A stretch of DNA of 64,000 nucleotides from Leptospira biflexa (lineage in GTDB: Bacteria > Spirochaetota > Leptospiria > Turneriellales > DYLW01). The notes beneath the pieces were generated by a model. The model had not been told where the DNA came from and ran no database searches. It saw only the letters and a list, made by a program, of their open reading frames with translations. The stretch lies in contig DYOA01000005.1 in the NCBI GenBank assembly GCA_020720785.1, forward strand, positions 9,809 through 73,808, read 5' to 3'. The translations under genes and the position numbers were made by a program. This document shows, piece by piece, positions 1 through 64,000 of the stretch. Positions within the stretch are counted from its first letter, which is position 1. Each line of letters starts with the position of its first letter.

Positions 1-499
1 ACCCTTCCTTTTCCGGGAGACTGGGTGGAAGGCAGCGGGCGGAAAGCGGACGCAGAAGACGCCCCCCCAATCCGGAATAACGGGAAAGCGAGCGGAGGCG
101 GGGATACCTCTGGGACATGGGACGCTGATCCAGCACTTCTCCGGTAGCGACAAAATCGGCATTAATTTCACGCATATAATCCGCCGCCTCCCGGAGCATC
201 AAAATCCGGCAGTCCACGCATGGGTTCATGTTTTTTCCATATCCGAATCTGGGGGAGATAACAATTTTTTTCATTTTTTCGCGGATATCTTTTTCCATAA
301 AGGAAATACCCAGAGCTTCCGCGGATTTACGGGCAGCGGAAACATGGGGGATATTGTCCAGGCGGTTTTTCCAAGACGCCGGGCAAAAACCGGTGATAAA
401 GCTGATGCCATGAACCTCAATGTCTTCCTGCAGAAGCCACCGGGCCGCCAGTGTGGAATCCAGTCCCCCGCTTAATAAAACAACCGCTTTTTTACCCAT
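1..499 (-). CDS. PP-loop ATP pyrophosphatase of the ThiI/MnmA-like tRNA sulfurtransferase type; N-terminal part only, the 3' end runs off the window
   Basis: My own translation of the minus strand from the ATG at 499-497 gives MGKKAVVLLSGGLDSTLAARWLL... It has the SGGLDS PP-loop, then NPCVDCR and ATGEVLDQRPMSQ. It is absent from the ORF track because there is no stop inside the window. It starts 10 nt after the stop of the upstream cyclase gene. Confidence 0.6.
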   Translation of the reverse strand, partial: MGKKAVVLLSGGLDSTLAARWLLQEDIEVHGISFITGFCPASWKNRLDNIPHVSAARKSAEALGISFMEKDIREKMKKIVISPRFGYGKNMNPCVDCRILMLREAADYMREINADFVATGEVLDQRPMSQRYPRLRSLSRYSGLGGRLLRPLSARCLPPSLPEKEG

Positions 500-508
500 T
501 GGATTTCT

Positions 509-2170
509 TTATTTAATCAGGATTTTTGCCACACCCTTCCAGTTTTTACCCGGAGGACGATGGGTCAATTTTTCGCAACGGCGGATGAAAATATCCGGAA
601 GGGGATCATCCTTCATCTTTCCGGCGTATTCCTCAAAGCCAGCACGAGCCAGAGAGAAATTCCCTTTTTTATATTCCTCTAAAGCGTTTGTAAAGACTCC
701 GGAATTGTCCAGTTTTTTGCGAAGCAGTTCCTCCGGCTCATAACCGAATATTTCATAGATTTTCACCGGATTCTCCTTCCCCTTCAGAATGGCGGTGTCT
801 ATCTCCCGGAAATAAAAATCAATTCCCGCGGATTCTCCATCGGGCAGGGCGGAAATAACATCTTCAGTGGCCAGAATGTGGGTATGATATATTTTTGTGA
901 TGGATTCCAGGCGGGATGCGGTGTTAACCGTGTCCCCAATGACCGTATATTCCATCCGCTCCGGAGTGCCAATGTTTCCCGCAATGACCCTTCCGGAATG
1001 GATTCCGATTCCGGTCCGCAAATTCCAAGATTTTTCCCAGTTCAACGCGTTCAATTCCCGGATCATGCCCACGGCGGCTATGAGGGCTTTTTTCTCCGGA
1101 TGTTCTGTTTCCACCGGAATATTGAAAATGGCCAGAATGGCATCGCCAATGAATTTATTGATGAGACCGGAATTCCGTGCAATGGGAACGCCCATTTTCT
1201 CAAAGTAGACATTGAGGATATTCACCAGATCAGTTGCGTCCATGTTTTCTGAAAGTGAAGTAAACTCCCGGATATCGGAAAACAGGACCACTCCTTTCCG
1301 GGCAACTCCACCCAGTTCCAGATTTCCCTGCAGAAGGGTGTCTCTTATAACGGGATCCACCACCTTCCCAAATATGTTTTTTATTTTTTCCTTTTCTTTC
1401 AAGCCTTCCACCATGAGGTTAAATCCGGAGCTTAAAAGCCCAAATTCATCGTTAGTGAAAACCGGGGTGCGTACTTCAAATGCTGAGCTTTCCACCAGCC
1501 CCATGTTTTCACTCATAATTTTAATGGGGAAAATAATATTGTATCCCAGAATGGCTCCGGAAATAAGGGATATAAAAATTGTCCGGAGAACGGTCTGCAT
1601 GATGGCCAGATAGGCAGCGTCCCCCAGAATGTTCATACCGGACGATGTGAAATAATAGAGCTTGAATCCAAGGAACACCATGGGTACAATAATGAACACA
1701 AAAAATGTAATGATTATCTTCAGGGTAAAAGGGATGCGTATTTTTTTCAGGTTCTGGTAATAGCCCTCTTTTTTCAATTCATAAAGAGCGTTTTCAAAAC
1801 CAAAGAAAAGATACGCCCCCACCAGCATAGCCAAAACCATCGCTTCCAGAATATCCAAGGTTCCTGTCTTATGTAAAATAATTCCAGTGACAAAAATAAA
1901 AAAATCAAAAAAATAAAGCAGGAAAGTGAGAATGTACGGAAGCCTCTGTATCTTTCGGATGGTGGCTTCTTTTTTTTCTTCCCGTATATCTTTTTTCAGG
2001 GAGCGGATAAACCAGAAAACAGTCAGATAAGAAAACGGAGTGAAAGTGGTAGCAACAATCCAGATGAAAGGATGAAAATTTGGGGTGAACAGATAGCTGA
2101 TGAGCAGAATAATCCAGGTTATGGCAATATATCCATGGGTAATGTGGATTATTTTTTTTCCAAACCGCAT
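509..2170 (-). CDS. Membrane-bound class III adenylate/guanylate cyclase (multi-TM N-terminus, HAMP-like linker, CYC domain)
   Basis: 553 aa. The N-terminal half is hydrophobic. Cyclase motifs are FSDIREFTSLSE, KFIGDAILAIFN, IGIHSGRVIAGNIG and YTVIGDTVNTASRLE. Confidence 0.85.
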   Translation of the reverse strand: MRFGKKIIHITHGYIAITWIILLISYLFTPNFHPFIWIVATTFTPFSYLTVFWFIRSLKKDIREEKKEATIRKIQRLPYILTFLLYFFDFFIFVTGIILHKTGTLDILEAMVLAMLVGAYLFFGFENALYELKKEGYYQNLKKIRIPFTLKIIITFFVFIIVPMVFLGFKLYYFTSSGMNILGDAAYLAIMQTVLRTIFISLISGAILGYNIIFPIKIMSENMGLVESSAFEVRTPVFTNDEFGLLSSGFNLMVEGLKEKEKIKNIFGKVVDPVIRDTLLQGNLELGGVARKGVVLFSDIREFTSLSENMDATDLVNILNVYFEKMGVPIARNSGLINKFIGDAILAIFNIPVETEHPEKKALIAAVGMIRELNALNWEKSWNLRTGIGIHSGRVIAGNIGTPERMEYTVIGDTVNTASRLESITKIYHTHILATEDVISALPDGESAGIDFYFREIDTAILKGKENPVKIYEIFGYEPEELLRKKLDNSGVFTNALEEYKKGNFSLARAGFEEYAGKMKDDPLPDIFIRRCEKLTHRPPGKNWKGVAKILIK

Positions 2171-2337
2171 GGGACTTTTTCAGGAATGGAAGCAAGCACG
2201 GCAAGGACATTTTTACATCTGCTTTAGCCTTTTAGCCGGCGGGACATATTTCCAGCATGTGGCAGGAATAATTATCTGCTATTTATTGATAGCTTAATAA
2301 ATTCAAACATGCGTTTAAAATAGGTGTTTACATTTCC

Positions 2338-2988
2338 ATGGGGGTTCATAACATGGTTAGTATGAAAGAGGATACCAAAGAAAAGATCATCAGAAAATCT
2401 CTGGAGATCATTGGCAAAGATGGAGTGGATCAAATTACCATGAGGCGCATTGCCAATGAAAGCGGAGTGAATATTGCCTCCGTGAACTATCACTTTGGCA
2501 ACAAGGAAAATCTGATCCGGGAGATTATCCGGCATTTCCTGGACAATATGGGGCGTTCCTTTCTGTTTTTACAGGAGGATAACCTCTCCTCCTGGGAACG
2601 AGTGGCGGGATTCATTACCGCATACACGCAGATCATGGTGGAATACCAGGGCCTTCTACGATCATTCTTTTTCCAGATTATCGGCCAGAAATTTCAATAC
2701 CCGGAGGTCATTGATATGATCCGTAAGGGATTGGGTCTGCTCCGGACAGAACTGGAAAAAACCAGGAAAGAAGAGAATCCACCCGAATGGTCCACCATGT
2801 CCGCGATCGCACTCATGGGCAGTGTTGCCTATCCCATTCTGATGGGGGAGCAACTGGAAAAAATCTTTGGGCTTAATTACCAGGATCCGGAGATACGCAA
2901 GGGATATCTGGATATTCTGGTGAAACGATACTGCACGGATAATCCCGCAGGGAATCATAAATCGGCCAGGAAAAAACAAGGAGTATGA
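2338..2988 (+). CDS. TetR/AcrR family transcriptional regulator
   Basis: The N-terminal HTH reads ITMRRIANESGVNIASVNYHFGNKENL. The stop lies 1 nt before the start of the RND gene. The start could also be the ATG at 2353 or 2362. Confidence 0.85.
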   Translation: MGVHNMVSMKEDTKEKIIRKSLEIIGKDGVDQITMRRIANESGVNIASVNYHFGNKENLIREIIRHFLDNMGRSFLFLQEDNLSSWERVAGFITAYTQIMVEYQGLLRSFFFQIIGQKFQYPEVIDMIRKGLGLLRTELEKTRKEENPPEWSTMSAIALMGSVAYPILMGEQLEKIFGLNYQDPEIRKGYLDILVKRYCTDNPAGNHKSARKKQGV

Positions 2989-2989
2989 A

Positions 2990-5900
2990 ATGGGAAAAAT
3001 AGTCAGATATCTTTTGAATAATCCGCTGGTGGTCCATTTGACGGTATTCACTGTTTTACTGATTGGAGTCAATAATGCCGCTAAAATGCGGAAGGAGGCA
3101 TTTCCGGAAATTTCCATGAATAAGATTTTTATCCAGACAGTGTATCCAGGTTCTTCCGCAAAAGATGTGGAACTGAATGTGACTGTCCCTTTGGAGGAAT
3201 CCCTGTCTGAGGTGGAAAGCATTGATGAGATGACATCCATCTCCTCGGAAGGATTATCTTTGATCTCCATTGATGCCGATGAGGATGCCAATGCTTCCGG
3301 ATTTGATAAAATTCTGGATAAGGTGGATGACGCTGTTCGCGGGACAAAGGATTTGCCTGCGGAAATTGACGGCAGACCGGTGATCACAACATTCACATCC
3401 AAAGATATTCCGATAATGGAAATTGCCATCACCGGCGATGAGGATAGATTAAAAAAATATGTCCCTTTTCTGGAAAAGGAATTACGGAAAGCGGACGGAG
3501 TGTCCTATGTGAACACCATTGGTCTGCCGGATGACGAATTGAATATCCTGGTGGATGCTGCCCGTGCACGGGAATACTCTGTGGGACTGGGCATGGTGGC
3601 CACTGCGGTGAAGAAAAGGAATGTGCAGGGCTCCGGTGGTACGCTGGAATCATTTATGGCGGAAAAGAAGGTGGTATCCTATCACAAATACAAAGACCAT
3701 GCGGATATTCTGAACACGTTTTTACGGGTCTCCGATCTGGGTTATGATGTCCAGTTGAAAGATATTGCCAGCGTTTCCATTGCCCCCAAAAATATGGGGC
3801 TGACTGTCCGGAATAACGGAAAGCCCGGGGTGATGATGTACCTCAAAAAAGAAGGGAAAGCAGACGTCCTGAAGACATCAGAAAATATACAGGCGGTTTT
3901 TCAGAAGCTGAAAGTCCCGGATGGGGTCAGCTATAAAGTTCTGAATGACGGCTCCCGCCTCACCCGTGACAGGCTGAAAATGATTGTGAGCAATTCGGCT
4001 CTGGGCTTTTTTCTGGTGGTGTTGATTCTGTACGTGGTATTCAATGCCCACACTGCATTCTGGGTGGCATTTGGGATACCGTTTACGTTATTTGCTTCTC
4101 TGATTATCCTGTTCGCCGTGGATATTTCCCTGAATTTAATTTCCCTGGGAGGTTTTATCATCGTGCTGGGTATGCTGGTGGATGACGCCATTGTGGTAGC
4201 AGAAGAAATCAACACAAATCTGGAAAACGGAAAGAGTCCGGAGCAGTCCGCTGTGGATGCCGTAAAAGTGATGTGGAAACCCATCCTGGGAGCTTCCACC
4301 ACCACCATGGTCGCTTTCTCCCCGGCCATGTATCTGGGCGGATTTCCCGGAAAATTTGTCTGGATCATCCCCCTGATGGTGGTGATCACTCTGGCCATTT
4401 CTGTTCTGGAGAGTTATTTTATTCTGCCCATCCATCTGGCACACAGAAAAGAAAAAGCAGATGCAAACCAGGAAAAATTCCCCCAACGCAAGAAATTCAT
4501 TATCTTTCTGGAAAATAAATACAGAATTTCTCTCAAGCAGGTTCTGAAGCACCGCTATATCTATCTGGGAATTTTTGCGGGGGTTTTCCTGCTGGCCATT
4601 CTGAGCATGAAATTTTTCATCAAACAGGATGCATTTCCCCAGGGAGCGGCGGAATCCTTCAACATCCAGATTACCTATCCGGAAGGGTTCAGTAAAGAGA
4701 AGACCACGGAGGAACTCACAAAAATTGAGACAATTCTGAATTCAATTCCCAAAAAAGAATTGATTGGCTACAGCTCCCGGATTGGCACTCTCAACGAAAG
4801 CTCCGTCACGGAGAGGGGGACACAGGATAATCTGGCTGTGCTTTTTGTCTATCTGACCCCGTATTCAGAAAGGACCAGAACTGCCTATAAAATTATGGAC
4901 GAAGTCCGCAGGCAGATGGATCCACTCCTTGCATCCCATAAATCCGCATATTCCATAAATCTGGTTCGTTTGGGCCCGCCGATGGGTAAGGATCTGGAGA
5001 TACGGATATCCGGAAAAGACGAAGCCGCCATGACAAAGCGGGTGGAAGAAATGAAGCAGTACCTGCGTACCGTGAAGGGAATCAAAGATGTCTCTGACAA
5101 TACCATTGCCGGAAAAAAAGAACTGAATGTGGAGATTAATTATAAACTTCTGGCCACGGTGGGATTGACGGTGGAGGATGTTCTGACCACACTGCGTATT
5201 GCTTATGACGGAATGATTGTTACCTCCATCAATCTTCCGGAAAATACCCTGGATTTCCGGCTGCGTCTGAATGAAACGGGAAGAGCAAACGAAAATTATA
5301 TTAAGACCCTGCCCATTGTGAACCAGTATGGCCAGTTGATCAATCTGGGTGACATCATCCGGCTGCGGGAATCCGAAGCATCCGGTGAGATCCACCATAT
5401 TGAGCGGGAACGTGCCATCAGTATTTATCTGAACCTGGATTTGTCCATTCTGCCGCATAAGAACGCCTATGAGCTGGTACGCAAAAAATTTACCTCTGAC
5501 CAGAATACCACGGTATCCTATGCTGGTATGCCGGTGGAAACGGCAAAGATTTTCCGGGATCTGGGGGCAGCGGGAATCACCGCATTGATTGGGATTTTTG
5601 TGATTATTTCACTGATCTTTAATTCCTATAAAAAAACCTTTATCATTATCTTTGTCATCCCGTTTTCCCTGATTGGGATTGTCTTTGCTCTTGTGACCCA
5701 TGGCCTGCCCATGTCCACTCTGGCAGGGGTTTCCATGCTGGGTCTGATGGGGGTGGTGGTCAATGACGGCATCGTAATGGTGGATACCATCACCCGTATG
5801 GCACAAGACGGAGACATCTTCATCGGCGGTATTGTGGAGGGGGCAGTTTCCCGGCTCCGGCCTGTGCTGCTGACATCCCTCACCACCATTTTTGGCCTCT

Positions 5901-6088
5901 TGCCCACGGGATACGGAATTGGAGGATATGATCCCATGCTTTCTGATATGTGTCTGGTGATGGCCTATGGGCTGGCAGCGGGAACCATGATCACCATGTT
6001 CTTGATACCCATCTATTATATGATTGGGATGGACATCAGAAAAGTCATGGCGAATATTATGCTTCCCGGATTTCTCCGGCGGGGTTAG
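2990..6088 (+). CDS. RND superfamily efflux permease (AcrB/AcrD/AcrF family)
   Basis: 1032 aa with the typical 12-TM, two-large-loop layout. Conserved TM4-like region is GMLVDDAIVVAEEI and its repeat is GLMGVVVNDGIVMVD. Confidence 0.9.
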   Translation: MGKIVRYLLNNPLVVHLTVFTVLLIGVNNAAKMRKEAFPEISMNKIFIQTVYPGSSAKDVELNVTVPLEESLSEVESIDEMTSISSEGLSLISIDADEDANASGFDKILDKVDDAVRGTKDLPAEIDGRPVITTFTSKDIPIMEIAITGDEDRLKKYVPFLEKELRKADGVSYVNTIGLPDDELNILVDAARAREYSVGLGMVATAVKKRNVQGSGGTLESFMAEKKVVSYHKYKDHADILNTFLRVSDLGYDVQLKDIASVSIAPKNMGLTVRNNGKPGVMMYLKKEGKADVLKTSENIQAVFQKLKVPDGVSYKVLNDGSRLTRDRLKMIVSNSALGFFLVVLILYVVFNAHTAFWVAFGIPFTLFASLIILFAVDISLNLISLGGFIIVLGMLVDDAIVVAEEINTNLENGKSPEQSAVDAVKVMWKPILGASTTTMVAFSPAMYLGGFPGKFVWIIPLMVVITLAISVLESYFILPIHLAHRKEKADANQEKFPQRKKFIIFLENKYRISLKQVLKHRYIYLGIFAGVFLLAILSMKFFIKQDAFPQGAAESFNIQITYPEGFSKEKTTEELTKIETILNSIPKKELIGYSSRIGTLNESSVTERGTQDNLAVLFVYLTPYSERTRTAYKIMDEVRRQMDPLLASHKSAYSINLVRLGPPMGKDLEIRISGKDEAAMTKRVEEMKQYLRTVKGIKDVSDNTIAGKKELNVEINYKLLATVGLTVEDVLTTLRIAYDGMIVTSINLPENTLDFRLRLNETGRANENYIKTLPIVNQYGQLINLGDIIRLRESEASGEIHHIERERAISIYLNLDLSILPHKNAYELVRKKFTSDQNTTVSYAGMPVETAKIFRDLGAAGITALIGIFVIISLIFNSYKKTFIIIFVIPFSLIGIVFALVTHGLPMSTLAGVSMLGLMGVVVNDGIVMVDTITRMAQDGDIFIGGIVEGAVSRLRPVLLTSLTTIFGLLPTGYGIGGYDPMLSDMCLVMAYGLAAGTMITMFLIPIYYMIGMDIRKVMANIMLPGFLRRG

Positions 6089-6747
6089 ATTTCTTTCAGA
6101 ATTTCCTTCAGGGAGCGGAGGCGGTTTTCCAGCTCCTGGAAATTTTTATTCCGGAGGATATCTTTGGAGATCAGGGCGGAACCCATACCCACGCAAACGG
6201 CTCCTGCGGAAAACCATTTCTGCAGTGATTCCTTTTTGGGCTCCACTCCGCCGGTGGGCATAATACGGGTGTACGGCATCGGACCCAGCACAGCCTTTAT
6301 ATAATCCGGACCGCCCACGGAATCTCCGGGGAACATTTTCACAATTTCCGCTCCCAGCCGGTGGGCGTGCTGGATTTCTGTGAGGGTGCCAGTCCCCGGA
6401 AAATACGGTACCTTATACTGGTTTGCCAGAGAAAAAATTTCCTCAGAAATCCCGGGACTCACCAGAAAGTCCGCTCCGGAGTGGATATAATGGGATGCCA
6501 GTGGTGCGTCCATCACAGAACCAATCCCAATGATAAATCCGTCCAGGGATTTTCTCTGTTGCTGGATATACGTGAAGACTTCCCTGGCTTTCTCTCCCCG
6601 ATGGGTGAATTCCACCGCGTGGAAGCCATGGCGGTGCAGAATGGTAATGACATCCCAGACGGTCTGTGGGTCATCATGATAAAAGACCGGAATCACCCTG
6701 GTGCGGGTCAGAATTTCATAAATTTCGCAGCGGGAATATTTGTTCAT
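6085..6747 (-). CDS. eda: KHG/KDPG aldolase (2-dehydro-3-deoxyphosphogluconate aldolase family)
   Basis: 220 aa. Motifs are VIPVFY, AVEFT, GAEIVKMFPG (Schiff-base Lys context) and MPTGGV. The start overlaps the upstream kinase stop by 4 nt. Confidence 0.8.
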   Translation of the reverse strand: MNKYSRCEIYEILTRTRVIPVFYHDDPQTVWDVITILHRHGFHAVEFTHRGEKAREVFTYIQQQRKSLDGFIIGIGSVMDAPLASHYIHSGADFLVSPGISEEIFSLANQYKVPYFPGTGTLTEIQHAHRLGAEIVKMFPGDSVGGPDYIKAVLGPMPYTRIMPTGGVEPKKESLQKWFSAGAVCVGMGSALISKDILRNKNFQELENRLRSLKEILKEI

Positions 6748-7838
6748 CTGTCCACCCTCGCGGATTTGGAATGGATAGCTTTTTCAATTTCGGAAAGGGA
6801 CGCCATGGTGGTATCTCCGGGGGTGGTCATGGCCAGAGCACCGTGTGCCGCTCCGTATTCCACAATTTCCTGCGGGGATTTCCCGGATAAAAAGCCATAG
6901 ATGAGGCCGGAAGCAAAGCTGTCCCCTCCGCCCACGCGATCATAGATTTCCAGATTCTCCCGCATGCGGGCTTCATAAAAAGTTTTTTCATAAAACAGCA
7001 TCCCGCCCCAGTCATTAAAGGTGGCGGTTTTTGCGGTCCTCAGAGTAGTGGCAATGGCATGGAAATTGGGATAATCTTTCACCACATTCCCAATCATCTT
7101 CCGGAAGCTTTCCACATTAATTTTGGAAATATCATCATCCATATCTTCCACTTCATACCCCAGGGCATTGGAGAAATCCTCTTCATTGCCAATCATGACA
7201 TCCACATAGCGGGCAATTTCCCGGTTAATTTTCTGTGCTTCTTTGATTCCGCCTCTGGCTTTCCACAGGCTGGGGCGGTAATTCAGATCATAGCTGACAA
7301 TGGTGCCGGCTTCTTTTGCTGCCACCATGGCTTCCAGTACCACCTCCGGTGTGGATTCAGAGAGGCCGGCAAAAATACCCCCGGTGTGAAACCAGCGGGA
7401 TTTTTCTTCCTGGAAAATTTTCTTCCAGGGGATATCCCCTTTTTTCAGGTTGCCGGCAGCGGAATATGCCCGGTCGGAGACGCCCTTGGCCGCACGGATT
7501 CCAAAGCCTCTTTCCACAAAATTCAGACCCACGCGGACATCCCGGCCAATGCCATCATAGGGAAACCACTTTACATAGGATAAATCCATTCCCCCTTGGA
7601 GCATCAGATCTTCCAGAAGGTAGCCCACCTCATTGTCCACATTGCCGGTGACCATGGCTGTCCGCAGACCAAAGGCTCTGCGCAGACCTCTGGCGACATT
7701 ATATTCCCCGCCGCCTTCGGAAATCCGCATCATTCTGGCCGTTTTGATGCGGGTATCCATCGGGTCAAAGCGGAGCATGACCTCTCCTAAGCTGATTTCA
7801 TCGTATTTGGTTTTATCTGGTGGGAGTACGGTTAACAT
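6744..7838 (-). CDS. PfkB-family sugar kinase, probably 2-dehydro-3-deoxygluconokinase
   Basis: 364 aa. It has the C-terminal PfkB signature GGGDSFASGLIYG and TTPGD. It is coupled to the eda-like gene. Confidence 0.75.
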   Translation of the reverse strand: MLTVLPPDKTKYDEISLGEVMLRFDPMDTRIKTARMMRISEGGGEYNVARGLRRAFGLRTAMVTGNVDNEVGYLLEDLMLQGGMDLSYVKWFPYDGIGRDVRVGLNFVERGFGIRAAKGVSDRAYSAAGNLKKGDIPWKKIFQEEKSRWFHTGGIFAGLSESTPEVVLEAMVAAKEAGTIVSYDLNYRPSLWKARGGIKEAQKINREIARYVDVMIGNEEDFSNALGYEVEDMDDDISKINVESFRKMIGNVVKDYPNFHAIATTLRTAKTATFNDWGGMLFYEKTFYEARMRENLEIYDRVGGGDSFASGLIYGFLSGKSPQEIVEYGAAHGALAMTTPGDTTMASLSEIEKAIHSKSARVDR

Positions 7839-7876
7839 GGGGCAACATTGGACGATTCATTAAGCGATCAAGATTA

Positions 7877-9151
7877 TTATTTTTCTTTGTGCAGCTTTTC
7901 CAGAATCTCACGGATGCGGTTTTCCATGGAGTTTTCAAACCGGGTCTCCGCCGGCGAGTAAAAATTCTGTTTGGGAAGATCCTCCGGCCAGTAATTCTGC
8001 GGGACAAAACCTCCAAAATCATGGGGATAGCGGTAGTCTTTGATCCGCTCCGAATGGTTGACAATATACAGGGGGGGAAGGATGGTTTTGTCCCTCACAT
8101 AATCCATCGCCCGGTTGATGGCCAGATATGCGGAATTGGATTTGGGGGAGGCCGCCAGATAGATGACCGCATGGGCCAGCATGATCCGTGCCTCCGGCAT
8201 TCCGGTTTTCTCCACGGATTCCAAGACCGATGTGGTCAGCACTGCTGCCTGGGAATTTGCCAGGCCAATGTCTTCGGAAGCGGCAATCACCAGACGCCGG
8301 GCAATATACGCGGGGTCCACATCCATATCCAGCATCTTTGCCAGATATAAAATGGCGGCATCCGGATCCGATCCACGAATGGATTTGATAAAGGCACTCA
8401 TCAGTTCATAGGAATATTTTTCCCTGTTTTTGTTATATATCCGGTTATTCTCAAAAAAGGAAAGAATAGTCTTTTTGTAATGCTCCGTGGCCCGTGGTTC
8501 AGCGGCATTCTCCCCAATGGGCAGATTTTCCAGAAGATGCTCCATGGCCAGATACGCAGAGCGGAAATCCGGGTATGAGTAATCCACAATCATACCCATC
8601 ACCGCATCCGGAAAACCGTCCTGTCCTTTTTCTCCGTAGCCGGAAAGCAGAGAATCCAGGCCGTCCGTAATGATTTTTTTAAAAAGAGGAGGCTCCGGGG
8701 GAATAAATTCTTTTAGCTGGACACGGGAAAGTAGCGGGCGGGTAAAATAATACCAGGGAGATTCCGTGGTGGCTCCGGCCAGAATGACTCGTCCTTCTTC
8801 CAGTGGTTTCAGAAAAAAATCCTGTCTGGCTTTGGAAAAGCGGTGCAGTTCATCCATAAACAGGATAAAAGTCCCGGAGCGGGAGTCCATGATTTTGCGG
8901 ATTTCCGCGAGCGAAGAGGAGGCCGCCCCCAGACTCAGGGATTTCATGGGAACATCCGGGTCCTTAATGAGCAGCTCAATGAATGTGGTTTTCCCTGCTC
9001 CCGGTGGTCCGTACAGAATAAAGGAAAACGGATTGCGGATGAACTTCTCCCGGAATTCCTTCAGGCCGGAAAAAAACGCAAACTTTTCCCAGCTATCCGG
9101 CCGGAGCCGGCTCCATACGGGAAGGCGATGCGTGGAGAACAGCTCGTTCAA
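7877..9151 (-). CDS. rarA: Replication-associated recombination protein A (MgsA/RarA AAA+ ATPase)
   Basis: Walker A is GPPGAGKTT. The MgsA C-terminal signature is ARRLVIAASEDIGLANSQA. Confidence 0.9.
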   Translation of the reverse strand: MNELFSTHRLPVWSRLRPDSWEKFAFFSGLKEFREKFIRNPFSFILYGPPGAGKTTFIELLIKDPDVPMKSLSLGAASSSLAEIRKIMDSRSGTFILFMDELHRFSKARQDFFLKPLEEGRVILAGATTESPWYYFTRPLLSRVQLKEFIPPEPPLFKKIITDGLDSLLSGYGEKGQDGFPDAVMGMIVDYSYPDFRSAYLAMEHLLENLPIGENAAEPRATEHYKKTILSFFENNRIYNKNREKYSYELMSAFIKSIRGSDPDAAILYLAKMLDMDVDPAYIARRLVIAASEDIGLANSQAAVLTTSVLESVEKTGMPEARIMLAHAVIYLAASPKSNSAYLAINRAMDYVRDKTILPPLYIVNHSERIKDYRYPHDFGGFVPQNYWPEDLPKQNFYSPAETRFENSMENRIREILEKLHKEK

Positions 9152-10800
9152 GGATTTACTTTCTGGTACTGAATGGCCGCTTCAATAAATTTTACAAAAA
9201 GAGGATGGGGTTTATGCGGCTTGCTCTGGAATTCCGGATGGAACTGGGTTCCCACAAACCAGGGATGATTATTCCGGGAAAGCTCCACTGCTTCCACCAG
9301 CTTATTATCCGGTGAAACCCCGGAAACAACCAGACCTTTGCGGAGATACTGATCCAGATAAAGATTGTTGAATTCATACCTGTGCCGGTGGCGTTCATGA
9401 ATGGTCTTCTGCTCATAGGCCTCTTCCATCCGGGTGTTGTCCTGGATTTGACAGGGATAGGCTCCTTTCCGAGTGGTGCCACCCATTTTATCAATGCCAA
9501 TCTGTTCGTCCATAATATGGATAACCGGATGCGGGGTGTCCGGGTTGAATTCTGTGGAATTGGCTCCCTCCAGACCCAGGACATTCCGGGCGTATTCAAT
9601 CACGGCACACTGCATCCCCAGGCAAATTCCAAAATACGGAATCTTACTCTCCCGTGCGTACCGGATGGAAATGAGTTTCCCTTCCACCCCCCGGTTACCA
9701 AATCCGCCTGGCACCAGAATTCCCTGGATACCGCTCAGATATTCTTTATAATTCTCCGGGGTGATTTTTTCCGAATCTATTTTAATGTATTCCACTTTAC
9801 AATTATGCGGAAATCCACCATGCCAGAGAGCTTCATACAGGCTGCGGTAAGCGTCACTCACTTCCACATATTTTCCCACAATAGCAATTTTCACTGTGGT
9901 GGCAGGATTTTTGAAATAATCCACAATTTTTTCCCATTTCTGGAGCATGGGGTTCATCTCTCCCTGAAAAAGCGGGGAGACACTCTCCATTCCAAAATAC
10001 TGGATGATGACATCATCAATCCTTTCCTGGTGGAGATTCAGGGGGACTTCATATATGGTATAATCAATATCGGCGGCACTGAATACCCTGTCCGAAGGAA
10101 CGTTGGTGAACTGGGAAATTTTCCATTTGATTTCCGGGGTCAATGGTTTGGTGGCTCGGGAAATCAGGATGTCTGGCTGGATCCCCTGCTTTAATAATTC
10201 TTTGACCGAATGCTGGGTGGGCTTGGTTTTGATTTCTCCGGCCACACTGATGGTGGGTACAAGGGTCAGGTGGATATAGAGTGTTTTTTCTCTTCCGTTA
10301 TCAAAGCGGAACTGGCGGATGGCTTCCAGGAAGGGAACGGATTCTATGTCTCCCACCGTGCCACCAATCTCCACCAGAATAAAATCCAACTCCGGATCAG
10401 CATTTTTCAATTTTAAAATCCGGCTTTTAATTTCATTGGTAATATGCGGGATCACCTGAACCGTCCGTCCCTGATATTCCCCCTGGCGTTCTCTTTCAAT
10501 GACCGTTTTGTAGATCTGCCCGGTGGTGATGGAATTTAATTTTGTCAGCTTGGAATTGGTAAACCTTTCATAGTATCCCAAATCCAGATCGGTCTCTGCA
10601 CCATCCTCCGTAACATACACCTCGCCATGCTGGAATGGACTCATGGTACCCGGATCCTCATTGATATAAGGATCCATCTTCTGGATGGTGACTTTGAATC
10701 CCCTTGCCTCTAAAAGTGCTCCAATGGAGGCGATGGTCACTCCCTTTCCCAGGGAACTGGCAACCCCCCCCGTGATAAAAATATAACGGGTATTTGGCAT
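9148..10800 (-). CDS. pyrG: CTP synthase
   Basis: 550 aa. The N-terminus is TRYIFITGGVASSLGKG. The glutamine amidotransferase active site is FGICLGMQ. Confidence 0.95.
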   Translation of the reverse strand: MPNTRYIFITGGVASSLGKGVTIASIGALLEARGFKVTIQKMDPYINEDPGTMSPFQHGEVYVTEDGAETDLDLGYYERFTNSKLTKLNSITTGQIYKTVIERERQGEYQGRTVQVIPHITNEIKSRILKLKNADPELDFILVEIGGTVGDIESVPFLEAIRQFRFDNGREKTLYIHLTLVPTISVAGEIKTKPTQHSVKELLKQGIQPDILISRATKPLTPEIKWKISQFTNVPSDRVFSAADIDYTIYEVPLNLHQERIDDVIIQYFGMESVSPLFQGEMNPMLQKWEKIVDYFKNPATTVKIAIVGKYVEVSDAYRSLYEALWHGGFPHNCKVEYIKIDSEKITPENYKEYLSGIQGILVPGGFGNRGVEGKLISIRYARESKIPYFGICLGMQCAVIEYARNVLGLEGANSTEFNPDTPHPVIHIMDEQIGIDKMGGTTRKGAYPCQIQDNTRMEEAYEQKTIHERHRHRYEFNNLYLDQYLRKGLVVSGVSPDNKLVEAVELSRNNHPWFVGTQFHPEFQSKPHKPHPLFVKFIEAAIQYQKVNP

Positions 10801-10844
10801 ATGGCAGAATTTGGGCGGATTTTACAGCGTCAATAAAAATGGGA

Positions 10845-11669
10845 TTAATTTCCGCATTCTGCGAATAGATTGGAATTATCCAGATCTTTGATGCAGGTCA
10901 TCATAAAGGAGGAAAGTGTTTTAACTTCCAGGGGATCCACCATCCGCTCATCATCAATATTGAACTGGACTCCCATCTCTCCGGTCTGACCCACCCGGAC
11001 AATGACCGCTTTTTTGATGCGGATGACAAACCGGGGGATATAAATTTTAATCATGACCAGACTTTTGGGGGGGATTAAATCCAGAAAACGGGGATCCGCC
11101 ATAAATCCTGCTCCGTTCAGGCTGATATCCCGTACAATTACAGATATCTTCCTTTTGTCATCTATATGGATATCCGCTTTCACACTCTGGTCTTTCATTA
11201 CCAGCCGGAGAAACCCCCTCTGCAACCGGGCTTCTCCGGCGGGAAAAAAAAATTCCGATAATTTATTCAAAAAGCCGATGGCAATGGCATCGTCATTGAG
11301 ATTTTTTATGACGATGGGAATTCTATTCCGTTTAAACATGCCCTCCACTTTGGGATCAATATAACTGGTGTATACCACAGAGCGGTTTTTTATAAAATTT
11401 TCTATGACCAGGGAATAATCATTGGCTTTGGCAAACAGATCGGACTCTTTCCGTACTCCGGCTTGGTTAATGAAGCCGTCCAGAGAAAAAAGATAAAATT
11501 TTGTATCATTGTGTTTTTTTAGCAAGCGATGGATTTCTTTATGTTTTGTCTTTGTCAGTAAAACATCCGTCTTCAGCATCTCCACCCGGAGGGAATCACT
11601 GATGGCCGGCTCTCTGTCTATCCACATTACGCATTTGGGAGACGCTGTAACGTTGAATGTTATCTCCAT
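10845..11669 (-). CDS. PilZ-domain (c-di-GMP binding) protein with an unknown N-terminal domain
   Basis: The C-terminal part carries RxxxR (RGFLR) and D/NxSxxG (DISLNG), the PilZ motifs. Confidence 0.6.
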   Translation of the reverse strand: MEITFNVTASPKCVMWIDREPAISDSLRVEMLKTDVLLTKTKHKEIHRLLKKHNDTKFYLFSLDGFINQAGVRKESDLFAKANDYSLVIENFIKNRSVVYTSYIDPKVEGMFKRNRIPIVIKNLNDDAIAIGFLNKLSEFFFPAGEARLQRGFLRLVMKDQSVKADIHIDDKRKISVIVRDISLNGAGFMADPRFLDLIPPKSLVMIKIYIPRFVIRIKKAVIVRVGQTGEMGVQFNIDDERMVDPLEVKTLSSFMMTCIKDLDNSNLFAECGN

Positions 11670-11951
11670 AATCCAGTTATCAATTTCTGTTTCTGGATTA
11701 AAGCATTTTTTCCTCCGGACTTATGCAACCCGGATCAGAATCCGCAGCAAAGAAGGAGCCGGAACCGCAGTTTTTCTCCTCTTCCATACAACAACCCATC
11801 GGCCGGAATGACCGGAAAAAATTACTCCATCGCTGTGCCCTTTGGTATAGTGCCCTTCCCTCCGGCAAACGTCGCACATATTCCCTTGATATGTAATCCC
11901 CCCAAACGCCCAAATATTCTTGACAAACAGTGAAAACCAGCAGAATGAACC

Positions 11952-12404
11952 GTGGCATTTGTGTTATTATTTCTGTTTCTGGTCAGCTTTGTGCTGCTGG
12001 TCTTCACGTTCATCTATCCGTTTGGGCTGGTTTCCCTGATTGTCCAGCTTTTCATTGTGGGGGTGGCTCTGACCATTGTATATTTCCGTTATAAGAAACA
12101 AAAGGGGTATGTTTTTCTGGCTCTGCTGACCTTTTTCCATTTTCTGGTTCTGATTGCGATGGCTTTCATATTCCTTACCATCGCCCTGCCGCAGAGAGAA
12201 GAAAGCGATTTTAAAGATATTGGTTCCGGTATCCAGAAACTGTGGAAAAGCAAAAATGGAAGTCTTCCCGCAGAAAAACTGATCCCGGACGCGGAGAGAG
12301 GAGCTTTACCCCCGTTGGACCAGGAAGGGGGAAGCAAACTCCAGGATGATGGGAAAGATGGTATGCCGGGCGATGTGCGGGATTCGGTAAAAGACCCGTT
12401 TTAA
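11952..12404 (+). CDS. Hypothetical membrane protein (3 predicted TM segments, acidic/Gly-rich tail)
   Basis: ORF with a GTG start. The N-terminal 90 aa are strongly hydrophobic. I recognise no family. Confidence 0.4.
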   Translation: MAFVLLFLFLVSFVLLVFTFIYPFGLVSLIVQLFIVGVALTIVYFRYKKQKGYVFLALLTFFHFLVLIAMAFIFLTIALPQREESDFKDIGSGIQKLWKSKNGSLPAEKLIPDAERGALPPLDQEGGSKLQDDGKDGMPGDVRDSVKDPF

Positions 12405-12430
12405 TAAAATATGCGTTAAAGGAAAGATTT

Positions 12431-12850
12431 ATGGATGGTAAAAAAATCGGCTGGATTACTCTGAAAGTAAGTATCTGGTTTCTTGTGGGTGTTCTGGTGT
12501 TCTTATCTCTTCTCCCTCTGGTGCAGTGGTGGGCGGGGGTGATCGCATTCATTGTTCTGGCGGCTGTGGCCATTCTGAGCTTTCTGTTGCCGGATTTCGT
12601 GGACAAAATTGCCATCCCTCCCTACCGTGGATGGCTCAAAGCCATGATTGTGGTTTTCATCTTTGGATTCATTATGCATCTGGGTTGTTCTGTTTATTCG
12701 GATATGAAAATTGGAGATTTTGCTGAGGATGCCCATAAAGAAAAGAACACCGTCTTTGAAAAAACCAAAGTGGTCCAGCCTCCTGACAAAGTGATCCAGG
12801 GTCTGAACCGGCTGTACCAGGCAAAGCCGGAACAGAAAAAAGCGGAATAA
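12431..12850 (+). CDS. Hypothetical membrane protein
   Basis: 139 aa with about four hydrophobic segments. I recognise no family. Confidence 0.4.
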   Translation: MDGKKIGWITLKVSIWFLVGVLVFLSLLPLVQWWAGVIAFIVLAAVAILSFLLPDFVDKIAIPPYRGWLKAMIVVFIFGFIMHLGCSVYSDMKIGDFAEDAHKEKNTVFEKTKVVQPPDKVIQGLNRLYQAKPEQKKAE

Positions 12851-12857
12851 ATTTTTC

Positions 12858-14249
12858 ATGATCCCGTTTTCCTCACCCACCCTGAAATTTTCCGTCTCCG
12901 GTTTGAGGGGGGTGGTTCCCGCCGATTTAAACGCCCTGAATCTGCCCTTTCTGGTGGCGGCTTTTGAAAAAAGCCTGGGGAAAGGGAAAATTGCCGTGGC
13001 CAGAGATACCAGAGCCACCGGGGAATTCATTGAAAATATCACCATCGGGGCTTTGGCTGGCTTGGGGCGGGATGTGGTTTCTCTGGGGATTGCCCCCACT
13101 CCCACCATTAAGGCATACATAGCCCGGAATAAACTGGCAGGAGGGATCATGATTTCCGCCAGCCATAATCCGCCGGAATACAATGCTTTTAAGCTGATCA
13201 AATCAGGGGGTTTCTTTTTTGATGAGGAAGAGAATCAGGTTTTCACCCGGTATCTGCGGGAGATAATCCAGAACCCCGCTCCTGCAAAAAATGATTCCTA
13301 CCATGCCGGAAAAATACACCGAACGGCAGCGGGAAAAGAAAATGAAGCATACCAGCAGCATATTGACTCTGTGATCCGCCGGGTTCTGCCTTCCGGAGTG
13401 GCCGGGGATATTAAGGTGGCCATTGATCCGGTTTCCGCTGCCGCCTCTGAAATTGCCCCCATGTTTTTATCCCGGCTGGGGATTCCTTTTGTGGCTGTCC
13501 ACGGGGAATTCCGGAATGAGTTCCCCCGCAAGCCGGAACCCACGCCGGATGCGCTGAAGAAACTTTCTGCTCTGGTGAAGAATGAAAAATGCGACATCGG
13601 TTTTGCGTTTGATCCGGACGCAGACCGTTTGGCTCTGGTGGGGCCGGATGGAAAACCTCTGGGGGAAGAGTACACGCTGGCCATCTCTCTGGATGAATTT
13701 TACCATCGCCATTCTGGTCCTGCTGTGATTAATCTGTCCACTTCCTGGGTAAACGAGTTCATTGGCCTGCGGACAGGAAATGATATTTACCGTAGCAAAG
13801 TGGGAGAGGCCAATGTGGTGGCCATGATGCGGGAGAAGAAGGCCAAATTTGGCGGTGAAGGAAATGGTGGCGTGATTGACCCGGCCATCCCGTCCTATGG
13901 CAGGGATTCTCTGGCAGCTATGGCATATATTCTGGGTTCCCTGAGCAGAAGACCTCTGGCAGAAACTCTGGCCGGATTTCCTGTTCTTTCCATGGAAAAA
14001 ATGGTGGTACGGCTGGAGGGGAATAACCCCAAAGAAGTGACCGCTTGGCTCCGGAAAACCTCGGATAAAATCAGAAAGAAATATAAAGATTTCCAACTGG
14101 ACACATCGGACGGATACCGTTTTGCACCCACAGAAGGGTTGCCCTGGATTCATATCCGCTCCTCCAATACCGAACCCATCATCCGGGTGATTGTGGAAGC
14201 CCATTCCGGAAAAGAAACCCGGGAAATCCTGCAATATCTCTCCTCCTGA
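12858..14249 (+). CDS. Phosphohexomutase (phosphoglucosamine/phosphoglucomutase/phosphomannomutase family)
   Basis: The active-site Ser loop is SASHNPPEYNAFK. The metal loop is FAFDPDADR and the sugar loop is GGEGNGG. Confidence 0.85.
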   Translation: MIPFSSPTLKFSVSGLRGVVPADLNALNLPFLVAAFEKSLGKGKIAVARDTRATGEFIENITIGALAGLGRDVVSLGIAPTPTIKAYIARNKLAGGIMISASHNPPEYNAFKLIKSGGFFFDEEENQVFTRYLREIIQNPAPAKNDSYHAGKIHRTAAGKENEAYQQHIDSVIRRVLPSGVAGDIKVAIDPVSAAASEIAPMFLSRLGIPFVAVHGEFRNEFPRKPEPTPDALKKLSALVKNEKCDIGFAFDPDADRLALVGPDGKPLGEEYTLAISLDEFYHRHSGPAVINLSTSWVNEFIGLRTGNDIYRSKVGEANVVAMMREKKAKFGGEGNGGVIDPAIPSYGRDSLAAMAYILGSLSRRPLAETLAGFPVLSMEKMVVRLEGNNPKEVTAWLRKTSDKIRKKYKDFQLDTSDGYRFAPTEGLPWIHIRSSNTEPIIRVIVEAHSGKETREILQYLSS

Positions 14250-14296
14250 CTGGCGAAAAAGCTGGTCTGGTTTTCCTTTCCGCCGATAATGTACGT

Positions 14297-15046
14297 ATGA
14301 AAACCAGATTCTCCGCCAGGATTGGAATATCATCGGTTGTTTTTTTTATGGCATTGATCAGCACCATAAGATTGGAAGCCACTCCGGAAAAGTTTGATCA
14401 CCTTTCCGTTTACAAAATCCTCCCTAATCCGGGGAATGGACCTGTCCGGGAAGAAATCCGGGAGGCGGAAAATGCAAACGGAATTTTTGCCACCTATGAA
14501 TATGACCAGAAAAATCTTCTGATACGTGAAAATTATTTTAACCCTGAAGGAAAAGCGGAAGGATATCTGGTCCACCATTATAAATCCGGACGACTGCAAA
14601 AAAGCGAACTTTTCAACGCACAGAATATCATCCGGGAAACCATAGAATATAAGACAATATCCGGAGGAAAGATTTCCTCTTACAAGGTGACAGACACCAA
14701 TAACCAGAATAAGCTTTCCTGGTCATTCCAATATGACTCCAAAGGCCGGTTGATTTCCGGATTCCGGGTTTTAAACAAGGATAAAACGGAAAGCTTTTCC
14801 ATGGAATACGAAGACAACCAGAGCATCCAAGTCATTATAGACGCCAAGGGGGAGAAGAGCGGAAGCATCCAAACCCTTTATGCCCGGGGAAAAGTATCCC
14901 AGCGTATTAAAAATTATAATACCGGAATCCAGAGAATTGATTATATGTATGATTCCAATGGCCGGCTTTCAGAAATGAAATTTTTCAACACGGAGAGAGG
15001 AAAATTCATTCTGGTTAAAGTGCACAAACTGAAATACGCTAATTAG
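14297..15046 (+). CDS. Small secreted YD-repeat-like protein
   Basis: It has an N-terminal signal-like hydrophobic segment. YD-type repeats are YEYDQKNLLI, FQYDSKGRLI and YMYDSNGRLS. Confidence 0.5.
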   Translation: MKTRFSARIGISSVVFFMALISTIRLEATPEKFDHLSVYKILPNPGNGPVREEIREAENANGIFATYEYDQKNLLIRENYFNPEGKAEGYLVHHYKSGRLQKSELFNAQNIIRETIEYKTISGGKISSYKVTDTNNQNKLSWSFQYDSKGRLISGFRVLNKDKTESFSMEYEDNQSIQVIIDAKGEKSGSIQTLYARGKVSQRIKNYNTGIQRIDYMYDSNGRLSEMKFFNTERGKFILVKVHKLKYAN

Positions 15047-16100
15047 TTTTTCCCGCCAGCAGTTTTGCCTTCAATCCTTCCTTTAGAAGGACTTCATTGT
15101 GCAGGATGGTGAATTCAATTTTCACATAAAAGAAATTTTTCAGCACGGAAAAGTGGTCCCGGAATTTGCGTAGCCGGATCCAATCCTTTTCTGTGGTAAT
15201 CAGAAAATCATAGGGTTCCACTCTTTTCAGGATGTTTTCAATATCCCGGATATCGTATTCATGGTGATCCCGGTAACTGATGGACTCCACATCGGCCACG
15301 CCCAGGGAGCGAAGAGTGGCCTCAAATGCCCTGTGGTTCCCAATGGCAGAGAGAGCCCATACCGATTCATTTATTAACAAATCCAATTTTTTTGTTTTCT
15401 GTTTTCCTGTTATTCTCTGATCTTCAGTATATGGTAGCTTCACCAGGGCGGACGGCCGGTGGGAACTCCGGAATATCATTTCATGGCCGGAGAGGGTCTG
15501 GAGTTCTTCTGTGAGTTTTTCCACAGAAGGCGGGTCTGCGATATCCGCTTTGGTAATGATCACAATATCTGACCGTTTCAGGGCGTCCAGAGGTTCCCGT
15601 AAAATTCCGTTGGGGAGGGTATGGCGGTTCCCAAACGGATTGGTGGCGTCCACCAGGACAATGTCCACATCTCTTTCCAGGGCATAGTGCTGGAATCCAT
15701 CATCCAGAATAAATAAATCCGTCTGGAAATTTTTCTGAAGGAGCATGGCAGACTCATAGCGTTTTCTTCCCACGCCCACCGGAATACCGGGGAGATTGGC
15801 AGCCAGAAGCCAGGGTTCATCCCCACTCTGGCTGGAATCCAGAAGAATGTTTTTTCCATCGGACAGGATGTGATTTTCCTTCACCAAACTGCCCCCATAT
15901 CCACGGGATAAAATTCCAATATTATAGTCCTCATTCTGCAGTATCTGGGTAAAATAAATAACACCGGGGGTTTTTCCTGTGCCACCAGTGGTAATATTTC
16001 CAATGGAAAGGACTTTGGCATTATCAATGTGCTGGGGTTTGCTCATGTTTTTGTTTATTCTGTCCCCCAACTGGTAGATCATCTCTAAAGGGTTTGCCAT
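15039..16100 (-). CDS. lpxK: Tetraacyldisaccharide 4'-kinase
   Basis: The P-loop is GNITTGGTGKTP. I placed the start at the internal Met (MANPLEM...). The ORF-track extension to 16205 looks spurious and would overlap the divergent hemH start. Confidence 0.85.
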   Translation of the reverse strand: MANPLEMIYQLGDRINKNMSKPQHIDNAKVLSIGNITTGGTGKTPGVIYFTQILQNEDYNIGILSRGYGGSLVKENHILSDGKNILLDSSQSGDEPWLLAANLPGIPVGVGRKRYESAMLLQKNFQTDLFILDDGFQHYALERDVDIVLVDATNPFGNRHTLPNGILREPLDALKRSDIVIITKADIADPPSVEKLTEELQTLSGHEMIFRSSHRPSALVKLPYTEDQRITGKQKTKKLDLLINESVWALSAIGNHRAFEATLRSLGVADVESISYRDHHEYDIRDIENILKRVEPYDFLITTEKDWIRLRKFRDHFSVLKNFFYVKIEFTILHNEVLLKEGLKAKLLAGKTN

Positions 16101-16171
16101 GAGGTTTTTTCCCACAGTTTTCCGGATTGTCAATGATAAAATGATGGTGGCGGAGGGCGGGACGGGCGGAT

Positions 16172-17257
16172 ATGAGCAAAATCTCTTTGACGGCAGGAAA
16201 AGCAATCCCGGTTTATCTTGTGGCAGAGGAAAGAACCGGTCTTTTAATTCTGAATACGGGAACCCCGGACTCCCCGGATGCGAAAGATGTCAGAAAATAT
16301 CTTCAGGAGTTTCTGATGGACAGAAATGTGATTGATGCTCCCTGGCCCGTCCGGGCGATGATTGTCCACGGCTTTGTATTGCCCCGCCGTCCCCGGGTTT
16401 CCTCCCGGCGTTATGCACAGATATGGGAAACCGATTCCCCGTTGCGTTTACGGACTCAGGAGATTACCGGGAAACTGCGGACGATGTTTCCCTTTTATGC
16501 AACGGAATATGCCATGCGCTACGGTAATCCATCGGTGGCGTCTGTTATCCGGAAATTCCGGGAAGAAAACATTAGCCGTGTGGTTGTGTTTCCATTGTTT
16601 CCCCATTACGCCATGTCCAGCTACGGCTCTGCGGTGGAGCATGCGGAAGAGATACTCAGGCAATTTGGAATCCATTATACCGTCATCCCGCCTTACTACC
16701 GCCAGCCGGAATATATTCATGCCCTGTCTGCACATACGGAACGCTATCTAAAACAGCTTTATCCACGCGGAGATTGGGATTATCTGGTTTTTTCCTATCA
16801 CTCCGTACCCGTCCGGCATCTTAAAAAAACCGATCCCACAGGAAATCACTGCCGGGCGGACGGGAGCTGTTGTGTGACTCCGTCTCCCGCCCATGATTTC
16901 TGCTACCGGCACCAGGTTCTGGAGACCACCCGTCTGGTGGCGGAGAAACTCCATTTGCCCCAGGATAGATATGGAGTGTATTTCCAGTCCCGCTTTGACG
17001 CTTCCTCCTGGTTGTCTCCGTTTCTGGAGTCTGCTCTGCGGGAAATGCCCGGACGCCGGAAAAAGCGGATTGCCATCATCGCAGGGTCATTTATCACCGA
17101 CGGCCTGGAAACCCTGGAGGAAATCAATATCAGCGGAAGAGAAATATTTCTTTCTGCCGGCGGGGAAGAATATGGGATCATACCCCCCCTGAACGCGGAA
17201 GATTTATGGATCAACGCCGCCGCCACCATCATCCGCAAGGCCGATGGGTTGGAATAA
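16172..17257 (+). CDS. hemH: Ferrochelatase
   Basis: Motifs are LLILNTGTPDSPD..VRKYLQEFLMDRNVID and the later FSYHSVP. Confidence 0.85.
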   Translation: MSKISLTAGKAIPVYLVAEERTGLLILNTGTPDSPDAKDVRKYLQEFLMDRNVIDAPWPVRAMIVHGFVLPRRPRVSSRRYAQIWETDSPLRLRTQEITGKLRTMFPFYATEYAMRYGNPSVASVIRKFREENISRVVVFPLFPHYAMSSYGSAVEHAEEILRQFGIHYTVIPPYYRQPEYIHALSAHTERYLKQLYPRGDWDYLVFSYHSVPVRHLKKTDPTGNHCRADGSCCVTPSPAHDFCYRHQVLETTRLVAEKLHLPQDRYGVYFQSRFDASSWLSPFLESALREMPGRRKKRIAIIAGSFITDGLETLEEINISGREIFLSAGGEEYGIIPPLNAEDLWINAAATIIRKADGLE

Positions 17258-18599
17258 TTCATTTACTTCCCGCCCGCCCGTGGAAAATATGCCCATGGAT
17301 CCCATCCCCGTAAAACCCTATAGCGTAGCAGAAATCAGTGATCGGCTCAAGGCCACCATAGCCACCGACCCAATGCTGAATTCCGTTTACGTGATTGGAG
17401 AAATAATAGAGATAAAAATTAATTCGGGATCCGGCCATGCATATTTCACCATTGCGGATAAAAGTGCTGCTCTGGTCCCCGGGAATAAGCAGGTTTTACG
17501 ATGTGTTATGTGGAGGGGCAGGGTGGCCACCCTGAAAGTCCTTCCCAAAATTGGGAATGAGGTGGTCCTTTTTGGTAAGATCACCATCTATGAGCCATCC
17601 TCCAGCTATAATTTTTCCGTGGAAAGCCTCCGGTACCAGGGAGAGGGGGATCTGGCAAAAAAAATTGAGGAGATTCGCCGGAAACTCCGGGAAGAGGGAT
17701 TAACGGATCCCTCCCGGAAGAAGCCCCTACCTCTTCTGCCCCGGACAATCGGGATCATTTCCGGACAGGAAACTGCGGCCCTGCGGGATATCTTCAAGCA
17801 GATCCAGGACCGTTATCCCCATGTGGATGTGATTTTTGCTCCAGCTCGGATGCAGGGAGAGGGTTCCGCCGTATCTGTGATCAATGCCATTAATGAGATC
17901 ATAAAACCCCAGTATGCCATTGATGTATTGATTATTGCCCGTGGCGGTGGCTCCCAGGAAGATCTGATGGCCTTTAATGATATGGATCTGGCCCGCCGGG
18001 TTGCGGATATTCCAATTCCTGTGGTTACGGGGATTGGCCATGAAATTGATCATCCTGTCGTTGACGATGTGGCCGATGTGGCCGCAGCCACTCCCACAGA
18101 CGCCGCCAAGCTGGTTCTTCCGGACGTGGAGGAATTGGCGGCAAATATTCAAGGAAAATTTATCTATCTGGAAAGCCGGGTGAAAAGCACTCTCCAGAAC
18201 CTGTCCGGCCGGCTTCAGCTTGTTTCTGAAAGGCCTTTTTTTCGTGATCCCCAGGTTTTGCTGGAGGCAAAATCCATCTATCTGGATGATCTCAACCAGA
18301 TGCTCCGGGATGGCCTGCGGAGTGTCCTGGATATTTCCTGGGACTCTTTCCGGGGAATTCCGGATCTGGAACCCCAGTTTCAGATGTATTTCCAGAAAGT
18401 TTCCTCCCGGATGGAGAATATCTCTTCCCGCTTCCTGGCATATTCCCCCCTGGCCACATTAAAAAGGGGATTTTCTGTGGTTTATCATAATGGAAAGATT
18501 CTTGCCTCATCCCGGAATCTGCACCCGGACGATGAAATCCGGATCCAATTCCATGACGGGGAAAGAAACGCGAAAGTCCTACCCGATATTTTTTTATAA
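17244..18599 (+). CDS. xseA: Exodeoxyribonuclease VII large subunit
   Basis: It has an OB-fold N-terminus (VYVIGEI..SGHAYFTI.D), then IGIISGQETAALRD and IARGGGSQEDL. The true start may be the Met at 17289. No xseB follows. Confidence 0.85.
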   Translation: MGWNNSFTSRPPVENMPMDPIPVKPYSVAEISDRLKATIATDPMLNSVYVIGEIIEIKINSGSGHAYFTIADKSAALVPGNKQVLRCVMWRGRVATLKVLPKIGNEVVLFGKITIYEPSSSYNFSVESLRYQGEGDLAKKIEEIRRKLREEGLTDPSRKKPLPLLPRTIGIISGQETAALRDIFKQIQDRYPHVDVIFAPARMQGEGSAVSVINAINEIIKPQYAIDVLIIARGGGSQEDLMAFNDMDLARRVADIPIPVVTGIGHEIDHPVVDDVADVAAATPTDAAKLVLPDVEELAANIQGKFIYLESRVKSTLQNLSGRLQLVSERPFFRDPQVLLEAKSIYLDDLNQMLRDGLRSVLDISWDSFRGIPDLEPQFQMYFQKVSSRMENISSRFLAYSPLATLKRGFSVVYHNGKILASSRNLHPDDEIRIQFHDGERNAKVLPDIFL

Positions 18600-18637
18600 A
18601 AAAGTTTACGGGCTGGATGTGGTTCCCATAATCTCTT

Positions 18638-19567
18638 ATGATTTACCGTATCATAAATGACTATATTGTGTGGATGCTTCATAATCTGGAAGAGAAATTT
18701 GAAAGCACCCATTCTTTTAAATTCATTGGAGCACTTCTGGTGGGGATTTTTATTGCCGGAATTATTCTCATTGAGCTGAACCGGCAAAATATCCTTCCAT
18801 CGTCCATGGCGGATAAACTGCCCACAAATCACCTGATTGCCATTGATATGGTTTTTAATCTGCTTTTATTCATAGAGGTCATCAGCCTCATTTTCAAGAT
18901 GGTGCGGTCATTTTCCGACTCCGTGGGAAAACAGTTTGAGGTGTTCAGTCTGATTCTCCTGCGGGATACGTTTAAGGAATTTTCCCACTTCCAGGAGCCG
19001 CTGTGCTGGAGCAATGTGGCACCCGCCATCATTCCCATTCTGGCCACATCCGGAGGGAGCTTGGTAATTTTTGTCTTGATTGGTTTTTATTATAAACTGC
19101 AGAAGCATAAACCCATTTCCAGAGATGAAAATAATATTTCTTCCTTCAAAGCCGCAAAATATACCATTGCCTTGTTGCTTCTGGTGGTTATCCAATTTCT
19201 GGGAGTTCTTTCTCTTTACCAGCAGATTGCGTATGGGAAAGCGTATTTTTCTGTTTTTGGGGCATTTTATACCGTGCTGGTTTTTGCGGATATTTTTATT
19301 GTAATTTTTTCTATTCGTGGAAATTACAGTTATCCGGTGGCGTTCCGGAATTCCGGTTTTGCTGTTTCCACCATCATTATCCGGCTGGCATTGATTGCTC
19401 CCCCTGCCTATGGAGCAGGCATCGGTATTGGGGCTGCTGTTTTTGCCATATCTCTGACCCTGGCCTATAATTATTTTACCTCAGAAGAATCTGTGATTGA
19501 ATTTTTAATCGACCGGGAAAAAAGAAAAGTCATTGCACGGAATCATTTGAAAAAAAACCAAATATAG
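18638..19567 (+). CDS. Hypothetical polytopic membrane protein
   Basis: 309 aa with 6 or more hydrophobic segments. I recognise no family. Confidence 0.45.
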   Translation: MIYRIINDYIVWMLHNLEEKFESTHSFKFIGALLVGIFIAGIILIELNRQNILPSSMADKLPTNHLIAIDMVFNLLLFIEVISLIFKMVRSFSDSVGKQFEVFSLILLRDTFKEFSHFQEPLCWSNVAPAIIPILATSGGSLVIFVLIGFYYKLQKHKPISRDENNISSFKAAKYTIALLLLVVIQFLGVLSLYQQIAYGKAYFSVFGAFYTVLVFADIFIVIFSIRGNYSYPVAFRNSGFAVSTIIIRLALIAPPAYGAGIGIGAAVFAISLTLAYNYFTSEESVIEFLIDREKRKVIARNHLKKNQI

Positions 19568-19712
19568 TATTCTTTTTTCTCTCCTTGAATAAGAAAACTT
19601 TGTCGATTGTAAATATGGACAGTATTTTATATCATTACCCCGGGGTTTTCATCCCGGATAGAAAAAATGAACCCCAAAAAATCGTTGGGAAAGCGGAGTG
19701 AAAGGTTAAAGT

Positions 19713-21449
19713 ATGGAAGATCAAATGAAGAAAAACGGATCACAGGTTTTACTGGATTCGCTGCGACATCATGGAGTGGACACCCTTTTTGGGATACCCG
19801 GAGGGGCATTGCTTCCTTTCTATGATGAAATATACAAATCCAATTTCCGGCATTTCAATACCCGGATGGAACAGGGTGCCGCGTTTGCCGCAGAGGGATA
19901 CGCCCGTGCCACGGGAAAACTGGGGGTGGCCATCGGTACCTCCGGTCCCGGCTCCACCAACTTATTGACCGGTATTGCCAATGCAAAGCTGGATTCCATT
20001 CCAGTGTTGTATATTTCCGGGCAGGTGGCTACCAGCGTGATTGGGACCGACGCGTTCCAAGAATCCGATACCTACGGAATGAGCATCCCGGTGACAAAAT
20101 ATAATGCCCTGGTAAAAAAAGCGGACGATATGGCCCGTATTGCAGAAGAGGCCATTGTGGTGGCCAAAGCAAAAAGGCCAGGTCCCGTGCTCATTGATCT
20201 TCCCAAAGATGTCCAGGGAGAAATGACCTCTCACTTAAAACCCGGCAATCTGCATATTGCGGAGCATCACTATAAAAACGCGCCGGTAAAAGGGGATTTG
20301 GCCAAACTGATCTCTGCCATCAATCGTGCCAATAAGCCCATATTATACGTGGGCGGTGGAGCCATTTCATCCAATGCATCCAAAAATATTTATGAACTGG
20401 CCACAAAAGCGGAAATCCCGGTGGTGACCACCATTATGGGACTGGGGGCTTTTCCCGGAGCCCATGACCTGTGTCTGGGAATGCCCGGTATGCATGGGAC
20501 CGCGTATGCGAATAAGGCCATCATGGAAGCGGATTTCATTATGGCCATGGGTGCCCGGTTTGATGACCGGGTGGCCGGAGACGTGGCGGATTTTGCCCAC
20601 CAGGCGGTGAGGGTACACATTGATATTGATCCGGCAGAATTCAACAAGCGGGTCAATGTGGACATTTATATTGAAGGGGATCTGAATGAAGTGCTGGAGC
20701 AGATTTTACCGGATGTCCATGCCATCAAAAACCGTCCCTGGGCTTCCCATATCCAGAATTTAAAAAAGAATAATCCATTGAAATATAACAAGGTGGAGGG
20801 ATTCATCAAGCCCCAGCAGATTATCCATCGTCTCTGGGAAAAAACAAAAGGGGATGCCATCATCGCGTCCGATGTGGGACAACACCAGATGTGGGCCGCC
20901 CTTTTTTATATGTTCAAAGAACCCCGGCAATGGCTGAATTCCGGTGGTCTGGGATCCATGGGCTTTGGTTTTCCTGCGGGAATCGGGGCCAAAGTGGGAA
21001 GACCGGACAAGGAAGTGGTTGTCATCACCGGGGATGGCTCGTTCCAGATGAATATTCAGGAACTGGCCACGATACGCCAGAATAATATCAAGGTGAAAAT
21101 TATGGTGCTGAATAATTCCTATCTGGGGATGGTGCGGCAATGGCAGGAAATGTTTTACGATGAGCGTTATGCCAGTGTCCATAATGAGTTCAACCCGGAC
21201 TTTGTAAAGGTTGCCCAGGCATACTCCATTCCTGCCAAACGCGTCCAGAAAAGCAGCGAAATTGATGATGGCATTGATTTTTTACTCAAAACAGATGATG
21301 CCGCACTGCTGGAAGTGGACATTCCTCCCGGAGAAAAGGTTTTCCCAATGGTTCCTTCCGGGCTGAAATATGATTCCATGATTATGTTTGATGAAAAGAG
21401 CGAACCGGGGGAGATGATAACCGTAATCCCAAACCGGACCATAAAATAA
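19713..21449 (+). CDS. ilvB: Acetolactate synthase large (catalytic) subunit
   Basis: ThDP enzyme motifs are [23 protein letters not shown] and [25 protein letters not shown]. Confidence 0.95.
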
Positions 21450-21464
21450 GGAAATGGGGAAAAT

Positions 21465-21968
21465 ATGAAACACGTTTTATCTGTACTGGTTAACAACAGC
21501 GCGGGAGTCCTGAGCCATGTTTCCGGCTTGTTCACCCGCCGGGGTTACAATATTGATTCGCTTTCCGTGGGGGAGACAGAAGACCCCACCAAATCCACCA
21601 TCACCATAGTTGTCAATGAAGAGGAAAAAATGGTGCGTCAGATTGAGATGCAGCTTTATAAGCTGATGAATGTTCTGCGGATTGAGGATTTAACGTACAA
21701 GGAAAGTGCAAAAAGGGAGCTGGTTCTGGTGACAGTCACGGCCCCACGGGAAAGTCGCAGTGAGATTTTGACTTTGATTGATGTTTTCAAAGCCCGCATC
21801 GTGGACATGACAAAAGATCAGATTATGGTGGAAATGTCCGGAACTCCGCGTGCTGTGGAGTCCTTTCTGGAGGCATTCCGGGAGATTGGTATTGAAAAAA
21901 TTGCTCGTACCGGAACCATTGCACTGGCCCTTCCCTCGTGTTCTTACTGTGATGGGAATACCCAGTAA
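21465..21968 (+). CDS. ilvN: Acetolactate synthase small (regulatory) subunit
   Basis: The ACT domain N-terminus is HVLSVLVNNSAGVLSHVSGLFTRRGYNIDSLSVG. It lies directly after ilvB. Confidence 0.9.
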   Translation: MKHVLSVLVNNSAGVLSHVSGLFTRRGYNIDSLSVGETEDPTKSTITIVVNEEEKMVRQIEMQLYKLMNVLRIEDLTYKESAKRELVLVTVTAPRESRSEILTLIDVFKARIVDMTKDQIMVEMSGTPRAVESFLEAFREIGIEKIARTGTIALALPSCSYCDGNTQ

Positions 21969-23220
21969 AATAATTCTTCTCCTGGTAGCGGTCTTCCTTT
22001 TATCCGCGTGCCGGGAGGATCCCCGGAAAATTCTGCTCAAGGGCAATGAAATGCTCAAGCAGGAAAATGCTGCTTGGGCCCTTCGGTATTACCAGAGGGC
22101 ATTTGAGTATTCCCTGGACAAGGGATTCCTGCTTTCCCATATCAAAGACTATTATTCCACGTTCTCCCTTTCCGCCTCCGGAAAATGGGCTCTGGCTGTC
22201 CAGAAAGATGTGGATATGGACAAAGTTCTGGCCACCGGTAAGGCCGCTGAGGAAAAAAAATTATCTGTCGCAAATTCCAAATTCATTGTCTTTGATATTC
22301 TGGAGAATTCCCGGAAAACCATCCCTTATGACCTTCCCTTTGAGCGGGCTGATATTTCTCCCAATGGAAATTACCTGTTGATAAAATACAAAAATAAGGA
22401 CAACACCTGCGGATTGTGGCCAGTGGACGTTGTGGAAGAAGATATCCTGGAGCCTCTGGGGTTTCCGGTCCACTGCAGCAACACGGAAGCCATTTCCGAC
22501 GATGGGTTTATTTACTACTATGTTCACCCCCACATTGGCCGTTACTCCGTGAAGGAAAAAACCAATGTGTATCCATACATAAAGAAAAAGTTCCCGTTTA
22601 TCATAAAAAAAACCTATGGAAAATCCGCCTTGGGGGTTTCCCCCGGCCAAAAGGTTTTTTTTATTTATGGTCTGGCGGGTAAATATAGCATTTATGAAAT
22701 CCTCCAGAAGGAAAAGGAAAAAGATCCGTCCCTGGAGCTTATATCATCCGCCGTGACCTATCCCAAAATTATTTTCATGCAGAATGAGGATTATCCGGGG
22801 GTGCTCACTGGTGGGGCGGACAGTTACCAGTTTATTTTCTACAAAACCGGAAAAGAGAAAAAATCCGCGTATTCCTATCCCGCCAATTACTGGGAGGAAG
22901 TGGCTTTCTATAATGGAGAGAATTTTGCCACCATTGAAGAAAACCTCATGTTTTATTATGATCTGAACCAAAAAAAGAATCAAAAAACAAAGATGTCTCT
23001 GGATGCCCGCTACTCCCCCGGATTTGGTATGCTCACTGGGCTTGACGAAGAAGGAAAAATCCAGTTGGAATTCTGGGCAAAAAATGTACAGATTGATTAT
23101 AACGGGAATATATATTTCCGCACTCCCAATGGCGTCATCATCCGATGGAACCAGTCCCCATTGGCGGAATTGTCCCGGAAAATTTACAAGATGAGCACGG
23201 AGATTGACCCGGAAAGCTGA
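21952..23220 (+). CDS. Hypothetical lipoprotein (TPR-like N-terminus, beta-rich body)
   Basis: I placed the start at the internal Met, which gives MGIPSKIILLLVAVFLLSAC (signal plus lipobox Cys). The ORF-track extension to 21850 lies inside ilvN. Confidence 0.5.
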   Translation: MGIPSKIILLLVAVFLLSACREDPRKILLKGNEMLKQENAAWALRYYQRAFEYSLDKGFLLSHIKDYYSTFSLSASGKWALAVQKDVDMDKVLATGKAAEEKKLSVANSKFIVFDILENSRKTIPYDLPFERADISPNGNYLLIKYKNKDNTCGLWPVDVVEEDILEPLGFPVHCSNTEAISDDGFIYYYVHPHIGRYSVKEKTNVYPYIKKKFPFIIKKTYGKSALGVSPGQKVFFIYGLAGKYSIYEILQKEKEKDPSLELISSAVTYPKIIFMQNEDYPGVLTGGADSYQFIFYKTGKEKKSAYSYPANYWEEVAFYNGENFATIEENLMFYYDLNQKKNQKTKMSLDARYSPGFGMLTGLDEEGKIQLEFWAKNVQIDYNGNIYFRTPNGVIIRWNQSPLAELSRKIYKMSTEIDPES

Positions 23221-23223
23221 TTC

Positions 23224-23808
23224 CTATTTTCTTTTGACAACCACTTTGTCAATGGCTCGCCAGTAGAGATCATGCTCCGCTTTTAAAATCCTTTGGGAAA
23301 GAGAATCCACATCGTCCGTTTCCTGTATTTCCACAGCGGTCTGCCCAATGATGGGTCCGGTATCCACGCCGGAATCCACATAATGAACGGTGCAGCCGGA
23401 TATTTTCACTCCGTAATCCAGGGCTTGCTTCTGGGCTTTCAGACCGGGAAAGGAAGGAAGAAGGGACGGATGGATATTCAGAATTCTGCCCGGATACGAT
23501 GCCAGTATGGTCTCCCTTAATATCCGCATGTAACCGGCACAGACAATCCACTGGGCACGGTATGCCTGGAGATAGGAAACTGCTTTTTTTTCGTATTCTG
23601 CAAAATTGGGGAAATCTTTGGGATGTGCCGTTTCCACGGGAATTTTGTACTTTCTGGCAATGTCCAGGCCACCAGCCACACCATTATCACTGAACACCAA
23701 CACGGGTTCCACTTTCAGTTTTCCGGAATGAATTTTGCTGAGAATGGCTTCCATATTGGAGCCCCGCCCGGATATAAAAAATGCAATTCTGGGGTTTTCT
23801 TGATTCAA
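23224..23808 (-). CDS. purN: Phosphoribosylglycinamide formyltransferase
   Basis: Motifs are IAFFISGRGSNMEAI, LNIHPSLLPSFPG and VHYVDSGVDTGPII. Confidence 0.9.
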   Translation of the reverse strand: MNQENPRIAFFISGRGSNMEAILSKIHSGKLKVEPVLVFSDNGVAGGLDIARKYKIPVETAHPKDFPNFAEYEKKAVSYLQAYRAQWIVCAGYMRILRETILASYPGRILNIHPSLLPSFPGLKAQKQALDYGVKISGCTVHYVDSGVDTGPIIGQTAVEIQETDDVDSLSQRILKAEHDLYWRAIDKVVVKRK

Positions 23809-23811
23809 TCT

Positions 23812-24285
23812 TCAGTCAAAAACCTTTTTAATACTCTGCACACTGCAGAATTTATCGGAAAAGGAGCAGTAGTATATTTTTCCTGCGATCGCAAAAGGAG
23901 TGTCTTTCTGGATGGTGGCATTGGTATAGGAAATGGAATCCACCCTGGAAAAATAATCCTTGTCTTCTTTTGTTGTGACCCCGGCAAACGGTTTGTTTTC
24001 ATCCACCAGGCTCTTTGCGTCGTAACCATAGATCTTGATTTTTTTCTCAAAGTTTGGCTCCGTAGCATGATCATTTTTCAGCCTGTATATGGTTATTTTG
24101 TGCGGACCTTCTTTCTGGATGCCATAACCTTTATCCACCATGAATAAAAGCTTAATATTCCCATCCTTCCGGATGGATTGCAGGGAAATCACTTCGTTAC
24201 CCAAGGTTTGGGGGAAAAGAAAAACGGACATTCCTGCAAAAAGAAACGTTTTTAACCCGATAGTTCTCATGGGGACTTGCTTCAT
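23812..24285 (-). CDS. Hypothetical secreted protein
   Basis: 157 aa with an N-terminal signal-like segment. It is wedged between the SNF2 gene and purN, with gaps of 15 and 3 nt. Confidence 0.4.
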   Translation of the reverse strand: MKQVPMRTIGLKTFLFAGMSVFLFPQTLGNEVISLQSIRKDGNIKLLFMVDKGYGIQKEGPHKITIYRLKNDHATEPNFEKKIKIYGYDAKSLVDENKPFAGVTTKEDKDYFSRVDSISYTNATIQKDTPFAIAGKIYYCSFSDKFCSVQSIKKVFD

Positions 24286-24300
24286 GGCTGGATTAGGTTG

Positions 24301-27123
24301 TCAATTATTCTTTGGCGGTTTTTCCACAATCCCAATCTGGATTATATGGATTTGTATGGTCTCCTTCAGGTATCCGGTGATTTCCCTTAGCTTGGTCTGG
24401 TAGTGGCTTTCCTCTTCCATTTGAATATTCTTTGTTCTTTGCAGGGCGGACCGCATCCGGTTGTCCCCATACCAAGCCATTTTTCCACGCTGGATTTCAA
24501 TTTTTTCTGTAAGTTCCCGTTTTTTTTCCTCATGGGACTCTCTGATCCGTGCGGTATAAAAATCCAGCGAACTCTGGATTCTTTCCCTGATGGACCGGAT
24601 TTCCTCAGCGACTTCCGGCAGAACGGAAAGGATGGCGGATGCAACCGCCGGGCGGATTTGGCGGTTGATGCTGGTGTAAATAAACTTTTGGGAATCCAGA
24701 TTTTGGCCGGCCAGAATATCCGCTGGCACTGCTTCAGCGGAATAATTCATTTCCGCGTCCATAAATCGGGCAAAGGGAAGACGGTATTCCCTGTCCATGC
24801 GGATGCGGATTTCCAGATCCAGCTTTATCCCCCTTTTTTCCGGATGGTAAAAGTGGTAGATGGTTTTATTTTTTCCACCGGCGGAAATGGCATTCATTGC
24901 CATATCCACCACCGGATGACCCAGGGAAAAAAATTCCAGAGAATCATTTTTTTCAATCTGGGATAGCTGGAAGCTGCCCCTCCAGGAGGGAATGTCCATT
25001 TTTTTCTGTTTGTTTGGTTTACGGCCGATGGGAGGTGCCGTGGAAATATGGTATACTCCCGGTTTTTCCTTTTCCCATGGGATTTCCTTGGCGGTATAAT
25101 AATCCAGGATCAGCCCGCGTATTTCCTTTTCATTTTCATTCTGGCTTTGGGATAAGTTCAACGCTTTTTCATAGGCCTTTAAATTAAATCCCACAACAGA
25201 AAGGGATAAAAGATCATCCAGAAGAAGCACACTTTTTTCAGCCTCCCGGAGATTAATGCGGGTCTCCGCTTTAATCTCTTTTTCCGATTTTTTATTCTGG
25301 AGAAATTCCCAAAGGCTTTTATAATATGTTTCATCATTTTCCATGATCCCCAGAAGAGCATCCGTGCTGCCAAACGCATTCTCAAAAAGGTCAATTTTAT
25401 ACTGCAGAATATCAATCACTTTTTCCGCCACCGTATCTTTGGATGCATAGTTGAGGATAAAAACATCTTTTTTTTGTCCAAAGCGGTGGATTCTCCCAAT
25501 CCTCTGCTCCATGCGGACCGGGGACCAGGGAAGGTCATAATTGATCAGCACGGAAGCTATCTGGAGATTTCTTCCTTCCCCTCCGGCATCCGTGAGAATG
25601 AGAATATCAATCTCACCGTAAAATGCTTCAATGGCCTTTTCCTTTTCCCGTGCATTCATGCCGCCGTGAAAAATTCCCGTGGGATAATCTTTTTTCAGAA
25701 CATCGGCAATGGCATCCTGGGTTTTGCGAAATTGGGTAAAAATAATTATTTTTTCATGACCGGATTTCCGGAATTCTGCGATGGACCGGCGGAGCATGAC
25801 CAGCTTTGTGTCCGTTTCAATGGACGCCCCATAGGAAATCAGCCGATTGATGATTTCCAGCTCATAGGCCAGATCCTTAATATCAATTTCATCCAGATCC
25901 AGTATTCCGGAAAGCCGTTCATCCAGCTCCGCTTCATCCACATCAGTTTCCAGTAAAATGTCTTCCCTTCCGTTCTGGAGATGGTCAATGATAAAATAGG
26001 ATTTTTCCAGTTTCCGCTTGCGTTTTTCCAGGGCAGAAAGAAGGGCATGGGAAGATGAATCCAGCAGTTTCTGCAGGACAATCATGATAAATGATTTGAA
26101 GGTGTTTCCTTTTTTAATCGCCAGATCATATTCCCGGCGGACATATTCTGTGGTTTCATCGTAAAACCGGCGTTCCTCTTTAGTGAGGGTAATTTTAATG
26201 GTTTTCACAAAACGTTTGGTGAAACCGCCAATGTCCTTTTTCCGCCTCCGGATGACCACAGGTTCAATCAACCGGGAAAGGGAAAATCCGGGAACATTCT
26301 CATAGTCCCTCTTCAATGCGGTTATGGGACCCAGAATATCCGGATTCAGAAGATGAATCATATAATATATTTCCTCAATTTTGCCCCGGAATGGTGTCGC
26401 GGAAAGAAGAAGCAGAGCCGTGGTTTTTCCGGATAAAGCGGACGCCAGACTCCAGGCCTTTGTGGTGAGCTTTTCATCTTTCCTCAGACGATGTGCTTCG
26501 TCAAAGACAATGAGATCATAATGGTGGCGGGCAAATTCTTCCATATACGGAGAGTTTTTGGAGAAATCCAGAGAAGTGATGATCTGGTTTTCTGTGTATA
26601 ATATCCGGGGATTTTTTTTCCACTCCCGGGCATCCAGAATGGTAAATTTTTCATTGAACTTATATTCCAGCTCCTTCTGCCACTGGAATGTGAGCGGAGC
26701 CGGTACAATCACCAGAAATTTTTTATAATGGTATTTTAATTTCATCTCTTTAATGATCAATCCCGTTTCGATGGTTTTTCCCAGCCCCACCTCATCCGCT
26801 ATTAAAAACCGGGGTATCATGGAGTTGATAATCCTCAGTGCGGTCTGCACCTGGTGGGGTAGTAGCATGATCTTGGAATGGGAAAGAGACCCCAGAGGGT
26901 TCATCATGGATTTCCGCTGAAATTCCAGATACCTGTAGTAAAGAGATACATGACATTCCTCCACCCGATTACGATTCCGGGGAGGAAATACAATCCGGAG
27001 ACTGTCCGGCTGGAACCCATGACGCAGTATCTCCGGCAGGGGAAGAATGGCCACGGCTTTTTTATGTCTCATTGGGGAAGGGACAGGCCTGAGAGGAAGC
27101 TCATTAAAGTTCAGTTGTTTCAT
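24301..27123 (-). CDS. SNF2/RapA-like superfamily 2 ATPase
   Basis: 940 aa. Motif I is DEVGLGKTIE, motif II is DEAHRLR and motif VI is QRIGRIHRFGQ. The N-terminal ~80 aa and C-terminal ~350 aa are unassigned. Confidence 0.85.
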   Translation of the reverse strand: MKQLNFNELPLRPVPSPMRHKKAVAILPLPEILRHGFQPDSLRIVFPPRNRNRVEECHVSLYYRYLEFQRKSMMNPLGSLSHSKIMLLPHQVQTALRIINSMIPRFLIADEVGLGKTIETGLIIKEMKLKYHYKKFLVIVPAPLTFQWQKELEYKFNEKFTILDAREWKKNPRILYTENQIITSLDFSKNSPYMEEFARHHYDLIVFDEAHRLRKDEKLTTKAWSLASALSGKTTALLLLSATPFRGKIEEIYYMIHLLNPDILGPITALKRDYENVPGFSLSRLIEPVVIRRRKKDIGGFTKRFVKTIKITLTKEERRFYDETTEYVRREYDLAIKKGNTFKSFIMIVLQKLLDSSSHALLSALEKRKRKLEKSYFIIDHLQNGREDILLETDVDEAELDERLSGILDLDEIDIKDLAYELEIINRLISYGASIETDTKLVMLRRSIAEFRKSGHEKIIIFTQFRKTQDAIADVLKKDYPTGIFHGGMNAREKEKAIEAFYGEIDILILTDAGGEGRNLQIASVLINYDLPWSPVRMEQRIGRIHRFGQKKDVFILNYASKDTVAEKVIDILQYKIDLFENAFGSTDALLGIMENDETYYKSLWEFLQNKKSEKEIKAETRINLREAEKSVLLLDDLLSLSVVGFNLKAYEKALNLSQSQNENEKEIRGLILDYYTAKEIPWEKEKPGVYHISTAPPIGRKPNKQKKMDIPSWRGSFQLSQIEKNDSLEFFSLGHPVVDMAMNAISAGGKNKTIYHFYHPEKRGIKLDLEIRIRMDREYRLPFARFMDAEMNYSAEAVPADILAGQNLDSQKFIYTSINRQIRPAVASAILSVLPEVAEEIRSIRERIQSSLDFYTARIRESHEEKKRELTEKIEIQRGKMAWYGDNRMRSALQRTKNIQMEEESHYQTKLREITGYLKETIQIHIIQIGIVEKPPKNN

Positions 27124-27130
27124 AAACCGG

Positions 27131-28972
27131 TCATTCTTTGGGTATGGATTTCAAGTGCATCTTTTTTTCCAGTAATTTTATTTCTTTTACCAGATTCCCC
27201 AGAAAAATACTCACTTCATCGTCCTGCTCAATAATATGGGTACGTATCAAACGCTTTTTTTCCTGATACAGGTCATCCATATTCCCCAGCCGGAGGCGGC
27301 CCAGAATGGTCTGGAAACTGTCCAAGTATTCCCGGTAATTATCTTTATCAAATTGGATCCTTTCCCCCATGATGAATTCTGCCAGCAAGGAAGACAACTC
27401 CACCGATGTAATTTCCTCCGATGCTTTCCAGAGTTCCTCCCATGGCCAATATACCCCCACTTTCAAACGGTCCCGAAAAAAGGAATACAAAAGATATAAA
27501 TCTTCATGATTCCAGATAATGGACCGCACCGCACTTTCCTTTTCCCAGAATTCCGGAAAACGCAGGAACAAACCCAGGAGTTCAAATTCATAATGCCGGT
27601 ATTTTCCGGAGAAAATGTTGGTTATGGGAGGCCTTTTGGTTTTTTCCTGAACCTGGGGGAGGTTTTTTTCTATGGTGGAAAAATCGTTTTTTATGGAATC
27701 CAGAGACAGGGAGGTTTTTTCCGACGCCTTTCGCAGAAATTCCTCCTTTTCCCATTGCGTGTCCACATCCTTGAGATATTCAAAAAAAGTCTCTATGGCT
27801 TTTCTTTTCTCTTCCATTTTCTCCGTATTATATTTTTTACTGAAAAAATACCAGAGCAGAAAATCTATCTCGCTCATGGGATCATCCAGTATGGAATACA
27901 GCTCTTCTTTACCGGAAATAATGGATATGTCATAAGGGTCCATTCCGGCGTATTTATCCGGAATCCGGATCACGTTAATGTCAATTTTATTCCGCCGCAG
28001 AATCACGCAGGCCTTGTATGCCGCTTCCAGTCCGGCAGGATCATTATCAAAAAAAATGCTGACCTTCTCCGTGTACCGTTTCAGAAGACGTGCCTGGTGG
28101 TCAGTGAAAGATGTCCCCATGGGTGCGACAACGTTTTCCACGGACTGGTTTACCAGCCCGGCAACGTCAAAATACCCCTCCACAAGATATACATTTTTTT
28201 CTTTGCGTATTTCCTCCCTGGCTTCATAAAGATGATATAGAATGTTTTTTTTCTCAAACACCGGATTTTCCGGCGAGTTGATATATTTTGCATAATTCCC
28301 GTCTGTGCCCAGAATTCTTCCCCCAAAGGCTGCTGTTTGTCCGTTGATGTCCCGGATGGGGAAAATAATTCGGCCACGGAACCGGTTCATCGTGTTGCCC
28401 TCTTTCGCGTAAACCAGACCGGATTCTTCCAGAAGCGAATGGATCTTCCTGCCGGATTCCGGGGTGATTCCAGATGTGATCAACTGGCCTTCCAGGAAAC
28501 GCAGAACATTGGGGGCATACCCAATGCCCAGTTTGGAAGCCGTTTCCGGAAGGATCCGGCGGCTTTTGAGATATTCCACCGCTTCCGGATGCCGCGGAAG
28601 TGCTTCCTGGTAGACACTGGCCACTTTATTCTGGAGATAGTATAAATCCTGCTTGAGCTCTTTCCGTGGGTCTTTTTTCTCATAGCTGCCGGCCTTCTCT
28701 TCAATGCCGGCAAAATCGGCCAGAAGCTTGAGAGCCTGGGGAAATTCTATCTTTTCATATTCTTTGGCAAAAGTGATGACATTCCCCCCAATCCCGCAGC
28801 CAAAGCATTTAAAAAGCTTTTTTTCTTCGGACACAGAAAAAGACGGAGTCTTCTCGTTATGGAATGGACAAATCCCCCAGTGGTTGTTTCCTTTCTTTTT
28901 CAGGGGGACGAATTTGGATATGTAATCTACAATGGAAACGCGGCTTAGAATTTCATGGATATCATAGGCCAT
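27131..28972 (-). CDS. dnaG: DNA primase
   Basis: The zinc ribbon is CPFHNEKTPSFSV..FKCFGCG. The TOPRIM motif is VYLVEGYFDV. Confidence 0.9.
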   Translation of the reverse strand: MAYDIHEILSRVSIVDYISKFVPLKKKGNNHWGICPFHNEKTPSFSVSEEKKLFKCFGCGIGGNVITFAKEYEKIEFPQALKLLADFAGIEEKAGSYEKKDPRKELKQDLYYLQNKVASVYQEALPRHPEAVEYLKSRRILPETASKLGIGYAPNVLRFLEGQLITSGITPESGRKIHSLLEESGLVYAKEGNTMNRFRGRIIFPIRDINGQTAAFGGRILGTDGNYAKYINSPENPVFEKKNILYHLYEAREEIRKEKNVYLVEGYFDVAGLVNQSVENVVAPMGTSFTDHQARLLKRYTEKVSIFFDNDPAGLEAAYKACVILRRNKIDINVIRIPDKYAGMDPYDISIISGKEELYSILDDPMSEIDFLLWYFFSKKYNTEKMEEKRKAIETFFEYLKDVDTQWEKEEFLRKASEKTSLSLDSIKNDFSTIEKNLPQVQEKTKRPPITNIFSGKYRHYEFELLGLFLRFPEFWEKESAVRSIIWNHEDLYLLYSFFRDRLKVGVYWPWEELWKASEEITSVELSSLLAEFIMGERIQFDKDNYREYLDSFQTILGRLRLGNMDDLYQEKKRLIRTHIIEQDDEVSIFLGNLVKEIKLLEKKMHLKSIPKE

Positions 28973-28984
28973 GGCAGGACGGCA

Positions 28985-29206
28985 TTATTCAGCACCATAT
29001 AATACTTTTTTGCGTTCTCTTTTGCGGACAGCTGCCTCTTTTGCTCTTCTTTGGGTTACACTGGGTTTTTCAAAGAATTCTCTTTTTTTCAGTTCTGTTA
29101 AAATTCCTGCGTTGGTAACTTCCCGCTTGAATCTCTTGAGTGCTATCTCAATGGATTCATTGTCCCGGACTTCTATTCCGTTATTAAAATAATCGTAAAC
29201 GTTCAT
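28985..29206 (-). CDS. rpsU: 30S ribosomal protein S21
   Basis: 73 aa. The sequence [37 protein letters not shown] matches the S21 pattern. It lies 12 nt upstream of dnaG. Confidence 0.85.
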
Positions 29207-29255
29207 TTAATTTCTGAACCTCCGTTTTTTTTATTCGATTCCGGCAGGCTGGAAA

Positions 29256-29603
29256 ATGTTTACAGGACGACAAGTTTTTTCTTCATTACCCACAGAAATG
29301 AGTGATCTGGGAAATCTGTTACGCATTACCGCCGTGGTGGGCACATTCCATCTTCTGGTCTTTGGCCTGCTGTGGAAAAATATCCAGGTGGCCACCCTGC
29401 GGTATGAAATATCAGAACTCAAAAACCAGAAAAAGGAAAAATATCTGGAACTAGAACGCCTAAAATCCAGCGTGGCCCGGTATTATAACGCAGAGAATCT
29501 GGAGCGGCTTTACAAACAAAAATATGGTTACGTTCCCATGGAAGTAAGCCAGAAAATCGTCACCGTCCGGCTGGGGACCACAAAGAAAAAAAATGAATTT
29601 TAA
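29256..29603 (+). CDS. FtsL-like cell-division protein (single TM plus coiled coil)
   Basis: 115 aa. A TM helix is followed by a heptad-like region and a YGYVPM tail. The assignment rests on architecture only. Confidence 0.4.
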   Translation: MFTGRQVFSSLPTEMSDLGNLLRITAVVGTFHLLVFGLLWKNIQVATLRYEISELKNQKKEKYLELERLKSSVARYYNAENLERLYKQKYGYVPMEVSQKIVTVRLGTTKKKNEF

Positions 29604-31575
29604 GCTGAAAGCCCCGTTCTCCCCCTCCGGAGACCAGCCCGACGCCATTGAAAAACTCACGGAAGCCCTGGCTCCTCCGGATGGCAAAGCCGTGCTTGTG
29701 GGAGTCACAGGCTCCGGAAAAACTATGACTATGGCTTCTGTGGTGGAGAGACTGGGCCGCAAAACCCTGGTTCTAACTCATAATAAAACCCTGGCTGCCC
29801 AGCTTTACCGGGAATTCACGGAATTTTTCCCGGAAAACGCCGTGGAATATTTCATCAGCTATTATGATTACTATCAGCCGGAAGCGTATATCCCGGTCTC
29901 GGATACGTTTATCGAAAAGGACGCCTCCATCAATGAGGAAATTGAAATGCTGCGTCTGCGAGCCACCTCCTCCCTGCTGGAAAGGGATGACGTGATTATT
30001 GTGGCCAGCGTCAGCAGCATCTACGGTCTGGGCTCTCCGGAAGATTATAAAAATTCCGTCATGTTCCTCAGAGAGGGGAATCAGATATCCAGAGAGGAAA
30101 TCATGCAGGGACTTCTGGCCATGCAGTATGCCCGCAATGACGTGGAATTAAAACCGGGCTTTTTCCGCTCCCGGGGTGACGCGGTGGACATCCTGCCGGC
30201 GTATTCCCAGGAAATATACAGAATAGAAATGTTTGGGGATTCCATCGACGGGATCTACAAGCTGGATAGAATTACCGGAAGAAAAACTGTCCGATTAAAA
30301 ATGACAGCCGTGTATCCGGCAAAACATTTTATCACGTCTCCCGTTCGGCTCAAGGGTGCCCTGGATAAAATCCGCGATGAACTCAAGGAGAGAGTGGAAT
30401 ATTTCCGGAAAACCAATAAGCCACTGGAAGCGGAAAGAATCCAGCAGCGGACAATGTATGACCTGGAAATGCTCAAGGAAATGGGATATTGCAACGGCAT
30501 TGAAAACTACTCCCGGCATTTGTCAGAAAGAGAACCCGGCTCCCGCCCTGCCGTTCTGCTGGACTATTTTCCGGAAGACTTCCTGGTGATCATCGATGAA
30601 AGCCATGTGACTGTCCCCCAGATTCGGGGAATGCATGCAGGTGACCGCAGCCGCAAAGAGACCCTGGTGGAGTTCGGATTCCGGCTGCCCTCCGCCCTGG
30701 ATAACCGCCCGCTGAACTATCCGGAATTTGCATCCATAGCGAAAAATATATTATATGTCTCTGCAACCCCCGCCGATTATGAACTTGGGGTAAGCCCCCA
30801 CCGTGTTTACCAGATCATCCGCCCCACCGGTCTGCTGGATCCGGAAGTGGATGTCCGCCCCTCTGAAGGACAGATGGAAGATCTGGCCCGGGAAATTGAA
30901 GCCCGGGCACGGATTAATGAGCGGGTTCTGGTCACCACCCTCACGAAAAAAATGGCGGAAGATCTCACGGATTATTTCAACCAGAGGGGAATGCGCGTGC
31001 GTTATATGCATTCAGAAATTGATGCTATTGAAAGAACAGAAATCCTGTATGGTCTCCGGAAGGGAGAATTTGACACTCTCATCGGGATTAACCTCCTCCG
31101 GGAAGGCCTGGACCTGCCAGAGGTGTCCCTCGTGGCCATCCTGGATGCAGATAAGGAAGGATTCCTGCGTTCCCGGACATCTTTGATACAAACCATGGGA
31201 CGGGCTGCACGTAATATAAACGGGAGGGTGATTCTTTACGCGGATACCATGACAGATTCCATGCAATACGCCATTGATGAAACCACCCGAAGAAGAAATA
31301 TCCAGCGGGAATTCAATGAAAAAAACGGAATTATCCCCCAGTCCATCCGGAAGGATGTAAGATCCATCCTGGACAGACAATTAGAAGCGGTGGAGGCCGG
31401 GGATCCATCCCTGGAGCTGGCCAGGCGATGGAACCGGAAAAACTTCCGCTCCGCTTCCGAATGGAAGGATAAACTGCAGGAAGAAATGCTCACCGCCGCA
31501 AAAAATCTGGATTTTGAAAAAGCAACCCTGTTACGGGATATCCTCTTTGAGAAAAACAAGACGGCATTTGAGTAA
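29593..31575 (+). CDS. uvrB: Excinuclease ABC subunit B
   Basis: Motifs are GVTGSGKT, YYDYYQPEAY, DESHVT and the C-terminal UVR motif (FEKATLLRD). Confidence 0.95.
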   Translation: MNFKLKAPFSPSGDQPDAIEKLTEALAPPDGKAVLVGVTGSGKTMTMASVVERLGRKTLVLTHNKTLAAQLYREFTEFFPENAVEYFISYYDYYQPEAYIPVSDTFIEKDASINEEIEMLRLRATSSLLERDDVIIVASVSSIYGLGSPEDYKNSVMFLREGNQISREEIMQGLLAMQYARNDVELKPGFFRSRGDAVDILPAYSQEIYRIEMFGDSIDGIYKLDRITGRKTVRLKMTAVYPAKHFITSPVRLKGALDKIRDELKERVEYFRKTNKPLEAERIQQRTMYDLEMLKEMGYCNGIENYSRHLSEREPGSRPAVLLDYFPEDFLVIIDESHVTVPQIRGMHAGDRSRKETLVEFGFRLPSALDNRPLNYPEFASIAKNILYVSATPADYELGVSPHRVYQIIRPTGLLDPEVDVRPSEGQMEDLAREIEARARINERVLVTTLTKKMAEDLTDYFNQRGMRVRYMHSEIDAIERTEILYGLRKGEFDTLIGINLLREGLDLPEVSLVAILDADKEGFLRSRTSLIQTMGRAARNINGRVILYADTMTDSMQYAIDETTRRRNIQREFNEKNGIIPQSIRKDVRSILDRQLEAVEAGDPSLELARRWNRKNFRSASEWKDKLQEEMLTAAKNLDFEKATLLRDILFEKNKTAFE

Positions 31576-31721
31576 CGGAAAGGGACGGTGGATGTGGCAT
31601 GTTGGTCCCCGTGACCGATATTTCAGCATAGCTTGATCGAAGGCAATTACACAGGAAGAAGGGAGAAAAGATTTTTTTTATTCACAAAATATATCGTTAT
31701 CCATTATTGCCATAAAGCCGG

Positions 31722-32963
31722 ATGGGAATGAACATGGAGAAAAAAATACTCATCATAGAGGATGACCAAATTACCCTGACCATCATGAAAACCATGGTGG
31801 AGCAGAAAGGGTATGAGGTGCACACAGCCAATGACGGTGCCGTTGCCATCAAACTGACCACCCAGGAAGATTTTCCTGTGATCATCACAGATTTACGAAT
31901 GCCCATCATGGGAGGACTCCAGTTTATTGACTATCTCCATGCGTCCAATGTGGATCCTGTTATTCTGGTGGTTTCCGGGGAAGAGGACGTGGAAACCGTG
32001 ATCACCATCATGAAGCGGGGCGTGTATGATTATCTGATCAAACCGGTGGAACGCAATGAGTTTTTACTAAAGATTGAAAAAGCCTTTGAGCTGGCAGAAA
32101 TTAAGGGCCTCAATAAAATACTGCAAAAAGAAAGAGAGATCATCCATTCCCAGAAAACCGACTGGGCGGCATGGAAAGATGCTCTTCTCCGTAAAAAAAT
32201 GGAAAAAATTGACCAGAATCTGCTCACCAATCTCACCACCGGCCTTTCCCAGGGAGCCGGTTTTGGGGGGTTAATCTCCCTGATTCAGGTCATCCCCATG
32301 CAGGCAAAAGAAAGCGGGGATCATTATCTGGTTCCCAAAGAAGTGATCAACCTCATCATGGAAAATGCGAATACCGCAGGAAAGATTCTGGATGATTTCT
32401 CAGAGATTGGGCGTGCCATTAATTCCAGTTTTTCCCTGTCTCCCGCAACGGTGGGGGATTTTGGAAGTCTGGTTAATGAGTCCATTGCCGCAGTGGAAAA
32501 ATTTCTTTTATTGAAAAATCAGACCATTAAGATCAATGTTATTCCGGAAAGCATTATCCAGAATAAAATTGAAATAAACAAAGAGAATCTGAAGAGGGTC
32601 ATCGTGGAAATGCTGATCAATGCCATGAAATTTTCTGAAAATAATTCTGAGATTTTTGCCTTCAGTGAACCATCCGGCAAGAAATTATCCTTTGTGGTAA
32701 CCAGTCACCCCCCAAAAAAAGGCAATGTGGTTGGGATTCCGCCGGAGTACGAAAAAAAGGTATTCGAGCCGTTTTTCCGCCTGAATAAATCTGTCTTTGA
32801 GGATTATCCCACTCTGGATTTTGGGATTGGGTTGACCATGATCCAATCTATCATGCAAAGCCATAACGGGAAAGTGAGTATCAAAAATATGGATGATTAC
32901 GCCGGGATGAAGCAGGAAAAGGAAATTCAGGTTGCCGTGGAAATAACCCTTCCATTTGTGTGA
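31722..32963 (+). CDS. Hybrid response-regulator receiver plus GHKL (HATPase_c-like) protein
   Basis: The REC domain has ILIIEDD and the IITDLRMP phospho-Asp context. The C-terminal ATPase boxes are EMLINAMKFS and DFGIGLTMIQSIM. I found no recognisable H-box. The start may be the Met at 31734. Confidence 0.7.
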   Translation: MGMNMEKKILIIEDDQITLTIMKTMVEQKGYEVHTANDGAVAIKLTTQEDFPVIITDLRMPIMGGLQFIDYLHASNVDPVILVVSGEEDVETVITIMKRGVYDYLIKPVERNEFLLKIEKAFELAEIKGLNKILQKEREIIHSQKTDWAAWKDALLRKKMEKIDQNLLTNLTTGLSQGAGFGGLISLIQVIPMQAKESGDHYLVPKEVINLIMENANTAGKILDDFSEIGRAINSSFSLSPATVGDFGSLVNESIAAVEKFLLLKNQTIKINVIPESIIQNKIEINKENLKRVIVEMLINAMKFSENNSEIFAFSEPSGKKLSFVVTSHPPKKGNVVGIPPEYEKKVFEPFFRLNKSVFEDYPTLDFGIGLTMIQSIMQSHNGKVSIKNMDDYAGMKQEKEIQVAVEITLPFV

Positions 32964-33645
32964 ATTCATGACCAGAGAAATGAAAGCTTACAGGAATTTT
33001 ATTTTTGATATGGATGGGACTCTTTTCACAAGCGAACCCATCCTGGGGCTGGCTTATGCGGATGCCGTGGATACGCTGGAAAAAGAAAATATCCCCGGTC
33101 TCAGAAAACCCGCCGTGGAAGAAATACTGAAATACGTGGGTTATCCCGCCAGCGTAATATTTGCCAATCTTTTCCCCCATGTCAATGAAGAAACCCGGAG
33201 CAGGCTGAACGCCGCAGCTCTGGAGGCATTGGTGAACCGCATTGGCCAGGCCCGGGATCTGATGTATCCGGGGATAAAAGAATTTCTGGAGGAAATACAT
33301 CGGCAAGGTATCAGGATGTATCTGGCTTCCAATGGCAGAAGAAAATACCTGGCGGCCATTCTGGATGCCTATAAACTTACGGATTTTTTTCCGGAATTTT
33401 TCACCATTGAAGATCCCCAGACTCCCAGCAAGTCCGCCATTCTGGAATATTATGTCCGGAATAATAATCTTGTAAAAGGGGAAACGGTTATGGTGGGAGA
33501 CCGCAAATCTGATCTGGATGCCGCCAGAGACAATGGTATAGATTTTATTGGAGTTATATGGGGTCACGGCAACAAGCAGGAAATTGCCAGTGCGGATTAC
33601 CTGTTTTATGCCGTGGAAGATTTTGCCCGTGCCGTCCTTGGATAA
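32956..33645 (+). CDS. HAD-superfamily hydrolase (phosphoglycolate phosphatase-like)
   Basis: Motif I is FIFDMDGTLF and motif IV is VMVGDRKSDLDAA. Confidence 0.8.
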   Translation: MCEFMTREMKAYRNFIFDMDGTLFTSEPILGLAYADAVDTLEKENIPGLRKPAVEEILKYVGYPASVIFANLFPHVNEETRSRLNAAALEALVNRIGQARDLMYPGIKEFLEEIHRQGIRMYLASNGRRKYLAAILDAYKLTDFFPEFFTIEDPQTPSKSAILEYYVRNNNLVKGETVMVGDRKSDLDAARDNGIDFIGVIWGHGNKQEIASADYLFYAVEDFARAVLG

Positions 33646-34211
33646 TTATCTCGTATACCCTTTTCTGCCATGCTCATTTTTTCTGTGGCGTATTTAAGAT
33701 AGGGAATAATGATACCTGAATTCAGGATATCATTTTTGTCCCCATCCGTTCCATCATAGGCAATGGACACCATGGGGATTTGGGTCACTTCCTCAATTTT
33801 GGTTTTCATGGCCTCCGTCACCGGTCCGGCAGCACAGAAAGAGGGACTGGTCTGCACCAGCAAAGATAAATCCGGATAATATTTTTTGAGATACCGGATT
33901 TTGAGCAGATTATCGGAAGATTCTCCCATTTGGTCCACCCGGAGGTGAAACGGAGCAAACATTTTTTCATGATCTTCATCGTATTCATGCAGAGGTCAGC
34001 CAGAACCTGATTGAATATCCGATAGTATTTTTTCTCCCCGGTGGACAGGAAAAAACTGCCTATGTAATTTTTCCAGAAAGGCATAGATGGCAGACTATGG
34101 CTTACCTTTATGGAATACGTAATCCATAAGGTCGATGGATTGATCCTCATTCAGAATGACCATGGAAGCGGAAACCGAACCGGAATCCACCCCGATTATT
34201 TTCTTCTCCAT
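33606..34211 (-). pseudogene. Collapsed remnant of an acyl-CoA dehydratase activase-related (BadF/BcrA-type ATPase ... HGD-D-like C-terminus) gene
   Basis: It is a single 201-codon frame from the ATG at 34211. It reads MEKKIIGVDSGSVSASMVILNEDQSIDLMDYVFHKGKP, then TAG (34097-34095), then 32 codons, then TGA (33998-33996). It continues ...SPSFCAAGPVTEAMKTKIEEVTQIPMVSIAYDGTDGD... The 3' end overlaps the convergent HAD gene by 40 nt. Confidence 0.55.
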
Positions 34212-34227
34212 AAAAATCCTCCAATCT

Positions 34228-35256
34228 TTAAATAAATTCCTTTGCGGAAGAAACCTTCTTTATATCACTCCAGTTTCCCATCCGGTAATAATGCCATCCC
34301 AGGGCGGCCACCATGGCACCGTTGTCTGTGCATAAAGACACTGGCGGTACCGTTATTCGGGCGTGAATTTCTGCGGCCAGTTTCTCCAGGGCTTCCCTTA
34401 AAAAGGTATTTGCCGTAACGCCTCCGGCGGCAACAACCCGTTTGATGCCAAAATGAAGGACCGCATTCCTTACATTACGTATGATAATTTCTATGATTCT
34501 TTCCTGATAAAAATATGCGGCTTCCTCCGTGGCTAGGTCTGGGTTCCTCTGTTTCAGATACAGCAGCGATGTTTTCAACCCGCTGAAGGAAAAGTTGAAC
34601 TCATCGGACGGCTGGGATTTCAGAATTCTGGGGAAAGGGTTCTTTGCCGCATCCAGGTGTTCACCGGCATTCCGGTAATCTCTTGCTTTTTTTTCCATGG
34701 AAGGCCCACCGGGATATGAGAGACCCAGAAGGGAGGCCGCTTTGTCCAAGGCTTCCCCGGCAGCATCATCAAAGGTGTCCCCTGCCAGTTCAATTTCCCC
34801 CGGTCCATGCACCAGAAAAATGGATGAATTCCCTCCGGAAAGAAGGAGTCCCAGAAAAGGATATTCCGGCATAACGGATTGGATGCCCGCTGCGTAAAAA
34901 TGAGCCTCCAGATGGTGGATGGGAATAACGGGAATGTCCAGTAAATGGGATATGGCCAGGGCGGCGTTGTATCCCATCAAAAGAGACCCCACAAGACCCG
35001 GCCGTGTGGTCACAGCCACGTACGATATCTTCTCATCCGGTGCGGTTGCATGGAAATCCGCCATGGCTTTTTTTATCATGGAGGGCATTTTTTCCAGGTG
35101 CATCCGGCTGGCATTCTCCGGTACCACACCTCCGTACAGACGGTGTGTCTCTATCTGGCTAAAAAGCGGATTGGTGATGATTTCCTTTCCATTTTTTAAA
35201 ATGGCCACTCCGGTTTCATCACAACTGCTTTCAATCCCCATTCCGTAAATGTCCAT
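34228..35256 (-). CDS. tsaD: tRNA N6-adenosine threonylcarbamoyltransferase
   Basis: Motifs are GIESSCDETGVAI, the HHLEAH metal site and SGGNS. I placed the start at the Met of MDIYGMGIE; the ORF track extends to 35283. Confidence 0.9.
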   Translation of the reverse strand: MDIYGMGIESSCDETGVAILKNGKEIITNPLFSQIETHRLYGGVVPENASRMHLEKMPSMIKKAMADFHATAPDEKISYVAVTTRPGLVGSLLMGYNAALAISHLLDIPVIPIHHLEAHFYAAGIQSVMPEYPFLGLLLSGGNSSIFLVHGPGEIELAGDTFDDAAGEALDKAASLLGLSYPGGPSMEKKARDYRNAGEHLDAAKNPFPRILKSQPSDEFNFSFSGLKTSLLYLKQRNPDLATEEAAYFYQERIIEIIIRNVRNAVLHFGIKRVVAAGGVTANTFLREALEKLAAEIHARITVPPVSLCTDNGAMVAALGWHYYRMGNWSDIKKVSSAKEFI

Positions 35257-35266
35257 GGTACGACTC

Positions 35267-35989
35267 TTATATTTTAATATCAATTCCTGCCTTCAGTGAG
35301 TTTAATTTCTGTTCGTCCACCACATCCACCTTCTTTATATCCAGATCATCCAGTAAATGCTTTATTTCCTCCAGGTGTTGCCCCAGAAACTCCCGGCCTT
35401 CCGGAGTGGAGGAAAGATATAAATGAACCCCGTCCGGACGCAACAGAAACACCCCCATCAGCGGATCCTCTGCCAGCGGGCGAATGGAAAAACGCCAGGC
35501 ACCTTTCTCCGGATAGATCTCCGTACCAGCCTCATCCTGTAGAAAATGGATTCCCAGGGCATTTAAAAAATCCCCCATGTTAAAGTTACCGGATAAATCC
35601 TCAAAAGAGAGCTGCCATTTTTCCATGCTGGCAGCGGGGATTTCCTCTTGTTTCAAAGCCGATGTCGCGTTTTTTCCTTCCAGGGTTTTATCCGCGGGTT
35701 GGTTTTTCTGAACAGGATCTTTCTCCTCCAGTATTTTTATCACAAGAGGGGATTTTTTTTCCACCAGATAACTCTTCCCCGCTGTGAGCTTTTGCCGGGA
35801 AAGGAGATTCAGTGTATGGCCCATTATATTCACCTGATACCAGATTCCTTTTGGGGTTTGGTTTCCTTCGGAAAGTATCCCCAGCATAAACCGGGAAGGA
35901 AGCCGGGATATAAAGGAAAAATTCCGGGGCAGTTCAATCAGATTATCAGGAAATTTTCCCAGCATGGTATTCCATCCAGTGCGGAACAA
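35267..35989 (-). CDS. Hypothetical protein
   Basis: 240 aa with no motif I recognise. It is co-oriented and overlaps the CHAD gene end. Confidence 0.4.
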   Translation of the reverse strand: MFRTGWNTMLGKFPDNLIELPRNFSFISRLPSRFMLGILSEGNQTPKGIWYQVNIMGHTLNLLSRQKLTAGKSYLVEKKSPLVIKILEEKDPVQKNQPADKTLEGKNATSALKQEEIPAASMEKWQLSFEDLSGNFNMGDFLNALGIHFLQDEAGTEIYPEKGAWRFSIRPLAEDPLMGVFLLRPDGVHLYLSSTPEGREFLGQHLEEIKHLLDDLDIKKVDVVDEQKLNSLKAGIDIKI

Positions 35990-36830
35990 GGTTTTTTTCC
36001 TTTATTTTTTCAAATATTCCATCTTCTTCCCTGCGTAAAAAATCGGACAGATTATCCATTGTCTCCGGAGGAAGATGGATGTCTTCATATATCATTTTTT
36101 TTATAATGGCAATGTCGTTCAGCTCCCCCAGATGCTTCTGCATGGATTTGGAAATTTTTTCTGTTTCCAGATAAAACCGGGGAAGGACAATTTTATAAGT
36201 TTCAATGAGATAGCGGATTTTTTTAAAGTCTTTTCTCAGATCATGAAGCCATTCCGTATTTCTGCTCATAGCGGGAAAATTTTCCAGCTTTCCGGAAATG
36301 GTGCGTGCCATATCCCCAATCACGGAAAGAGCAAAAAAATCAACACTAATGTTCATTTCTTTTTTCCAGGGAATTATAAACATAGCCTCCAGCTCTTTCA
36401 GAGGGGATAAAAAAGCGGGACCGCCCAGTTTCTCCCTGACAGATTCTCGGAGAATGACTTCCTTATCCTGTCTTTCCGCGATCCATGTATTGAGAGATTC
36501 CGGGATAGATTCATTGACCGGGCTGAATTCCCCGGAAAGAAAATTTTCCCTTATGTATGAGATTTTCTCAATGATAACCTCTTCATCTCTGAGTGAAGAT
36601 GCCTCCCGCGAAATCTCTGCCAGTGCCTTGATAAAATATTTTGTATGGTATTTACCCAGAATTTTCCTGGAGTTCTGTAATATGCTACGTAGCTTGCGGA
36701 TAAATACCCGGAAATCATGGACCGCCTCCGGATCGCTTCCGTCCTGAATTTTCTTTGCTGCCCGGCGGATATTTCCGGTAATTTTTTTTATCTCCTTTTC
36801 CAGATATGCCCGTGTGTGCATGGGTAACAA
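35946..36830 (-). CDS. CHAD-domain protein
   Basis: The helical protein carries the conserved CHAD opening EAVHDFRVFIRKLRSIL and the later LHDLRKDFKKIRY. Confidence 0.7.
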   Translation of the reverse strand: MLPMHTRAYLEKEIKKITGNIRRAAKKIQDGSDPEAVHDFRVFIRKLRSILQNSRKILGKYHTKYFIKALAEISREASSLRDEEVIIEKISYIRENFLSGEFSPVNESIPESLNTWIAERQDKEVILRESVREKLGGPAFLSPLKELEAMFIIPWKKEMNISVDFFALSVIGDMARTISGKLENFPAMSRNTEWLHDLRKDFKKIRYLIETYKIVLPRFYLETEKISKSMQKHLGELNDIAIIKKMIYEDIHLPPETMDNLSDFLRREEDGIFEKIKEKNLVPHWMEYHAGKIS

Positions 36831-36942
36831 TAAAACAGAGAAACAGATTTACAACGGATTATTTTTTCAACGGTGCACCAATTGGGGAATCCATACCATC
36901 GAACCCAATCCCACCAAATGAAACAGTGGGAAACCGGGGGTT

Positions 36943-37623
36943 TTACAGCCTCTGGATATCTTCTTCGCTGAGGCCGGTGATCTCTGCGATATCTTCCATG
37001 GGATAGCCTTTGGACAGCATCCGCCGGGCGGCGTCGTATGCCTTTTCTTTGATGCCTTGCCGCAGGCCTTCGGTTTTGCCTTTTTGCATTCCTTGTCTGA
37101 TACCCTTTTCCACCCCTTTTTCCGGAGCAATTCTTTCCACCCTGTCAAAAAGAACCTCCGGTTGAATATCTTTTGCTCCATATATGTATAACAATAACTT
37201 TCGGATCAGTTCCAGTCCGGAATTCTCATCCAATAAATCTCTGGAAAGCAGGAAGAGTTCATCCAGCTTCCGGATATCTTCCAAATTCCAGATGTTTTTA
37301 AATGTATAAAGAATTGCCCGGAGCGTCAATGAAAAAATAATACTGTCTATGTTTGTTTGATTCAGGTCAAACAATTGGTAGGAGAAATTCGGGAGATAGC
37401 GTCCCAAAAGCCGCATTTCCTTTTGTGAAATGATTGGCAACGATTCGCGGGATGAATCCATCGGCGGGGACAATGGGCGATGAGCGGATGCAAAGCGGAC
37501 TGGGCGACCTGCCAATCTGACCGGAAAGGTGGTGGAGATGGCCGGCCCCTCGATACGACCATGCCCACCCATCGGCCACCGGCACAGATTCTGTAGAAGT
37601 GGCCATTGATTGGGGCGTCCCAA
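36943..37623 (-). pseudogene. N-terminally truncated Rpn-family (YhgA-like, PD-(D/E)XK) recombination-promoting nuclease/putative transposase
   Basis: From about 37416 downward the sequence is typical of the family middle and C-terminus: RYLPNFSYQLFDLNQ, and a tail EKGIRQGMQKGKTEGLRQGIKEKAYDAARRMLSKGYPMEDIAEITGLSEEDIQRL. The first ~55-70 codons of the ORF are GC-rich non-homologous sequence. No nuclease core is found in any frame. Confidence 0.55.
37441..37620. other. Compositional island of 180 bp at ~62% GC; function unknown (structured RNA or foreign remnant)
   Basis: My hand count is 112 G+C out of 180. It is flanked on the right by an extremely AT-rich ~90 bp. It contains local stems such as GGCCAC..GTGGCC and GGTGG..CCACC, and an 8-nt direct repeat CCATCGGC. 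Confidence 0.3.
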
Positions 37624-37719
37624 CGCAGATTGCTAATTAAAACCATTTTCAATTAGTATTATTTTATAAAATTATACTAATTCAAATTTTATTGACTCCG
37701 CGTACTATATTTTGAGCAT

Positions 37720-37747
37720 GGGCAAACTTTTCAACAAAAGGGTGCCC
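37720..37747 (+). promoter_or_regulatory. Hairpin covering the only SD-like purine run, 3 nt upstream of the molybdoenzyme start codon
   Basis: The sequence is GGGCA-aa-CTTTT-caac-AAAAG-gg-TGCCC, followed by AA and ATG (37750). The 3' arm contains AAAAGG. Confidence 0.3.
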
Positions 37748-37749
37748 AA

Positions 37750-39960
37750 ATGATAAACGAAAAAAATAAAGTAAGCCGCCGGGAGTTTATAAAGATTTCC
37801 GGAGCTACCGTTGCGGCAGCAGCGGCGGCGTCAGCAGGTGCAGGTTATTTATTCAGCGAGATAAAAACAAATAGTGATGGGAAAACAGACAGAAAGATAG
37901 TGAATACATACTGTGATGTCTGCTTCTTCCAGTGTGGTCTGAATGTTACGGTGGAGAACGGCGTAGCGGTTAACATTGAAGGAAATCCCCACCATCCGCT
38001 TTCCCGTGGGAAATTGTGTCCCCGTGGGACCGGCGGATTGGGACAGCTTTATGATAAAGATCGGATAAAAAATCCCCTGAAAAGAACTACGAATCTCTTG
38101 GGGCAACAGACATTCAAGGAAATTTCCTGGGATCAGGCTTTGGATGAAATTGCAGAAAAAATGAAAGAAATTATCGGTAAATACGGACCCCAATCCATGG
38201 GTATGGTTAAGCATGGGAAGGGAGCGGAACCATGGGAGCAGTTATGGCATGCAATTGGATCCAAAACAGAAGGGCATGCATCCTTTGCACAATGCAGGGG
38301 TCCAAGAGACGTGGGCTGGATCATTACCTATGGTTCCAATCCGGGTTCACCGGAAATGGTAGCTTTGGATAAGGCCGAAGTGGTTGCCTTCATTGGCGGG
38401 CACCTTGGCGAAAACATGCATAATATCAATGTGCAGGATTTCGCACTTGGATTGAAAAACGGGGCCCGTAACATTGTTGTGGATCCACGGCACTCCACGA
38501 CTGCGGCAAAAGCCAAATACTGGCTTCCCATTAAACCGGGCACGGATACAGCGTTGCTTCTGGCGTGGATGAATGTACTTATATCGGAAGGTCTTTATGA
38601 CAAGGCCTTTGTTGCCAACCATACTTTGGGATTTGATAAGCTTTCTGCTCATGTGAAGAACATGACTCCGGAATGGGCAGCCGCCTATACCGGCCTGGAT
38701 GCGGAAGCGATCCGTGCCACAGCGAGGGAATTAGGAAATGCAAGAGGAAAATCTCTGGTATGGCCGGGAAGAAAATATGTATGGTATGGAGATGATACAC
38801 AGAGAGCCCGTGCGGTGGCGATACTGAACGCCCTGTTAGGGGCATGGCACAATGAAAATGCCCTTTTCCCCGGCGATAGATTTCCACTTCCCGAACCAAC
38901 CCTGGGGCACCATTCCCACAAGAAAGGGAAGAAAGCATTTGACCAGATGGCAAAATATCCCTTTGCCACCGATGTGCCCGCCCAGGATATCATGGCGTCT
39001 GCCATCCCGGGGAAATACGAAGCCGGAAAAGATGCTACTGTTAAGGGTATGGTGATTTACAGTTCCAATGTGGTCACATCCATCCCCAATGGCCGGGAAT
39101 TATCGGAACAAATGGCAGAGAACCTGGACTTGCTGGTGGTGGTGGAAACCATGCCGGCAGAGATTACCGGATTTGCGGATTACGTCCTTCCGGATACAAC
39201 GTATCTGGAAAGATACGACGTTCTGACCGCACCACCATGGAGAGAGCCTTTCCTGGCTATCCGCCAGCCTGTGGTGAAACCTTTGCATAATTCCAAACCT
39301 TCCTGGTGGATTGCTCTGCAACTGGCCAAGCGGTTGGGATATAAAGAAGAGTTTGGCTATGAGGACTACAAGGAAGTAATTGAAAACCAATTGGCACAGA
39401 TTGGTTCTTCCATTGATGATATTAATAAAAACCACGGAGTTTTGAAAAAGGAATATAAAAAGCCTCCTATGAAACTAAAAACTCCTTCCGGAAAGGTGGA
39501 ACTGTATTCCGAACTGTTGGCCTCCGCCGGATTTGATCCAATGCCGGTTTTTAAACCCCCCGTACCCGGACCGGAAGGATTCCTGAGGTTGTTATTTGGA
39601 AGGGCACCCCAGCATACTTTTACACGAACCACCAACAACACACTTCTCCGAGAGGTTTACAGTGAGAACGATGTGTGGGTGAACCATAAAGTGGCCAAAA
39701 GGTTTGGACTGGAGAATGGCCAATATGTGGTTTTAATGAACCAGGATGGCGTCAAGAGTGACAAAGTTAAAGTCCGGGTGACAGAAAGAATCCATGAGGA
39801 CTGTGTTTATATGGTCCATGGGTTTGGAAGGCGGGACAGAAGATTAACAAAGGCATATAAAAAAGGTGCCAGCGTTGGCGAATTGGTAACCAAATATGAG
39901 ATTGATCCCATTATGGGCGGGACCGGCTCCCAGGTGAATTTTGTGACATTCACACTATAA
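37750..39960 (+). CDS. Periplasmic molybdopterin (bis-MGD) oxidoreductase catalytic subunit, PhsA/PsrA-type (thiosulfate/polysulfide reductase-like)
   Basis: 736 aa. The Tat signal is SRREFIKISGATVAAAAAASAGAG. The N-terminal FeS cluster motif C-x2-C-x3-C-x27-C is CDVCFFQCG...GKLCPRG. Confidence 0.85.
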   Translation: MINEKNKVSRREFIKISGATVAAAAAASAGAGYLFSEIKTNSDGKTDRKIVNTYCDVCFFQCGLNVTVENGVAVNIEGNPHHPLSRGKLCPRGTGGLGQLYDKDRIKNPLKRTTNLLGQQTFKEISWDQALDEIAEKMKEIIGKYGPQSMGMVKHGKGAEPWEQLWHAIGSKTEGHASFAQCRGPRDVGWIITYGSNPGSPEMVALDKAEVVAFIGGHLGENMHNINVQDFALGLKNGARNIVVDPRHSTTAAKAKYWLPIKPGTDTALLLAWMNVLISEGLYDKAFVANHTLGFDKLSAHVKNMTPEWAAAYTGLDAEAIRATARELGNARGKSLVWPGRKYVWYGDDTQRARAVAILNALLGAWHNENALFPGDRFPLPEPTLGHHSHKKGKKAFDQMAKYPFATDVPAQDIMASAIPGKYEAGKDATVKGMVIYSSNVVTSIPNGRELSEQMAENLDLLVVVETMPAEITGFADYVLPDTTYLERYDVLTAPPWREPFLAIRQPVVKPLHNSKPSWWIALQLAKRLGYKEEFGYEDYKEVIENQLAQIGSSIDDINKNHGVLKKEYKKPPMKLKTPSGKVELYSELLASAGFDPMPVFKPPVPGPEGFLRLLFGRAPQHTFTRTTNNTLLREVYSENDVWVNHKVAKRFGLENGQYVVLMNQDGVKSDKVKVRVTERIHEDCVYMVHGFGRRDRRLTKAYKKGASVGELVTKYEIDPIMGGTGSQVNFVTFTL

Positions 39961-39987
39961 AGGGCAAAGGAAAAAAGAGAGGATATT

Positions 39988-40548
39988 ATGGCAAGATATG
40001 CAATGTCAATTGACTTAACCACATGCGTTGCCTGCGACGCCTGTGTGGTCGCCTGTAAAATGGAGAACCATGTTCCCGATGGCTTTGCCAGGGACTGGAC
40101 GGTTCAGGTAATTAAAAACCATTTTCCCAATTTTGTGGCCGATCTGTATTCCAGCAGATGCCAGCACTGCGAAAACGCTCCCTGTGTATCCGCATGCCCC
40201 ACTGAAGCATCGTACATAAAGGACGGAATTGTTCTGGTAAACAAAGATCTTTGCGTGGGCTGTGAACACTGCGTGGCGGCTTGCCCCTATGGAGCACGGT
40301 ATCTGCATCCGGAAGGGTTTGTGGATAAATGTACCTTCTGTGACCATAGACTGGGCACCGGAAAAGATCCTGCTTGTGTGGAAATCTGCCCCACGTATTC
40401 GCTTACCTTTGGGGATCTGGATAATCCGGAAAGCGAAGTGGCCAAGCAGCTCCAGGATCGCAAATACAAGGTACTGAAACCGGAAGAAGAGACCCAGCCC
40501 AAGTATATTCTTCTGGAATCCATAACAGAAAAAGCGTTCACCAAGTGA
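39988..40548 (+). CDS. Four-cluster [4Fe-4S] electron-transfer subunit (PhsB/PsrB/DmsB family)
   Basis: 186 aa with four Cys groups: CVACDACVVAC, CQHCENAPCVSACP, CVGCEHCVAACP and CTFC..CVEICP. Confidence 0.85.
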   Translation: MARYAMSIDLTTCVACDACVVACKMENHVPDGFARDWTVQVIKNHFPNFVADLYSSRCQHCENAPCVSACPTEASYIKDGIVLVNKDLCVGCEHCVAACPYGARYLHPEGFVDKCTFCDHRLGTGKDPACVEICPTYSLTFGDLDNPESEVAKQLQDRKYKVLKPEEETQPKYILLESITEKAFTK

Positions 40549-40555
40549 GGTAATT

Positions 40556-41122
40556 ATGGAAAAGCAAAATGTAAAACAACCATTTTTTCAGAAATTCAGT
40601 GAGAATCCAAAACCTTATATGAACCCGTATACAGCGGGGGTTATTGTGGGCTTTATTCTCTTCTTATCGTTCATACTCATCGGCAAAGGCCTGGGAGCAT
40701 CCGGGGCCATCACCCGGTCCGTGCTCACCTTCATCTCACTGTTTGTGCCGGATCATGCGGCAGCGGCTCCTTATTACCAGAAGTATCTGGGGAGCACCAC
40801 CCATTCCCTTTATGACTGGCTGGTGTTCATGTTCATTGGTTCCGCTGTGGGTGGATTTGTCTCCGGTATGATGAACAGACGGATGAAAGTGGAAATTTTT
40901 AAGGGAGAACAAATCTCCAATAAAAAGCGCCTGTATCTGGCTTTTCTGGGTGGTTTCATTACTTTCATTGGTGCCAGACTCGCGGAGGGTTGTACCAGCG
41001 GTCACGGACTCACCGGCGGTGCCATGCTGGGAGTTGCCGGTTGGATTTTTTTAATGGGGGTTTTTGCCTCCGGTTTTATTACTGCGTTTTTCATCAGAAA
41101 AACCTGGATATCAAAGGAGTAA
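40556..41122 (+). CDS. YeeE/YedE-family sulfur-transport membrane protein, half-size (part 1)
   Basis: 188 aa with 4-5 TM segments. It has the conserved loop LAEGCTSGHGLTGG, typical of the sulfur transport domain. Confidence 0.75.
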   Translation: MEKQNVKQPFFQKFSENPKPYMNPYTAGVIVGFILFLSFILIGKGLGASGAITRSVLTFISLFVPDHAAAAPYYQKYLGSTTHSLYDWLVFMFIGSAVGGFVSGMMNRRMKVEIFKGEQISNKKRLYLAFLGGFITFIGARLAEGCTSGHGLTGGAMLGVAGWIFLMGVFASGFITAFFIRKTWISKE

Positions 41123-41125
41123 ACC

Positions 41126-41731
41126 ATGGATGCACCACTGTTTAAATATGGAGTACTGGGAGATCCCGGACTTGTGTTCTGGGGTCTGATAATTGGATTT
41201 ATTTTTGGCTATTTTCTGGAAAGCGGTGGATTTGGAAATTCCATCAAGATTGCCGGAGTTTTTGTGGGGGAAGACTGGCGGGTGTTCAAAATGATGTTCA
41301 CCATCATCATTACCGCTATGATACTCACATTCGGCTCTTTTTATCTGGGAGTGATTGACATATCCGTGGTTCAGCTTGCCAGCGTGAACCTTTGGCCTCT
41401 GCTTGTGGGAAGTCTCATCTTTGGGGTGGGTATGTCCATTGGTGGTTATTGCCCAGGAACATCCGTTGTTTCTGTGGTCACCCGGAAACTGGACGGATTA
41501 GCTTTCCTTCTGGGCGGGCTGGTTGCCATTTTCTTTTATGCGGAAACATTCCCTCTTTTTGAAGGCTTTACTAAAAGCGGTAATTTGGGGGCCATCATGC
41601 TTCCCGACGTTTTTGGTGGGAGCTATGCCCTCTGGGTTTTTATAATCACTGTGCTGGGTCTGCTTGCACTGGTCTTTATTGATAAGGCAACTGGCAAGCT
41701 CTATGCCTGGGATAAAAAGAAAGGAGAATGA
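41126..41731 (+). CDS. YeeE/YedE-family sulfur-transport membrane protein, half-size (part 2)
   Basis: 201 aa, polytopic, with the loop GMSIGGYCPGTS. It starts 3 nt after part 1. Confidence 0.75.
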   Translation: MDAPLFKYGVLGDPGLVFWGLIIGFIFGYFLESGGFGNSIKIAGVFVGEDWRVFKMMFTIIITAMILTFGSFYLGVIDISVVQLASVNLWPLLVGSLIFGVGMSIGGYCPGTSVVSVVTRKLDGLAFLLGGLVAIFFYAETFPLFEGFTKSGNLGAIMLPDVFGGSYALWVFIITVLGLLALVFIDKATGKLYAWDKKKGE

Positions 41732-41732
41732 A

Positions 41733-42374
41733 ATGAACATTTTAGCAGAATTAAAGAAAGACAAGGTTCAGTTCCTGTTCACTCTTCTGGCTCTGAACGC
41801 TGCCGTAATTTTACTGGTGGTCAGCTTTTTTTCCGGCAACAAAGCCTTTGCCGTGCCGGATTTAAAAATGTATGAAAATGAATTAAACCAGACTGCCGTT
41901 TCCTCCGATGATCTGGCGTCTCGCCTGGAAAGAGGGGAGAGATCCTTTCTTCTCACTCAGGTGATGAGTGAAGAAGATTATGCTTATGCAAAACCCATAA
42001 AAAGCGGTTTTTTCTTGGATGCAGCGGATCTGGCCGATGGAAGATCGTTCAGAAAATCCTTGCCGTTTATTTCGGTGCCACTCATCGTCATGGGAAAGAA
42101 TACCCAGGAAAGCTTGGAGTATGCAAAACTCCTGAAATACTATGGCTACCAGAATGTGCGGTACGTAACCGGTGGTTATGAAGAATTTGTGAAAGATATT
42201 CTGACCCGTCCGGAGGATTTGGCCGTGGGAACACAGGATGAAAAAAAGGCTCATGACCGCAAAATGTCCCGGTATTATTACTTTATGGGCGGAGACCCTA
42301 ATCTGGGTGCAGAAACCAAAGCAGCCCCGGCATCATCCGGTGGCGGTGGTATTGCTGCGGCAGAAGGATGCTAA
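41733..42374 (+). CDS. Membrane-anchored rhodanese-homology protein lacking the active-site Cys, with a Gly/Ala-rich tail ending in Cys
   Basis: I placed the start at the ATG at 41733 (AAAGGAGA upstream); the ORF-track extension to 41664 lies inside the preceding gene. It has an N-terminal TM helix. The rhodanese-like core is SSDDLASRLERGE..., then PLIVMGKNTQESLEYAKLLKYYGYQNVRYVTGGYEEF. The C-terminus is SSGGGGIAAAEGC. Confidence 0.6.
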   Translation: MNILAELKKDKVQFLFTLLALNAAVILLVVSFFSGNKAFAVPDLKMYENELNQTAVSSDDLASRLERGERSFLLTQVMSEEDYAYAKPIKSGFFLDAADLADGRSFRKSLPFISVPLIVMGKNTQESLEYAKLLKYYGYQNVRYVTGGYEEFVKDILTRPEDLAVGTQDEKKAHDRKMSRYYYFMGGDPNLGAETKAAPASSGGGGIAAAEGC

Positions 42375-42384
42375 GGAGAAGTTA

Positions 42385-43374
42385 ATGAAAAAGAATGCAA
42401 AATATATCAAATTTTTTCTGTCTCTGGCCCTTGCGGCCGGCATTGGCGGGGCGGTCATTATCCCCCGGCAAACAATGAATGCTGTATCTGCGGAACAGAC
42501 GGAAAAGGTATACACAGAAGTTCATGGAGAAAGAGACTTACCTTATCTGGTGAATAATATCCATAAACTGGTAAAACCATATAATTACATCATTGGGAAA
42601 ACAAAATACCTGTGGATTGAGATTCTGGGATATCTCTTAACCCTGGGAGTTTTTGCCGGGGTAATGGGACACGCTCTCCTGAGGGTTTTCTTCAATTACA
42701 AAAACCAGAAAGCCCAGCCATACCAGTATGTACACACCGGAGAAGATTTTATTTATGATGGGATCATCCGCACCGGCCACTGGCTGAATGCACTGTTTAT
42801 CATCACGCTAATCATTACAGGTTTTGCGATGCACTATTCAGGCCCCAGCCATGTTCTGGGCTATCTCCATAATATGACAGGAATCAGCCTGACGGTTCTG
42901 TATATTTTCTTTTTAATCCATGCGGTGGTCCGTCTGGATTATAAACAGTATTTCCCTGGCGTAAAGGAAATTCTTTCCGGACAGTTGATTAAGGATTTAA
43001 TAAAAAACGGTATGTTTTACCTGCATGGCATTTTTATGGGCACAAAAAATCCTTTCCACTCATCCCATGAACACAGATTGATGCCCATCCAGAAGGTGTC
43101 CTATATGGCGGCTATGTATATCCAGGTTCCTCTGGTGATTATGACCGGAGTAATTCTGGTGGAGCCCGCTAATCTGCCATTTGTGGTTTCCCTCATTGGA
43201 ATGGAGAACATGAATTTCGTTTTCATTGTCCATCTTCTGGCGGCGTTTACCGTATTCATGTTTTTGATCATTCACTTATATATGATCACAGCCGGGGATA
43301 AAATTGCCCAGCACTTGATGACCATGGTGACAGGATACCATAAAACATACCAGAAAAAAGATGTATCCAAATAA
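42385..43374 (+). CDS. Dihaem cytochrome b membrane subunit (PhsC/FdnI/HydC, Ni_hydr_CYTB-like family)
   Basis: I placed the start at the ATG at 42385 (AAGGAGA upstream). It has the signature IRTGHWLNALFIITLIITGF and further TM histidines (LIHAV, IVHLL..IIHLY). Confidence 0.65.
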   Translation: MKKNAKYIKFFLSLALAAGIGGAVIIPRQTMNAVSAEQTEKVYTEVHGERDLPYLVNNIHKLVKPYNYIIGKTKYLWIEILGYLLTLGVFAGVMGHALLRVFFNYKNQKAQPYQYVHTGEDFIYDGIIRTGHWLNALFIITLIITGFAMHYSGPSHVLGYLHNMTGISLTVLYIFFLIHAVVRLDYKQYFPGVKEILSGQLIKDLIKNGMFYLHGIFMGTKNPFHSSHEHRLMPIQKVSYMAAMYIQVPLVIMTGVILVEPANLPFVVSLIGMENMNFVFIVHLLAAFTVFMFLIIHLYMITAGDKIAQHLMTMVTGYHKTYQKKDVSK

Positions 43375-43388
43375 TTTTTGGTATTGAG

Positions 43389-43868
43389 TTGGATAAAGAA
43401 AAAAAGGAAAACGATCCTCTTTCCAGGAAAGATTTTTTTACTTTGCTTCTCCAATTTTCTTTTTCCCTGGATACATGGCGGGGGGCAGTTCTCCCCGCTT
43501 TTTTTTTGCTCACCGGCATTATCTTTCATCTGTCCAATAAAGCTCACCAGAAAACCGGAACCTCCGGAAAAACCATTGAACTGCCGGAAGATTCCATTCT
43601 GGATGGATTGAATATTTATCCGAAATTTCTGGCATCACGGCAGGATGGAGAGACCATTTTTTTATCCAACCGCTGTACGCATCTGGGGTGTAAAATTCAG
43701 AAAAAAAATAAAGACCATTTTATATGCCATTGCCATGGTTCCCATTTTGATACATGGGGGCGGGTGTCGCAGGGTCCAGCGGATTCCCCGTTACCCCGCC
43801 TGGCATCGGAAAAAATTCATAGAAATGGGCAATCTATTTATAAAATCCACATCCATGAGACATCATGA
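43389..43868 (+). CDS. Rieske [2Fe-2S] protein
   Basis: Box I is CTHLGC, followed by 11 residues and box II CHCHGS. It has an N-terminal TM anchor and an SRKDFF Tat-like segment. Confidence 0.8.
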   Translation: MDKEKKENDPLSRKDFFTLLLQFSFSLDTWRGAVLPAFFLLTGIIFHLSNKAHQKTGTSGKTIELPEDSILDGLNIYPKFLASRQDGETIFLSNRCTHLGCKIQKKNKDHFICHCHGSHFDTWGRVSQGPADSPLPRLASEKIHRNGQSIYKIHIHETS

Positions 43869-44731
43869 AATCGGTTTTTTCCAAGAAATGGAGCGTTTTC
43901 CGCTTTGGGGATTTTTCTTACGCATTTTTCTGGATTGCAGTCCTGTCCGGGGCAATCTTGGCTGTTTTTTACCAGCCACAGACGCCGGAGCTCTCCATTC
44001 AGGAAAATCTGATACAGAATCCTTATTTTTCCCTTTTCCGGGATATGCATTATTTCTCCGCAAATTTTTTTATCATAACCCTGCTCCTGCATTTCTGGGA
44101 TTATTTCCCGTTTATCCAGAAGGATGCCATAAAACCCGGTCGATGGATGACGATGCTTTTTTCTTTATTTCTCTCCTTCTATCTGATGATCTCCGGCTTT
44201 ATTCTGAAGGGGGATCTGGATTCTCTTCTGGCTCTGGATGTATTCCGCGGGCTGATGACCAGACTACCGGTTGCGGGGAAAGACTTATCGGCTTTTTTTA
44301 CGGGGAGCGGTTCCAGCCTTATGGTGGTTTATCTCCAGCACGCTGGAATAGCCACCATTCTTACTCTGGCGATCATCTATGAACACTCCCGGAAGAGATG
44401 GCCTGCCGGGGAAGTATTCATTTATAGTTTTATAGTTACCGGGGTGGCATCGCAGATTTGGAATGCTCCGATAAAAATGCCCTACGATGTTGTGGTAAAA
44501 GGACCCTGGTATTTCGTTGCCTTCCAGGAGGCACTGCACCACATTCCGCAACCCGAATATTTTTTATCTTTGCTGGCGGTTTTGTTTATTATCCTGTATC
44601 TTTACGATTATACCAGGGATAAAACCAGAAAAATTGCGATTGGTTTTTTTCTGTTCTGGTTTATTCTTTATCTGGTGGCGACGGTGATTGGTTTATATTT
44701 CCGGGGGGAGAACTGGAGCTGGGTATTATGA
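43865..44731 (+). CDS. Cytochrome b of a Rieske/cyt b (bc/b6f-type) complex, compact ~8-TM form
   Basis: The haem ligand pairs are H-x13-H (HYFSANFFIITLLLH) and H-x14-H (HAGIATILTLAIIYEH). The Qo-motif position reads GPWYF. It overlaps the Rieske gene by 4 nt. Confidence 0.75.
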   Translation: MKSVFSKKWSVFRFGDFSYAFFWIAVLSGAILAVFYQPQTPELSIQENLIQNPYFSLFRDMHYFSANFFIITLLLHFWDYFPFIQKDAIKPGRWMTMLFSLFLSFYLMISGFILKGDLDSLLALDVFRGLMTRLPVAGKDLSAFFTGSGSSLMVVYLQHAGIATILTLAIIYEHSRKRWPAGEVFIYSFIVTGVASQIWNAPIKMPYDVVVKGPWYFVAFQEALHHIPQPEYFLSLLAVLFIILYLYDYTRDKTRKIAIGFFLFWFILYLVATVIGLYFRGENWSWVL

Positions 44732-46758
44732 ACTGGTGGAAAATAAATATCTCCGGATTAGTTTTTTCTGTTCTGGTGACCGTGTTTCTGGCCGCTCTGG
44801 TGTTTGACACCATCCGGCAGGCAGGTATCATCCGGGAAATTTCTTCTCTTACGGAGAGCGTCCCCGTTATCAATGGCTCCAAAGAAACCTGTCTGTCCTG
44901 CCATTCGGAGATGACCGGCTTCTCTCCGTCCCATGACCCATCGGCCATTGGGTGTTCCTCCTGCCACTTGGGAAACCCCTTCAGTCTGGACAAAGAAGAA
45001 TCCCACAAGGGAATGGTGACTGTCCCTGGCAATCTCCAGAATGCCCATATAACCTGCGGGAAGTGTCATGCAGAAATTGAACATAATATCCACCATTCCA
45101 TGATGGCCACCGGTCGGGGATTGGTGACAGTCAACCAGTATGTGTTCATGGAATCAGAGTCCCCGGACGGAAAGGGACAGGTCCGCCGGAAGTATAAAGA
45201 TTCCAAAAAGGATCTGGCCTCCGGGAAGCAATTCCATCTTTCCCGGCTGGATGAAAAAATCCCATCCGAAAAACACCTCCGCCAGCTCTGTGCCACCTGC
45301 CATCTGAACTATGAAAAAATGGAGCCGGGTCCGGTGGAACAGACGTCACGGGGAGGAGGATGCAATGCCTGTCATATCCGTTATTCCCCGGCAGCACGGG
45401 AGCAGTGGGAAATTTACCAGAATGATAAAACGGAGCTGCCCCAAGTCCATCCGGAGCTGACACAAAACGTGCCCAATGAGCACTGCTTTGGATGCCATTC
45501 CCGCTCCGGACGGATTTCCACCAATTTTGAAGGCTGGCATGAAACCATGGAAAAAACTCTGCCGGATTTGTCCGCCCGGTACCGCAAGCTTCAGGATGGC
45601 CGGATTTTCCGGAAGATGCCGGCGGACATCCACCATGATCTGGGTTTTACCTGTATTGACTGTCACTCCTCCGGAGAGACCATGGGAAACGGAAAAGCAT
45701 ACTGGCATAAGGAAGAACAGCTGGAAGTGGGCTGTGGTGACTGTCACCGGGATGATTGGGAAAACGCATCTTGGATTCCAGCGGGGGATCTTCCGGAGAC
45801 TGACCGTAGAGTGGTGGAGCTACGGGGATTATACCAGAAGGATAGAAAATTCCTGCTCACAGGGAAGAGAAAAGTGCCTCTGACCAATGTGTATCAAGAT
45901 AACGGACGGGTGATTCTGGCCGGGAAGCTGAGCGGGAAAACCTTTGCCCTGCGGGAGAATTCCCGTGCCTGCGTCCACGCCCGGAAAAACCATGAAAATC
46001 TTCGCTGTGAGAGCTGCCATAATTCTTGGGCACCGCAGTGTATTTCCTGCCATACCGGATATTCCAGGGAATCAGCGGCGTATGATCATTTGAAAAGGGG
46101 ACCGGTAAATGGCCGATGGGTGGAGAAAGCCGCACCGGGAAGTTATCTGGCAAAGGCCCCGGTACTGGGGGTTCTGGAAACCTGGAATGGGAAGAAAGAA
46201 ATTTCCACTTTTTCTCCGGGAATGGTGCTCACAATTTCCATACCGGAGGAGATGGAGCATTTTACCACAGGCATACGCAAAGAGAAATATTATCACCCGG
46301 CCAGCGGAAAGTATGAAATTTTCCAGCGGCTCCACGCCCAGGGTTTTTCCCATACCATCCGGAAGGAAACCCGGAGTTGCCAGAGTTGCCATCAATCCTC
46401 CCATGCCCTGGGTTGGGGGGAGGGGGTCATCCAATTCCAAAGTTCTTTGCCGGCAGAAGGGGAATCTCTGGAGGATTTTATCCGCCGGGGTCTTCATTTT
46501 ACCCCGCAATATGAAAAACATCCGGTGGATGGTCTGCCGCAGGATGCCTGGATAGCACCGTGGGAGGATCCCAGGGGGAAAAGAAGCCATTCCACCCGTT
46601 CCAATTTGCGGCCATTTACCCCGGAGGAACAATGGAAAATTCTGGTGCCAGGCACCTGCATGACCTGTCATGATCCCATACGCCAGAAACATCTTTATGA
46701 CAATTTTCCGCAATCCGTTCAGTATTTTCAGAAATGCCGGAAGCTAAAAAAACCTTGA
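44728..46758 (+). CDS. Membrane-anchored multihaem cytochrome c (12 CxxCH motifs)
   Basis: 676 aa with an N-terminal TM helix. The CxxCH motifs are CLSCH, CSSCH, CGKCH, CATCH, CNACH, CFGCH, CIDCH, CGDCH, CESCH, CISCH, CQSCH and CMTCH. Confidence 0.9.
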   Translation: MNWWKINISGLVFSVLVTVFLAALVFDTIRQAGIIREISSLTESVPVINGSKETCLSCHSEMTGFSPSHDPSAIGCSSCHLGNPFSLDKEESHKGMVTVPGNLQNAHITCGKCHAEIEHNIHHSMMATGRGLVTVNQYVFMESESPDGKGQVRRKYKDSKKDLASGKQFHLSRLDEKIPSEKHLRQLCATCHLNYEKMEPGPVEQTSRGGGCNACHIRYSPAAREQWEIYQNDKTELPQVHPELTQNVPNEHCFGCHSRSGRISTNFEGWHETMEKTLPDLSARYRKLQDGRIFRKMPADIHHDLGFTCIDCHSSGETMGNGKAYWHKEEQLEVGCGDCHRDDWENASWIPAGDLPETDRRVVELRGLYQKDRKFLLTGKRKVPLTNVYQDNGRVILAGKLSGKTFALRENSRACVHARKNHENLRCESCHNSWAPQCISCHTGYSRESAAYDHLKRGPVNGRWVEKAAPGSYLAKAPVLGVLETWNGKKEISTFSPGMVLTISIPEEMEHFTTGIRKEKYYHPASGKYEIFQRLHAQGFSHTIRKETRSCQSCHQSSHALGWGEGVIQFQSSLPAEGESLEDFIRRGLHFTPQYEKHPVDGLPQDAWIAPWEDPRGKRSHSTRSNLRPFTPEEQWKILVPGTCMTCHDPIRQKHLYDNFPQSVQYFQKCRKLKKP

Positions 46759-46789
46759 GAGTTTTCCAAACCAGGCCGATGCGTTAAGC

Positions 46790-47713
46790 ATGAAAAGAAT
46801 AATTTTTATCATGATAGCATTATCCATGTTTGTGTATTCCTGTGCCTCCTCTCCGCAGAAGACAGAGAACCCACCGGTGGCGGAAAATCCACAGGCCAGT
46901 GCAAATCCGGATGAGAACTTCTTTCTGGAGAATTCTGGTGATAATCCTGCTACCGACCCATCGGTCAAGGGGGAGGGGACTGCCATGGAAAATTCCGGAT
47001 ACGCAAGCTGGTACGGCAAGGAACTCCAGGGGAAACCAACAGCAAGTGGGGAACTTTTTGATATGAATAAATTTACTGCCGCCCACCGCACCATACCTAT
47101 GAATTCCATTGTTCTGGTGAAAAACAAAGATAATGGAAAGAAACAGCTTGTACGGATCAATGACCGGGGACCGTATGTGGAAGGCCGTATTATAGATGTG
47201 AGCTATGCTGCCGCCAGGGATATGGGATTTGCGGAGAAAGGGGTTGCTCCGGTGGAAATAGAGGTTATCCAGGAAGGCCAGGATGATTTCCTGAGCAAAC
47301 TGGCACCGCCTGCAAGAACGCAGGAATCGGTGGAGGAGACTCCGGTGGAGAATAATGACCAGAAAAAAGAAGATGGCCTGGATCTGGTGGAAGACGACAC
47401 TGCAATGGAAAGCAGTGAGGATGAAGCTGTAACAGAAGCGGATGAGGGCGGATTTACCTTTCCCGATGGCAAAAAACCCAGTGGTTATACCATCCAGACA
47501 GGGGCATTCAAAAAAGAAGTCAATGCAGAGAAATACAGGGAAGAGCTGGAAGACAAGTATGATTTGGATGGATATGTGGGGAAAAAAGGGAAGTTCCATT
47601 ATGTCCTCTTGGGTAATTTTAAAACCAAAGAAAAAGCAAAAGAGTTCTATAAAAAGCTGAGAAAATCCGGAGTGGACGTGGTGTACAAAGGAAAAGTGGA
47701 TTCCGCGAGCTGA
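46790..47713 (+). CDS. rlpA: Septal ring lytic transglycosylase RlpA-family lipoprotein (DPBB plus SPOR domains)
   Basis: The signal and lipobox are SMFVYSC. The DPBB region is ASWYGKELQGKPTASGELFD...RINDRGPYVEGRIIDVS. The SPOR-like C-terminus is YTIQTGAFKKEVNAEKY. Confidence 0.85.
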   Translation: MKRIIFIMIALSMFVYSCASSPQKTENPPVAENPQASANPDENFFLENSGDNPATDPSVKGEGTAMENSGYASWYGKELQGKPTASGELFDMNKFTAAHRTIPMNSIVLVKNKDNGKKQLVRINDRGPYVEGRIIDVSYAAARDMGFAEKGVAPVEIEVIQEGQDDFLSKLAPPARTQESVEETPVENNDQKKEDGLDLVEDDTAMESSEDEAVTEADEGGFTFPDGKKPSGYTIQTGAFKKEVNAEKYREELEDKYDLDGYVGKKGKFHYVLLGNFKTKEKAKEFYKKLRKSGVDVVYKGKVDSAS

Positions 47714-47728
47714 CCCGCCTTCACCGTC

Positions 47729-48802
47729 ATGATAAACAATCCGGACATTAAATTTTCCTACAAAGACGCGGGAGTGGATACCCACAAAGCCGCGTCTTCC
47801 ATTTCTACCTTGAAAAATATTATCAGGAAAACATATTCTGCCCCAGCTAATGGAACGGTGGGCGGGGAGTTTGGGAGTTTTGCCGGGGTTTTCATACCGG
47901 AAGATAATTTTTATCAATCCCGCCATCGTCTGGTGGCAGCCACCGATGGAGTGGGCACCAAGATTGAGCTGGCAAAAGAATATGGATATTATGCAGGCCT
48001 GGGGTATGATCTGGTGGCCATGAGCGTTAACGATCTTCTCTGTAATGGGGCCAGACCGGCTTTTTTTCTGGACTATGTGTCCTGTGGAAAACTGGATAAT
48101 TCCTGGTATATCCCGGTGGTGGAATCCATTGCCAATGCGTGTATTCTTGCCCGTACAGCCCTCATTGGCGGGGAAACCGCTGAACATCCGGGGGTTATGA
48201 AAGAGAATGATCTGGATTTGGCGGGTTTCTGTGTGGGATTTCTGGAGGATAAAAAGGCCCTCCCCCGGAAAGAAAATATAAAAGAGGGAACATTGATTTA
48301 TGGAATTCCTTCGTCCGGCCTCCATTCCAATGGCTTTTCTCTGGTGCGGAAAATTTTTTCCCATATCCGGGAGAATAATTCAGAAGACCGGGCGATTGTG
48401 GAAAACCCGGAATGGGTGATTTCCCATGTCCTGACCCCCACAAGGATTTATACAGAACTGGCAGATGCACTGGATAAAATTGGGGTGGATGCCTTGGTGC
48501 ATATCACCGGGGGCGGATATTATGAGAACATTCCCAGGGTCCTTCCCGATGACGTGGCGGTAACCCTGGATTTTTCCGGAGTTCCGGAGCTGCCGATCTA
48601 TGCGTTGCTGAAAAAATATGTGAATCCACGGGAACTATATTCCACTTTTAATATGGGGATTGGATTGGTGGCGTTTGTGTGTCCGCAGGAGAAAAACTCC
48701 ATACATCGCTATCTTCCGGAGGCAATATCCATCGGCCGGGTGATCCGGAAAGAAGCAGGCAATCCGGAGCCGGTGTTCATCAATGGGATTGATCTTCCCT
48801 GA
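47729..48802 (+). CDS. purM: Phosphoribosylformylglycinamidine cyclo-ligase (AIR synthetase)
   Basis: Motifs are YKDAGVD, LVAATDGVGTK, DLVAMSVNDL and GGETAEHPG. Confidence 0.9.
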   Translation: MINNPDIKFSYKDAGVDTHKAASSISTLKNIIRKTYSAPANGTVGGEFGSFAGVFIPEDNFYQSRHRLVAATDGVGTKIELAKEYGYYAGLGYDLVAMSVNDLLCNGARPAFFLDYVSCGKLDNSWYIPVVESIANACILARTALIGGETAEHPGVMKENDLDLAGFCVGFLEDKKALPRKENIKEGTLIYGIPSSGLHSNGFSLVRKIFSHIRENNSEDRAIVENPEWVISHVLTPTRIYTELADALDKIGVDALVHITGGGYYENIPRVLPDDVAVTLDFSGVPELPIYALLKKYVNPRELYSTFNMGIGLVAFVCPQEKNSIHRYLPEAISIGRVIRKEAGNPEPVFINGIDLP

Positions 48803-49214
48803 CAAGAAAATACACAATTATTTTGCGTTTCTGCATTTTCCCGGCTTCTGGTGTGTCCATTTTCCAAGTATCCGTTAATTCCTGGTCAGAGATGATTACC
48901 CCCGCATGTCCGTTTTTTTTATGGATTTCTTTTTTTACTTTCCGGTAAATGTCGCTGGTTTTGGATGCTGCGGATACCAGAATGGTATATTTGCCGATGA
49001 CCTTGTATGGATATGCCGGGTACTCATCAAAATATATTTCAATTTTATCCACGGCAATAGAATTTTCCGGTTCCGCATTTTTATACTTAATATATTCCGT
49101 GGAAGCACAGTTTCCGGTGAATAATAATATCGCCATAAAGACGGAGAAAGGAAAAAGGTTTGACGTTGAGTAATTTTTCACAGGATAGTCAATGTACAGT
49201 AAACGGATAACCAA
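48780..49214 (-). CDS. Hypothetical (possible lipoprotein)
   Basis: 144 aa. A hydrophobic segment ends in LFTGNC. The start is uncertain (alternative Met at 49136). Confidence 0.35.
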   Translation of the reverse strand: MVIRLLYIDYPVKNYSTSNLFPFSVFMAILLFTGNCASTEYIKYKNAEPENSIAVDKIEIYFDEYPAYPYKVIGKYTILVSAASKTSDIYRKVKKEIHKKNGHAGVIISDQELTDTWKMDTPEAGKMQKRKIIVYFLVREDQSH

Positions 49215-49216
49215 TA

Positions 49217-49552
49217 ATGAGTAAAGAAAAAATCACAACAACCAGTCCACTAAAAATTACAGGTGGACGACCAGCATCGGATGCTTTTTTGAATACTTTT
49301 TTTAAGGTTTTTTCCTTTGAAAATATCCGTGCTTTTGAGGATCTGTTCATTGAGCTGGAGCCCAAACTGAAGAAAATCAACATTGACGGCCCCAAGTTAA
49401 TGGAACAGATCCGGGATGCGTATACCCGTTACCAGAAATTCAAGGATCTGGATACGTTCACACCCATGGATCACAAAGCAGAGAAGTATGTTATTAATTT
49501 TATACGCAAGACAGTAACGGACGTTTATAACGTCGCAAGTAAGGTTAAATAA
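49217..49552 (+). CDS. Hypothetical protein
   Basis: 111 aa with no recognised motif. Its start codon is only 2 nt from the divergent ORF start, so at least one of the two starts is doubtful. Confidence 0.35.
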   Translation: MSKEKITTTSPLKITGGRPASDAFLNTFFKVFSFENIRAFEDLFIELEPKLKKINIDGPKLMEQIRDAYTRYQKFKDLDTFTPMDHKAEKYVINFIRKTVTDVYNVASKVK

Positions 49553-49575
49553 ATTTGCTTATCGGAGGATAATCC

Positions 49576-49953
49576 ATGAAAAAAATCAAAATCATTCTAG
49601 CGTCAGTGGTATTCTTACTCATTTCCGGGGTCTTTATTCTGGCCACGGATTACACCACCAATCTGGAGGTAAAGATTTATCCCAATCCCTACAATCCAGG
49701 GAAACATAAAAAGCTGACGGTGGAATTAAGTAGTACGCCCACCGACGGTTCTTATCAGTATATTATCTTTACTTATAATCTTAAGGAAGTATATCAGCAG
49801 ACTTTTTATGATCCATCCAAGGTCCACTGGTATGGTAATGACAAAAGCGGGAACCGGGTGGCCCCTGGTTTGTATTACATGAAAATTATCGTGGCCGGAG
49901 GGACAGACTCCTCCGGGATTAAATCCAGAATAATGAAAGTACTGGTTCAATAA
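49576..49953 (+). CDS. Small secreted protein consisting of a single FlgD-Ig/T9SS-CTD-like beta-sandwich domain
   Basis: It has a signal peptide, then the pattern IYPNPYNPGK...V.L......I..Y.L.G..V....WYGNDKSGNRVAPGLYYMKI. Confidence 0.5.
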   Translation: MKKIKIILASVVFLLISGVFILATDYTTNLEVKIYPNPYNPGKHKKLTVELSSTPTDGSYQYIIFTYNLKEVYQQTFYDPSKVHWYGNDKSGNRVAPGLYYMKIIVAGGTDSSGIKSRIMKVLVQ

Positions 49954-49965
49954 GGTTTGGGGATT

Positions 49966-51015
49966 ATGAAAAATTATCGTGGTTTACTCTTTCTGGTATT
50001 GTCTGCTGTGTTTGCGGACGCTGTTTTTTCCGCCAACGGAGCCCAATTTTTAAATGAGGGATTTGGTGCCAAGGCAAAAGGCCTTGGGGGGGCTTATGGC
50101 GTCATCGTGAATGATCCATCCTCCCTTTACTGGAATCCCGCCGGTCTGGCAAATATTGACGGTGAGGTAAAACGCTACCGTAAAATTAACATCCAGGATG
50201 AGGCAGAAAAGGCCTTTGAGGATGGAGAATTTGAGGATTTTATTAACGAGGGGGCTGCCCCGCCGGAAAAAAAGGCAGAAAATGCTCAACCAGTGAATAC
50301 AGAAAGAACTTTTGAGATGAACGTCTACGGTTCCTTTGGCGAGCTTTCCCTTGACCGCCAGATTGCCTTTGTGGGTACAGGTTTTACCTTTCTGGGTGGA
50401 TCATTGGGGGCTGGTGCTCTGGGAACCCTAGTGGACGGAATTTCCGGTTATGACGAAGCCGGAGTCTCCACCGGCAGCAAGGATTATTCTGCCTTTGCTG
50501 GATATCTGGGTTATGCCAGGGGCCAGGGTAGCGGCAAATACGGTGTCAGCCTGATGGGATTCGAGGAAAAACTGAGTGGCAATTCTCTGTACGGTGGCGG
50601 GATCAATGCCGGCATCCAGTATGGCATCCTGCCCATCCTGGCGGTGGGAATGGATATACAGAATCTGGTGGGTTTCATGCAGAAAAATGTTTCCCAGAGC
50701 GGAGAGTACCAGAAGCTGGACAGTATTCTTCACTTTAATATGGCATTATCTACCCCGCCCCCCAATTCCAATATTAAGCTCCTATTGGGTTTCACTTCGA
50801 ATATCGACGAGCCGGAAACAGAAGCATTCATGCCCAATATTGGCATAGCTTACGGCATCAATAAATACGCGTACATTATGCTGGGGCTGGATAATGGATA
50901 TCCATCGGGCGGCGTGGGCATTTCCCTCAAGCACTTCAATCTGGCCTATTCCATCAATAGGGATAAGCTGGGGGAGGACTTCCAGCATTATGCCGAATTT
51001 AATTTTATCTTTTAA
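49966..51015 (+). CDS. Outer-membrane beta-barrel protein, PorV/UPF0164-like
   Basis: It has a signal peptide, then GAKAKGLGGAYGVIVNDPSSLYWNPAGLANI, alternating beta-strand patterns and a terminal aromatic residue (F). I placed the start at the ATG at 49966. Confidence 0.5.
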   Translation: MKNYRGLLFLVLSAVFADAVFSANGAQFLNEGFGAKAKGLGGAYGVIVNDPSSLYWNPAGLANIDGEVKRYRKINIQDEAEKAFEDGEFEDFINEGAAPPEKKAENAQPVNTERTFEMNVYGSFGELSLDRQIAFVGTGFTFLGGSLGAGALGTLVDGISGYDEAGVSTGSKDYSAFAGYLGYARGQGSGKYGVSLMGFEEKLSGNSLYGGGINAGIQYGILPILAVGMDIQNLVGFMQKNVSQSGEYQKLDSILHFNMALSTPPPNSNIKLLLGFTSNIDEPETEAFMPNIGIAYGINKYAYIMLGLDNGYPSGGVGISLKHFNLAYSINRDKLGEDFQHYAEFNFIF

Positions 51016-51020
51016 AAGCA

Positions 51021-51839
51021 ATGCAGATATGGGGAATCATTAATTTAACGCCCGATTCCTTTTATGCCCCGTCGCGTTCAAATTTTGCGGAATTGTCTCA
51101 GCGTCTGAAAAATGCCCTGTATTCGGGGGTGGATGTGATGGATCTGGGTGCGGAAAGCAGCCGGCCTTTTTCCCAACCTGTGTCCGAAGAGGAAGAATGG
51201 GATCGTCTGTATCCCGCTCTGATTACGGCCAGAAATCTACTGGGTGCGGATGATTTTGCCCGGCGTATATCCGTGGACAGCTATAAAACAACCACTATTG
51301 AAAAATCCCTGGAAATGGGCGTCCGGATATTCAACCATATAAAGGGAGGCGACAAGGATGTTTTCAAAATGGTGGCAGACCACAATGCGTCCATTGTCAT
51401 CATGCACACATTATCCGCCCCGGCCACCATGCAGACCGATCCCCATTATGAAGATGCGGTAACGGAAATATATTCTTATCTGGAGCATAGGTCGATGGAG
51501 GCGAAGGATGCCGGCATTCCCGGGGAAAATATTATCTGGGATTTTGGGGTGGGGTTTGGCAAAACCATGCAGCATAATCTGTACCTACTGAAAAATATAC
51601 CATTCTTTAAACGAAGCGGATTTAAACTTATGGTTGGGTTATCCAGAAAATCGTTCATGGGAAAACTTTTGGGATTGGATTCCCCGGAAGACCGCTTGGT
51701 TCCCACCGCTATTTTCCATTCTCTGGTGGCTTCCGCTATGGGCGATGAGGATATTCTGCGGGTTCATGATTTCATCGAGGGGATACAGTTAAAGAAAATA
51801 ATGAACGCATGGGAGAGCACCCAATTGGTGGAAGTATGA
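51021..51839 (+). CDS. folP: Dihydropteroate synthase
   Basis: Motifs are GIINLTPDSFY, DLGAESSRP and GLSRKSF. Confidence 0.85.
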   Translation: MQIWGIINLTPDSFYAPSRSNFAELSQRLKNALYSGVDVMDLGAESSRPFSQPVSEEEEWDRLYPALITARNLLGADDFARRISVDSYKTTTIEKSLEMGVRIFNHIKGGDKDVFKMVADHNASIVIMHTLSAPATMQTDPHYEDAVTEIYSYLEHRSMEAKDAGIPGENIIWDFGVGFGKTMQHNLYLLKNIPFFKRSGFKLMVGLSRKSFMGKLLGLDSPEDRLVPTAIFHSLVASAMGDEDILRVHDFIEGIQLKKIMNAWESTQLVEV

Positions 51840-52618
51840 ACGAGCTGCTCTTTCATTCCCGCATGTTTCTGGATATTACCATAACCGCTTTTATTATTTA
51901 CCAGATTTACCGTCTGATTGCCCATACCCGTACTATTCCCGTGGTACTGGGTATCTTTCTGTTATTTGGATTATACGGGGTTTCTCGCTTGATCCCGCTG
52001 AAAACAGTGCAGTTCATTTTTGAGACTCTATCCAATTATTTGATCATTGGGGTGTTGATTGTCCTGCAGCCGGAACTACGGCGGCTTTTTTACCGGATTG
52101 GACAGACAAACATATTAAAAAATCTATTCCCCCGGACATCTCTCCCTCTGGAAATCTTTCTGGCCGCCGTGGTGGAGCTGGCAGAAACTAAAACAGGGGC
52201 ATTATTTGTTCTGGTAAATAAAATCGGCCTGAACCAGATTGTGGAGGGCGGGATTGTTCTGAATGCCCAGATCAGCCGGGAACTTTTGCTGGCCATTTTT
52301 TATGAGGAAAACCCTCTTCATGATGGTGCTGTGGTCATTGACGGGAGCACCGTATTATCTGCTGCTTCCTACCTCCCCCTTTCTGACAGTCCACAGTTGA
52401 AAAAAACCCATGGTGCCAGACACCGGAGCGGCCTGGGAATATCTGAAGAATCCGATGCTCTGTCCGTCATTGTCTCTGAAGAAAAAGGGAAAATTTCTGT
52501 CTGTTATAATGGCATCCTGCATTCCCATGTGGACACGGTGACTCTGAAATCCATTCTTCTGGCATATAATAATAACCGGCTTTCTGAGGAAATGGATATT
52601 ATTTTTAAGATAGGATAA
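51836..52618 (+). CDS. cdaA: Diadenylate cyclase (membrane-anchored DAC domain)
   Basis: It has three N-terminal TM helices. The DAC motifs are GALFVL, HDGAVVI and GARHRSGLGISEESDALSVIVSEE. The ATGA start overlaps the folP stop. Confidence 0.85.
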   Translation: MNELLFHSRMFLDITITAFIIYQIYRLIAHTRTIPVVLGIFLLFGLYGVSRLIPLKTVQFIFETLSNYLIIGVLIVLQPELRRLFYRIGQTNILKNLFPRTSLPLEIFLAAVVELAETKTGALFVLVNKIGLNQIVEGGIVLNAQISRELLLAIFYEENPLHDGAVVIDGSTVLSAASYLPLSDSPQLKKTHGARHRSGLGISEESDALSVIVSEEKGKISVCYNGILHSHVDTVTLKSILLAYNNNRLSEEMDIIFKIG

Positions 52619-52619
52619 T

Positions 52620-53663
52620 ATGGGAAAAAACAGATATTTAATATTATTCAGAAATTATAAACCCAAGCTATTTTCTGTTTTTCTGGCTGTGTTGCTTTGG
52701 GCCTATGTTTACTATGCGGAGAAAAATAATGTCATTATCAATGTCCCGCTCATTTACAAAGGTCTTCCGGATTCTATGGTAATTGCCAATAAGCCTCCTC
52801 GATTTATAAAACTGGAGATTGAAGGGGATGCAGGCTCTGTAAAATTCCCCACCGGAAACCTGAAAGCAGAGGTGAATTTAAAAAATGCCCGGCCCGGAGA
52901 ACATTCCTTTGCTGTTTTTTTTGATAAAAGGCAGATTCCGGAGAAAACCCAGATTCTATCCTTGACAGAAGCGGTGGGCGTGGTTGTTGAAGAAAAAATT
53001 GTAAAAAATTTATGGATTCATCCCCTCATTGTGGGTTCCCCTGATCCCCGCTATTCCATAGCATCCATGACCACATACCCAAAATTTGTGCAGGTGACCG
53101 GCTCACGGGATGCCCTCAACGGGGTGGATGAAATACGCACCTATTCCCTGGATATCTCCAATGAGAAAAACAATATTACCCGGACAGCAAAACTGGAACC
53201 CCTTCCGGATATTAAAATCCTCTCTGAGCAGGATGTCCGGGTGGACATTACTCTGCAACGCCGCAAGGAAAAAATGAATATAGCCGAGCGGACATTCAAC
53301 CGGATTCCCGTAAATATTTCCGGTGGAATATCCCCTTCCCGGCTGGAGCTGGATATTCAATATGTGGATATTGTAGTTCATGGCGAAAACGCGGTGCTCC
53401 GGGATCTAACGAAAGCAGAGGTCTTTACCTTTGTTATTGTGGAAGCCAAAGATGGAACCTGTGTGGCAAAAAAGATATTTTCTGACCTTAAAGTGCACGT
53501 CCAGTTTATGCGGTTTGCGGATACCGTGACAGTCAAAAAAGTGGTCCCGCCGGTTATATCTGCCATCTGCAGAGGAGATGGAGATGTGGAAAATGACCCC
53601 AAGCCGGAATCCGGGGAAACACCGGAAGAGAGCCCCATCACCGAGGATAATAAAAATGAATAA
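52620..53663 (+). CDS. YbbR-domain protein (CdaR-like regulator of CdaA)
   Basis: It has an N-terminal TM helix and repeated YbbR-like beta modules. Its position directly after cdaA supports the call. Confidence 0.6.
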   Translation: MGKNRYLILFRNYKPKLFSVFLAVLLWAYVYYAEKNNVIINVPLIYKGLPDSMVIANKPPRFIKLEIEGDAGSVKFPTGNLKAEVNLKNARPGEHSFAVFFDKRQIPEKTQILSLTEAVGVVVEEKIVKNLWIHPLIVGSPDPRYSIASMTTYPKFVQVTGSRDALNGVDEIRTYSLDISNEKNNITRTAKLEPLPDIKILSEQDVRVDITLQRRKEKMNIAERTFNRIPVNISGGISPSRLELDIQYVDIVVHGENAVLRDLTKAEVFTFVIVEAKDGTCVAKKIFSDLKVHVQFMRFADTVTVKKVVPPVISAICRGDGDVENDPKPESGETPEESPITEDNKNE

Positions 53664-54384
53664 GAACCCTATTCGCCTGGGAGTGAATATTGACCATGTG
53701 GCCACGCTGAGAAATGCACGCGGTCAGAATGACCCTTCTGTATTAAGACTGATGTTTGAAGCGTCGGATGGCGGGGCACAGATTATCACCATCCATTTGC
53801 GGGAAGACCGCCGGCACATCCGGGATGAGGACGTCCATGAAATACTGCGGCATTCTCTGGTACCGGTTAACTTGGAAATGGCCCTCAATGACCACATCCT
53901 GGATTTTGCATTGAAAAGCAGACCTTATTCCGTGTGCATTGTGCCGGAGCGACGGGAAGAGGTGACCACGGAAGGTGGTCTGGATGTCATTAAATACAAA
54001 GATAAAATTAATCAATACGCAAAGGTATTAAAAGAAGCGGGAATATCCGTTTATTTATTCATTGATCCGGAAAAAGAAATGCTCCGGCATATTTCTCCGG
54101 ATTATGTGGACGGCATAGAAGTCCACACCGGATCCTACGCCAATCATTTCCATATTTTGCGGGAACGGGAGCGGGAGTTGGAAAAAATCCGGATGGTCCA
54201 TGATTTATCCCAGGATCTGGGGTTGGAGTTTCACGCCGGCCATGGTTTAAACTACCACAACATCCGGGAATTTCTGGTATTCCCGCAATTGAAAGAGGTT
54301 AACATTGGCCATTCCATTATTTCCCGGGCACTATCCATCGGCCTGAAAAATGCTGTCCGGGAAATGAAAGAATTAATTATATGA
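53656..54384 (+). CDS. pdxJ: Pyridoxine 5'-phosphate synthase
   Basis: I placed the start at the Met of MNKNPIRLGVNIDHVATLRNARG. Further motifs are ITIHLREDRRHI and HAGHGL. Confidence 0.9.
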   Translation: MNKNPIRLGVNIDHVATLRNARGQNDPSVLRLMFEASDGGAQIITIHLREDRRHIRDEDVHEILRHSLVPVNLEMALNDHILDFALKSRPYSVCIVPERREEVTTEGGLDVIKYKDKINQYAKVLKEAGISVYLFIDPEKEMLRHISPDYVDGIEVHTGSYANHFHILRERERELEKIRMVHDLSQDLGLEFHAGHGLNYHNIREFLVFPQLKEVNIGHSIISRALSIGLKNAVREMKELII

Positions 54385-54791
54385 TACTGGGAATTGGGAC
54401 AGATATAGCGGAAAACAACCGGATTGGGGGACTGCTGGAGAAATTTGGACCCCGTTTTTTGAACAGGATTTACATTCAGGAAGAAATTGATTATTGCATG
54501 GGAAAAAAAGACCCCATACCCCATCTGTCCGCCCGCTTTGCCCTGAAAGAAGCTTTCATCAAAGCCCTGGGAATAAAAAGAGATTTATCCTTATCTTATT
54601 TTGAAGTGGGGCTGACCGGAACGATTGGAAAGAAAGATATTGCGGTCTTTGGCCGATTGCGGGACATGATAAAAGAGAAGAATGTAGATTCCATACACTT
54701 CAGTATATCCCATGCGGAAAACTATTCCAGTGCGACCGTGATACTGGAAGGCAAGGAAATTACCCATGTGCCCGCTAATGGAAATGGATAA
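54381..54791 (+). CDS. acpS: Holo-[acyl-carrier-protein] synthase
   Basis: Motifs are MILGIGTDIAENNRI and ARFALKEAFIKAL. Confidence 0.85.
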   Translation: MILGIGTDIAENNRIGGLLEKFGPRFLNRIYIQEEIDYCMGKKDPIPHLSARFALKEAFIKALGIKRDLSLSYFEVGLTGTIGKKDIAVFGRLRDMIKEKNVDSIHFSISHAENYSSATVILEGKEITHVPANGNG

Positions 54792-55788
54792 CGTCGTCGC
54801 AGCCAGCCAGATTCGCCCCGGCAATCTGGAATCCTTCATTGGCCAGCGACAGATTGTAAAAAATCTGAAAGTTTATCTGGAAGCCGCGTTAATCCGGGAT
54901 GAGCCTCTGGATCACATTGTATTCTATGGCCCTCCGGGGCTGGGAAAGACAACCTTGGCCCGCATACTGGCAGATGCCCAAAAAGCAAATTTCCATTCCA
55001 TCTCCGCACCCAATCTCCAGCGTCCCGGGGATATAGCCAAAATTGTGACCTCGCTGGGGAAAAAAGATATATTATTTATCGATGAAATCCACCGTCTTCC
55101 CGCACCAGTGGAGGAAATGTTGTATACGGTCATGGAAGACAGAAAAATTGAAATCACCCTTTCAGAAGGGATGGCCTCATCCCCGGTTCAGATTGATCTG
55201 CCACCATTCACCATTGTGGGGGCCACAACCCGGCTGGGTGCCCTCTCCTCTCCGCTGCGGGATAGATTTGGAATACAGTTCCCTCTGGATTATTATGATA
55301 TGGGGGAACTGGTTGCCATTGTCCAACGCTCCGCAAGGATATGGAATATTTCCATGGAGGAGGCGACAGCCCTTGAGATTGCCCAACGTTCGCGTGGGAT
55401 TCCCCGGATTGCGAACCATTTGCTCCGGAGAATCTGGGATTTCGCTATTGTGGAAAATAAAAACAATCACAACATTCACCTGGATAGTATACAGGTGGAT
55501 CAATCCTGCCGGAAGATGGGCATTGATCCCAATGGAATAACCCAAAGAGAAATCCGGATGATGAAATCCATTGCAGAGGACCATCATGGCGGTCCGGTGG
55601 GTTTAAAACCACTGGCTTCCTTGATGTCAGAAGATATGATTAATCTGGAGGAATCCATTGAGCCGTATCTGGTGAGAATCGGGTTGATCCGCCGGACTCC
55701 ACGCGGAAGAGTTCTTTCTGAAAAAGGCTTTCAATACCTGGGTATCCAACCGTTTGCGGGTTTATTCCGGGTGGAGGAAACCCAATGA
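54766..55788 (+). CDS. ruvB: Holliday junction branch migration ATPase RuvB
   Basis: Motifs are RPGNLESFIGQ, GPPGLGKTTLA, FIDEIHRL and GATTR. The true start is probably Met 54778 or 54784. Confidence 0.9.
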   Translation: MCPLMEMDNVVAASQIRPGNLESFIGQRQIVKNLKVYLEAALIRDEPLDHIVFYGPPGLGKTTLARILADAQKANFHSISAPNLQRPGDIAKIVTSLGKKDILFIDEIHRLPAPVEEMLYTVMEDRKIEITLSEGMASSPVQIDLPPFTIVGATTRLGALSSPLRDRFGIQFPLDYYDMGELVAIVQRSARIWNISMEEATALEIAQRSRGIPRIANHLLRRIWDFAIVENKNNHNIHLDSIQVDQSCRKMGIDPNGITQREIRMMKSIAEDHHGGPVGLKPLASLMSEDMINLEESIEPYLVRIGLIRRTPRGRVLSEKGFQYLGIQPFAGLFRVEETQ

Positions 55789-56159
55789 AGAAAATTCTCC
55801 CGATTGTATTGGGTGTCTTGATTGCATTTCCTTTATACGGGGATCCCATACATCTGGGTCTGGAAGATGATTACCGCGAAACACCGGGCAGGCGTGCGGA
55901 AGTGATCTTTTTTCTGTCCTTGCCATTTGCTCTTCTTACCCAGGGCTTGATCATTGCCGGTTTGTACGCAGTCAATAATCCCAATGATCCGTTGCAGTTT
56001 AATGTGGCCACCTATAGTTTCTGGATTGGAGGTTCTCTTTTGATTTCCGGAGGCATTGCCTATGCGGATTACAGGGATACGTGTCTCCGGGAAAAGGAAG
56101 AGCAAACCCAGGACCACAAAGAAGCCCGTTATTATGTTCAGCTTAACCACCGCTTTTAA
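55785..56159 (+). CDS. Hypothetical small membrane protein
   Basis: 124 aa with a signal-like N-terminus and two hydrophobic segments. It overlaps the ruvB stop by 4 nt. Confidence 0.4.
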   Translation: MKKILPIVLGVLIAFPLYGDPIHLGLEDDYRETPGRRAEVIFFLSLPFALLTQGLIIAGLYAVNNPNDPLQFNVATYSFWIGGSLLISGGIAYADYRDTCLREKEEQTQDHKEARYYVQLNHRF

Positions 56160-57686
56160 TCAGGCGTTGATGAATTTCCGGGCATTGATATTCATCAGAA
56201 TTCCCACAGCGATGAAGGTGACAATCAGGTTGGATCCGCCGGAGCTCAGGAATATCAAGGGTATGCCGGTTACCGGAAACAGCCCCATAGTGATCCCAAT
56301 ATTGATCAATATATGAAAAAAGAATAAAAAGGTTATACCTCCGGCCAGAAGGCTCCCAAAATCATCTTTGGATTCAATGGCAATGATGACGCCCCGGATA
56401 ATCAAACCAAAGAATAATAGCAGAGTGACACTCACCCCAAGGAATCCAAACTGCTCCCCAATCACAGAAAATATAAAGTCATTGTTCCATTCCGGAAGGA
56501 AGGGAATCTCCCCTCTGGTCATATCCCCACCGAACAACCCCTTGCCGGCAATCTGGCCGGATCCCATGGCGATGAGGGAGTGCCGTAACTGGTATCCGGC
56601 TCCCTTTTGGAATTTATCCGGATTAGCAAAAGATACAATCCGGGTTACCTGGTGGGGTTTAAATGTAACCATTTTACGAAGCATAAAAGATCCCAGAAAG
56701 GATAGGGATAATATCAGGGTGAATATGGTGACCCCCCGGAGCCAGCGCATACGGGAAAAATAACGCAGGAGCATGGAAATTCCATAGACCACGGAGGAAA
56801 GGGTGATAATGATAACCATGGCCAGGTCATTCATCAGAAAATTTTTCAGATAATTGGGGGATGCGTTATCCAGGGCGGTCACTGTCTGGTAAAAAATTTT
56901 ACGGTTTTCCGGTATGGATACGATTTTGATGGCCCACTTTTTCAGAGCATCCGCACCGTATAAGGGCACTGTGGTTTTATTTTCCAAATAATGCCAGACC
57001 TCAAAATTCAGAATCCGCACGGCATCCGCTATTTTTATATGAGTGTCTTTGACGGCGTTATAAATATCATCCACCATAATATATTTTTGGTACTCCAGAT
57101 ACATGGGAACAAAGAGCGTGAATAGGCCAATGGTCATAAAACCCGCAAGAAGGCTGATATTGGCACCACCAATAAAAAGCATGGAAAATAAAATGGGAAT
57201 GAGTAGAAAGGCGGAACCCAAATCCGGCTGAACTGCAATCAGCACAATGGGGATAAACGATATAATAAATGGAAGCCATAACTCCTTGACATTTTCAATC
57301 TGGGTTTCTTTGAGCACAAGGTATCGAGCCAGGGCAAGCACCAAAGCAAGCTTCACAAACTCCGCCGGTTGGAACCCCAACCCGGCAATGCGGATCCAGC
57401 TCCGGGCTCCTTTAACTTTTGTGCCGATAAACGGCAGCAGGGTGAGCAATAATATTACAATCAAAACACCCAGAATAATAAAAGCATACGAGCCAATAAT
57501 CTGATAATTCAGTTTTTCATAAAATGCGAATAGAAACATCAGACCAATCCCCAGAAGGAGCCAGACTAATTTTCTGATGGCCATCCCGGCGGAATCATCG
57601 CTTCCGCCAAAAATGGTCACTATACCAATAATACTCAGTGCTATGGAAAAAAATAAAAGGTATCCGTCAATTCTGTAGCTTTTCAT
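56160..57686 (-). CDS. rodA: SEDS-family peptidoglycan polymerase RodA (FtsW/RodA/SpoVE), unusually long
   Basis: The signature is GYQLRHSLIAMGSGQIAGKG, with a C-terminal GLFPVTGIPLIFLSSGGS. I placed the start at the Met of MKSYRIDG (57686); the ORF-track extension to 57803 lies inside mrdA. Confidence 0.85.
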   Translation of the reverse strand: MKSYRIDGYLLFFSIALSIIGIVTIFGGSDDSAGMAIRKLVWLLLGIGLMFLFAFYEKLNYQIIGSYAFIILGVLIVILLLTLLPFIGTKVKGARSWIRIAGLGFQPAEFVKLALVLALARYLVLKETQIENVKELWLPFIISFIPIVLIAVQPDLGSAFLLIPILFSMLFIGGANISLLAGFMTIGLFTLFVPMYLEYQKYIMVDDIYNAVKDTHIKIADAVRILNFEVWHYLENKTTVPLYGADALKKWAIKIVSIPENRKIFYQTVTALDNASPNYLKNFLMNDLAMVIIITLSSVVYGISMLLRYFSRMRWLRGVTIFTLILSLSFLGSFMLRKMVTFKPHQVTRIVSFANPDKFQKGAGYQLRHSLIAMGSGQIAGKGLFGGDMTRGEIPFLPEWNNDFIFSVIGEQFGFLGVSVTLLLFFGLIIRGVIIAIESKDDFGSLLAGGITFLFFFHILINIGITMGLFPVTGIPLIFLSSGGSNLIVTFIAVGILMNINARKFINA

Positions 57687-59574
57687 TTTCCTTCTTCCCC
57701 GTTGTCTTTTCCCCCGGCACCGGATTTCCAGTGGTTTTAGCATCCAGTTTTTTCTGCCATGCGTCAAACACCCGCCGGGCAATGGGGGCAGCATAGGAGG
57801 CACCCCACATTCCCTTGTCTATGAAAACCCCCACCACAATGACATCGTCGGAATTTCCCTGGTACGGACCATAACCCACAAACCAAGCATGCTGGGACTG
57901 GTTGTGTTTCCGGGCCGTACTGATGGTCTGGGCGGTACCCGTCTTTCCGGCAATGGCGATTTTGGTGCCGGAGAAGGCGTACCGGGTGGTACCGGAAAGG
58001 GAAACTTGCCGCAGAGCCCGCCGGATTGTATCCAGATTCTGGCGGGCTATGGGGATTTCAAAGGCCACTTCCGGGTTGTTCACCATTTTCACCTCATCAT
58101 TTTCCGCATAACGGATTTCTTTTACCAGATGCGGCTGGTATACAATACCCCCATTGGCGATTGCTGCATAAAAATTCATCAGGCCGATGAGGGTTGTTTC
58201 AATAAAGCCCTGCCCAATACTCAGGTTCACGGTATCCCCGTCAAACCAACGCATGTTATAATTTTTTTCTTTCCAGAGTGGGGATGGCACAAACCCCGGA
58301 ACTTCTCCCGGAACATCAATATTGGTTTTTTCATCCAGATTAAAATACCGGGCATATTTGATCATGGGTTCCGCACCAATTTTATATCCCAATTGGTAAA
58401 AATACACCGAGCAACTCTGAGCAATACCATTAACAAGGTCATTATTACCGTGGACACCGTAACAGTGAAATCTTCTATCCGGATACCCTTTTATGGTGCT
58501 TTTTAATGTCCAATGTCCGGGGCAGGAATAGCTCTGGGTTTCTGTGATTCTGCCTTCTTCCAGAGCAGCCAGAGCCACAATCGGTTTGAACGTGGAGGCG
58601 GGTGCATATTTTGTGGAAATGGCCCGGTTCAGCTCCGCCTTATCAGCTTTCATTTTGAGGACATGTTCCCTTCTTATACCATTATCCGGCATGACCATTA
58701 TGTTGGGATCAAAGGATGGCTTGCTGACCATGGCCAGAACCTCTCCTGTCCGGGCGTGGATAACCAGAACCGCCCCGGTCTTATCCCCAAAGGCATCATA
58801 AGCGGTTTTCTGGATGTCTGCGTCTATGGTGAGGATAAAATTATTGCCCGGAACAAAATTTCTGAGTACTTTTTGCTCTTCAATGTCCCCACGGGCAGTT
58901 TTAATCTGGATGATCTCTCCATCCGTTCCTCTTAATATGGAATCATACTGGTATTCCAGGCCATTTTTTCCCAATAGCTGGTAGCTTTTGATGCCCTGGG
59001 TAATATCTCTAGTGTCCGGTTTGCCCACAAATCCGGTGATATGGGCGGTGGATTCCCCCATGATGTAGTTTCTGCCTATGTTCTGGCGGATAATAAACTT
59101 GGAAAAATTCAGGTAATAGTCCGCTATGATGGTATGTTCCCGTTCGTTTATGTTTTCTATGATGATGATCTCATCGTTGTTCTTTATCTTTTCTCTGGCA
59201 ATTCTTGATGTTAACGACCCTGTTTTATAGCGAAGCAATCGTTCCAGAAGACGGACTTTCTCCTCCAATTCCTTTCCTTTAAAATGGGATGGAATCGCAA
59301 TCAGATTGAGCTGGGTTGTGTTGGATACAATGACCACCGCCCGCTCTCTGCTGATATAATTTCTGTCAAAAAATTCTCCTCGGGGGGCAGGCAAGGGAAC
59401 AACTTTGGTGATGACCCTCTGGGATTTTTCATAGTTAAGATCGCCCTCCATGACCTGTACCTGGAATGCCCGGGCAATGAACGCAAAGAGCACAACGATG
59501 GATAAAAACAGAAAAAAAACTAAACGTCGCTTTAATCTTTGCTCTATCCTTACCTGTTGCGTTGTTTTTGACAT
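57667..59574 (-). CDS. mrdA: Penicillin-binding protein 2 (elongasome transpeptidase)
   Basis: 635 aa with an N-terminal anchor. The active-site motif is STFKP, followed by SCS.. and KTGTAQ. Confidence 0.9.
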   Translation of the reverse strand: MSKTTQQVRIEQRLKRRLVFFLFLSIVVLFAFIARAFQVQVMEGDLNYEKSQRVITKVVPLPAPRGEFFDRNYISRERAVVIVSNTTQLNLIAIPSHFKGKELEEKVRLLERLLRYKTGSLTSRIAREKIKNNDEIIIIENINEREHTIIADYYLNFSKFIIRQNIGRNYIMGESTAHITGFVGKPDTRDITQGIKSYQLLGKNGLEYQYDSILRGTDGEIIQIKTARGDIEEQKVLRNFVPGNNFILTIDADIQKTAYDAFGDKTGAVLVIHARTGEVLAMVSKPSFDPNIMVMPDNGIRREHVLKMKADKAELNRAISTKYAPASTFKPIVALAALEEGRITETQSYSCPGHWTLKSTIKGYPDRRFHCYGVHGNNDLVNGIAQSCSVYFYQLGYKIGAEPMIKYARYFNLDEKTNIDVPGEVPGFVPSPLWKEKNYNMRWFDGDTVNLSIGQGFIETTLIGLMNFYAAIANGGIVYQPHLVKEIRYAENDEVKMVNNPEVAFEIPIARQNLDTIRRALRQVSLSGTTRYAFSGTKIAIAGKTGTAQTISTARKHNQSQHAWFVGYGPYQGNSDDVIVVGVFIDKGMWGASYAAPIARRVFDAWQKKLDAKTTGNPVPGEKTTGKKENEKLQN

Positions 59575-59576
59575 GG

Positions 59577-60101
59577 TTACGTTTTTACCTCGCCAATGGG
59601 CAAAATCCAGCGTAATATCCGGAACCAGACCAGAGCCACAATGGCAGTGTAAAAAGATTCCGGTATTATGATAGTGGCAATGGCCCGGGGGCTCACATTC
59701 ACATGGAATAGCCCAATCACAAACATCAGAATGATATCTTTAATCAGATTGGAAACCAGGATAAGACCAAATAAGACGATCCTGCCATCTCCATGAAAGT
59801 TTTTTGTGATTCTACCCGTAAAATAGCCGATGAGGGTTTTGGGGAGGGCGTGGGTTCCAATATAATAGGAAGTTGCGACAGCACCGGTTTCCACCATTCC
59901 GCCCAGGTTGATGTCCTGCAAAAGCCCACCCAGAAAACCAACCCATAGGCCGGCAAATGGTCCCCGGTAATAAGAAAAGTAAATGGTCAGAATCAAAAGG
60001 AAATCCGCATTGATACTTCCCAGCCGGAAAAAATCCACACTGGTCTGGATAAAATAGGAAATCAGGATAGTGATGAATATAACGGTTTTTTCAAGAATCA
60101 T
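59577..60101 (-). CDS. mreD: Rod shape-determining protein MreD
   Basis: 174 aa polytopic membrane protein located between mreC and mrdA. Confidence 0.7.
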   Translation of the reverse strand: MILEKTVIFITILISYFIQTSVDFFRLGSINADFLLILTIYFSYYRGPFAGLWVGFLGGLLQDINLGGMVETGAVATSYYIGTHALPKTLIGYFTGRITKNFHGDGRIVLFGLILVSNLIKDIILMFVIGLFHVNVSPRAIATIIIPESFYTAIVALVWFRILRWILPIGEVKT

Positions 60102-61015
60102 GGCTCTGGTACACTCTGGGAATTCAGCATTTCAAACTGAAGTTCTTCCGGTTTATATTTTTTTTGTATGATATATACATAATCAAGCTTCTGGAAATCA
60201 ATAGAAGGTTGGATGGATGCCGTCTGGTATGTCCCCAATCGGTTGATCTGGCCGCGCACCTTCCCCACCAGTAACCCTTTGGGAAAAATACCGTCTGTTC
60301 CGGATGTGATAATTTCGTCTTCTTTTTCCAGATAAATACTTAGGCTCAGATAATTTAATAACGGGTACTGGTCATGCGGAGCTCTTCCCATAAGCAGTGT
60401 CCAGTGGCCGCTTTTTTTCAGGGTAACCCCCATACGGGAATACTGGTCAATAATGGGAATAATGCGGGCAGAATGAGCGTTCACCTGAATGACTTTCCCC
60501 ACAACAGCTTCCACCAGCTCCTCCACTTGTGCATCTTTGGATGTGGCCTTCCGGATCTGGGAGGCAATGACCGGCATATACGGTTCCACCCCATCTTTGT
60601 GGCCTTTATTGATAATAATGGTACGGAACCAGTTATCCGGATCCTGAGAAATCACTTCTGCCAGGATCGTGGGATAATTTTCCGGAACCGGGAGCCCCAG
60701 CATTTCCTTCAGGCGAAGATTTTCATTCTGTAGCTGGAATATTTGGAGTTGCTGGTTCTGGGATAGCTGGAGTTTTTTCATCAGAATATCCCTTTCTTTT
60801 TTCACGGCAGAATACTCCGCATAGCTGTCAAAGACCCCGGTTATTCCCGCCCCAATATTATGGAATGTCCCGGTAAAAAAATCCAGAACTTCCACAAACG
60901 AACTCACCGAACGGGCAAACACATTGGACTGCCAGACCAAGGCACTCAACGAAAACAAAATGGTAAATGCCAGCGATAAACCTGATTTGTATCTGGATAA
61001 ATATTCCGCCAGCAT
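60098..61015 (-). CDS. mreC: Rod shape-determining protein MreC
   Basis: It has an N-terminal TM helix, a coiled coil (LQLSQNQQLQIFQLQNENLRLKE) and a beta-rich C-terminus with GIFPKGLLVG. Confidence 0.8.
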   Translation of the reverse strand: MLAEYLSRYKSGLSLAFTILFSLSALVWQSNVFARSVSSFVEVLDFFTGTFHNIGAGITGVFDSYAEYSAVKKERDILMKKLQLSQNQQLQIFQLQNENLRLKEMLGLPVPENYPTILAEVISQDPDNWFRTIIINKGHKDGVEPYMPVIASQIRKATSKDAQVEELVEAVVGKVIQVNAHSARIIPIIDQYSRMGVTLKKSGHWTLLMGRAPHDQYPLLNYLSLSIYLEKEDEIITSGTDGIFPKGLLVGKVRGQINRLGTYQTASIQPSIDFQKLDYVYIIQKKYKPEELQFEMLNSQSVPEP

Positions 61016-61024
61016 TGGCTTTTA

Positions 61025-62047
61025 TTACAGATTGCCTTTGATATATTTGAGCTCTTCCAGATATTTTCCGGTACCGAGGGCAACACAATTCAGAGGATTT
61101 TCTGCTTTAATGACCGGTACTGATGTCTGGTTGCTAAGAAAAGTATCCAGCCCTTTCAGCAAACTCCCGCCGCCAGTCATAACAATTCCTCTTTCCACAA
61201 TATCCGCAGCCAGTTCTGGCGGAGTTCTTTCCAGGGCTCTCATGGTACCTTCCAGAATTGCATCAATGGGTTCCTTGAGGGCTTTCCGGATTTCTGTGTT
61301 ATCTATGGCAAGGGTGCGTGGAAGACCACTGACAGCATCCCGGCCTTTTAATTCAAAGGTTTCTGTTTTTTTATTATCTGTGTATGCATTACCAATGGCC
61401 AGTTTTGCTTCTTCCGCAGTTCTTTCGCCAATGACCAGATTATACTGGGTGCGCATGTATTTTATAATAGCTTCATCGAACTCATCTCCCCCCACCCGGA
61501 TGGAGTCTGCAATCACCATTCCACCCAGGGAGATGACAGCGATTTCAGTGGTACCACCACCGATGTCTATGACCATATTCCCGGCGGGTTCGTGGACGGG
61601 TATGTTGGCCCCAATGGCGGCTGCCATGGCTTCCTCAATCAGAAAAATTTCCCTGGCACCGGCCTGTTCTGCTGATTCTTTCACCGCACGTTTTTCTACT
61701 TCTGTGATGCCGGAGGGTACCCCTATCACAATTCGTGGTTTTACCAGAGTGGTCCGATTGTGCACCTTACCAATAAAATAACGGATCATTTTTTCCACAG
61801 TTTCAAAATCTGCGATCACACCATCTTTCATGGGTCTGATGGCTACAATTTCACCCGGCGTTCTCCCCATCATCCTTTTTGCTTCCTGCCCCACAGCCAG
61901 CACTCTTCCGGTGCTTGCCTGGACAGCAACCACAGACGGCTCCGACAGTACAATCCCCTGGCCTTTTACATATACCAGAGTATTGGCTGTTCCAAGATCA
62001 ATTCCCATGTCATTGGAAAATAGTGAATGTACCCAGTCAAATATCAT
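61025..62047 (-). CDS. mreB: Actin-like rod shape-determining protein MreB
   Basis: Motifs are [27 protein letters not shown] and [10 protein letters not shown]. Confidence 0.95.
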
Positions 62048-62297
62048 ATACGCCTCTTACCCCATTTTTGATTATTTCATGGGATGACAAGCTTTATTCT
62101 TTGTATCCGCCAATTATTGGAAAAAAATAAGCAGTGCCACCTATTGTTGGATGAACGTATTATGGCAGTATTCTACTAAAATCCGCCTTCTGGGTGTAGG
62201 AAATCTATCCGGGTTGCATATTTATCAAAAGTATTCTACTTGACTATACCAATCCAATCCGGTTAGCATTCATGGGTAAAAAAAATTTGGAGAGATT

Positions 62298-63218
62298 ATG
62301 AAAAAAATTGATATGTACTTAAAATTAACAACACCATTTGTAGCAATTTTTCTTATGGCCCAGAATGTCTTTGGGGCAGCACCCAAGCCAATTGATACTG
62401 TCCGGGGATGGGGTTATCTGAACGCGACCGCAAAGCTGAGCCCCAACTGGTCTTTTACCGCGATGCCGGGTTACCGCTATGAGTTTACCCGGGAACAGGA
62501 CGGAAAAGAGTTAGCGAACATAGAAAATTTCTACAATGAATTGTTTGTGGGGCCAGCATACCACGCCTCCTTTGGGAAAAATCTGAAATTCAGTCTTCCG
62601 GTTTGGTACTACTACATGGCTTTCCCCAATTACAAGGATGCCAGTAAATATGAGGATGCTCACAACTTGACCATCATTCCGGTTTTCGCATATAAACTGA
62701 AGAATTTTGTTTTTGTGAGCCGTACCATTTTCCACAATACTCTGTATGCCTCCGTGAATAACGATAAGAATGAGGATCCGGCGGGGTACGGTCTGCTACT
62801 CCGGGAGATGATTCTGGTGAATTATATCATCAGTAAACCCTTTCTGGTCTATGCCGGAAGTGAAATCTGGGTGGGGGCCATTGAAAACAAGGATGCCACG
62901 CCACACCCCCTGGGGTATTTTCCTAACGGGCTTGCGAGAAGCAGATACATTGCAGGTTTCAAATGGAAAGCGACAGAATGCCTCACCATCAACCCGGAGT
63001 ATATGTATGAAACCCAGTACGGAGTATATACCAAATTAATACCCACACTAAACAAGTCTGAGCCATGGATTAATTCCCACTATCTGCGGTTGACCGTGGA
63101 GTATGCATTCAAGGCATATTCGGATAAAAAACCGGAAGCCCCCGCAGAACCTAAAGCAGAAACCAAACCCTTGGAGGGGGAACAAACCGCTCCGGCAGAA
63201 AAACCAGCAGAAAACTAA
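62298..63218 (+). CDS. Hypothetical outer-membrane beta-barrel protein with a Pro/Ala/Glu/Lys-rich tail
   Basis: It has a signal peptide (..AQNVFGAAP) and alternating aromatic beta-strand patterns. The C-terminal low-complexity tail is KPEAPAEPKAETKPLEGEQTAPAEKPAEN. Confidence 0.45.
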   Translation: MKKIDMYLKLTTPFVAIFLMAQNVFGAAPKPIDTVRGWGYLNATAKLSPNWSFTAMPGYRYEFTREQDGKELANIENFYNELFVGPAYHASFGKNLKFSLPVWYYYMAFPNYKDASKYEDAHNLTIIPVFAYKLKNFVFVSRTIFHNTLYASVNNDKNEDPAGYGLLLREMILVNYIISKPFLVYAGSEIWVGAIENKDATPHPLGYFPNGLARSRYIAGFKWKATECLTINPEYMYETQYGVYTKLIPTLNKSEPWINSHYLRLTVEYAFKAYSDKKPEAPAEPKAETKPLEGEQTAPAEKPAEN

Positions 63219-63231
63219 TCCTTACTGATTT

Positions 63232-63267
63232 CCATCCTCCCCGGGTTTTATGTCCCGGGGCGGATGG
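63232..63267. terminator. 14-bp-stem inverted repeat between convergent genes (possible bidirectional terminator or transcript-stabilising hairpin)
   Basis: The arms are CCATCCTCCCCGGG and CCCGGGGCGGATGG with loop ttttatgt and one mismatch. There is no clear U-tract on either strand. The right arm overlaps the last codons of the Clp gene. Confidence 0.35.
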
Positions 63268-64000
63268 AAAATTCAACTTCGTTATTGTGCCATCCGGCGT
63301 GAATTTCGCTTCCGGATGCAAGATTCCCCTCCAGCAATTTCACAGAAAGCGGATTCACCAGTCGCTTCTGCATCACACTTTTTAACGGACGGGCTCCATA
63401 GACGGGATTAAATCCCTCCTCCAGAATGACACTCTTTACTTTATTCTCCACGGTAAGCGTTAGTCCGCTTTTCTTCAACCGGGCATTAATCAGCGAAAGC
63501 TGCAGTATAAAAATTTTCTCCAGGGCATCCCTGCCGATGGAATGATACACCACAATCTCATCCAGCCGGTTCAGGAACTCCGGCTTGAAGTGGCGGGAGA
63601 GCTCATTGCGGATGGCAATCTCCCTCTCCTCGTCATCCATCTGGGGATCCTGGATGAGAGACGTTCCAATATTGGAGGTCATAATAAGAATGGTATTTTT
63701 AAAATCCACCTCACGTCCTTTGGAGTCCGTGAGCCGGCCATCCTCCAGAATCTGGAGAAAAATATGGAACACATCCGAATGGGCTTTTTCAATCTCATCA
63801 AACAATACCACGGAGTATGGCTGGCGACGGATTTTCTCCGTGAGCTGGCCCCCTTCCTCATGACCGATGTATCCGGGCGGAGAGCCAATCATCCGGGAGA
63901 TAGCGTGTTTCTCCATATACTCACTCATATCAATGCGGATCATGGCTTTCTCTGTGTTAAACAAAAAATCGGCCAGGGCTTTGGATGTCTCTGTTTTGCC
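63248..64000 (-). CDS. Clp/Hsp100 AAA+ chaperone (ClpB/ClpC-type), C-terminal D2 portion; the 5' end runs off the window
   Basis: Motifs are IRIDMSEYMEKHAISRMIGSPPGYIGHEEGGQLTE, VVLFDEIEKAH, GRLTDSKGREVDFKNTILIMTSN and YGARPLK. The frame stays open to the window edge. Confidence 0.85.
   Translation of the reverse strand, partial: GKTETSKALADFLFNTEKAMIRIDMSEYMEKHAISRMIGSPPGYIGHEEGGQLTEKIRRQPYSVVLFDEIEKAHSDVFHIFLQILEDGRLTDSKGREVDFKNTILIMTSNIGTSLIQDPQMDDEEREIAIRNELSRHFKPEFLNRLDEIVVYHSIGRDALEKIFILQLSLINARLKKSGLTLTVENKVKSVILEEGFNPVYGARPLKSVMQKRLVNPLSVKLLEGNLASGSEIHAGWHNNEVEFSIRPGT

Follow-up and report, generated by a model that had tools for sequence, protein, structure and literature searches.

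The window, by which we mean the whole 64,000-nucleotide stretch of DNA analysed here, encodes a YeeE/YedE-type channel as two adjacent half-size genes, YA and YB, inside an operon for a periplasmic reductase. Together with the product of the next gene, a rhodanese-like protein that ends in a Cys-bearing tail, the pair may well serve a periplasmic complex that reduces sulfur-sulfur bonds as its subunit for covalent sulfur relay, a reading to which we give about an even chance. It starts from observed homology, tiling of a solved structure, gene linkage, gene fusions and an exchange of Cys for TGA, and adds to these, by inference, heterodimer formation, covalent relay, sulfane sulfur as the cargo and an inward direction. 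Channels of the YeeE family are known as assimilatory importers or as importers for oxidative pathways, and here they occur within respiratory operons whose reductases are of two unrelated types. The genes of the operon are as follows.

37750-39960, plus strand: periplasmic catalytic subunit of PsrA/PhsA type, a molybdopterin protein that carries a TAT signal (Pfam Molybdopterin, Molybdop_Fe4S4, Molydop_binding and TAT_signal).
39988-40548, plus strand: PsrB/PhsB-type four-cluster 4Fe-4S subunit (Pfam Fer4_11 and related families).
40556-41122, plus strand: YA, 188 aa, with 4 TM helices, corresponding to H8-H13 at the C-terminal end of a YeeE-type channel.
41126-41731, plus strand: YB, 201 aa, with 5 TM helices, corresponding to H1-H7, which comprise the N-terminal part and the central helix.
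41733-42374, plus strand: rhodanese-homology protein, periplasmic, membrane-anchored or secreted (Pfam Rhodanese, a weak match of 21.9 bits).
42385-43374, plus strand: PhsC-type di-haem cytochrome b, the quinol-interacting membrane anchor (Pfam Ni_hydr_CYTB, 67.5 bits).
43389-46758, plus strand: Rieske protein, cytochrome b and multihaem cytochrome c (Pfam Rieske, Cytochrome_B and cytochrome c3/c7 families).

The preliminary description of this DNA had noted genes for proteins of 188 and 201 aa that lie 3 nt apart and carry one Cys loop each, and all of these features are present. The stop codon of YA (TAA) occupies 41120-41122, the start codon of YB (ATG) is at 41126, and an AAGGAG ribosome-binding site for YB lies within the final codons of YA. 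Each protein has a single Cys, namely Cys146 of YA (TGT, 40991-40993) in the loop LAEGCTSGHG and Cys109 of YB (TGC, 41450-41452) in the loop GGYCPGTS, and these are invariant in 49 and 46 sequences, respectively. The split is not an artefact of assembly, since the stop/start junction is spanned, with no indel, by contigs from four further public runs of soil, biofilm and cave metagenomes. Among related loci, which were analysed by tblastn, every one of the 78 that have sequence downstream of YA shows the two-gene form, and no genuine YA-YB fusion was found. Two apparent fusions were dismissed as stop-codon read-throughs, and a few long YA-YB-like matches are singletons whose YA part stops half-way, so that they look like frameshift merges.

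Both halves had been taken for Sulf_transp domains, with an HMM search set as the refuting check, and the assignment stands: YA scores 70.1 bits and YB 55.2 bits against a Pfam gathering cut-off of 27 (PF04143), covering profile positions 176-309 and 3-149, respectively. Alignment to the YeeE repeats, by profiles and by models, identifies YB as the N-half plus H7 and YA as the C-half. In the thiosulfate channel StYeeE, the YA family profile matches residues 235-329 (E about 1e-9) and the YB family profile residues 4-120 (E 1e-7 to 2e-5); profiles are required for such PDB matches, single-sequence phmmer searches being marginal for YA and empty for YB. The AF2 model of YB (pLDDT 82) places residues 16-190 on 6LEP 1-187 (Z 9.5, rmsd 2.7 Å over 163 residues), and that of YA (pLDDT 78) places residues 19-181 on 6LEP 187-328, a match that came from VIA-align (Z 5.4, rank 1 of 48,161 chains), while Foldseek with the YA model returned no match. 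The two pieces tile StYeeE 1-187 and 187-328 with neither gap nor overlap, and since YB covers H1-H7 and YA covers H8-H13 they add up to a complete channel of nine helices that is divided behind H7, the gene for the C-terminal piece preceding that for the N-terminal piece. Nine TM helices and four re-entrant loops, the pseudo-222 hourglass, are found only when both chains are taken together, as seen in predicted models of the monomers and not of the complex. Cys109 of YB aligns with C91 of StYeeE (loop LB) and Cys146 of YA with C293 (loop LD), and the third Cys of the family, C22 of loop LA, is Gly at the aligned position of YB. C91, which is central, and C293 are essential in StYeeE, whereas C22 is dispensable there and needed in E. 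coli YeeE; the Cys residues of StYeeE are thought to hydrogen-bond thiosulfate and not to bind it covalently, which counts against a covalent relay. The more specific family models are missed, that is TsuA (NF041049 and NF052577; 23.6 and 27.7 bits for YA and 21.5 bits for YB, cut-offs 645 and 400), YedE/FdhT (NF033796; 32.8 bits for YA, cut-off 350, still its best NCBIfam match) and DUF6691 (PF20398; 19.9 bits for YB, cut-off 27).

Family means of Lys plus Arg are 9.8 on in-facing and 4.1 on out-facing segments of YA, and 7.1 and 1.6 for YB. This distribution supports a predicted topology in which YA would have both termini in the cytoplasm and Cys146 in a periplasm-facing re-entrant loop, and YB its N-terminus outside and C-terminus inside; under the positive-inside rule the two would lie in opposite orientations, as in YeeE. 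The internal repeat is barely visible in sequence, since BLASTP finds no similarity between YA and YB and hhalign of their family profiles gives 13% probability (E 0.002) over the Cys-loop hairpin only. YA and YB would form a heterodimeric channel, as the preliminary description proposed; the match of the halves to those of YeeE favours it, and obligate adjacency in 78 of 78 loci fits. The idea is not a new one, however, since split pairs and a heterodimer model have already been published, for PmpAB (PMC11582611) and, with tests, for YedE1E2 (PMC10812762). PmpA/PmpB of Serratia and YedE1/YedE2 of Cupriavidus pinatubonensis and Sinorhizobium meliloti resemble YA-YB in being adjacent genes with the C-half-like piece first and in having one conserved Cys each, equivalent to C293 and C91 of StYeeE (PMC11582611). 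Their chains are about 130-145 aa with 4 TM each and reportedly lack the central helix H7, whereas YA has 188 aa with 4 TM and YB has 201 aa with a fifth TM helix that superposes on H7. They are neighboured by persulfide dioxygenase, ArsR regulators and TauE, whereas the YA-YB clade always has the Cys-tailed periplasmic rhodanese and usually an operon of the Psr/Phs or the octahaem tetrathionate reductase (OTR) kind. Intermediate forms, in which 146-175 aa are combined with a 200-aa DUF6691 protein, are found on plasmids of Sulfuricella and Cupriavidus, and YB shares 37% identity with a Sulfuricella protein annotated as DUF6691.

As for the host operon, the catalytic subunit matches the polysulfide/thiosulfate reductase of Thermus thermophilus (2VPW) over its full length (E 4.8e-175) and scores 398.6 bits with NCBIfam PhsA, under the cut-off of 694. 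The top NCBIfam matches of the 4Fe-4S subunit are NrfC, DsrO and TtrB, each under its cut-off, and the cytochrome b scores 114 bits with the thiosulfate reductase cytochrome b subunit (cut-off 204). An FeS subunit upstream and a membrane cytochrome b downstream of the pair, as described earlier, are borne out by Pfam, NCBIfam and the 2VPW match. Judged by sequence, the operon would be of the Psr/Phs type, combining a PsrA/PhsA homologue exported by TAT with a 4Fe-4S subunit and a membrane subunit that interacts with quinol, the last being of PhsC (cytochrome b) type in the window versus NrfD type in most relatives. The genes for the Rieske protein, cytochrome b and multihaem cytochrome c follow downstream in the same gene string, and the same trio adjoins the module in L004, L006, L015, L074, L078, L086 and L088-L090. 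A neighbouring AIRS-domain gene, considered as a link to selenium, is PurM and not SelD.

The rhodanese-homology protein is without the catalytic Cys and has the C-terminus ...AAAEGC. Relatives end in ...KKKKEGC, ...EEEEGC or ...GGCG, and these tail motifs appear to resemble the C-terminal GGCGG arm of SoxY. A Cys-tailed rhodanese comes after YB, or is fused to it, in each of the 78 loci with downstream sequence, and the module of YA, YB and Cys-tailed rhodanese spans at least 8 phyla; in the YB::rhodanese fusion proteins a sixth TM helix puts the rhodanese domain outside. Trios that lack a nearby reductase retain additional signal-peptide rhodaneses. A periplasmic sulfur-binding protein that serves a periplasmic sulfur enzyme, as proposed for the rhodanese here, has counterparts in Sud-PsrABC of Wolinella succinogenes and in SoxYZ; Sud, however, uses its rhodanese active-site Cys and has no channel, and SoxY, which acts in oxidation, is no rhodanese.

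The placement of the pair inside a reductase operon had been called unusual and turns out to be a conserved architecture instead, the gene order of the window being found again in five metagenome contigs and a sister genome (L084, L086, L088-L090 and L093). A metagenome scan with P0001 alone gave no match, and an alignment query gave 9 loci. The partner of the module is PsrA-PsrB-NrfD in at least 20 loci (plus 3 partial ones) and an OTR homologue (1SP3, E 7e-144) with a multihaem-c::cytochrome-b protein in at least 39 (plus 5 partial ones), and in the tree of YA plus YB the Mo-linked and OTR-linked modules separate with 100% SH-aLRT. The concern that split pairs might be a common form with no tie to molybdoenzymes is thus justified in its first part, as the split form is common, but not in its second, as this clade is tied to periplasmic sulfur-compound reductases. 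Fusions of cytochrome b561 to YA occur in six cluster representatives, one of which has 11 same-length members, and the Pfam family fused to YA is the same as that of the cytochrome b at 42385-43374. Past the module, the census of neighbours yields only variable regulators and MobA. The recurrence of the pair and its Cys-tailed carrier in sulfur-respiration operons suggests that the channel belongs to the respiratory machinery. The clade supplies three natural experiments, namely a channel cut exactly after H7 whose pieces are fused to other partners (a cytochrome b on YA, a Cys-arm carrier on YB), its placement in the operons of two reductase types, and the apparent selenocysteine described below. 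It also connects a defined sulfur-trafficking unit with the octahaem tetrathionate reductases, enzymes of uncertain physiological role. Among the papers searched we found none on the Cys-tailed rhodanese or the reductase-operon context of YA-YB, on the cytochrome b::YA fusions or on a TGA at the channel Cys of YB, and none that joins "octaheme tetrathionate reductase" with YeeE/YedE.

Three independent contigs with window-type gene order, the nearest metagenomic relatives of the window, have a TGA in frame at precisely the codon of the central YB Cys. It is probably read as selenocysteine; a hairpin with an AGGU or GGGU loop lies 3' of the TGA, with an energy no better than that of shuffles in two of the three contigs (SECIS check). 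Such a change from Cys to apparent selenocysteine at the central pore position in close relatives points to nucleophilic pore chemistry.

In the relay that we propose, YB (H1-H7, N-terminus outside) and YA (H8-H13, N-terminus inside) would pack antiparallel and rebuild the hourglass pore, with Cys146 of YA at its periplasmic mouth and Cys109 of YB at its centre. The channel and the periplasmic rhodanese beside the pore, with its single Cys on a flexible SoxY-like tail, would act together as an invariant sulfur-trafficking unit of three parts. This unit would be a component of the membrane-bound complexes by which sulfur compounds with S-S bonds are reduced in the periplasm; its host would here be the Psr/Phs-type molybdoenzyme and its PhsC-type cytochrome b, and elsewhere PsrABC or an octahaem tetrathionate-reductase-type cytochrome. 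Sulfane (zero-valent) sulfur would be held covalently on the tail Cys of the rhodanese and pass from there to the outer and then the central Cys of the channel by thiol (or selenol) exchange, and on into the cytoplasm, with reductase and channel drawing on one carrier-bound sulfur pool. The inward direction is inferred by analogy with every characterised member of the family: TsuA imports (PMC7449682), SoxT imports (PMC11582611), and YedE1E2 imports zero-valent sulfur, for which both genes and both Cys are required (PMC10812762). TsuA/YeeE with TsuB/YeeD (Spirochaeta thermophila, E. coli; 6LEO, 6LEP, 8J4C) shares with YB plus YA the fold, the re-entrant loops with two essential Cys and the small Cys-bearing partner protein. 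TsuA, however, has all nine TM helices in one chain, a third Cys (C22), a cytoplasmic TusA-like partner and an assimilatory role, whereas YA-YB consists of two chains in permuted gene order, has Gly for C22, stands in a respiratory context and is partnered by a periplasmic rhodanese-like protein with a C-terminal Cys. SoxT1A/SoxT1B of Hyphomicrobium denitrificans are likewise YeeE-like importers tied to a periplasmic pathway with a Cys-arm carrier (SoxY) and have an ArsR-type regulator nearby; each of them is one full-length chain, and their context is oxidative (Sox/sHdr), in contrast to the split channel of YA-YB with its reductase operons and its own tethered carrier. More tentatively, and with the balance tilted well against it, the channel, the Cys-tailed carrier, the di-haem cytochrome b and the periplasmic reductase (Psr/Phs molybdoenzyme or octahaem OTR) might make up one membrane supercomplex working on protein-bound sulfur, a reductive counterpart of Sox, in which the SoxY-like arm would shuttle between active site and pore and a covalent Cys/Sec relay would take the place of a free anion. 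If this were true, the OTR family, for long unassigned, would obtain a physiological substrate, a carrier-bound persulfide or thiosulfonate.

The pseudo-symmetric pore could work in either direction, and the flow could be outward, given that the partner Cys is periplasmic here and at the receiving end in TsuA-TsuB. Cytoplasmic sulfane sulfur would then be passed to the periplasmic Cys arm and presented to the Psr/OTR active site for reduction, for disposal or respiration of intracellular zero-valent sulfur, and the arm would mainly serve the reductase. We regard this as rather doubtful. It is true that a Cys partner at the periplasmic end mirrors YeeD at the receiving end of TsuA, that the module has diversified together with the reductase type, that the cytochrome b::YA fusions bind the channel to the redox anchor, and that neither a cytoplasmic acceptor nor a downstream pathway for imported sulfur was identified in the 98%-complete genome. 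Yet the characterised family members all import, YedE1E2 did not speed export when tested for it (PMC10812762), stand-alone trios without a reductase exist and have extra periplasmic rhodaneses, and the module shows no linkage to a cytoplasmic enzyme that generates sulfane sulfur.

It is distinctly unlikely that the pair is a two-piece TsuA importing thiosulfate for cysteine synthesis, with the carrier and the reductase as loosely related neighbours. The pair tiles the thiosulfate channel and retains the equivalents of C91 and C293; OTR makes thiosulfate from tetrathionate, so that thiosulfate could be a product of tetrathionate reduction; and the 98%-complete genome gave no match to a sulfite reductase of NIR_SIR type, which implies a need for reduced sulfur. 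The same lack makes import of sulfite, one of the reaction products considered previously, unlikely here. On the other hand, the scores with the TsuA models (21.5-27.7 bits) are far from their cut-offs (400-645), and the essential partner TsuB/YeeD, of the TusA family (PF01206), was not found in the operon or the 98%-complete genome, in which DsrE had no family match either. Moreover, a simple assimilatory permease would not be expected to show strict linkage and fusion to cytochrome b and a carrier with a Cys tail.

We see a slim chance that the trio serves in sensing, importing a trickle of sulfur by which a cytoplasmic regulator would detect the periplasmic substrate and turn on the reductase operon. 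Such a role has a proposed precedent in SoxT1B-SoxR (PMC11582611), and relatives have a small regulator gene directly upstream, of ArsR type in 6 of 11 and Rrf2 type in 4 of 11 OTR-type loci and of MerR type in 7 of 11 PsrABC-type loci, one of the ArsR proteins matching BigR (E 8.6e-11). But the regulator family varies between the classes, no regulator of the ArsR, Rrf2 or MerR type adjoins the operon of the window, and the cytochrome b fusion and the Sec variant suggest a catalytic over a signalling role. Selenium uptake, with the pair as a YedE-type importer feeding selenophosphate synthetase, is very improbable: YedE/FdhT is the best NCBIfam match of YA, and the genome encodes SelD and has YA-YB as its sole Sulf_transp member, but that match is weak (32.8 bits, cut-off 350), SelD occurs without a YA match in 23 relatives, and the genes to which the module is linked are those of sulfur-compound reductases and rhodaneses rather than sel genes. 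The module is also available in culture, being carried in its Psr-type form by Chondrinema litorale WSW3-B12 and in its OTR-type form by Fulvitalea axinellae DSM 100852.

The YeeE/YedE transporter of the window is encoded as two adjacent half-size genes, YA and YB, and the reading frames, lengths, 3-nt gap and cysteine loops claimed for them in the preliminary description are all present as stated. Their assignment to the Sulf_transp family is likewise sound: both pass the Pfam cut-off of 27 bits (YA 70.1 bits, YB 55.2 bits). YA ends in TAA and YB begins with ATG 3 nt later, and an AAGGAG site overlaps the end of YA. Contigs from four further public runs, of soil, biofilm and cave origin, span this junction without indel, so the split did not arise through misassembly. 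The pair lies among the following genes.

40556-41122, + strand: YA, 188 aa, single Cys (Cys146) in LAEGCTSGHG
41126-41731, + strand: YB, 201 aa, single Cys (Cys109) in GGYCPGTS
41733-42374, operon neighbour: rhodanese-like protein (Rhd), C-terminus ...AAAEGC
Operon neighbour: PsrA/PhsA homologue, TAT signal, full-length match to Thermus PsrA 2VPW (E 4.8e-175)
Operon neighbour: 4Fe-4S subunit
Operon neighbour: PhsC-type cytochrome b
After the PhsC-type cytochrome b: Rieske protein, cytochrome b, multihaem cytochrome c

When both halves were aligned to the characterised thiosulfate channel StYeeE (6LEP), YB corresponded to the N-half through the central helix H7 and YA to the C-half. On the Pfam Sulf_transp profile YA covers positions 176-309 and YB positions 3-149. 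Profiles of the two families, drawn from 49 YA and 46 YB relatives, match StYeeE residues 235-329 (E about 1e-9; GCtsG on the C293 loop) and 4-120 (E 1e-7 to 2e-5; GGyCPgts on the C91 loop), respectively, and the position of StYeeE C22 is Gly here. The AlphaFold2 models (pLDDT 78 for YA and 82 for YB) superpose on adjoining parts of the structure, YB residues 16-190 on 6LEP 1-187 (Z 9.5, rmsd 2.7 A over 163 residues) and YA residues 19-181 on 6LEP 187-328 (Z 5.4, rank 1 of 48,161 chains). Together the two chains therefore cover all of the nine-helix protein, which is divided exactly behind H7, with the gene for the C-terminal piece in first place. Lys/Arg counts place both termini and the 107-121 loop of YA inside, together with the Lys-rich C-terminus of YB, whose N-terminus they place outside; these opposite predicted orientations match YeeE, in which the two halves are antiparallel (loop orientation from PMC7449682). 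The two essential channel cysteines are kept, and two chains of opposite predicted orientation tile the solved channel.

The idea that such halves form a heterodimer, as the preliminary description had inferred, is already published and so is not new. A heterodimer was proposed for PmpA (C-half, C293) and PmpB (N-half, C91), both short proteins (PMC11582611), and YedE1E2 imports zero-valent sulfur only with both genes and both cysteines, with no export (PMC10812762). These proteins are about 130-145 aa and were reported without H7, whereas YB retains it. Plasmids of Sulfuricella and Cupriavidus carry intermediate forms, 146-175 aa with a 200-aa "DUF6691".

Scanning one genome per species gave at least 577 relatives, and the 80 top-scoring loci, which are not a random sample (39-51% identity, at least 8 phyla), were examined by tblastn with the window operon proteins and four further queries. 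Among these, YB follows YA in 78 of the 78 loci with downstream sequence, and after YB comes a rhodanese homologue bearing a C-terminal Cys.

Gene orders among the best 80 loci (OTR, octahaem tetrathionate reductase homologue; ::, fusion)
Class 1: PsrA-PsrB-NrfD-YA-YB-Rhd; 20 loci (+3 truncated)
Class 2: OTR-(multihaem c::cytochrome b561)-YA-YB::Rhd; 39 loci (+5 truncated)
Class 3: OTR-YA-YB::Rhd; 2 loci
No reductase within 6-10 kb, extra signal-peptide rhodaneses; 4 loci

The OTR gene matches the Shewanella octahaem tetrathionate reductase 1SP3 (E 7e-144). The window order, PhsA-PhsB-YA-YB-Rhd-PhsC followed by Rieske, cytochrome b and multihaem c genes, recurs in the sister genome and five metagenome contigs; the position of the pair, previously regarded as unusual, is a conserved gene order in relatives. 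In a maximum-likelihood tree of YA+YB, modules beside molybdoenzyme reductases and OTR-linked modules separate with 100% support, the former comprising a window-type clade (99% SH-aLRT) and class 1 (99%), and phyla are mixed within each side. The YA-YB-Rhd unit is repeatedly embedded in, and has co-diversified with, periplasmic reductases of sulfur compounds that belong to two unrelated types. Cultured carriers, Chondrinema litorale WSW3-B12 (class 1) and Fulvitalea axinellae DSM 100852 (OTR-cytochrome b-YA-YB::Rhd), permit direct tests.

Several further features of these loci were observed. The four-gene unit of OTR homologue, multihaem c::cytochrome b561 (or plain cytochrome b), YA and YB::rhodanese ending GGCG, seen at L010:5881-11765, at 38 similar loci and on F. 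axinellae pFA1 (L094:6774-10737), is widespread in Chloroflexota, Myxococcota and Pseudomonadota. One Ignavibacteriales contig (L026:3049-11824) carries two tandem modules, an OTR/cytochrome b-type YA-YB and then PsrA-PsrB-NrfD-YA-YB-Rhd. At L066:12830-16583 a decaying Psr-type module, in which PhsA is broken into at least six pieces, PhsB is fragmented and YA and YB survive as short remnants only, adjoins an intact OTR-type module. In relatives the reductase gene is immediately preceded by a small regulator gene (L004:5313-5750, L012:5316-5654, L037:5601-6059), MerR in PsrABC-type loci and ArsR or Rrf2 in OTR-type loci; no such regulator adjoins the window operon.

Rhd occurs either as a gene of its own (about 200-240 aa, tail ...KKKKEGC) or within a YB fusion protein (about 395-455 aa, tail mostly ...GGCG), and has Ser or Gly in place of the catalytic Cys. 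The fusion proteins have a sixth TM helix after a cytoplasmic linker rich in Lys and Arg, which puts the rhodanese domain in the periplasm; a periplasmic Cys-tailed protein is an obligate partner of YA-YB. The tail and the YA periplasmic loop vary together among clades, window-type modules combining a G/E-GC loop with an acidic tail (...EEEEGC or ...AAAEGC) and other modules RGCTSGQ with ...KKKKEGC or ...GGCG. Tail charge differs by clade (window 41733-42374 against L086, L088, L089, L004 and others): EGC is preceded by poly-Glu or Ala in window-type and by poly-Lys in PsrABC-type modules, OTR-type tails are GGCG, and the window-type loss of Arg beside the YA loop Cys (E/G-GC vs RGC) is in step with this charge.

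At E 1e-30, 1e-10 and 1e-3 a full-library profile search returned 148, 1253 and 4179 clusters, respectively. Six representatives among the best matches (P0149, P0162, P0164, P0167, P0184, P0223) have a Ni_hydr_CYTB di-haem cytochrome b fused ahead of YA, P0149 being 491 aa with 11 same-length members from several sources. Quinol-side cytochrome b and half-channel are therefore physically joined in some lineages, which gives meaning to the shared operon of both genes in the window.

The nearest metagenomic relatives of the window, three contigs from different samples with its gene order, carry an in-frame TGA at the central Cys codon of YB (GGY-TGA-PGTS/PATS; L088:6636-6638, L086:10873-10875, L089:6418-6420). 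The frame and conserved protein sequence run on past it, and the large PhsA genes of these contigs are without internal TGA; the simplest reading of the codon is selenocysteine. Nucleophilic, redox-active residues are the ones that typically alternate between Cys and Sec. The hairpin found 14 nt downstream (7 bp, AGGU/GGGU loop) is energetically not distinctive. An OTR-family selenoprotein and a YeeE/YedE selenoprotein of motif GUxSG are both listed in a 2026 review (PMC13188914); the YUPG site of YB does not fit the GUxSG motif.

We suggest that YA and YB form the pore, that the tail Cys of Rhd may carry sulfane sulfur, and that this would pass by exchange first to the outer pore Cys and from there to the central one, with net transport inward as in TsuA, SoxT and YedE1E2. 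The searchable literature yielded no description of a YeeE-type channel built into respiratory S-S reductase systems, with its own Cys arm like that of SoxY, cytochrome b fusions and a probable selenocysteine form. In the leading alternative, sulfur would be delivered outward to the Cys arm for reduction; this is favoured by the periplasmic side of the Cys partner and by missing cytoplasmic acceptors. The TusA, DsrE and NIR_SIR families were not found in the 98%-complete host genome (2.59 Mb), where YA-YB is the sole Sulf_transp match. Sensing and plain thiosulfate uptake rank below both inward transport and outward delivery. Of 40 relatives from within the order or class, the only one with a YA match is the same-genus genome, so the operon (37750-46758) looks acquired, and its patchy distribution is consistent with horizontal acquisition. 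Selenium uptake likewise ranks lower and is not supported, since SelD, present in the host, also occurs in 23 relatives without a YA match. An AIRS-domain gene two genes downstream proved to be PurM. The host SelD (G000:C26:5188-6102, locus L096) has an open frame of 622 aa, and 615 aa in the sister genome, against about 345-378 aa in relatives, and so appears fused or extended.

Follow-up and report, generated by a model that had tools for sequence, protein, structure and literature searches.

A Membrane-Anchored Rhodanese-Fold Protein with a C-Terminal Cysteine as a Candidate Sulfur-Carrying Arm of a Split YeeE/YedE Channel

The stretch of DNA analysed here, referred to as the window, is 64,000 nucleotides long and carries on its plus strand an operon in which the two halves of a split YeeE/YedE channel, and a rhodanese-fold protein, are encoded among the subunits of a Psr/Phs-type oxidoreductase. 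The PsrA/PhsA-type molybdopterin subunit (37750..39960) is Tat-exported, scores 587 bits against Thermus thermophilus PsrA (2VPW), and keeps the equivalents of Cys173, His145 and Arg332 of that protein. The gene at 39988..40548 encodes a PsrB/PhsB-type four-cluster iron-sulfur subunit, recognised from family-model matches, whereas the PhsC-type dihaem cytochrome b membrane anchor (42385..43374), the likely quinol site, matches Pfam Ni_hydr_CYTB and reaches 114 bits against the NCBIfam thiosulfate reductase cytochrome b model, below its cut-off. The features by which a Psr/Phs operon is recognised are all present, namely a TAT signal, a MopB subunit with a Mo-ligand Cys, a four-cluster FeS protein and a PhsC-like membrane subunit. 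Next come genes for a Rieske protein, for a cytochrome b and for a multihaem cytochrome c of 676 aa (43389..46758), forming an ExtO/P/Q/M-like bc-type module that accompanies the operon in close relatives and may be part of the same system. No Sox genes were found in the operon by Pfam/NCBIfam annotation, and an Rfam scan of the window returned no matches, and hence no Moco riboswitch.

The gene of interest (41733..42374, plus strand) extends from an ATG at 41733 to a TAA at 42372-42374, and its 213-aa product combines an anchor helix, a rhodanese fold in which the catalytic Cys is missing, and a disordered tail that ends in a Cys. An RBS, AAAGGAG, lies 5 nucleotides upstream of the ATG, and an identical 213-aa protein (P0001) is present in the public collection. 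A longer ORF starting at an in-frame TTG (41664) was rejected, as it overlaps the preceding gene, is backed by none of the homologues, and has both the RBS and the homologue starts against it. The ORF of the original prediction stands, and its TAA stop leaves no room for selenocysteine read-through. The product has no match among the NCBIfam models other than a weak, domain-level one to MoeB, and a tblastn search of plasmids gave no matches. For the collection of relatives, a broad alignment (A2) gave 12 matches, and a subfamily alignment (A3) was used for the family search; the family comprises hundreds of sequence clusters, including some from cultured marine Bacteroidota.

Residues 3-33 (41739..41831) are predicted to form a transmembrane helix, as judged from the AlphaFold2 model and a positive-inside count. 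The flanking charges point to an N-in, domain-out topology: 129 of 140 family members carry more positive charge on the N-terminal side of the helix than on its C-terminal side, and a second hydrophobic segment is found in none of the 140. The rhodanese domain can thus be inferred from the sequence to lie in the periplasm, in agreement with the placement outside the cytoplasm that had been proposed for it. A cleavable signal peptide (AFA|V) is unlikely, because close homologues have a Pro at -3 and a G-N motif is conserved after the helix; the segment seems instead to be retained as an anchor, and the N-terminal region also lacks a lipobox Cys. The possibility that the anchor supplies a 'missing' ninth helix to the split channel was considered and found unnecessary, the second channel half already having a fifth helix.

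The rhodanese-fold domain spans residues 55-157 (41895..42203). The match to the Pfam Rhodanese model (PF00581) is marginal, at 21.9 bits over residues 60-154 against a cut-off of 22.2, whereas relatives of the protein score 51-65 bits. In the AlphaFold2 model (mean pLDDT 85.6), however, the fold that had been read from the sequence is confirmed despite the marginal Pfam score: the best 15 Foldseek matches in the PDB are all rhodanese or rhodanese-like domains, as are most of the other significant ones. The matches include Sud (1qxn) as well as GlpE (1gmx), which aligns over 100 columns with an rmsd of 2.9. In a profile alignment, the catalytic Cys65 of GlpE (VMVMC) falls opposite Gly121 in the IVMG of the active-site loop LIVMGKNTQES (42081-42113), so that VMGKNTQES occupies the active-site position without a Cys, and the C-X4-5-R/S/T of a catalytic rhodanese is absent from the start of the loop. 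This loss, likewise part of the original prediction, is nearly family-wide, with the catalytic position being occupied by Ser in 85 members, Gly in 39, Ala in 10, Asn in one and Cys in only five of the 140 (Ser, Gly or Ala in 96%). The same three residues account for all 55 metagenomic members (Ser 50, Gly three, Ala two). A conserved helix with the motif R-Y-Y-Y-F-x-G-G-D-P-N-L-G, seen in the family alignment and the AlphaFold2 model, follows the domain at residues 168-185 (42234..42287).

The remaining 19 residues (195-213; 42315..42371), TKAAPASSGGGGIAAAEGC, are predicted to be disordered (pLDDT below 50), consistent with the flexible arm that had been envisaged, and end in AEGC. The last of these, Cys213 (codon 42369-42371), is the sole Cys of the protein, exactly as first noted. 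Conservation of this residue among homologues was a test named beforehand, and its outcome is clear: a terminal Cys is kept by 135 of 140 homologues at 20-30% identity, as the last or penultimate residue of an [E/G]-G-C ending that in some cases carries one more Ser or Gly, whereas elsewhere in the family Cys makes up 0.2% of residues. In 96 of the 140 relatives it is the only Cys. By contrast, the Gly/Ala arm that had been noted is not shared across the family, most linkers being poly-Lys, some poly-Glu, and others Gly/Ala; the conserved element is the terminal Cys and not the linker. Tails vary in length from 20 to 70 residues and in charge from +6 to -9, such that no single electrostatic docking story suits every member. 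A lone thiol in the oxidising periplasm requires protection or re-reduction, a point that counts against a carrier function.

Exceptions to the rule bear on whether the terminal Cys carries sulfur at all, or instead forms a structural or regulatory disulfide, as a covalent tether or redox gate with a channel Cys, or serves as a ligand to a metal or cofactor. Two members, P0028 and P0031, end in His, which looks more like a ligand swap, and tethers and ligands, too, typically have one Cys at the end of the chain. The P0015/P0018 variants, however, which come from the same operon, have three rhodanese domains in place of the tail, with a catalytic Cys in the last one only, an architecture suggesting that the tail Cys is interchangeable with a genuine sulfurtransferase Cys. 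In addition, the tail motif is SoxY-like, operons of the NrfD type have no haem for the Cys to ligate, and PsrA has a Mo-ligand Cys of its own (SFAQC, aligned to SVSLC173 of 2VPW), for which reason a role of the tail Cys as Mo ligand in trans was also rejected. A terminal Cys that is not a carrier is therefore considered very unlikely.

The two genes immediately upstream, identified by Pfam matches and alignment, each encode a half-size Sulf_transp protein with one conserved Cys, the arrangement that defines a split YeeE/YedE. Half 1 (40556..41122, 188 aa) corresponds to the C-terminal repeat of full-length YeeE (PMC7449682, PMC11582611), and its Cys146 (AEGCTSGHG, codon 40991-40993) aligns with the periplasmic-side Cys293 of StYeeE, which is located in a periplasmic indentation (PMC7449682). 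Half 2 (41126..41731, 201 aa) matches the N-terminal repeat but has an additional, fifth transmembrane helix, with Cys109 (GGYCPGTS, codon 41450-41452) as the equivalent of StYeeE Cys91. The idea that the tail ending EGC mimics the AEGC of the channel loop was rejected, since the Glu of that loop is Gly or Arg in other loci. The absence of a YeeD partner holds as predicted, in that no TusA/YeeD-like ORF with a CPxP motif occurs in the window, and the rhodanese-fold protein itself has no CPxP.

Association of the protein with the channel halves is stronger than had been proposed. The stop codon of half 2 is positioned 1 nucleotide before the ATG of the rhodanese gene, making half 2 the partner with the tightest translational coupling. 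When loci were ascertained from the YedE-half side, independently of the rhodanese search, a Cys-tailed rhodanese was found directly downstream in 58 of 60 complete metagenomic loci with such a half, and in 25 of the 58 it is fused to the channel half, in the order half 2, transmembrane helix, rhodanese domain, tail. For instance, the L070 fusion, at positions 6989-8221 of its locus, has Pfam Sulf_transp and Rhodanese matches within one 410-aa ORF. Half 2 of the fusions is predicted to end inside the cell, and the one extra helix would put the rhodanese domain outside, which agrees with the domain-out placement of the anchored protein. From the rhodanese side, 11 distinct operon contexts had sufficient flanking DNA (that of the window and ten others; three further contigs were too short and were left out), and all have the order redox enzyme, YedE half, YedE half, rhodanese-tail, including that of the cultured Reichenbachiella ulvae, assembly GCA_025833875.1. 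Fulvivirga sp. M361 is another cultured carrier of the system. Such near-constant adjacency or fusion makes a tethered sulfur-carrying arm, serving the channel and the neighbouring respiratory enzyme, the most likely role for the protein.

The redox enzyme of these operons is exchangeable. A Psr/Phs molybdoenzyme is present in 17 of 26 informative loci, and in the other nine its place is taken by multihaem cytochromes c with a cytochrome b, so that the molybdoenzyme, cast as the partner in the original prediction, is not an obligate one. The distribution of partners bears on two narrower readings. In one, the protein is a Sud-like delivery factor for the oxidoreductase only, its tail Cys collecting polysulfide or elemental sulfur to feed the PsrA funnel, with the YedE pair unrelated (moving product or sulfite, for example) and adjacent through co-regulation. 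Sud, a periplasmic rhodanese serving Psr, does match the structural model, the active-site residues of PsrA are conserved, and rhodanese genes lie near Psr/Srr operons in other organisms (PMC12142623, PMC12481199). Set against this are the 25 natural fusions with a YedE half and none with a Psr subunit, the nine loci that retain YedE and rhodanese-tail but not the molybdoenzyme, and the tight coupling to half 2, and delivery to the oxidoreductase alone is thus held to be decidedly unlikely.

In the other, the protein is a periplasmic counterpart of YeeD that serves the channel only, with the tail handing over or gating an uptake substrate (for instance, in sulfur assimilation) and the oxidoreductase acting on free substrates and never on the arm. 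The fusions and strict synteny with YedE halves are as this would have it, as are the dependence of YeeE on a single-Cys protein at its other face (PMC11073785) and the import of zero-valent sulfur by a split YedE1E2 pair, which requires both its cysteines (PMC10812762). Every informative context nevertheless has a periplasmic quinone-linked redox enzyme in the same operon, and of two unrelated kinds, which is difficult to account for if the redox step does not act on the cargo of the module. A channel-only function is on this account regarded as unlikely.

The reading preferred here, and thought probable with modest confidence, is that a split YeeE/YedE channel of the YedE1E2/PmpAB type has in this protein a sulfur-carrier subunit that is tethered to the membrane and faces the periplasm, with a quinone-linked oxidoreductase to load or unload it. 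The N-terminal helix would keep the protein next to both channel halves, the rhodanese domain, devoid of Cys, may act as a docking or binding module, and the disordered tail would present a single thiol bearing sulfane sulfur in persulfide or polysulfide form. The arm could then swap sulfur with the periplasm-side Cys146 of half 1, which would relay it to Cys109 of half 2 and on to the cytoplasm. Loading or unloading of the arm would fall to the neighbouring periplasmic oxidoreductase, here the Psr/Phs-type molybdoenzyme with PhsC and elsewhere the multihaem cytochromes c with cytochrome b, running either reductively, to trim Cys-bound polysulfide to sulfide, or oxidatively, to couple sulfide to the Cys. 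Persulfide chemistry, contact of the tail with both the channel Cys and the enzyme active site, and one or the other direction of sulfur flow are what such a cycle would presuppose. The original prediction likewise inferred shuttling between channel and molybdoenzyme, persulfide/thiosulfonate chemistry, and a docking scaffold in the rhodanese domain, and these remain hypotheses. A relay leading from the Cys of SoxY to a YeeE-like channel has been put forward as conceivable, yet the cysteines of YeeE-family channels are ~7 Å apart, such that direct Cys-to-Cys transfer of sulfur is questionable (PMC11582611).

The cargo of such an arm could be selenium or tellurium instead of sulfur. Here, the Psr-like enzyme would be an Srr-type selenite reductase, and the tail thiol would bind selenium as R-S-Se and pass it to the YedE-type channel. 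Sequence does not distinguish PsrA, PhsA and SrrA (PMC12949373), rhodanese-domain proteins are also encoded in the srr operon (PMC12481199), and other loci have MerR, ArsR and ArsC-family genes close by. Half 1 weakly matches the selenium YedE/FdhT model, and the downstream cytochromes match Ext models of the Geobacter 'selenite/tellurite reduction operon', but the Ext, YedE and FdhT scores are all far below the family cut-offs. The nearest relative of the window comes from a sulfidic-cave MAG, the tail motif matches that of a sulfur carrier, SoxY, and selenium-utilisation genes were not noticed beside the operon in a non-exhaustive annotation of the window. A selenium or tellurium system is accordingly judged most improbable.

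Comparison with known sulfur carriers reveals partial resemblances to the proposed tethered arm. SoxY is an immunoglobulin-like beta-sandwich paired with SoxZ. The analogy to SoxY drawn in the original prediction may hold at the level of the motif, a Gly-flanked Cys at the extreme C-terminus of a mobile arm, which in SoxY binds sulfur intermediates outside the cytoplasm, and fails at the level of the fold, which is here that of a rhodanese. SoxY ends in the sulfur-binding GGCGG (PMC6067878, PMC5336275), and endings in the family, in a resemblance confined to the motif, include GGC, GGCS, SGGCG, GGCGG and EGC. Unlike the soluble SoxY, the protein is anchored or channel-fused and has a long low-complexity linker, and its family is partnered by Psr/Phs or multihaem cytochromes and not by SoxXA, SoxB and SoxCD. 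DsrC/TusE inserts the Cys of a flexible C-terminal arm into the active site of a partner enzyme, but is cytoplasmic, of unrelated fold, has two cysteines, and is partnered by DsrAB.

In the case of Sud from Wolinella succinogenes, a soluble dimer, sulfur is carried on the Cys of the catalytic loop; like Sud, which serves a polysulfide reductase outside the cytoplasm, the protein has a single rhodanese domain with a predicted location outside the cytoplasm, whereas its loop has no Cys, its thiol is on the C-terminal tail, and it is anchored. The YeeD/TsuB protein is a small single-Cys protein and the obligate partner of the YeeE-family channel YeeE/TsuA (PMC11073785), but it is cytoplasmic with a TusA fold and CPxP motif, and would thus sit on the opposite face of the membrane. 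The two channel halves constitute a pair of neighbouring half genes of the PmpAB/YedE1E2 kind, with cysteines matching StYeeE C293 and C91 (PMC11582611); described pairs, however, are ~130 aa each, in contrast to 188 and 201 aa with a fifth helix in the second, and occur in BigR/PDO-type operons with no dedicated Cys-tailed rhodanese. Rhodanese-domain proteins are also encoded beside Psr-clade reductases or Ext cytochromes, as with SrrE/SrrF of Bacillus selenitireducens and ExtH of Geobacter (PMC12481199), but these are larger (38-45 kDa) or are lipoproteins, and the protein has no lipobox and no Ext model match.

A search of the literature on rhodanese, YeeE/YedE, Psr and C-terminal cysteines found no prior description of a Cys-tailed rhodanese family. 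The periplasmic hand-over of sulfane sulfur to YeeE/YedE-family channels is an acknowledged gap (PMC11582611), and so is the state, free or carrier-bound, in which Psr-type enzymes take their substrate. Tentatively, and with considerable doubt, the finding may extend to a general scheme, in which zero-valent sulfur crosses the inner membrane by a protein-bound cysteine relay in many Bacteroidota, Leptospiraceae-like spirochaetes and SAR324, with the tail-Cys rhodanese as the periplasmic port, and Psr-type molybdoenzymes, replaced in other lineages by multihaem cytochromes, acting on tethered persulfide and not on free polysulfide. Such a relay would represent a hitherto undescribed, quinone-linked and membrane-integrated analogue of SoxY/DsrC chemistry, and the family, if confirmed, would be a third kind of swinging-arm sulfur carrier. 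Many annotations of 'rhodanese-like domain-containing protein' would then be reassigned, and metagenomic psr/phs operons that are now read as simple polysulfide or thiosulfate respiration would need to be re-annotated. With one reactive residue, and with natural fusions tying it to the channel, the family is a candidate that can be tested genetically.

The gene at 41733-42374 reads from an ATG at 41733 to a TAA at 42372-42374 and encodes a 213-aa protein, an identical copy of which (P0001) is held in public assemblies. An AAAGGAG ribosome-binding site lies 5 nt 5' of the ATG, which itself stands 1 nt past the stop codon of the preceding gene, and the worry in the original prediction that the start might be wrong is eased by this site and by the N-termini of homologues. 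A longer frame from a TTG at 41664, listed by the ORF tool, was rejected, as homologue N-termini give it no support. The mechanical ORF list also draws phsC as 42238-43374 (378 aa), overlapping the 3' end of the gene; its start is likely to be the ATG at 42385, which is preceded by an AAGGAG site and yields 329 aa matching cytochrome b models.

The protein possesses a single cysteine, residue 213 of 213, as the original prediction had read. The Pfam Rhodanese model scores 21.9 bits over residues 60-154, just under the gathering threshold of 22.2, yet the rhodanese fold is secure on structural modelling, in agreement with the fold first proposed. In an AlphaFold2 model based on 19 relatives (mean pLDDT 85.6), residues 3-33 form a helix, 55-157 an alpha/beta domain and 168-185 another helix, while 195-213 score below pLDDT 50. 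When the model is compared with the PDB by Foldseek, the top 15 matches are all rhodanese or rhodanese-like domains, as are most of the other significant ones; GlpE of E. coli, aligned over 100 columns with an rmsd of 2.9 Å, is among the matches, and so is Sud, the polysulfide-sulfur transferase of Wolinella. In a profile alignment, the catalytic Cys65 of GlpE falls opposite Gly121 (IVMG); thus, the loop VMGKNTQES is the active-site position without its Cys, as had been noted. All that the original prediction read from the sequence itself holds up.

When 1.84 billion representative proteins were searched exhaustively with a profile, 26 relatives emerged at 20-30% identity to the target, most of them ending in EGC, with wholly unlike linkers that are poly-Glu, Lys-rich or Gly/Ala. 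A second search, seeded with the Bacteroidota-like branch, returned more than 358 clusters, from Reichenbachiella ulvae, Fulvivirga sp. M361, Cyclobacteriaceae, Bacteroidia and Phycisphaeraceae MAGs, under no names other than 'rhodanese-like domain-containing protein', 'rhodanese-related sulfurtransferase' and 'hypothetical protein'; one more relative comes from a SAR324 MAG. Cysteine is the last (85) or penultimate (50) residue in 135 of 140 members and is always preceded by Gly (EGC in 65, GGC in 70), these counts, like those over 60 loci below, coming from hit lists without phylogenetic balancing or de-replication. There is no second Cys in 96 members, and Cys makes up 0.2% of residues outside the last three. 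Past a conserved Y-F-x-G motif the tail runs for 27-68 residues (median 39), with a net charge of -9 to +6 over the last 14, and the catalytic position is occupied by Ser (85), Gly (39), Ala (10), Asn (1) or Cys (5). Because composition varies while the [E/G]-G-C ending holds, the conserved feature is a disordered tether of any composition with this ending; the terminal Cys of the original prediction is conserved, whereas its Gly/Ala arm is not. Judged from these sequences, the Cys-tailed dead rhodanese is a family trait and not a peculiarity of one gene. In a minority, the tail Cys is joined by another that occupies either the catalytic position itself (YCNGT) or the residue preceding it (IVVCSEGG), namely in P0046, P0069, P0077, P0109, P0112 and channel fusions in L037, L042, L044, L061 and L073; such two-Cys members may represent the ancestral state.

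Five of the 140 members lack the tail Cys. The C-termini of P0011 and P0013 are apparently truncated or aberrant, and P0146 has a non-Cys ending, while P0028 and P0031 end in ...EEH or ...DEH and conserve an internal Cys120, placed in the helix that follows the active-site loop. Such His endings are a hint that the terminal Cys may serve as a ligand or in a structural disulfide, a role that is hard to square with members in which a catalytic rhodanese domain takes the place of the tail. In the case of P0015 (633 aa; L015:8700-10601 and L016:7175-9076) and P0018 (626 aa), found in the same operon type, the anchor and Cys-less first domain are kept, but in place of the tail there are three further rhodanese domains, of which the final one alone has a catalytic Cys. 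The tail Cys can thus be substituted by that of a genuine sulfurtransferase. At the P0031 locus (L014:5072-5707), the second YedE half is spread over two ORFs, suggestive of decay or misassembly.

In the window, the target follows genes for a Tat-signal PsrA/PhsA-type molybdoenzyme (37750-39960), a four-cluster FeS subunit (39988-40548), and the YeeE/YedE halves 1 (40556-41122) and 2 (41126-41731), and precedes a PhsC-type cytochrome b (42385-43374). A sulfidic-cave MAG (a GTDB species representative, labelled Leptospira biflexa SulCav_AS07-7) is colinear with 37449-52390 at ~88% DNA identity. The Mo subunit matches Thermus thermophilus polysulfide reductase PsrA (2VPW) with 587 bits and retains equivalents of its Cys173, His145 and Arg332. 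Cys173 is the Mo ligand in the Psr structure, and since the Mo subunit here keeps this residue, the tail Cys as a Mo ligand in trans was ruled out.

Half 1 of the channel is the counterpart of the C-terminal repeat in full-length YeeE, with a sole Cys, Cys146 (AEGCTSGHG), that aligns with Cys293 of Spirochaeta thermophila YeeE; half 2 matches the N-terminal repeat, and its sole Cys, Cys109 (GGYCPGTS), corresponds to Cys91. In the YeeE crystal structure, Cys293 lies in a positively charged periplasmic indentation where thiosulfate binds, and both Cys91 and Cys293 are essential for function (PMC7449682). The same correspondence of halves to repeats was described for PmpA/PmpB by Dahl's group (PMC11582611). 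The halves (40556-41731) are permuted relative to full-length YeeE, with the C-repeat half first; the fifth helix of half 2 is the equivalent of the central H7 helix, and an equivalent of StYeeE Cys22 is absent.

From the rhodanese side, the order redox enzyme, YedE half, YedE half, rhodanese-tail recurs in 11 of 11 distinct operon contexts with enough flanking DNA: the window itself, two 60%-identical relatives (L001, L002), a 28%-identical relative with an ArsR-type regulator (L005), six Bacteroidota-type loci in which an NrfD anchor replaces cytochrome b (L008, L011, L014, L017 from R. ulvae, L018, and L019 from a TARA ocean sample), and the multi-rhodanese variant (L015). P0007, P0017 and P0034 were left out, as their contigs end too near the gene. 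Because this synteny alone would be circular, metagenome contigs were searched independently with half 2, giving 80 loci (38-52% identity), 60 of them with the region downstream of half 2 complete. Of these 60, 58 encode a rhodanese-like protein whose last three residues include Cys (endings include KKKKEGC, SGGCG, GGCGG and GGC), the exceptions, L076 and L085, being truncated ORFs; thus, the original expectation that homologues keep the terminal Cys is borne out from the channel side as well. The catalytic position in 55 channel-side members is Ser (50), Gly (3) or Ala (2), and never Cys.

In 25 loci the rhodanese-tail and half 2 form one ORF, for example in the 410-aa product of L070:6989-8221 (Pfam Sulf_transp 41-218, Rhodanese 251-345). 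Among the 26 channel-side loci with at least 4.5 kb of upstream DNA, 17 have PsrA and PsrB, whereas nine lack a molybdoenzyme; its place is taken by a multihaem cytochrome c of 497 aa (PF11783) and by a fusion of multihaem c with cytochrome b561 (866 aa). In this second operon type (L070:2365-8221 and eight other loci among L020-L099), the YedE pair accompanies a Cys-tailed rhodanese, fused in L070, with SGGCG or GGCGG endings. Thus, the YedE pair and the Cys-tailed rhodanese are the invariant core, and the quinone-linked periplasmic redox enzyme is exchangeable. Both the fusions and the Mo-less operons weaken the case for a Sud-like donor serving Psr only. A channel-only partner acting as a periplasmic YeeD analogue would account for the fusions but not for the redox enzyme that is always present. 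YeeD itself had been noted as missing, and a check of ORFs in the 64-kb window found none that is TusA/YeeD-like.

Each family member has one hydrophobic segment near the N-terminus, and its N-terminal flank is more positive than the 15 residues past the helix in 129 of 140, a bias that predicts an N-terminus inside the cell and a domain outside. The natural fusions agree: the channel half ends in its fifth helix and a Lys-rich, thus presumably cytoplasmic, C-terminus, so that one more helix would place the rhodanese domain outside. In the SAR324-like branch with poly-Glu tails (P0007, P0009, P0012-P0015, P0017, P0018, P0023), a conserved Cys pair ~12 residues apart (near residues 80 and 92) may form a periplasmic disulfide.

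We infer that the target is a tethered, periplasm-facing sulfane-sulfur arm of the split YeeE/YedE cysteine-relay channel, an explanation that, as stated, we hold with slightly better than even confidence; we regard it as probable that a sulfur/chalcogen transfer step in the YedE and rhodanese module has the terminal Cys as its reactive residue. The tail thiol would carry persulfide or polysulfide and swap it, at the periplasmic mouth, with half 1 through Cys146; the next steps for the sulfur would be Cys109 of half 2 and the cytoplasm. Loading or unloading of the arm would fall to the neighbouring oxidoreductase, which could work either reductively, by trimming Cys-bound polysulfide, or oxidatively, by joining sulfide to the thiol and passing electrons to quinone, much as SoxXA loads SoxY. 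We lean towards import after loading, as the channel is then easier to explain than if free sulfide were the sole product. A split YedE1E2 pair imports zero-valent sulfur and requires both Cys (PMC10812762), and a relay from SoxY into the channel has been considered conceivable, the distance of ~7 Å between the channel Cys being named as a caveat (PMC11582611). In the cytochrome-linked group, the SGGCG/GGCGG endings agree with the GGCGG at the C-terminus of SoxY, whose Cys is an established site of sulfur binding on a swinging arm (PMC6067878, PMC5336275). The substrate may instead be selenium or tellurium, given that PsrA, PhsA and SrrA are inseparable by sequence (PMC12949373) and that the srr operon carries rhodanese-domain proteins (PMC12481199), but Ext and YedE/FdhT model scores are all far below cut-offs, and habitat and tail motif favour sulfur.

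The target would work like SoxY and Sud but belongs to neither: it shares with SoxY a Gly-flanked C-terminal Cys arm but has a rhodanese fold, and like Sud, a rhodanese serving Psr, it would act beside such an enzyme but lacks the Cys in the loop by which Sud and every active rhodanese is defined. Nor is it YeeD/TusA, ExtH or SrrE/F. Pfam and NCBIfam hold no family-specific model, the sources give no informative name, and no published description was found in the literature searched, an absence of evidence within searchable literature. It would be a variation on a known theme, a swinging-arm carrier of sulfur whose body is a Cys-less rhodanese and which forms part of a YeeE/YedE channel.

Directly 3' of phsC, a Rieske protein, a cytochrome b and a 676-aa multihaem cytochrome c (43389-46758) resemble Geobacter ExtO/P/Q/M but score far below NCBIfam cut-offs. 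In L001 and L002 the trio likewise follows the operon, in L005 it runs divergently, and in L008 its counterpart is an upstream cytochrome b::multihaem fusion. The strongest terminator-like hairpin of the region (43477-43499, + strand; 9 pairs then a T run) lies inside the 5' part of the Rieske ORF, ~100 nt past the phsC stop. Regulator or accessory genes just upstream of the operon differ by lineage (ArsR-type HTH, MerR, or an ArsC/Spx-family gene; L005:3218-3544, L008:2668-3126, L011:2515-2961, L017:4205-4546), and may hint at control by persulfide or metalloid.
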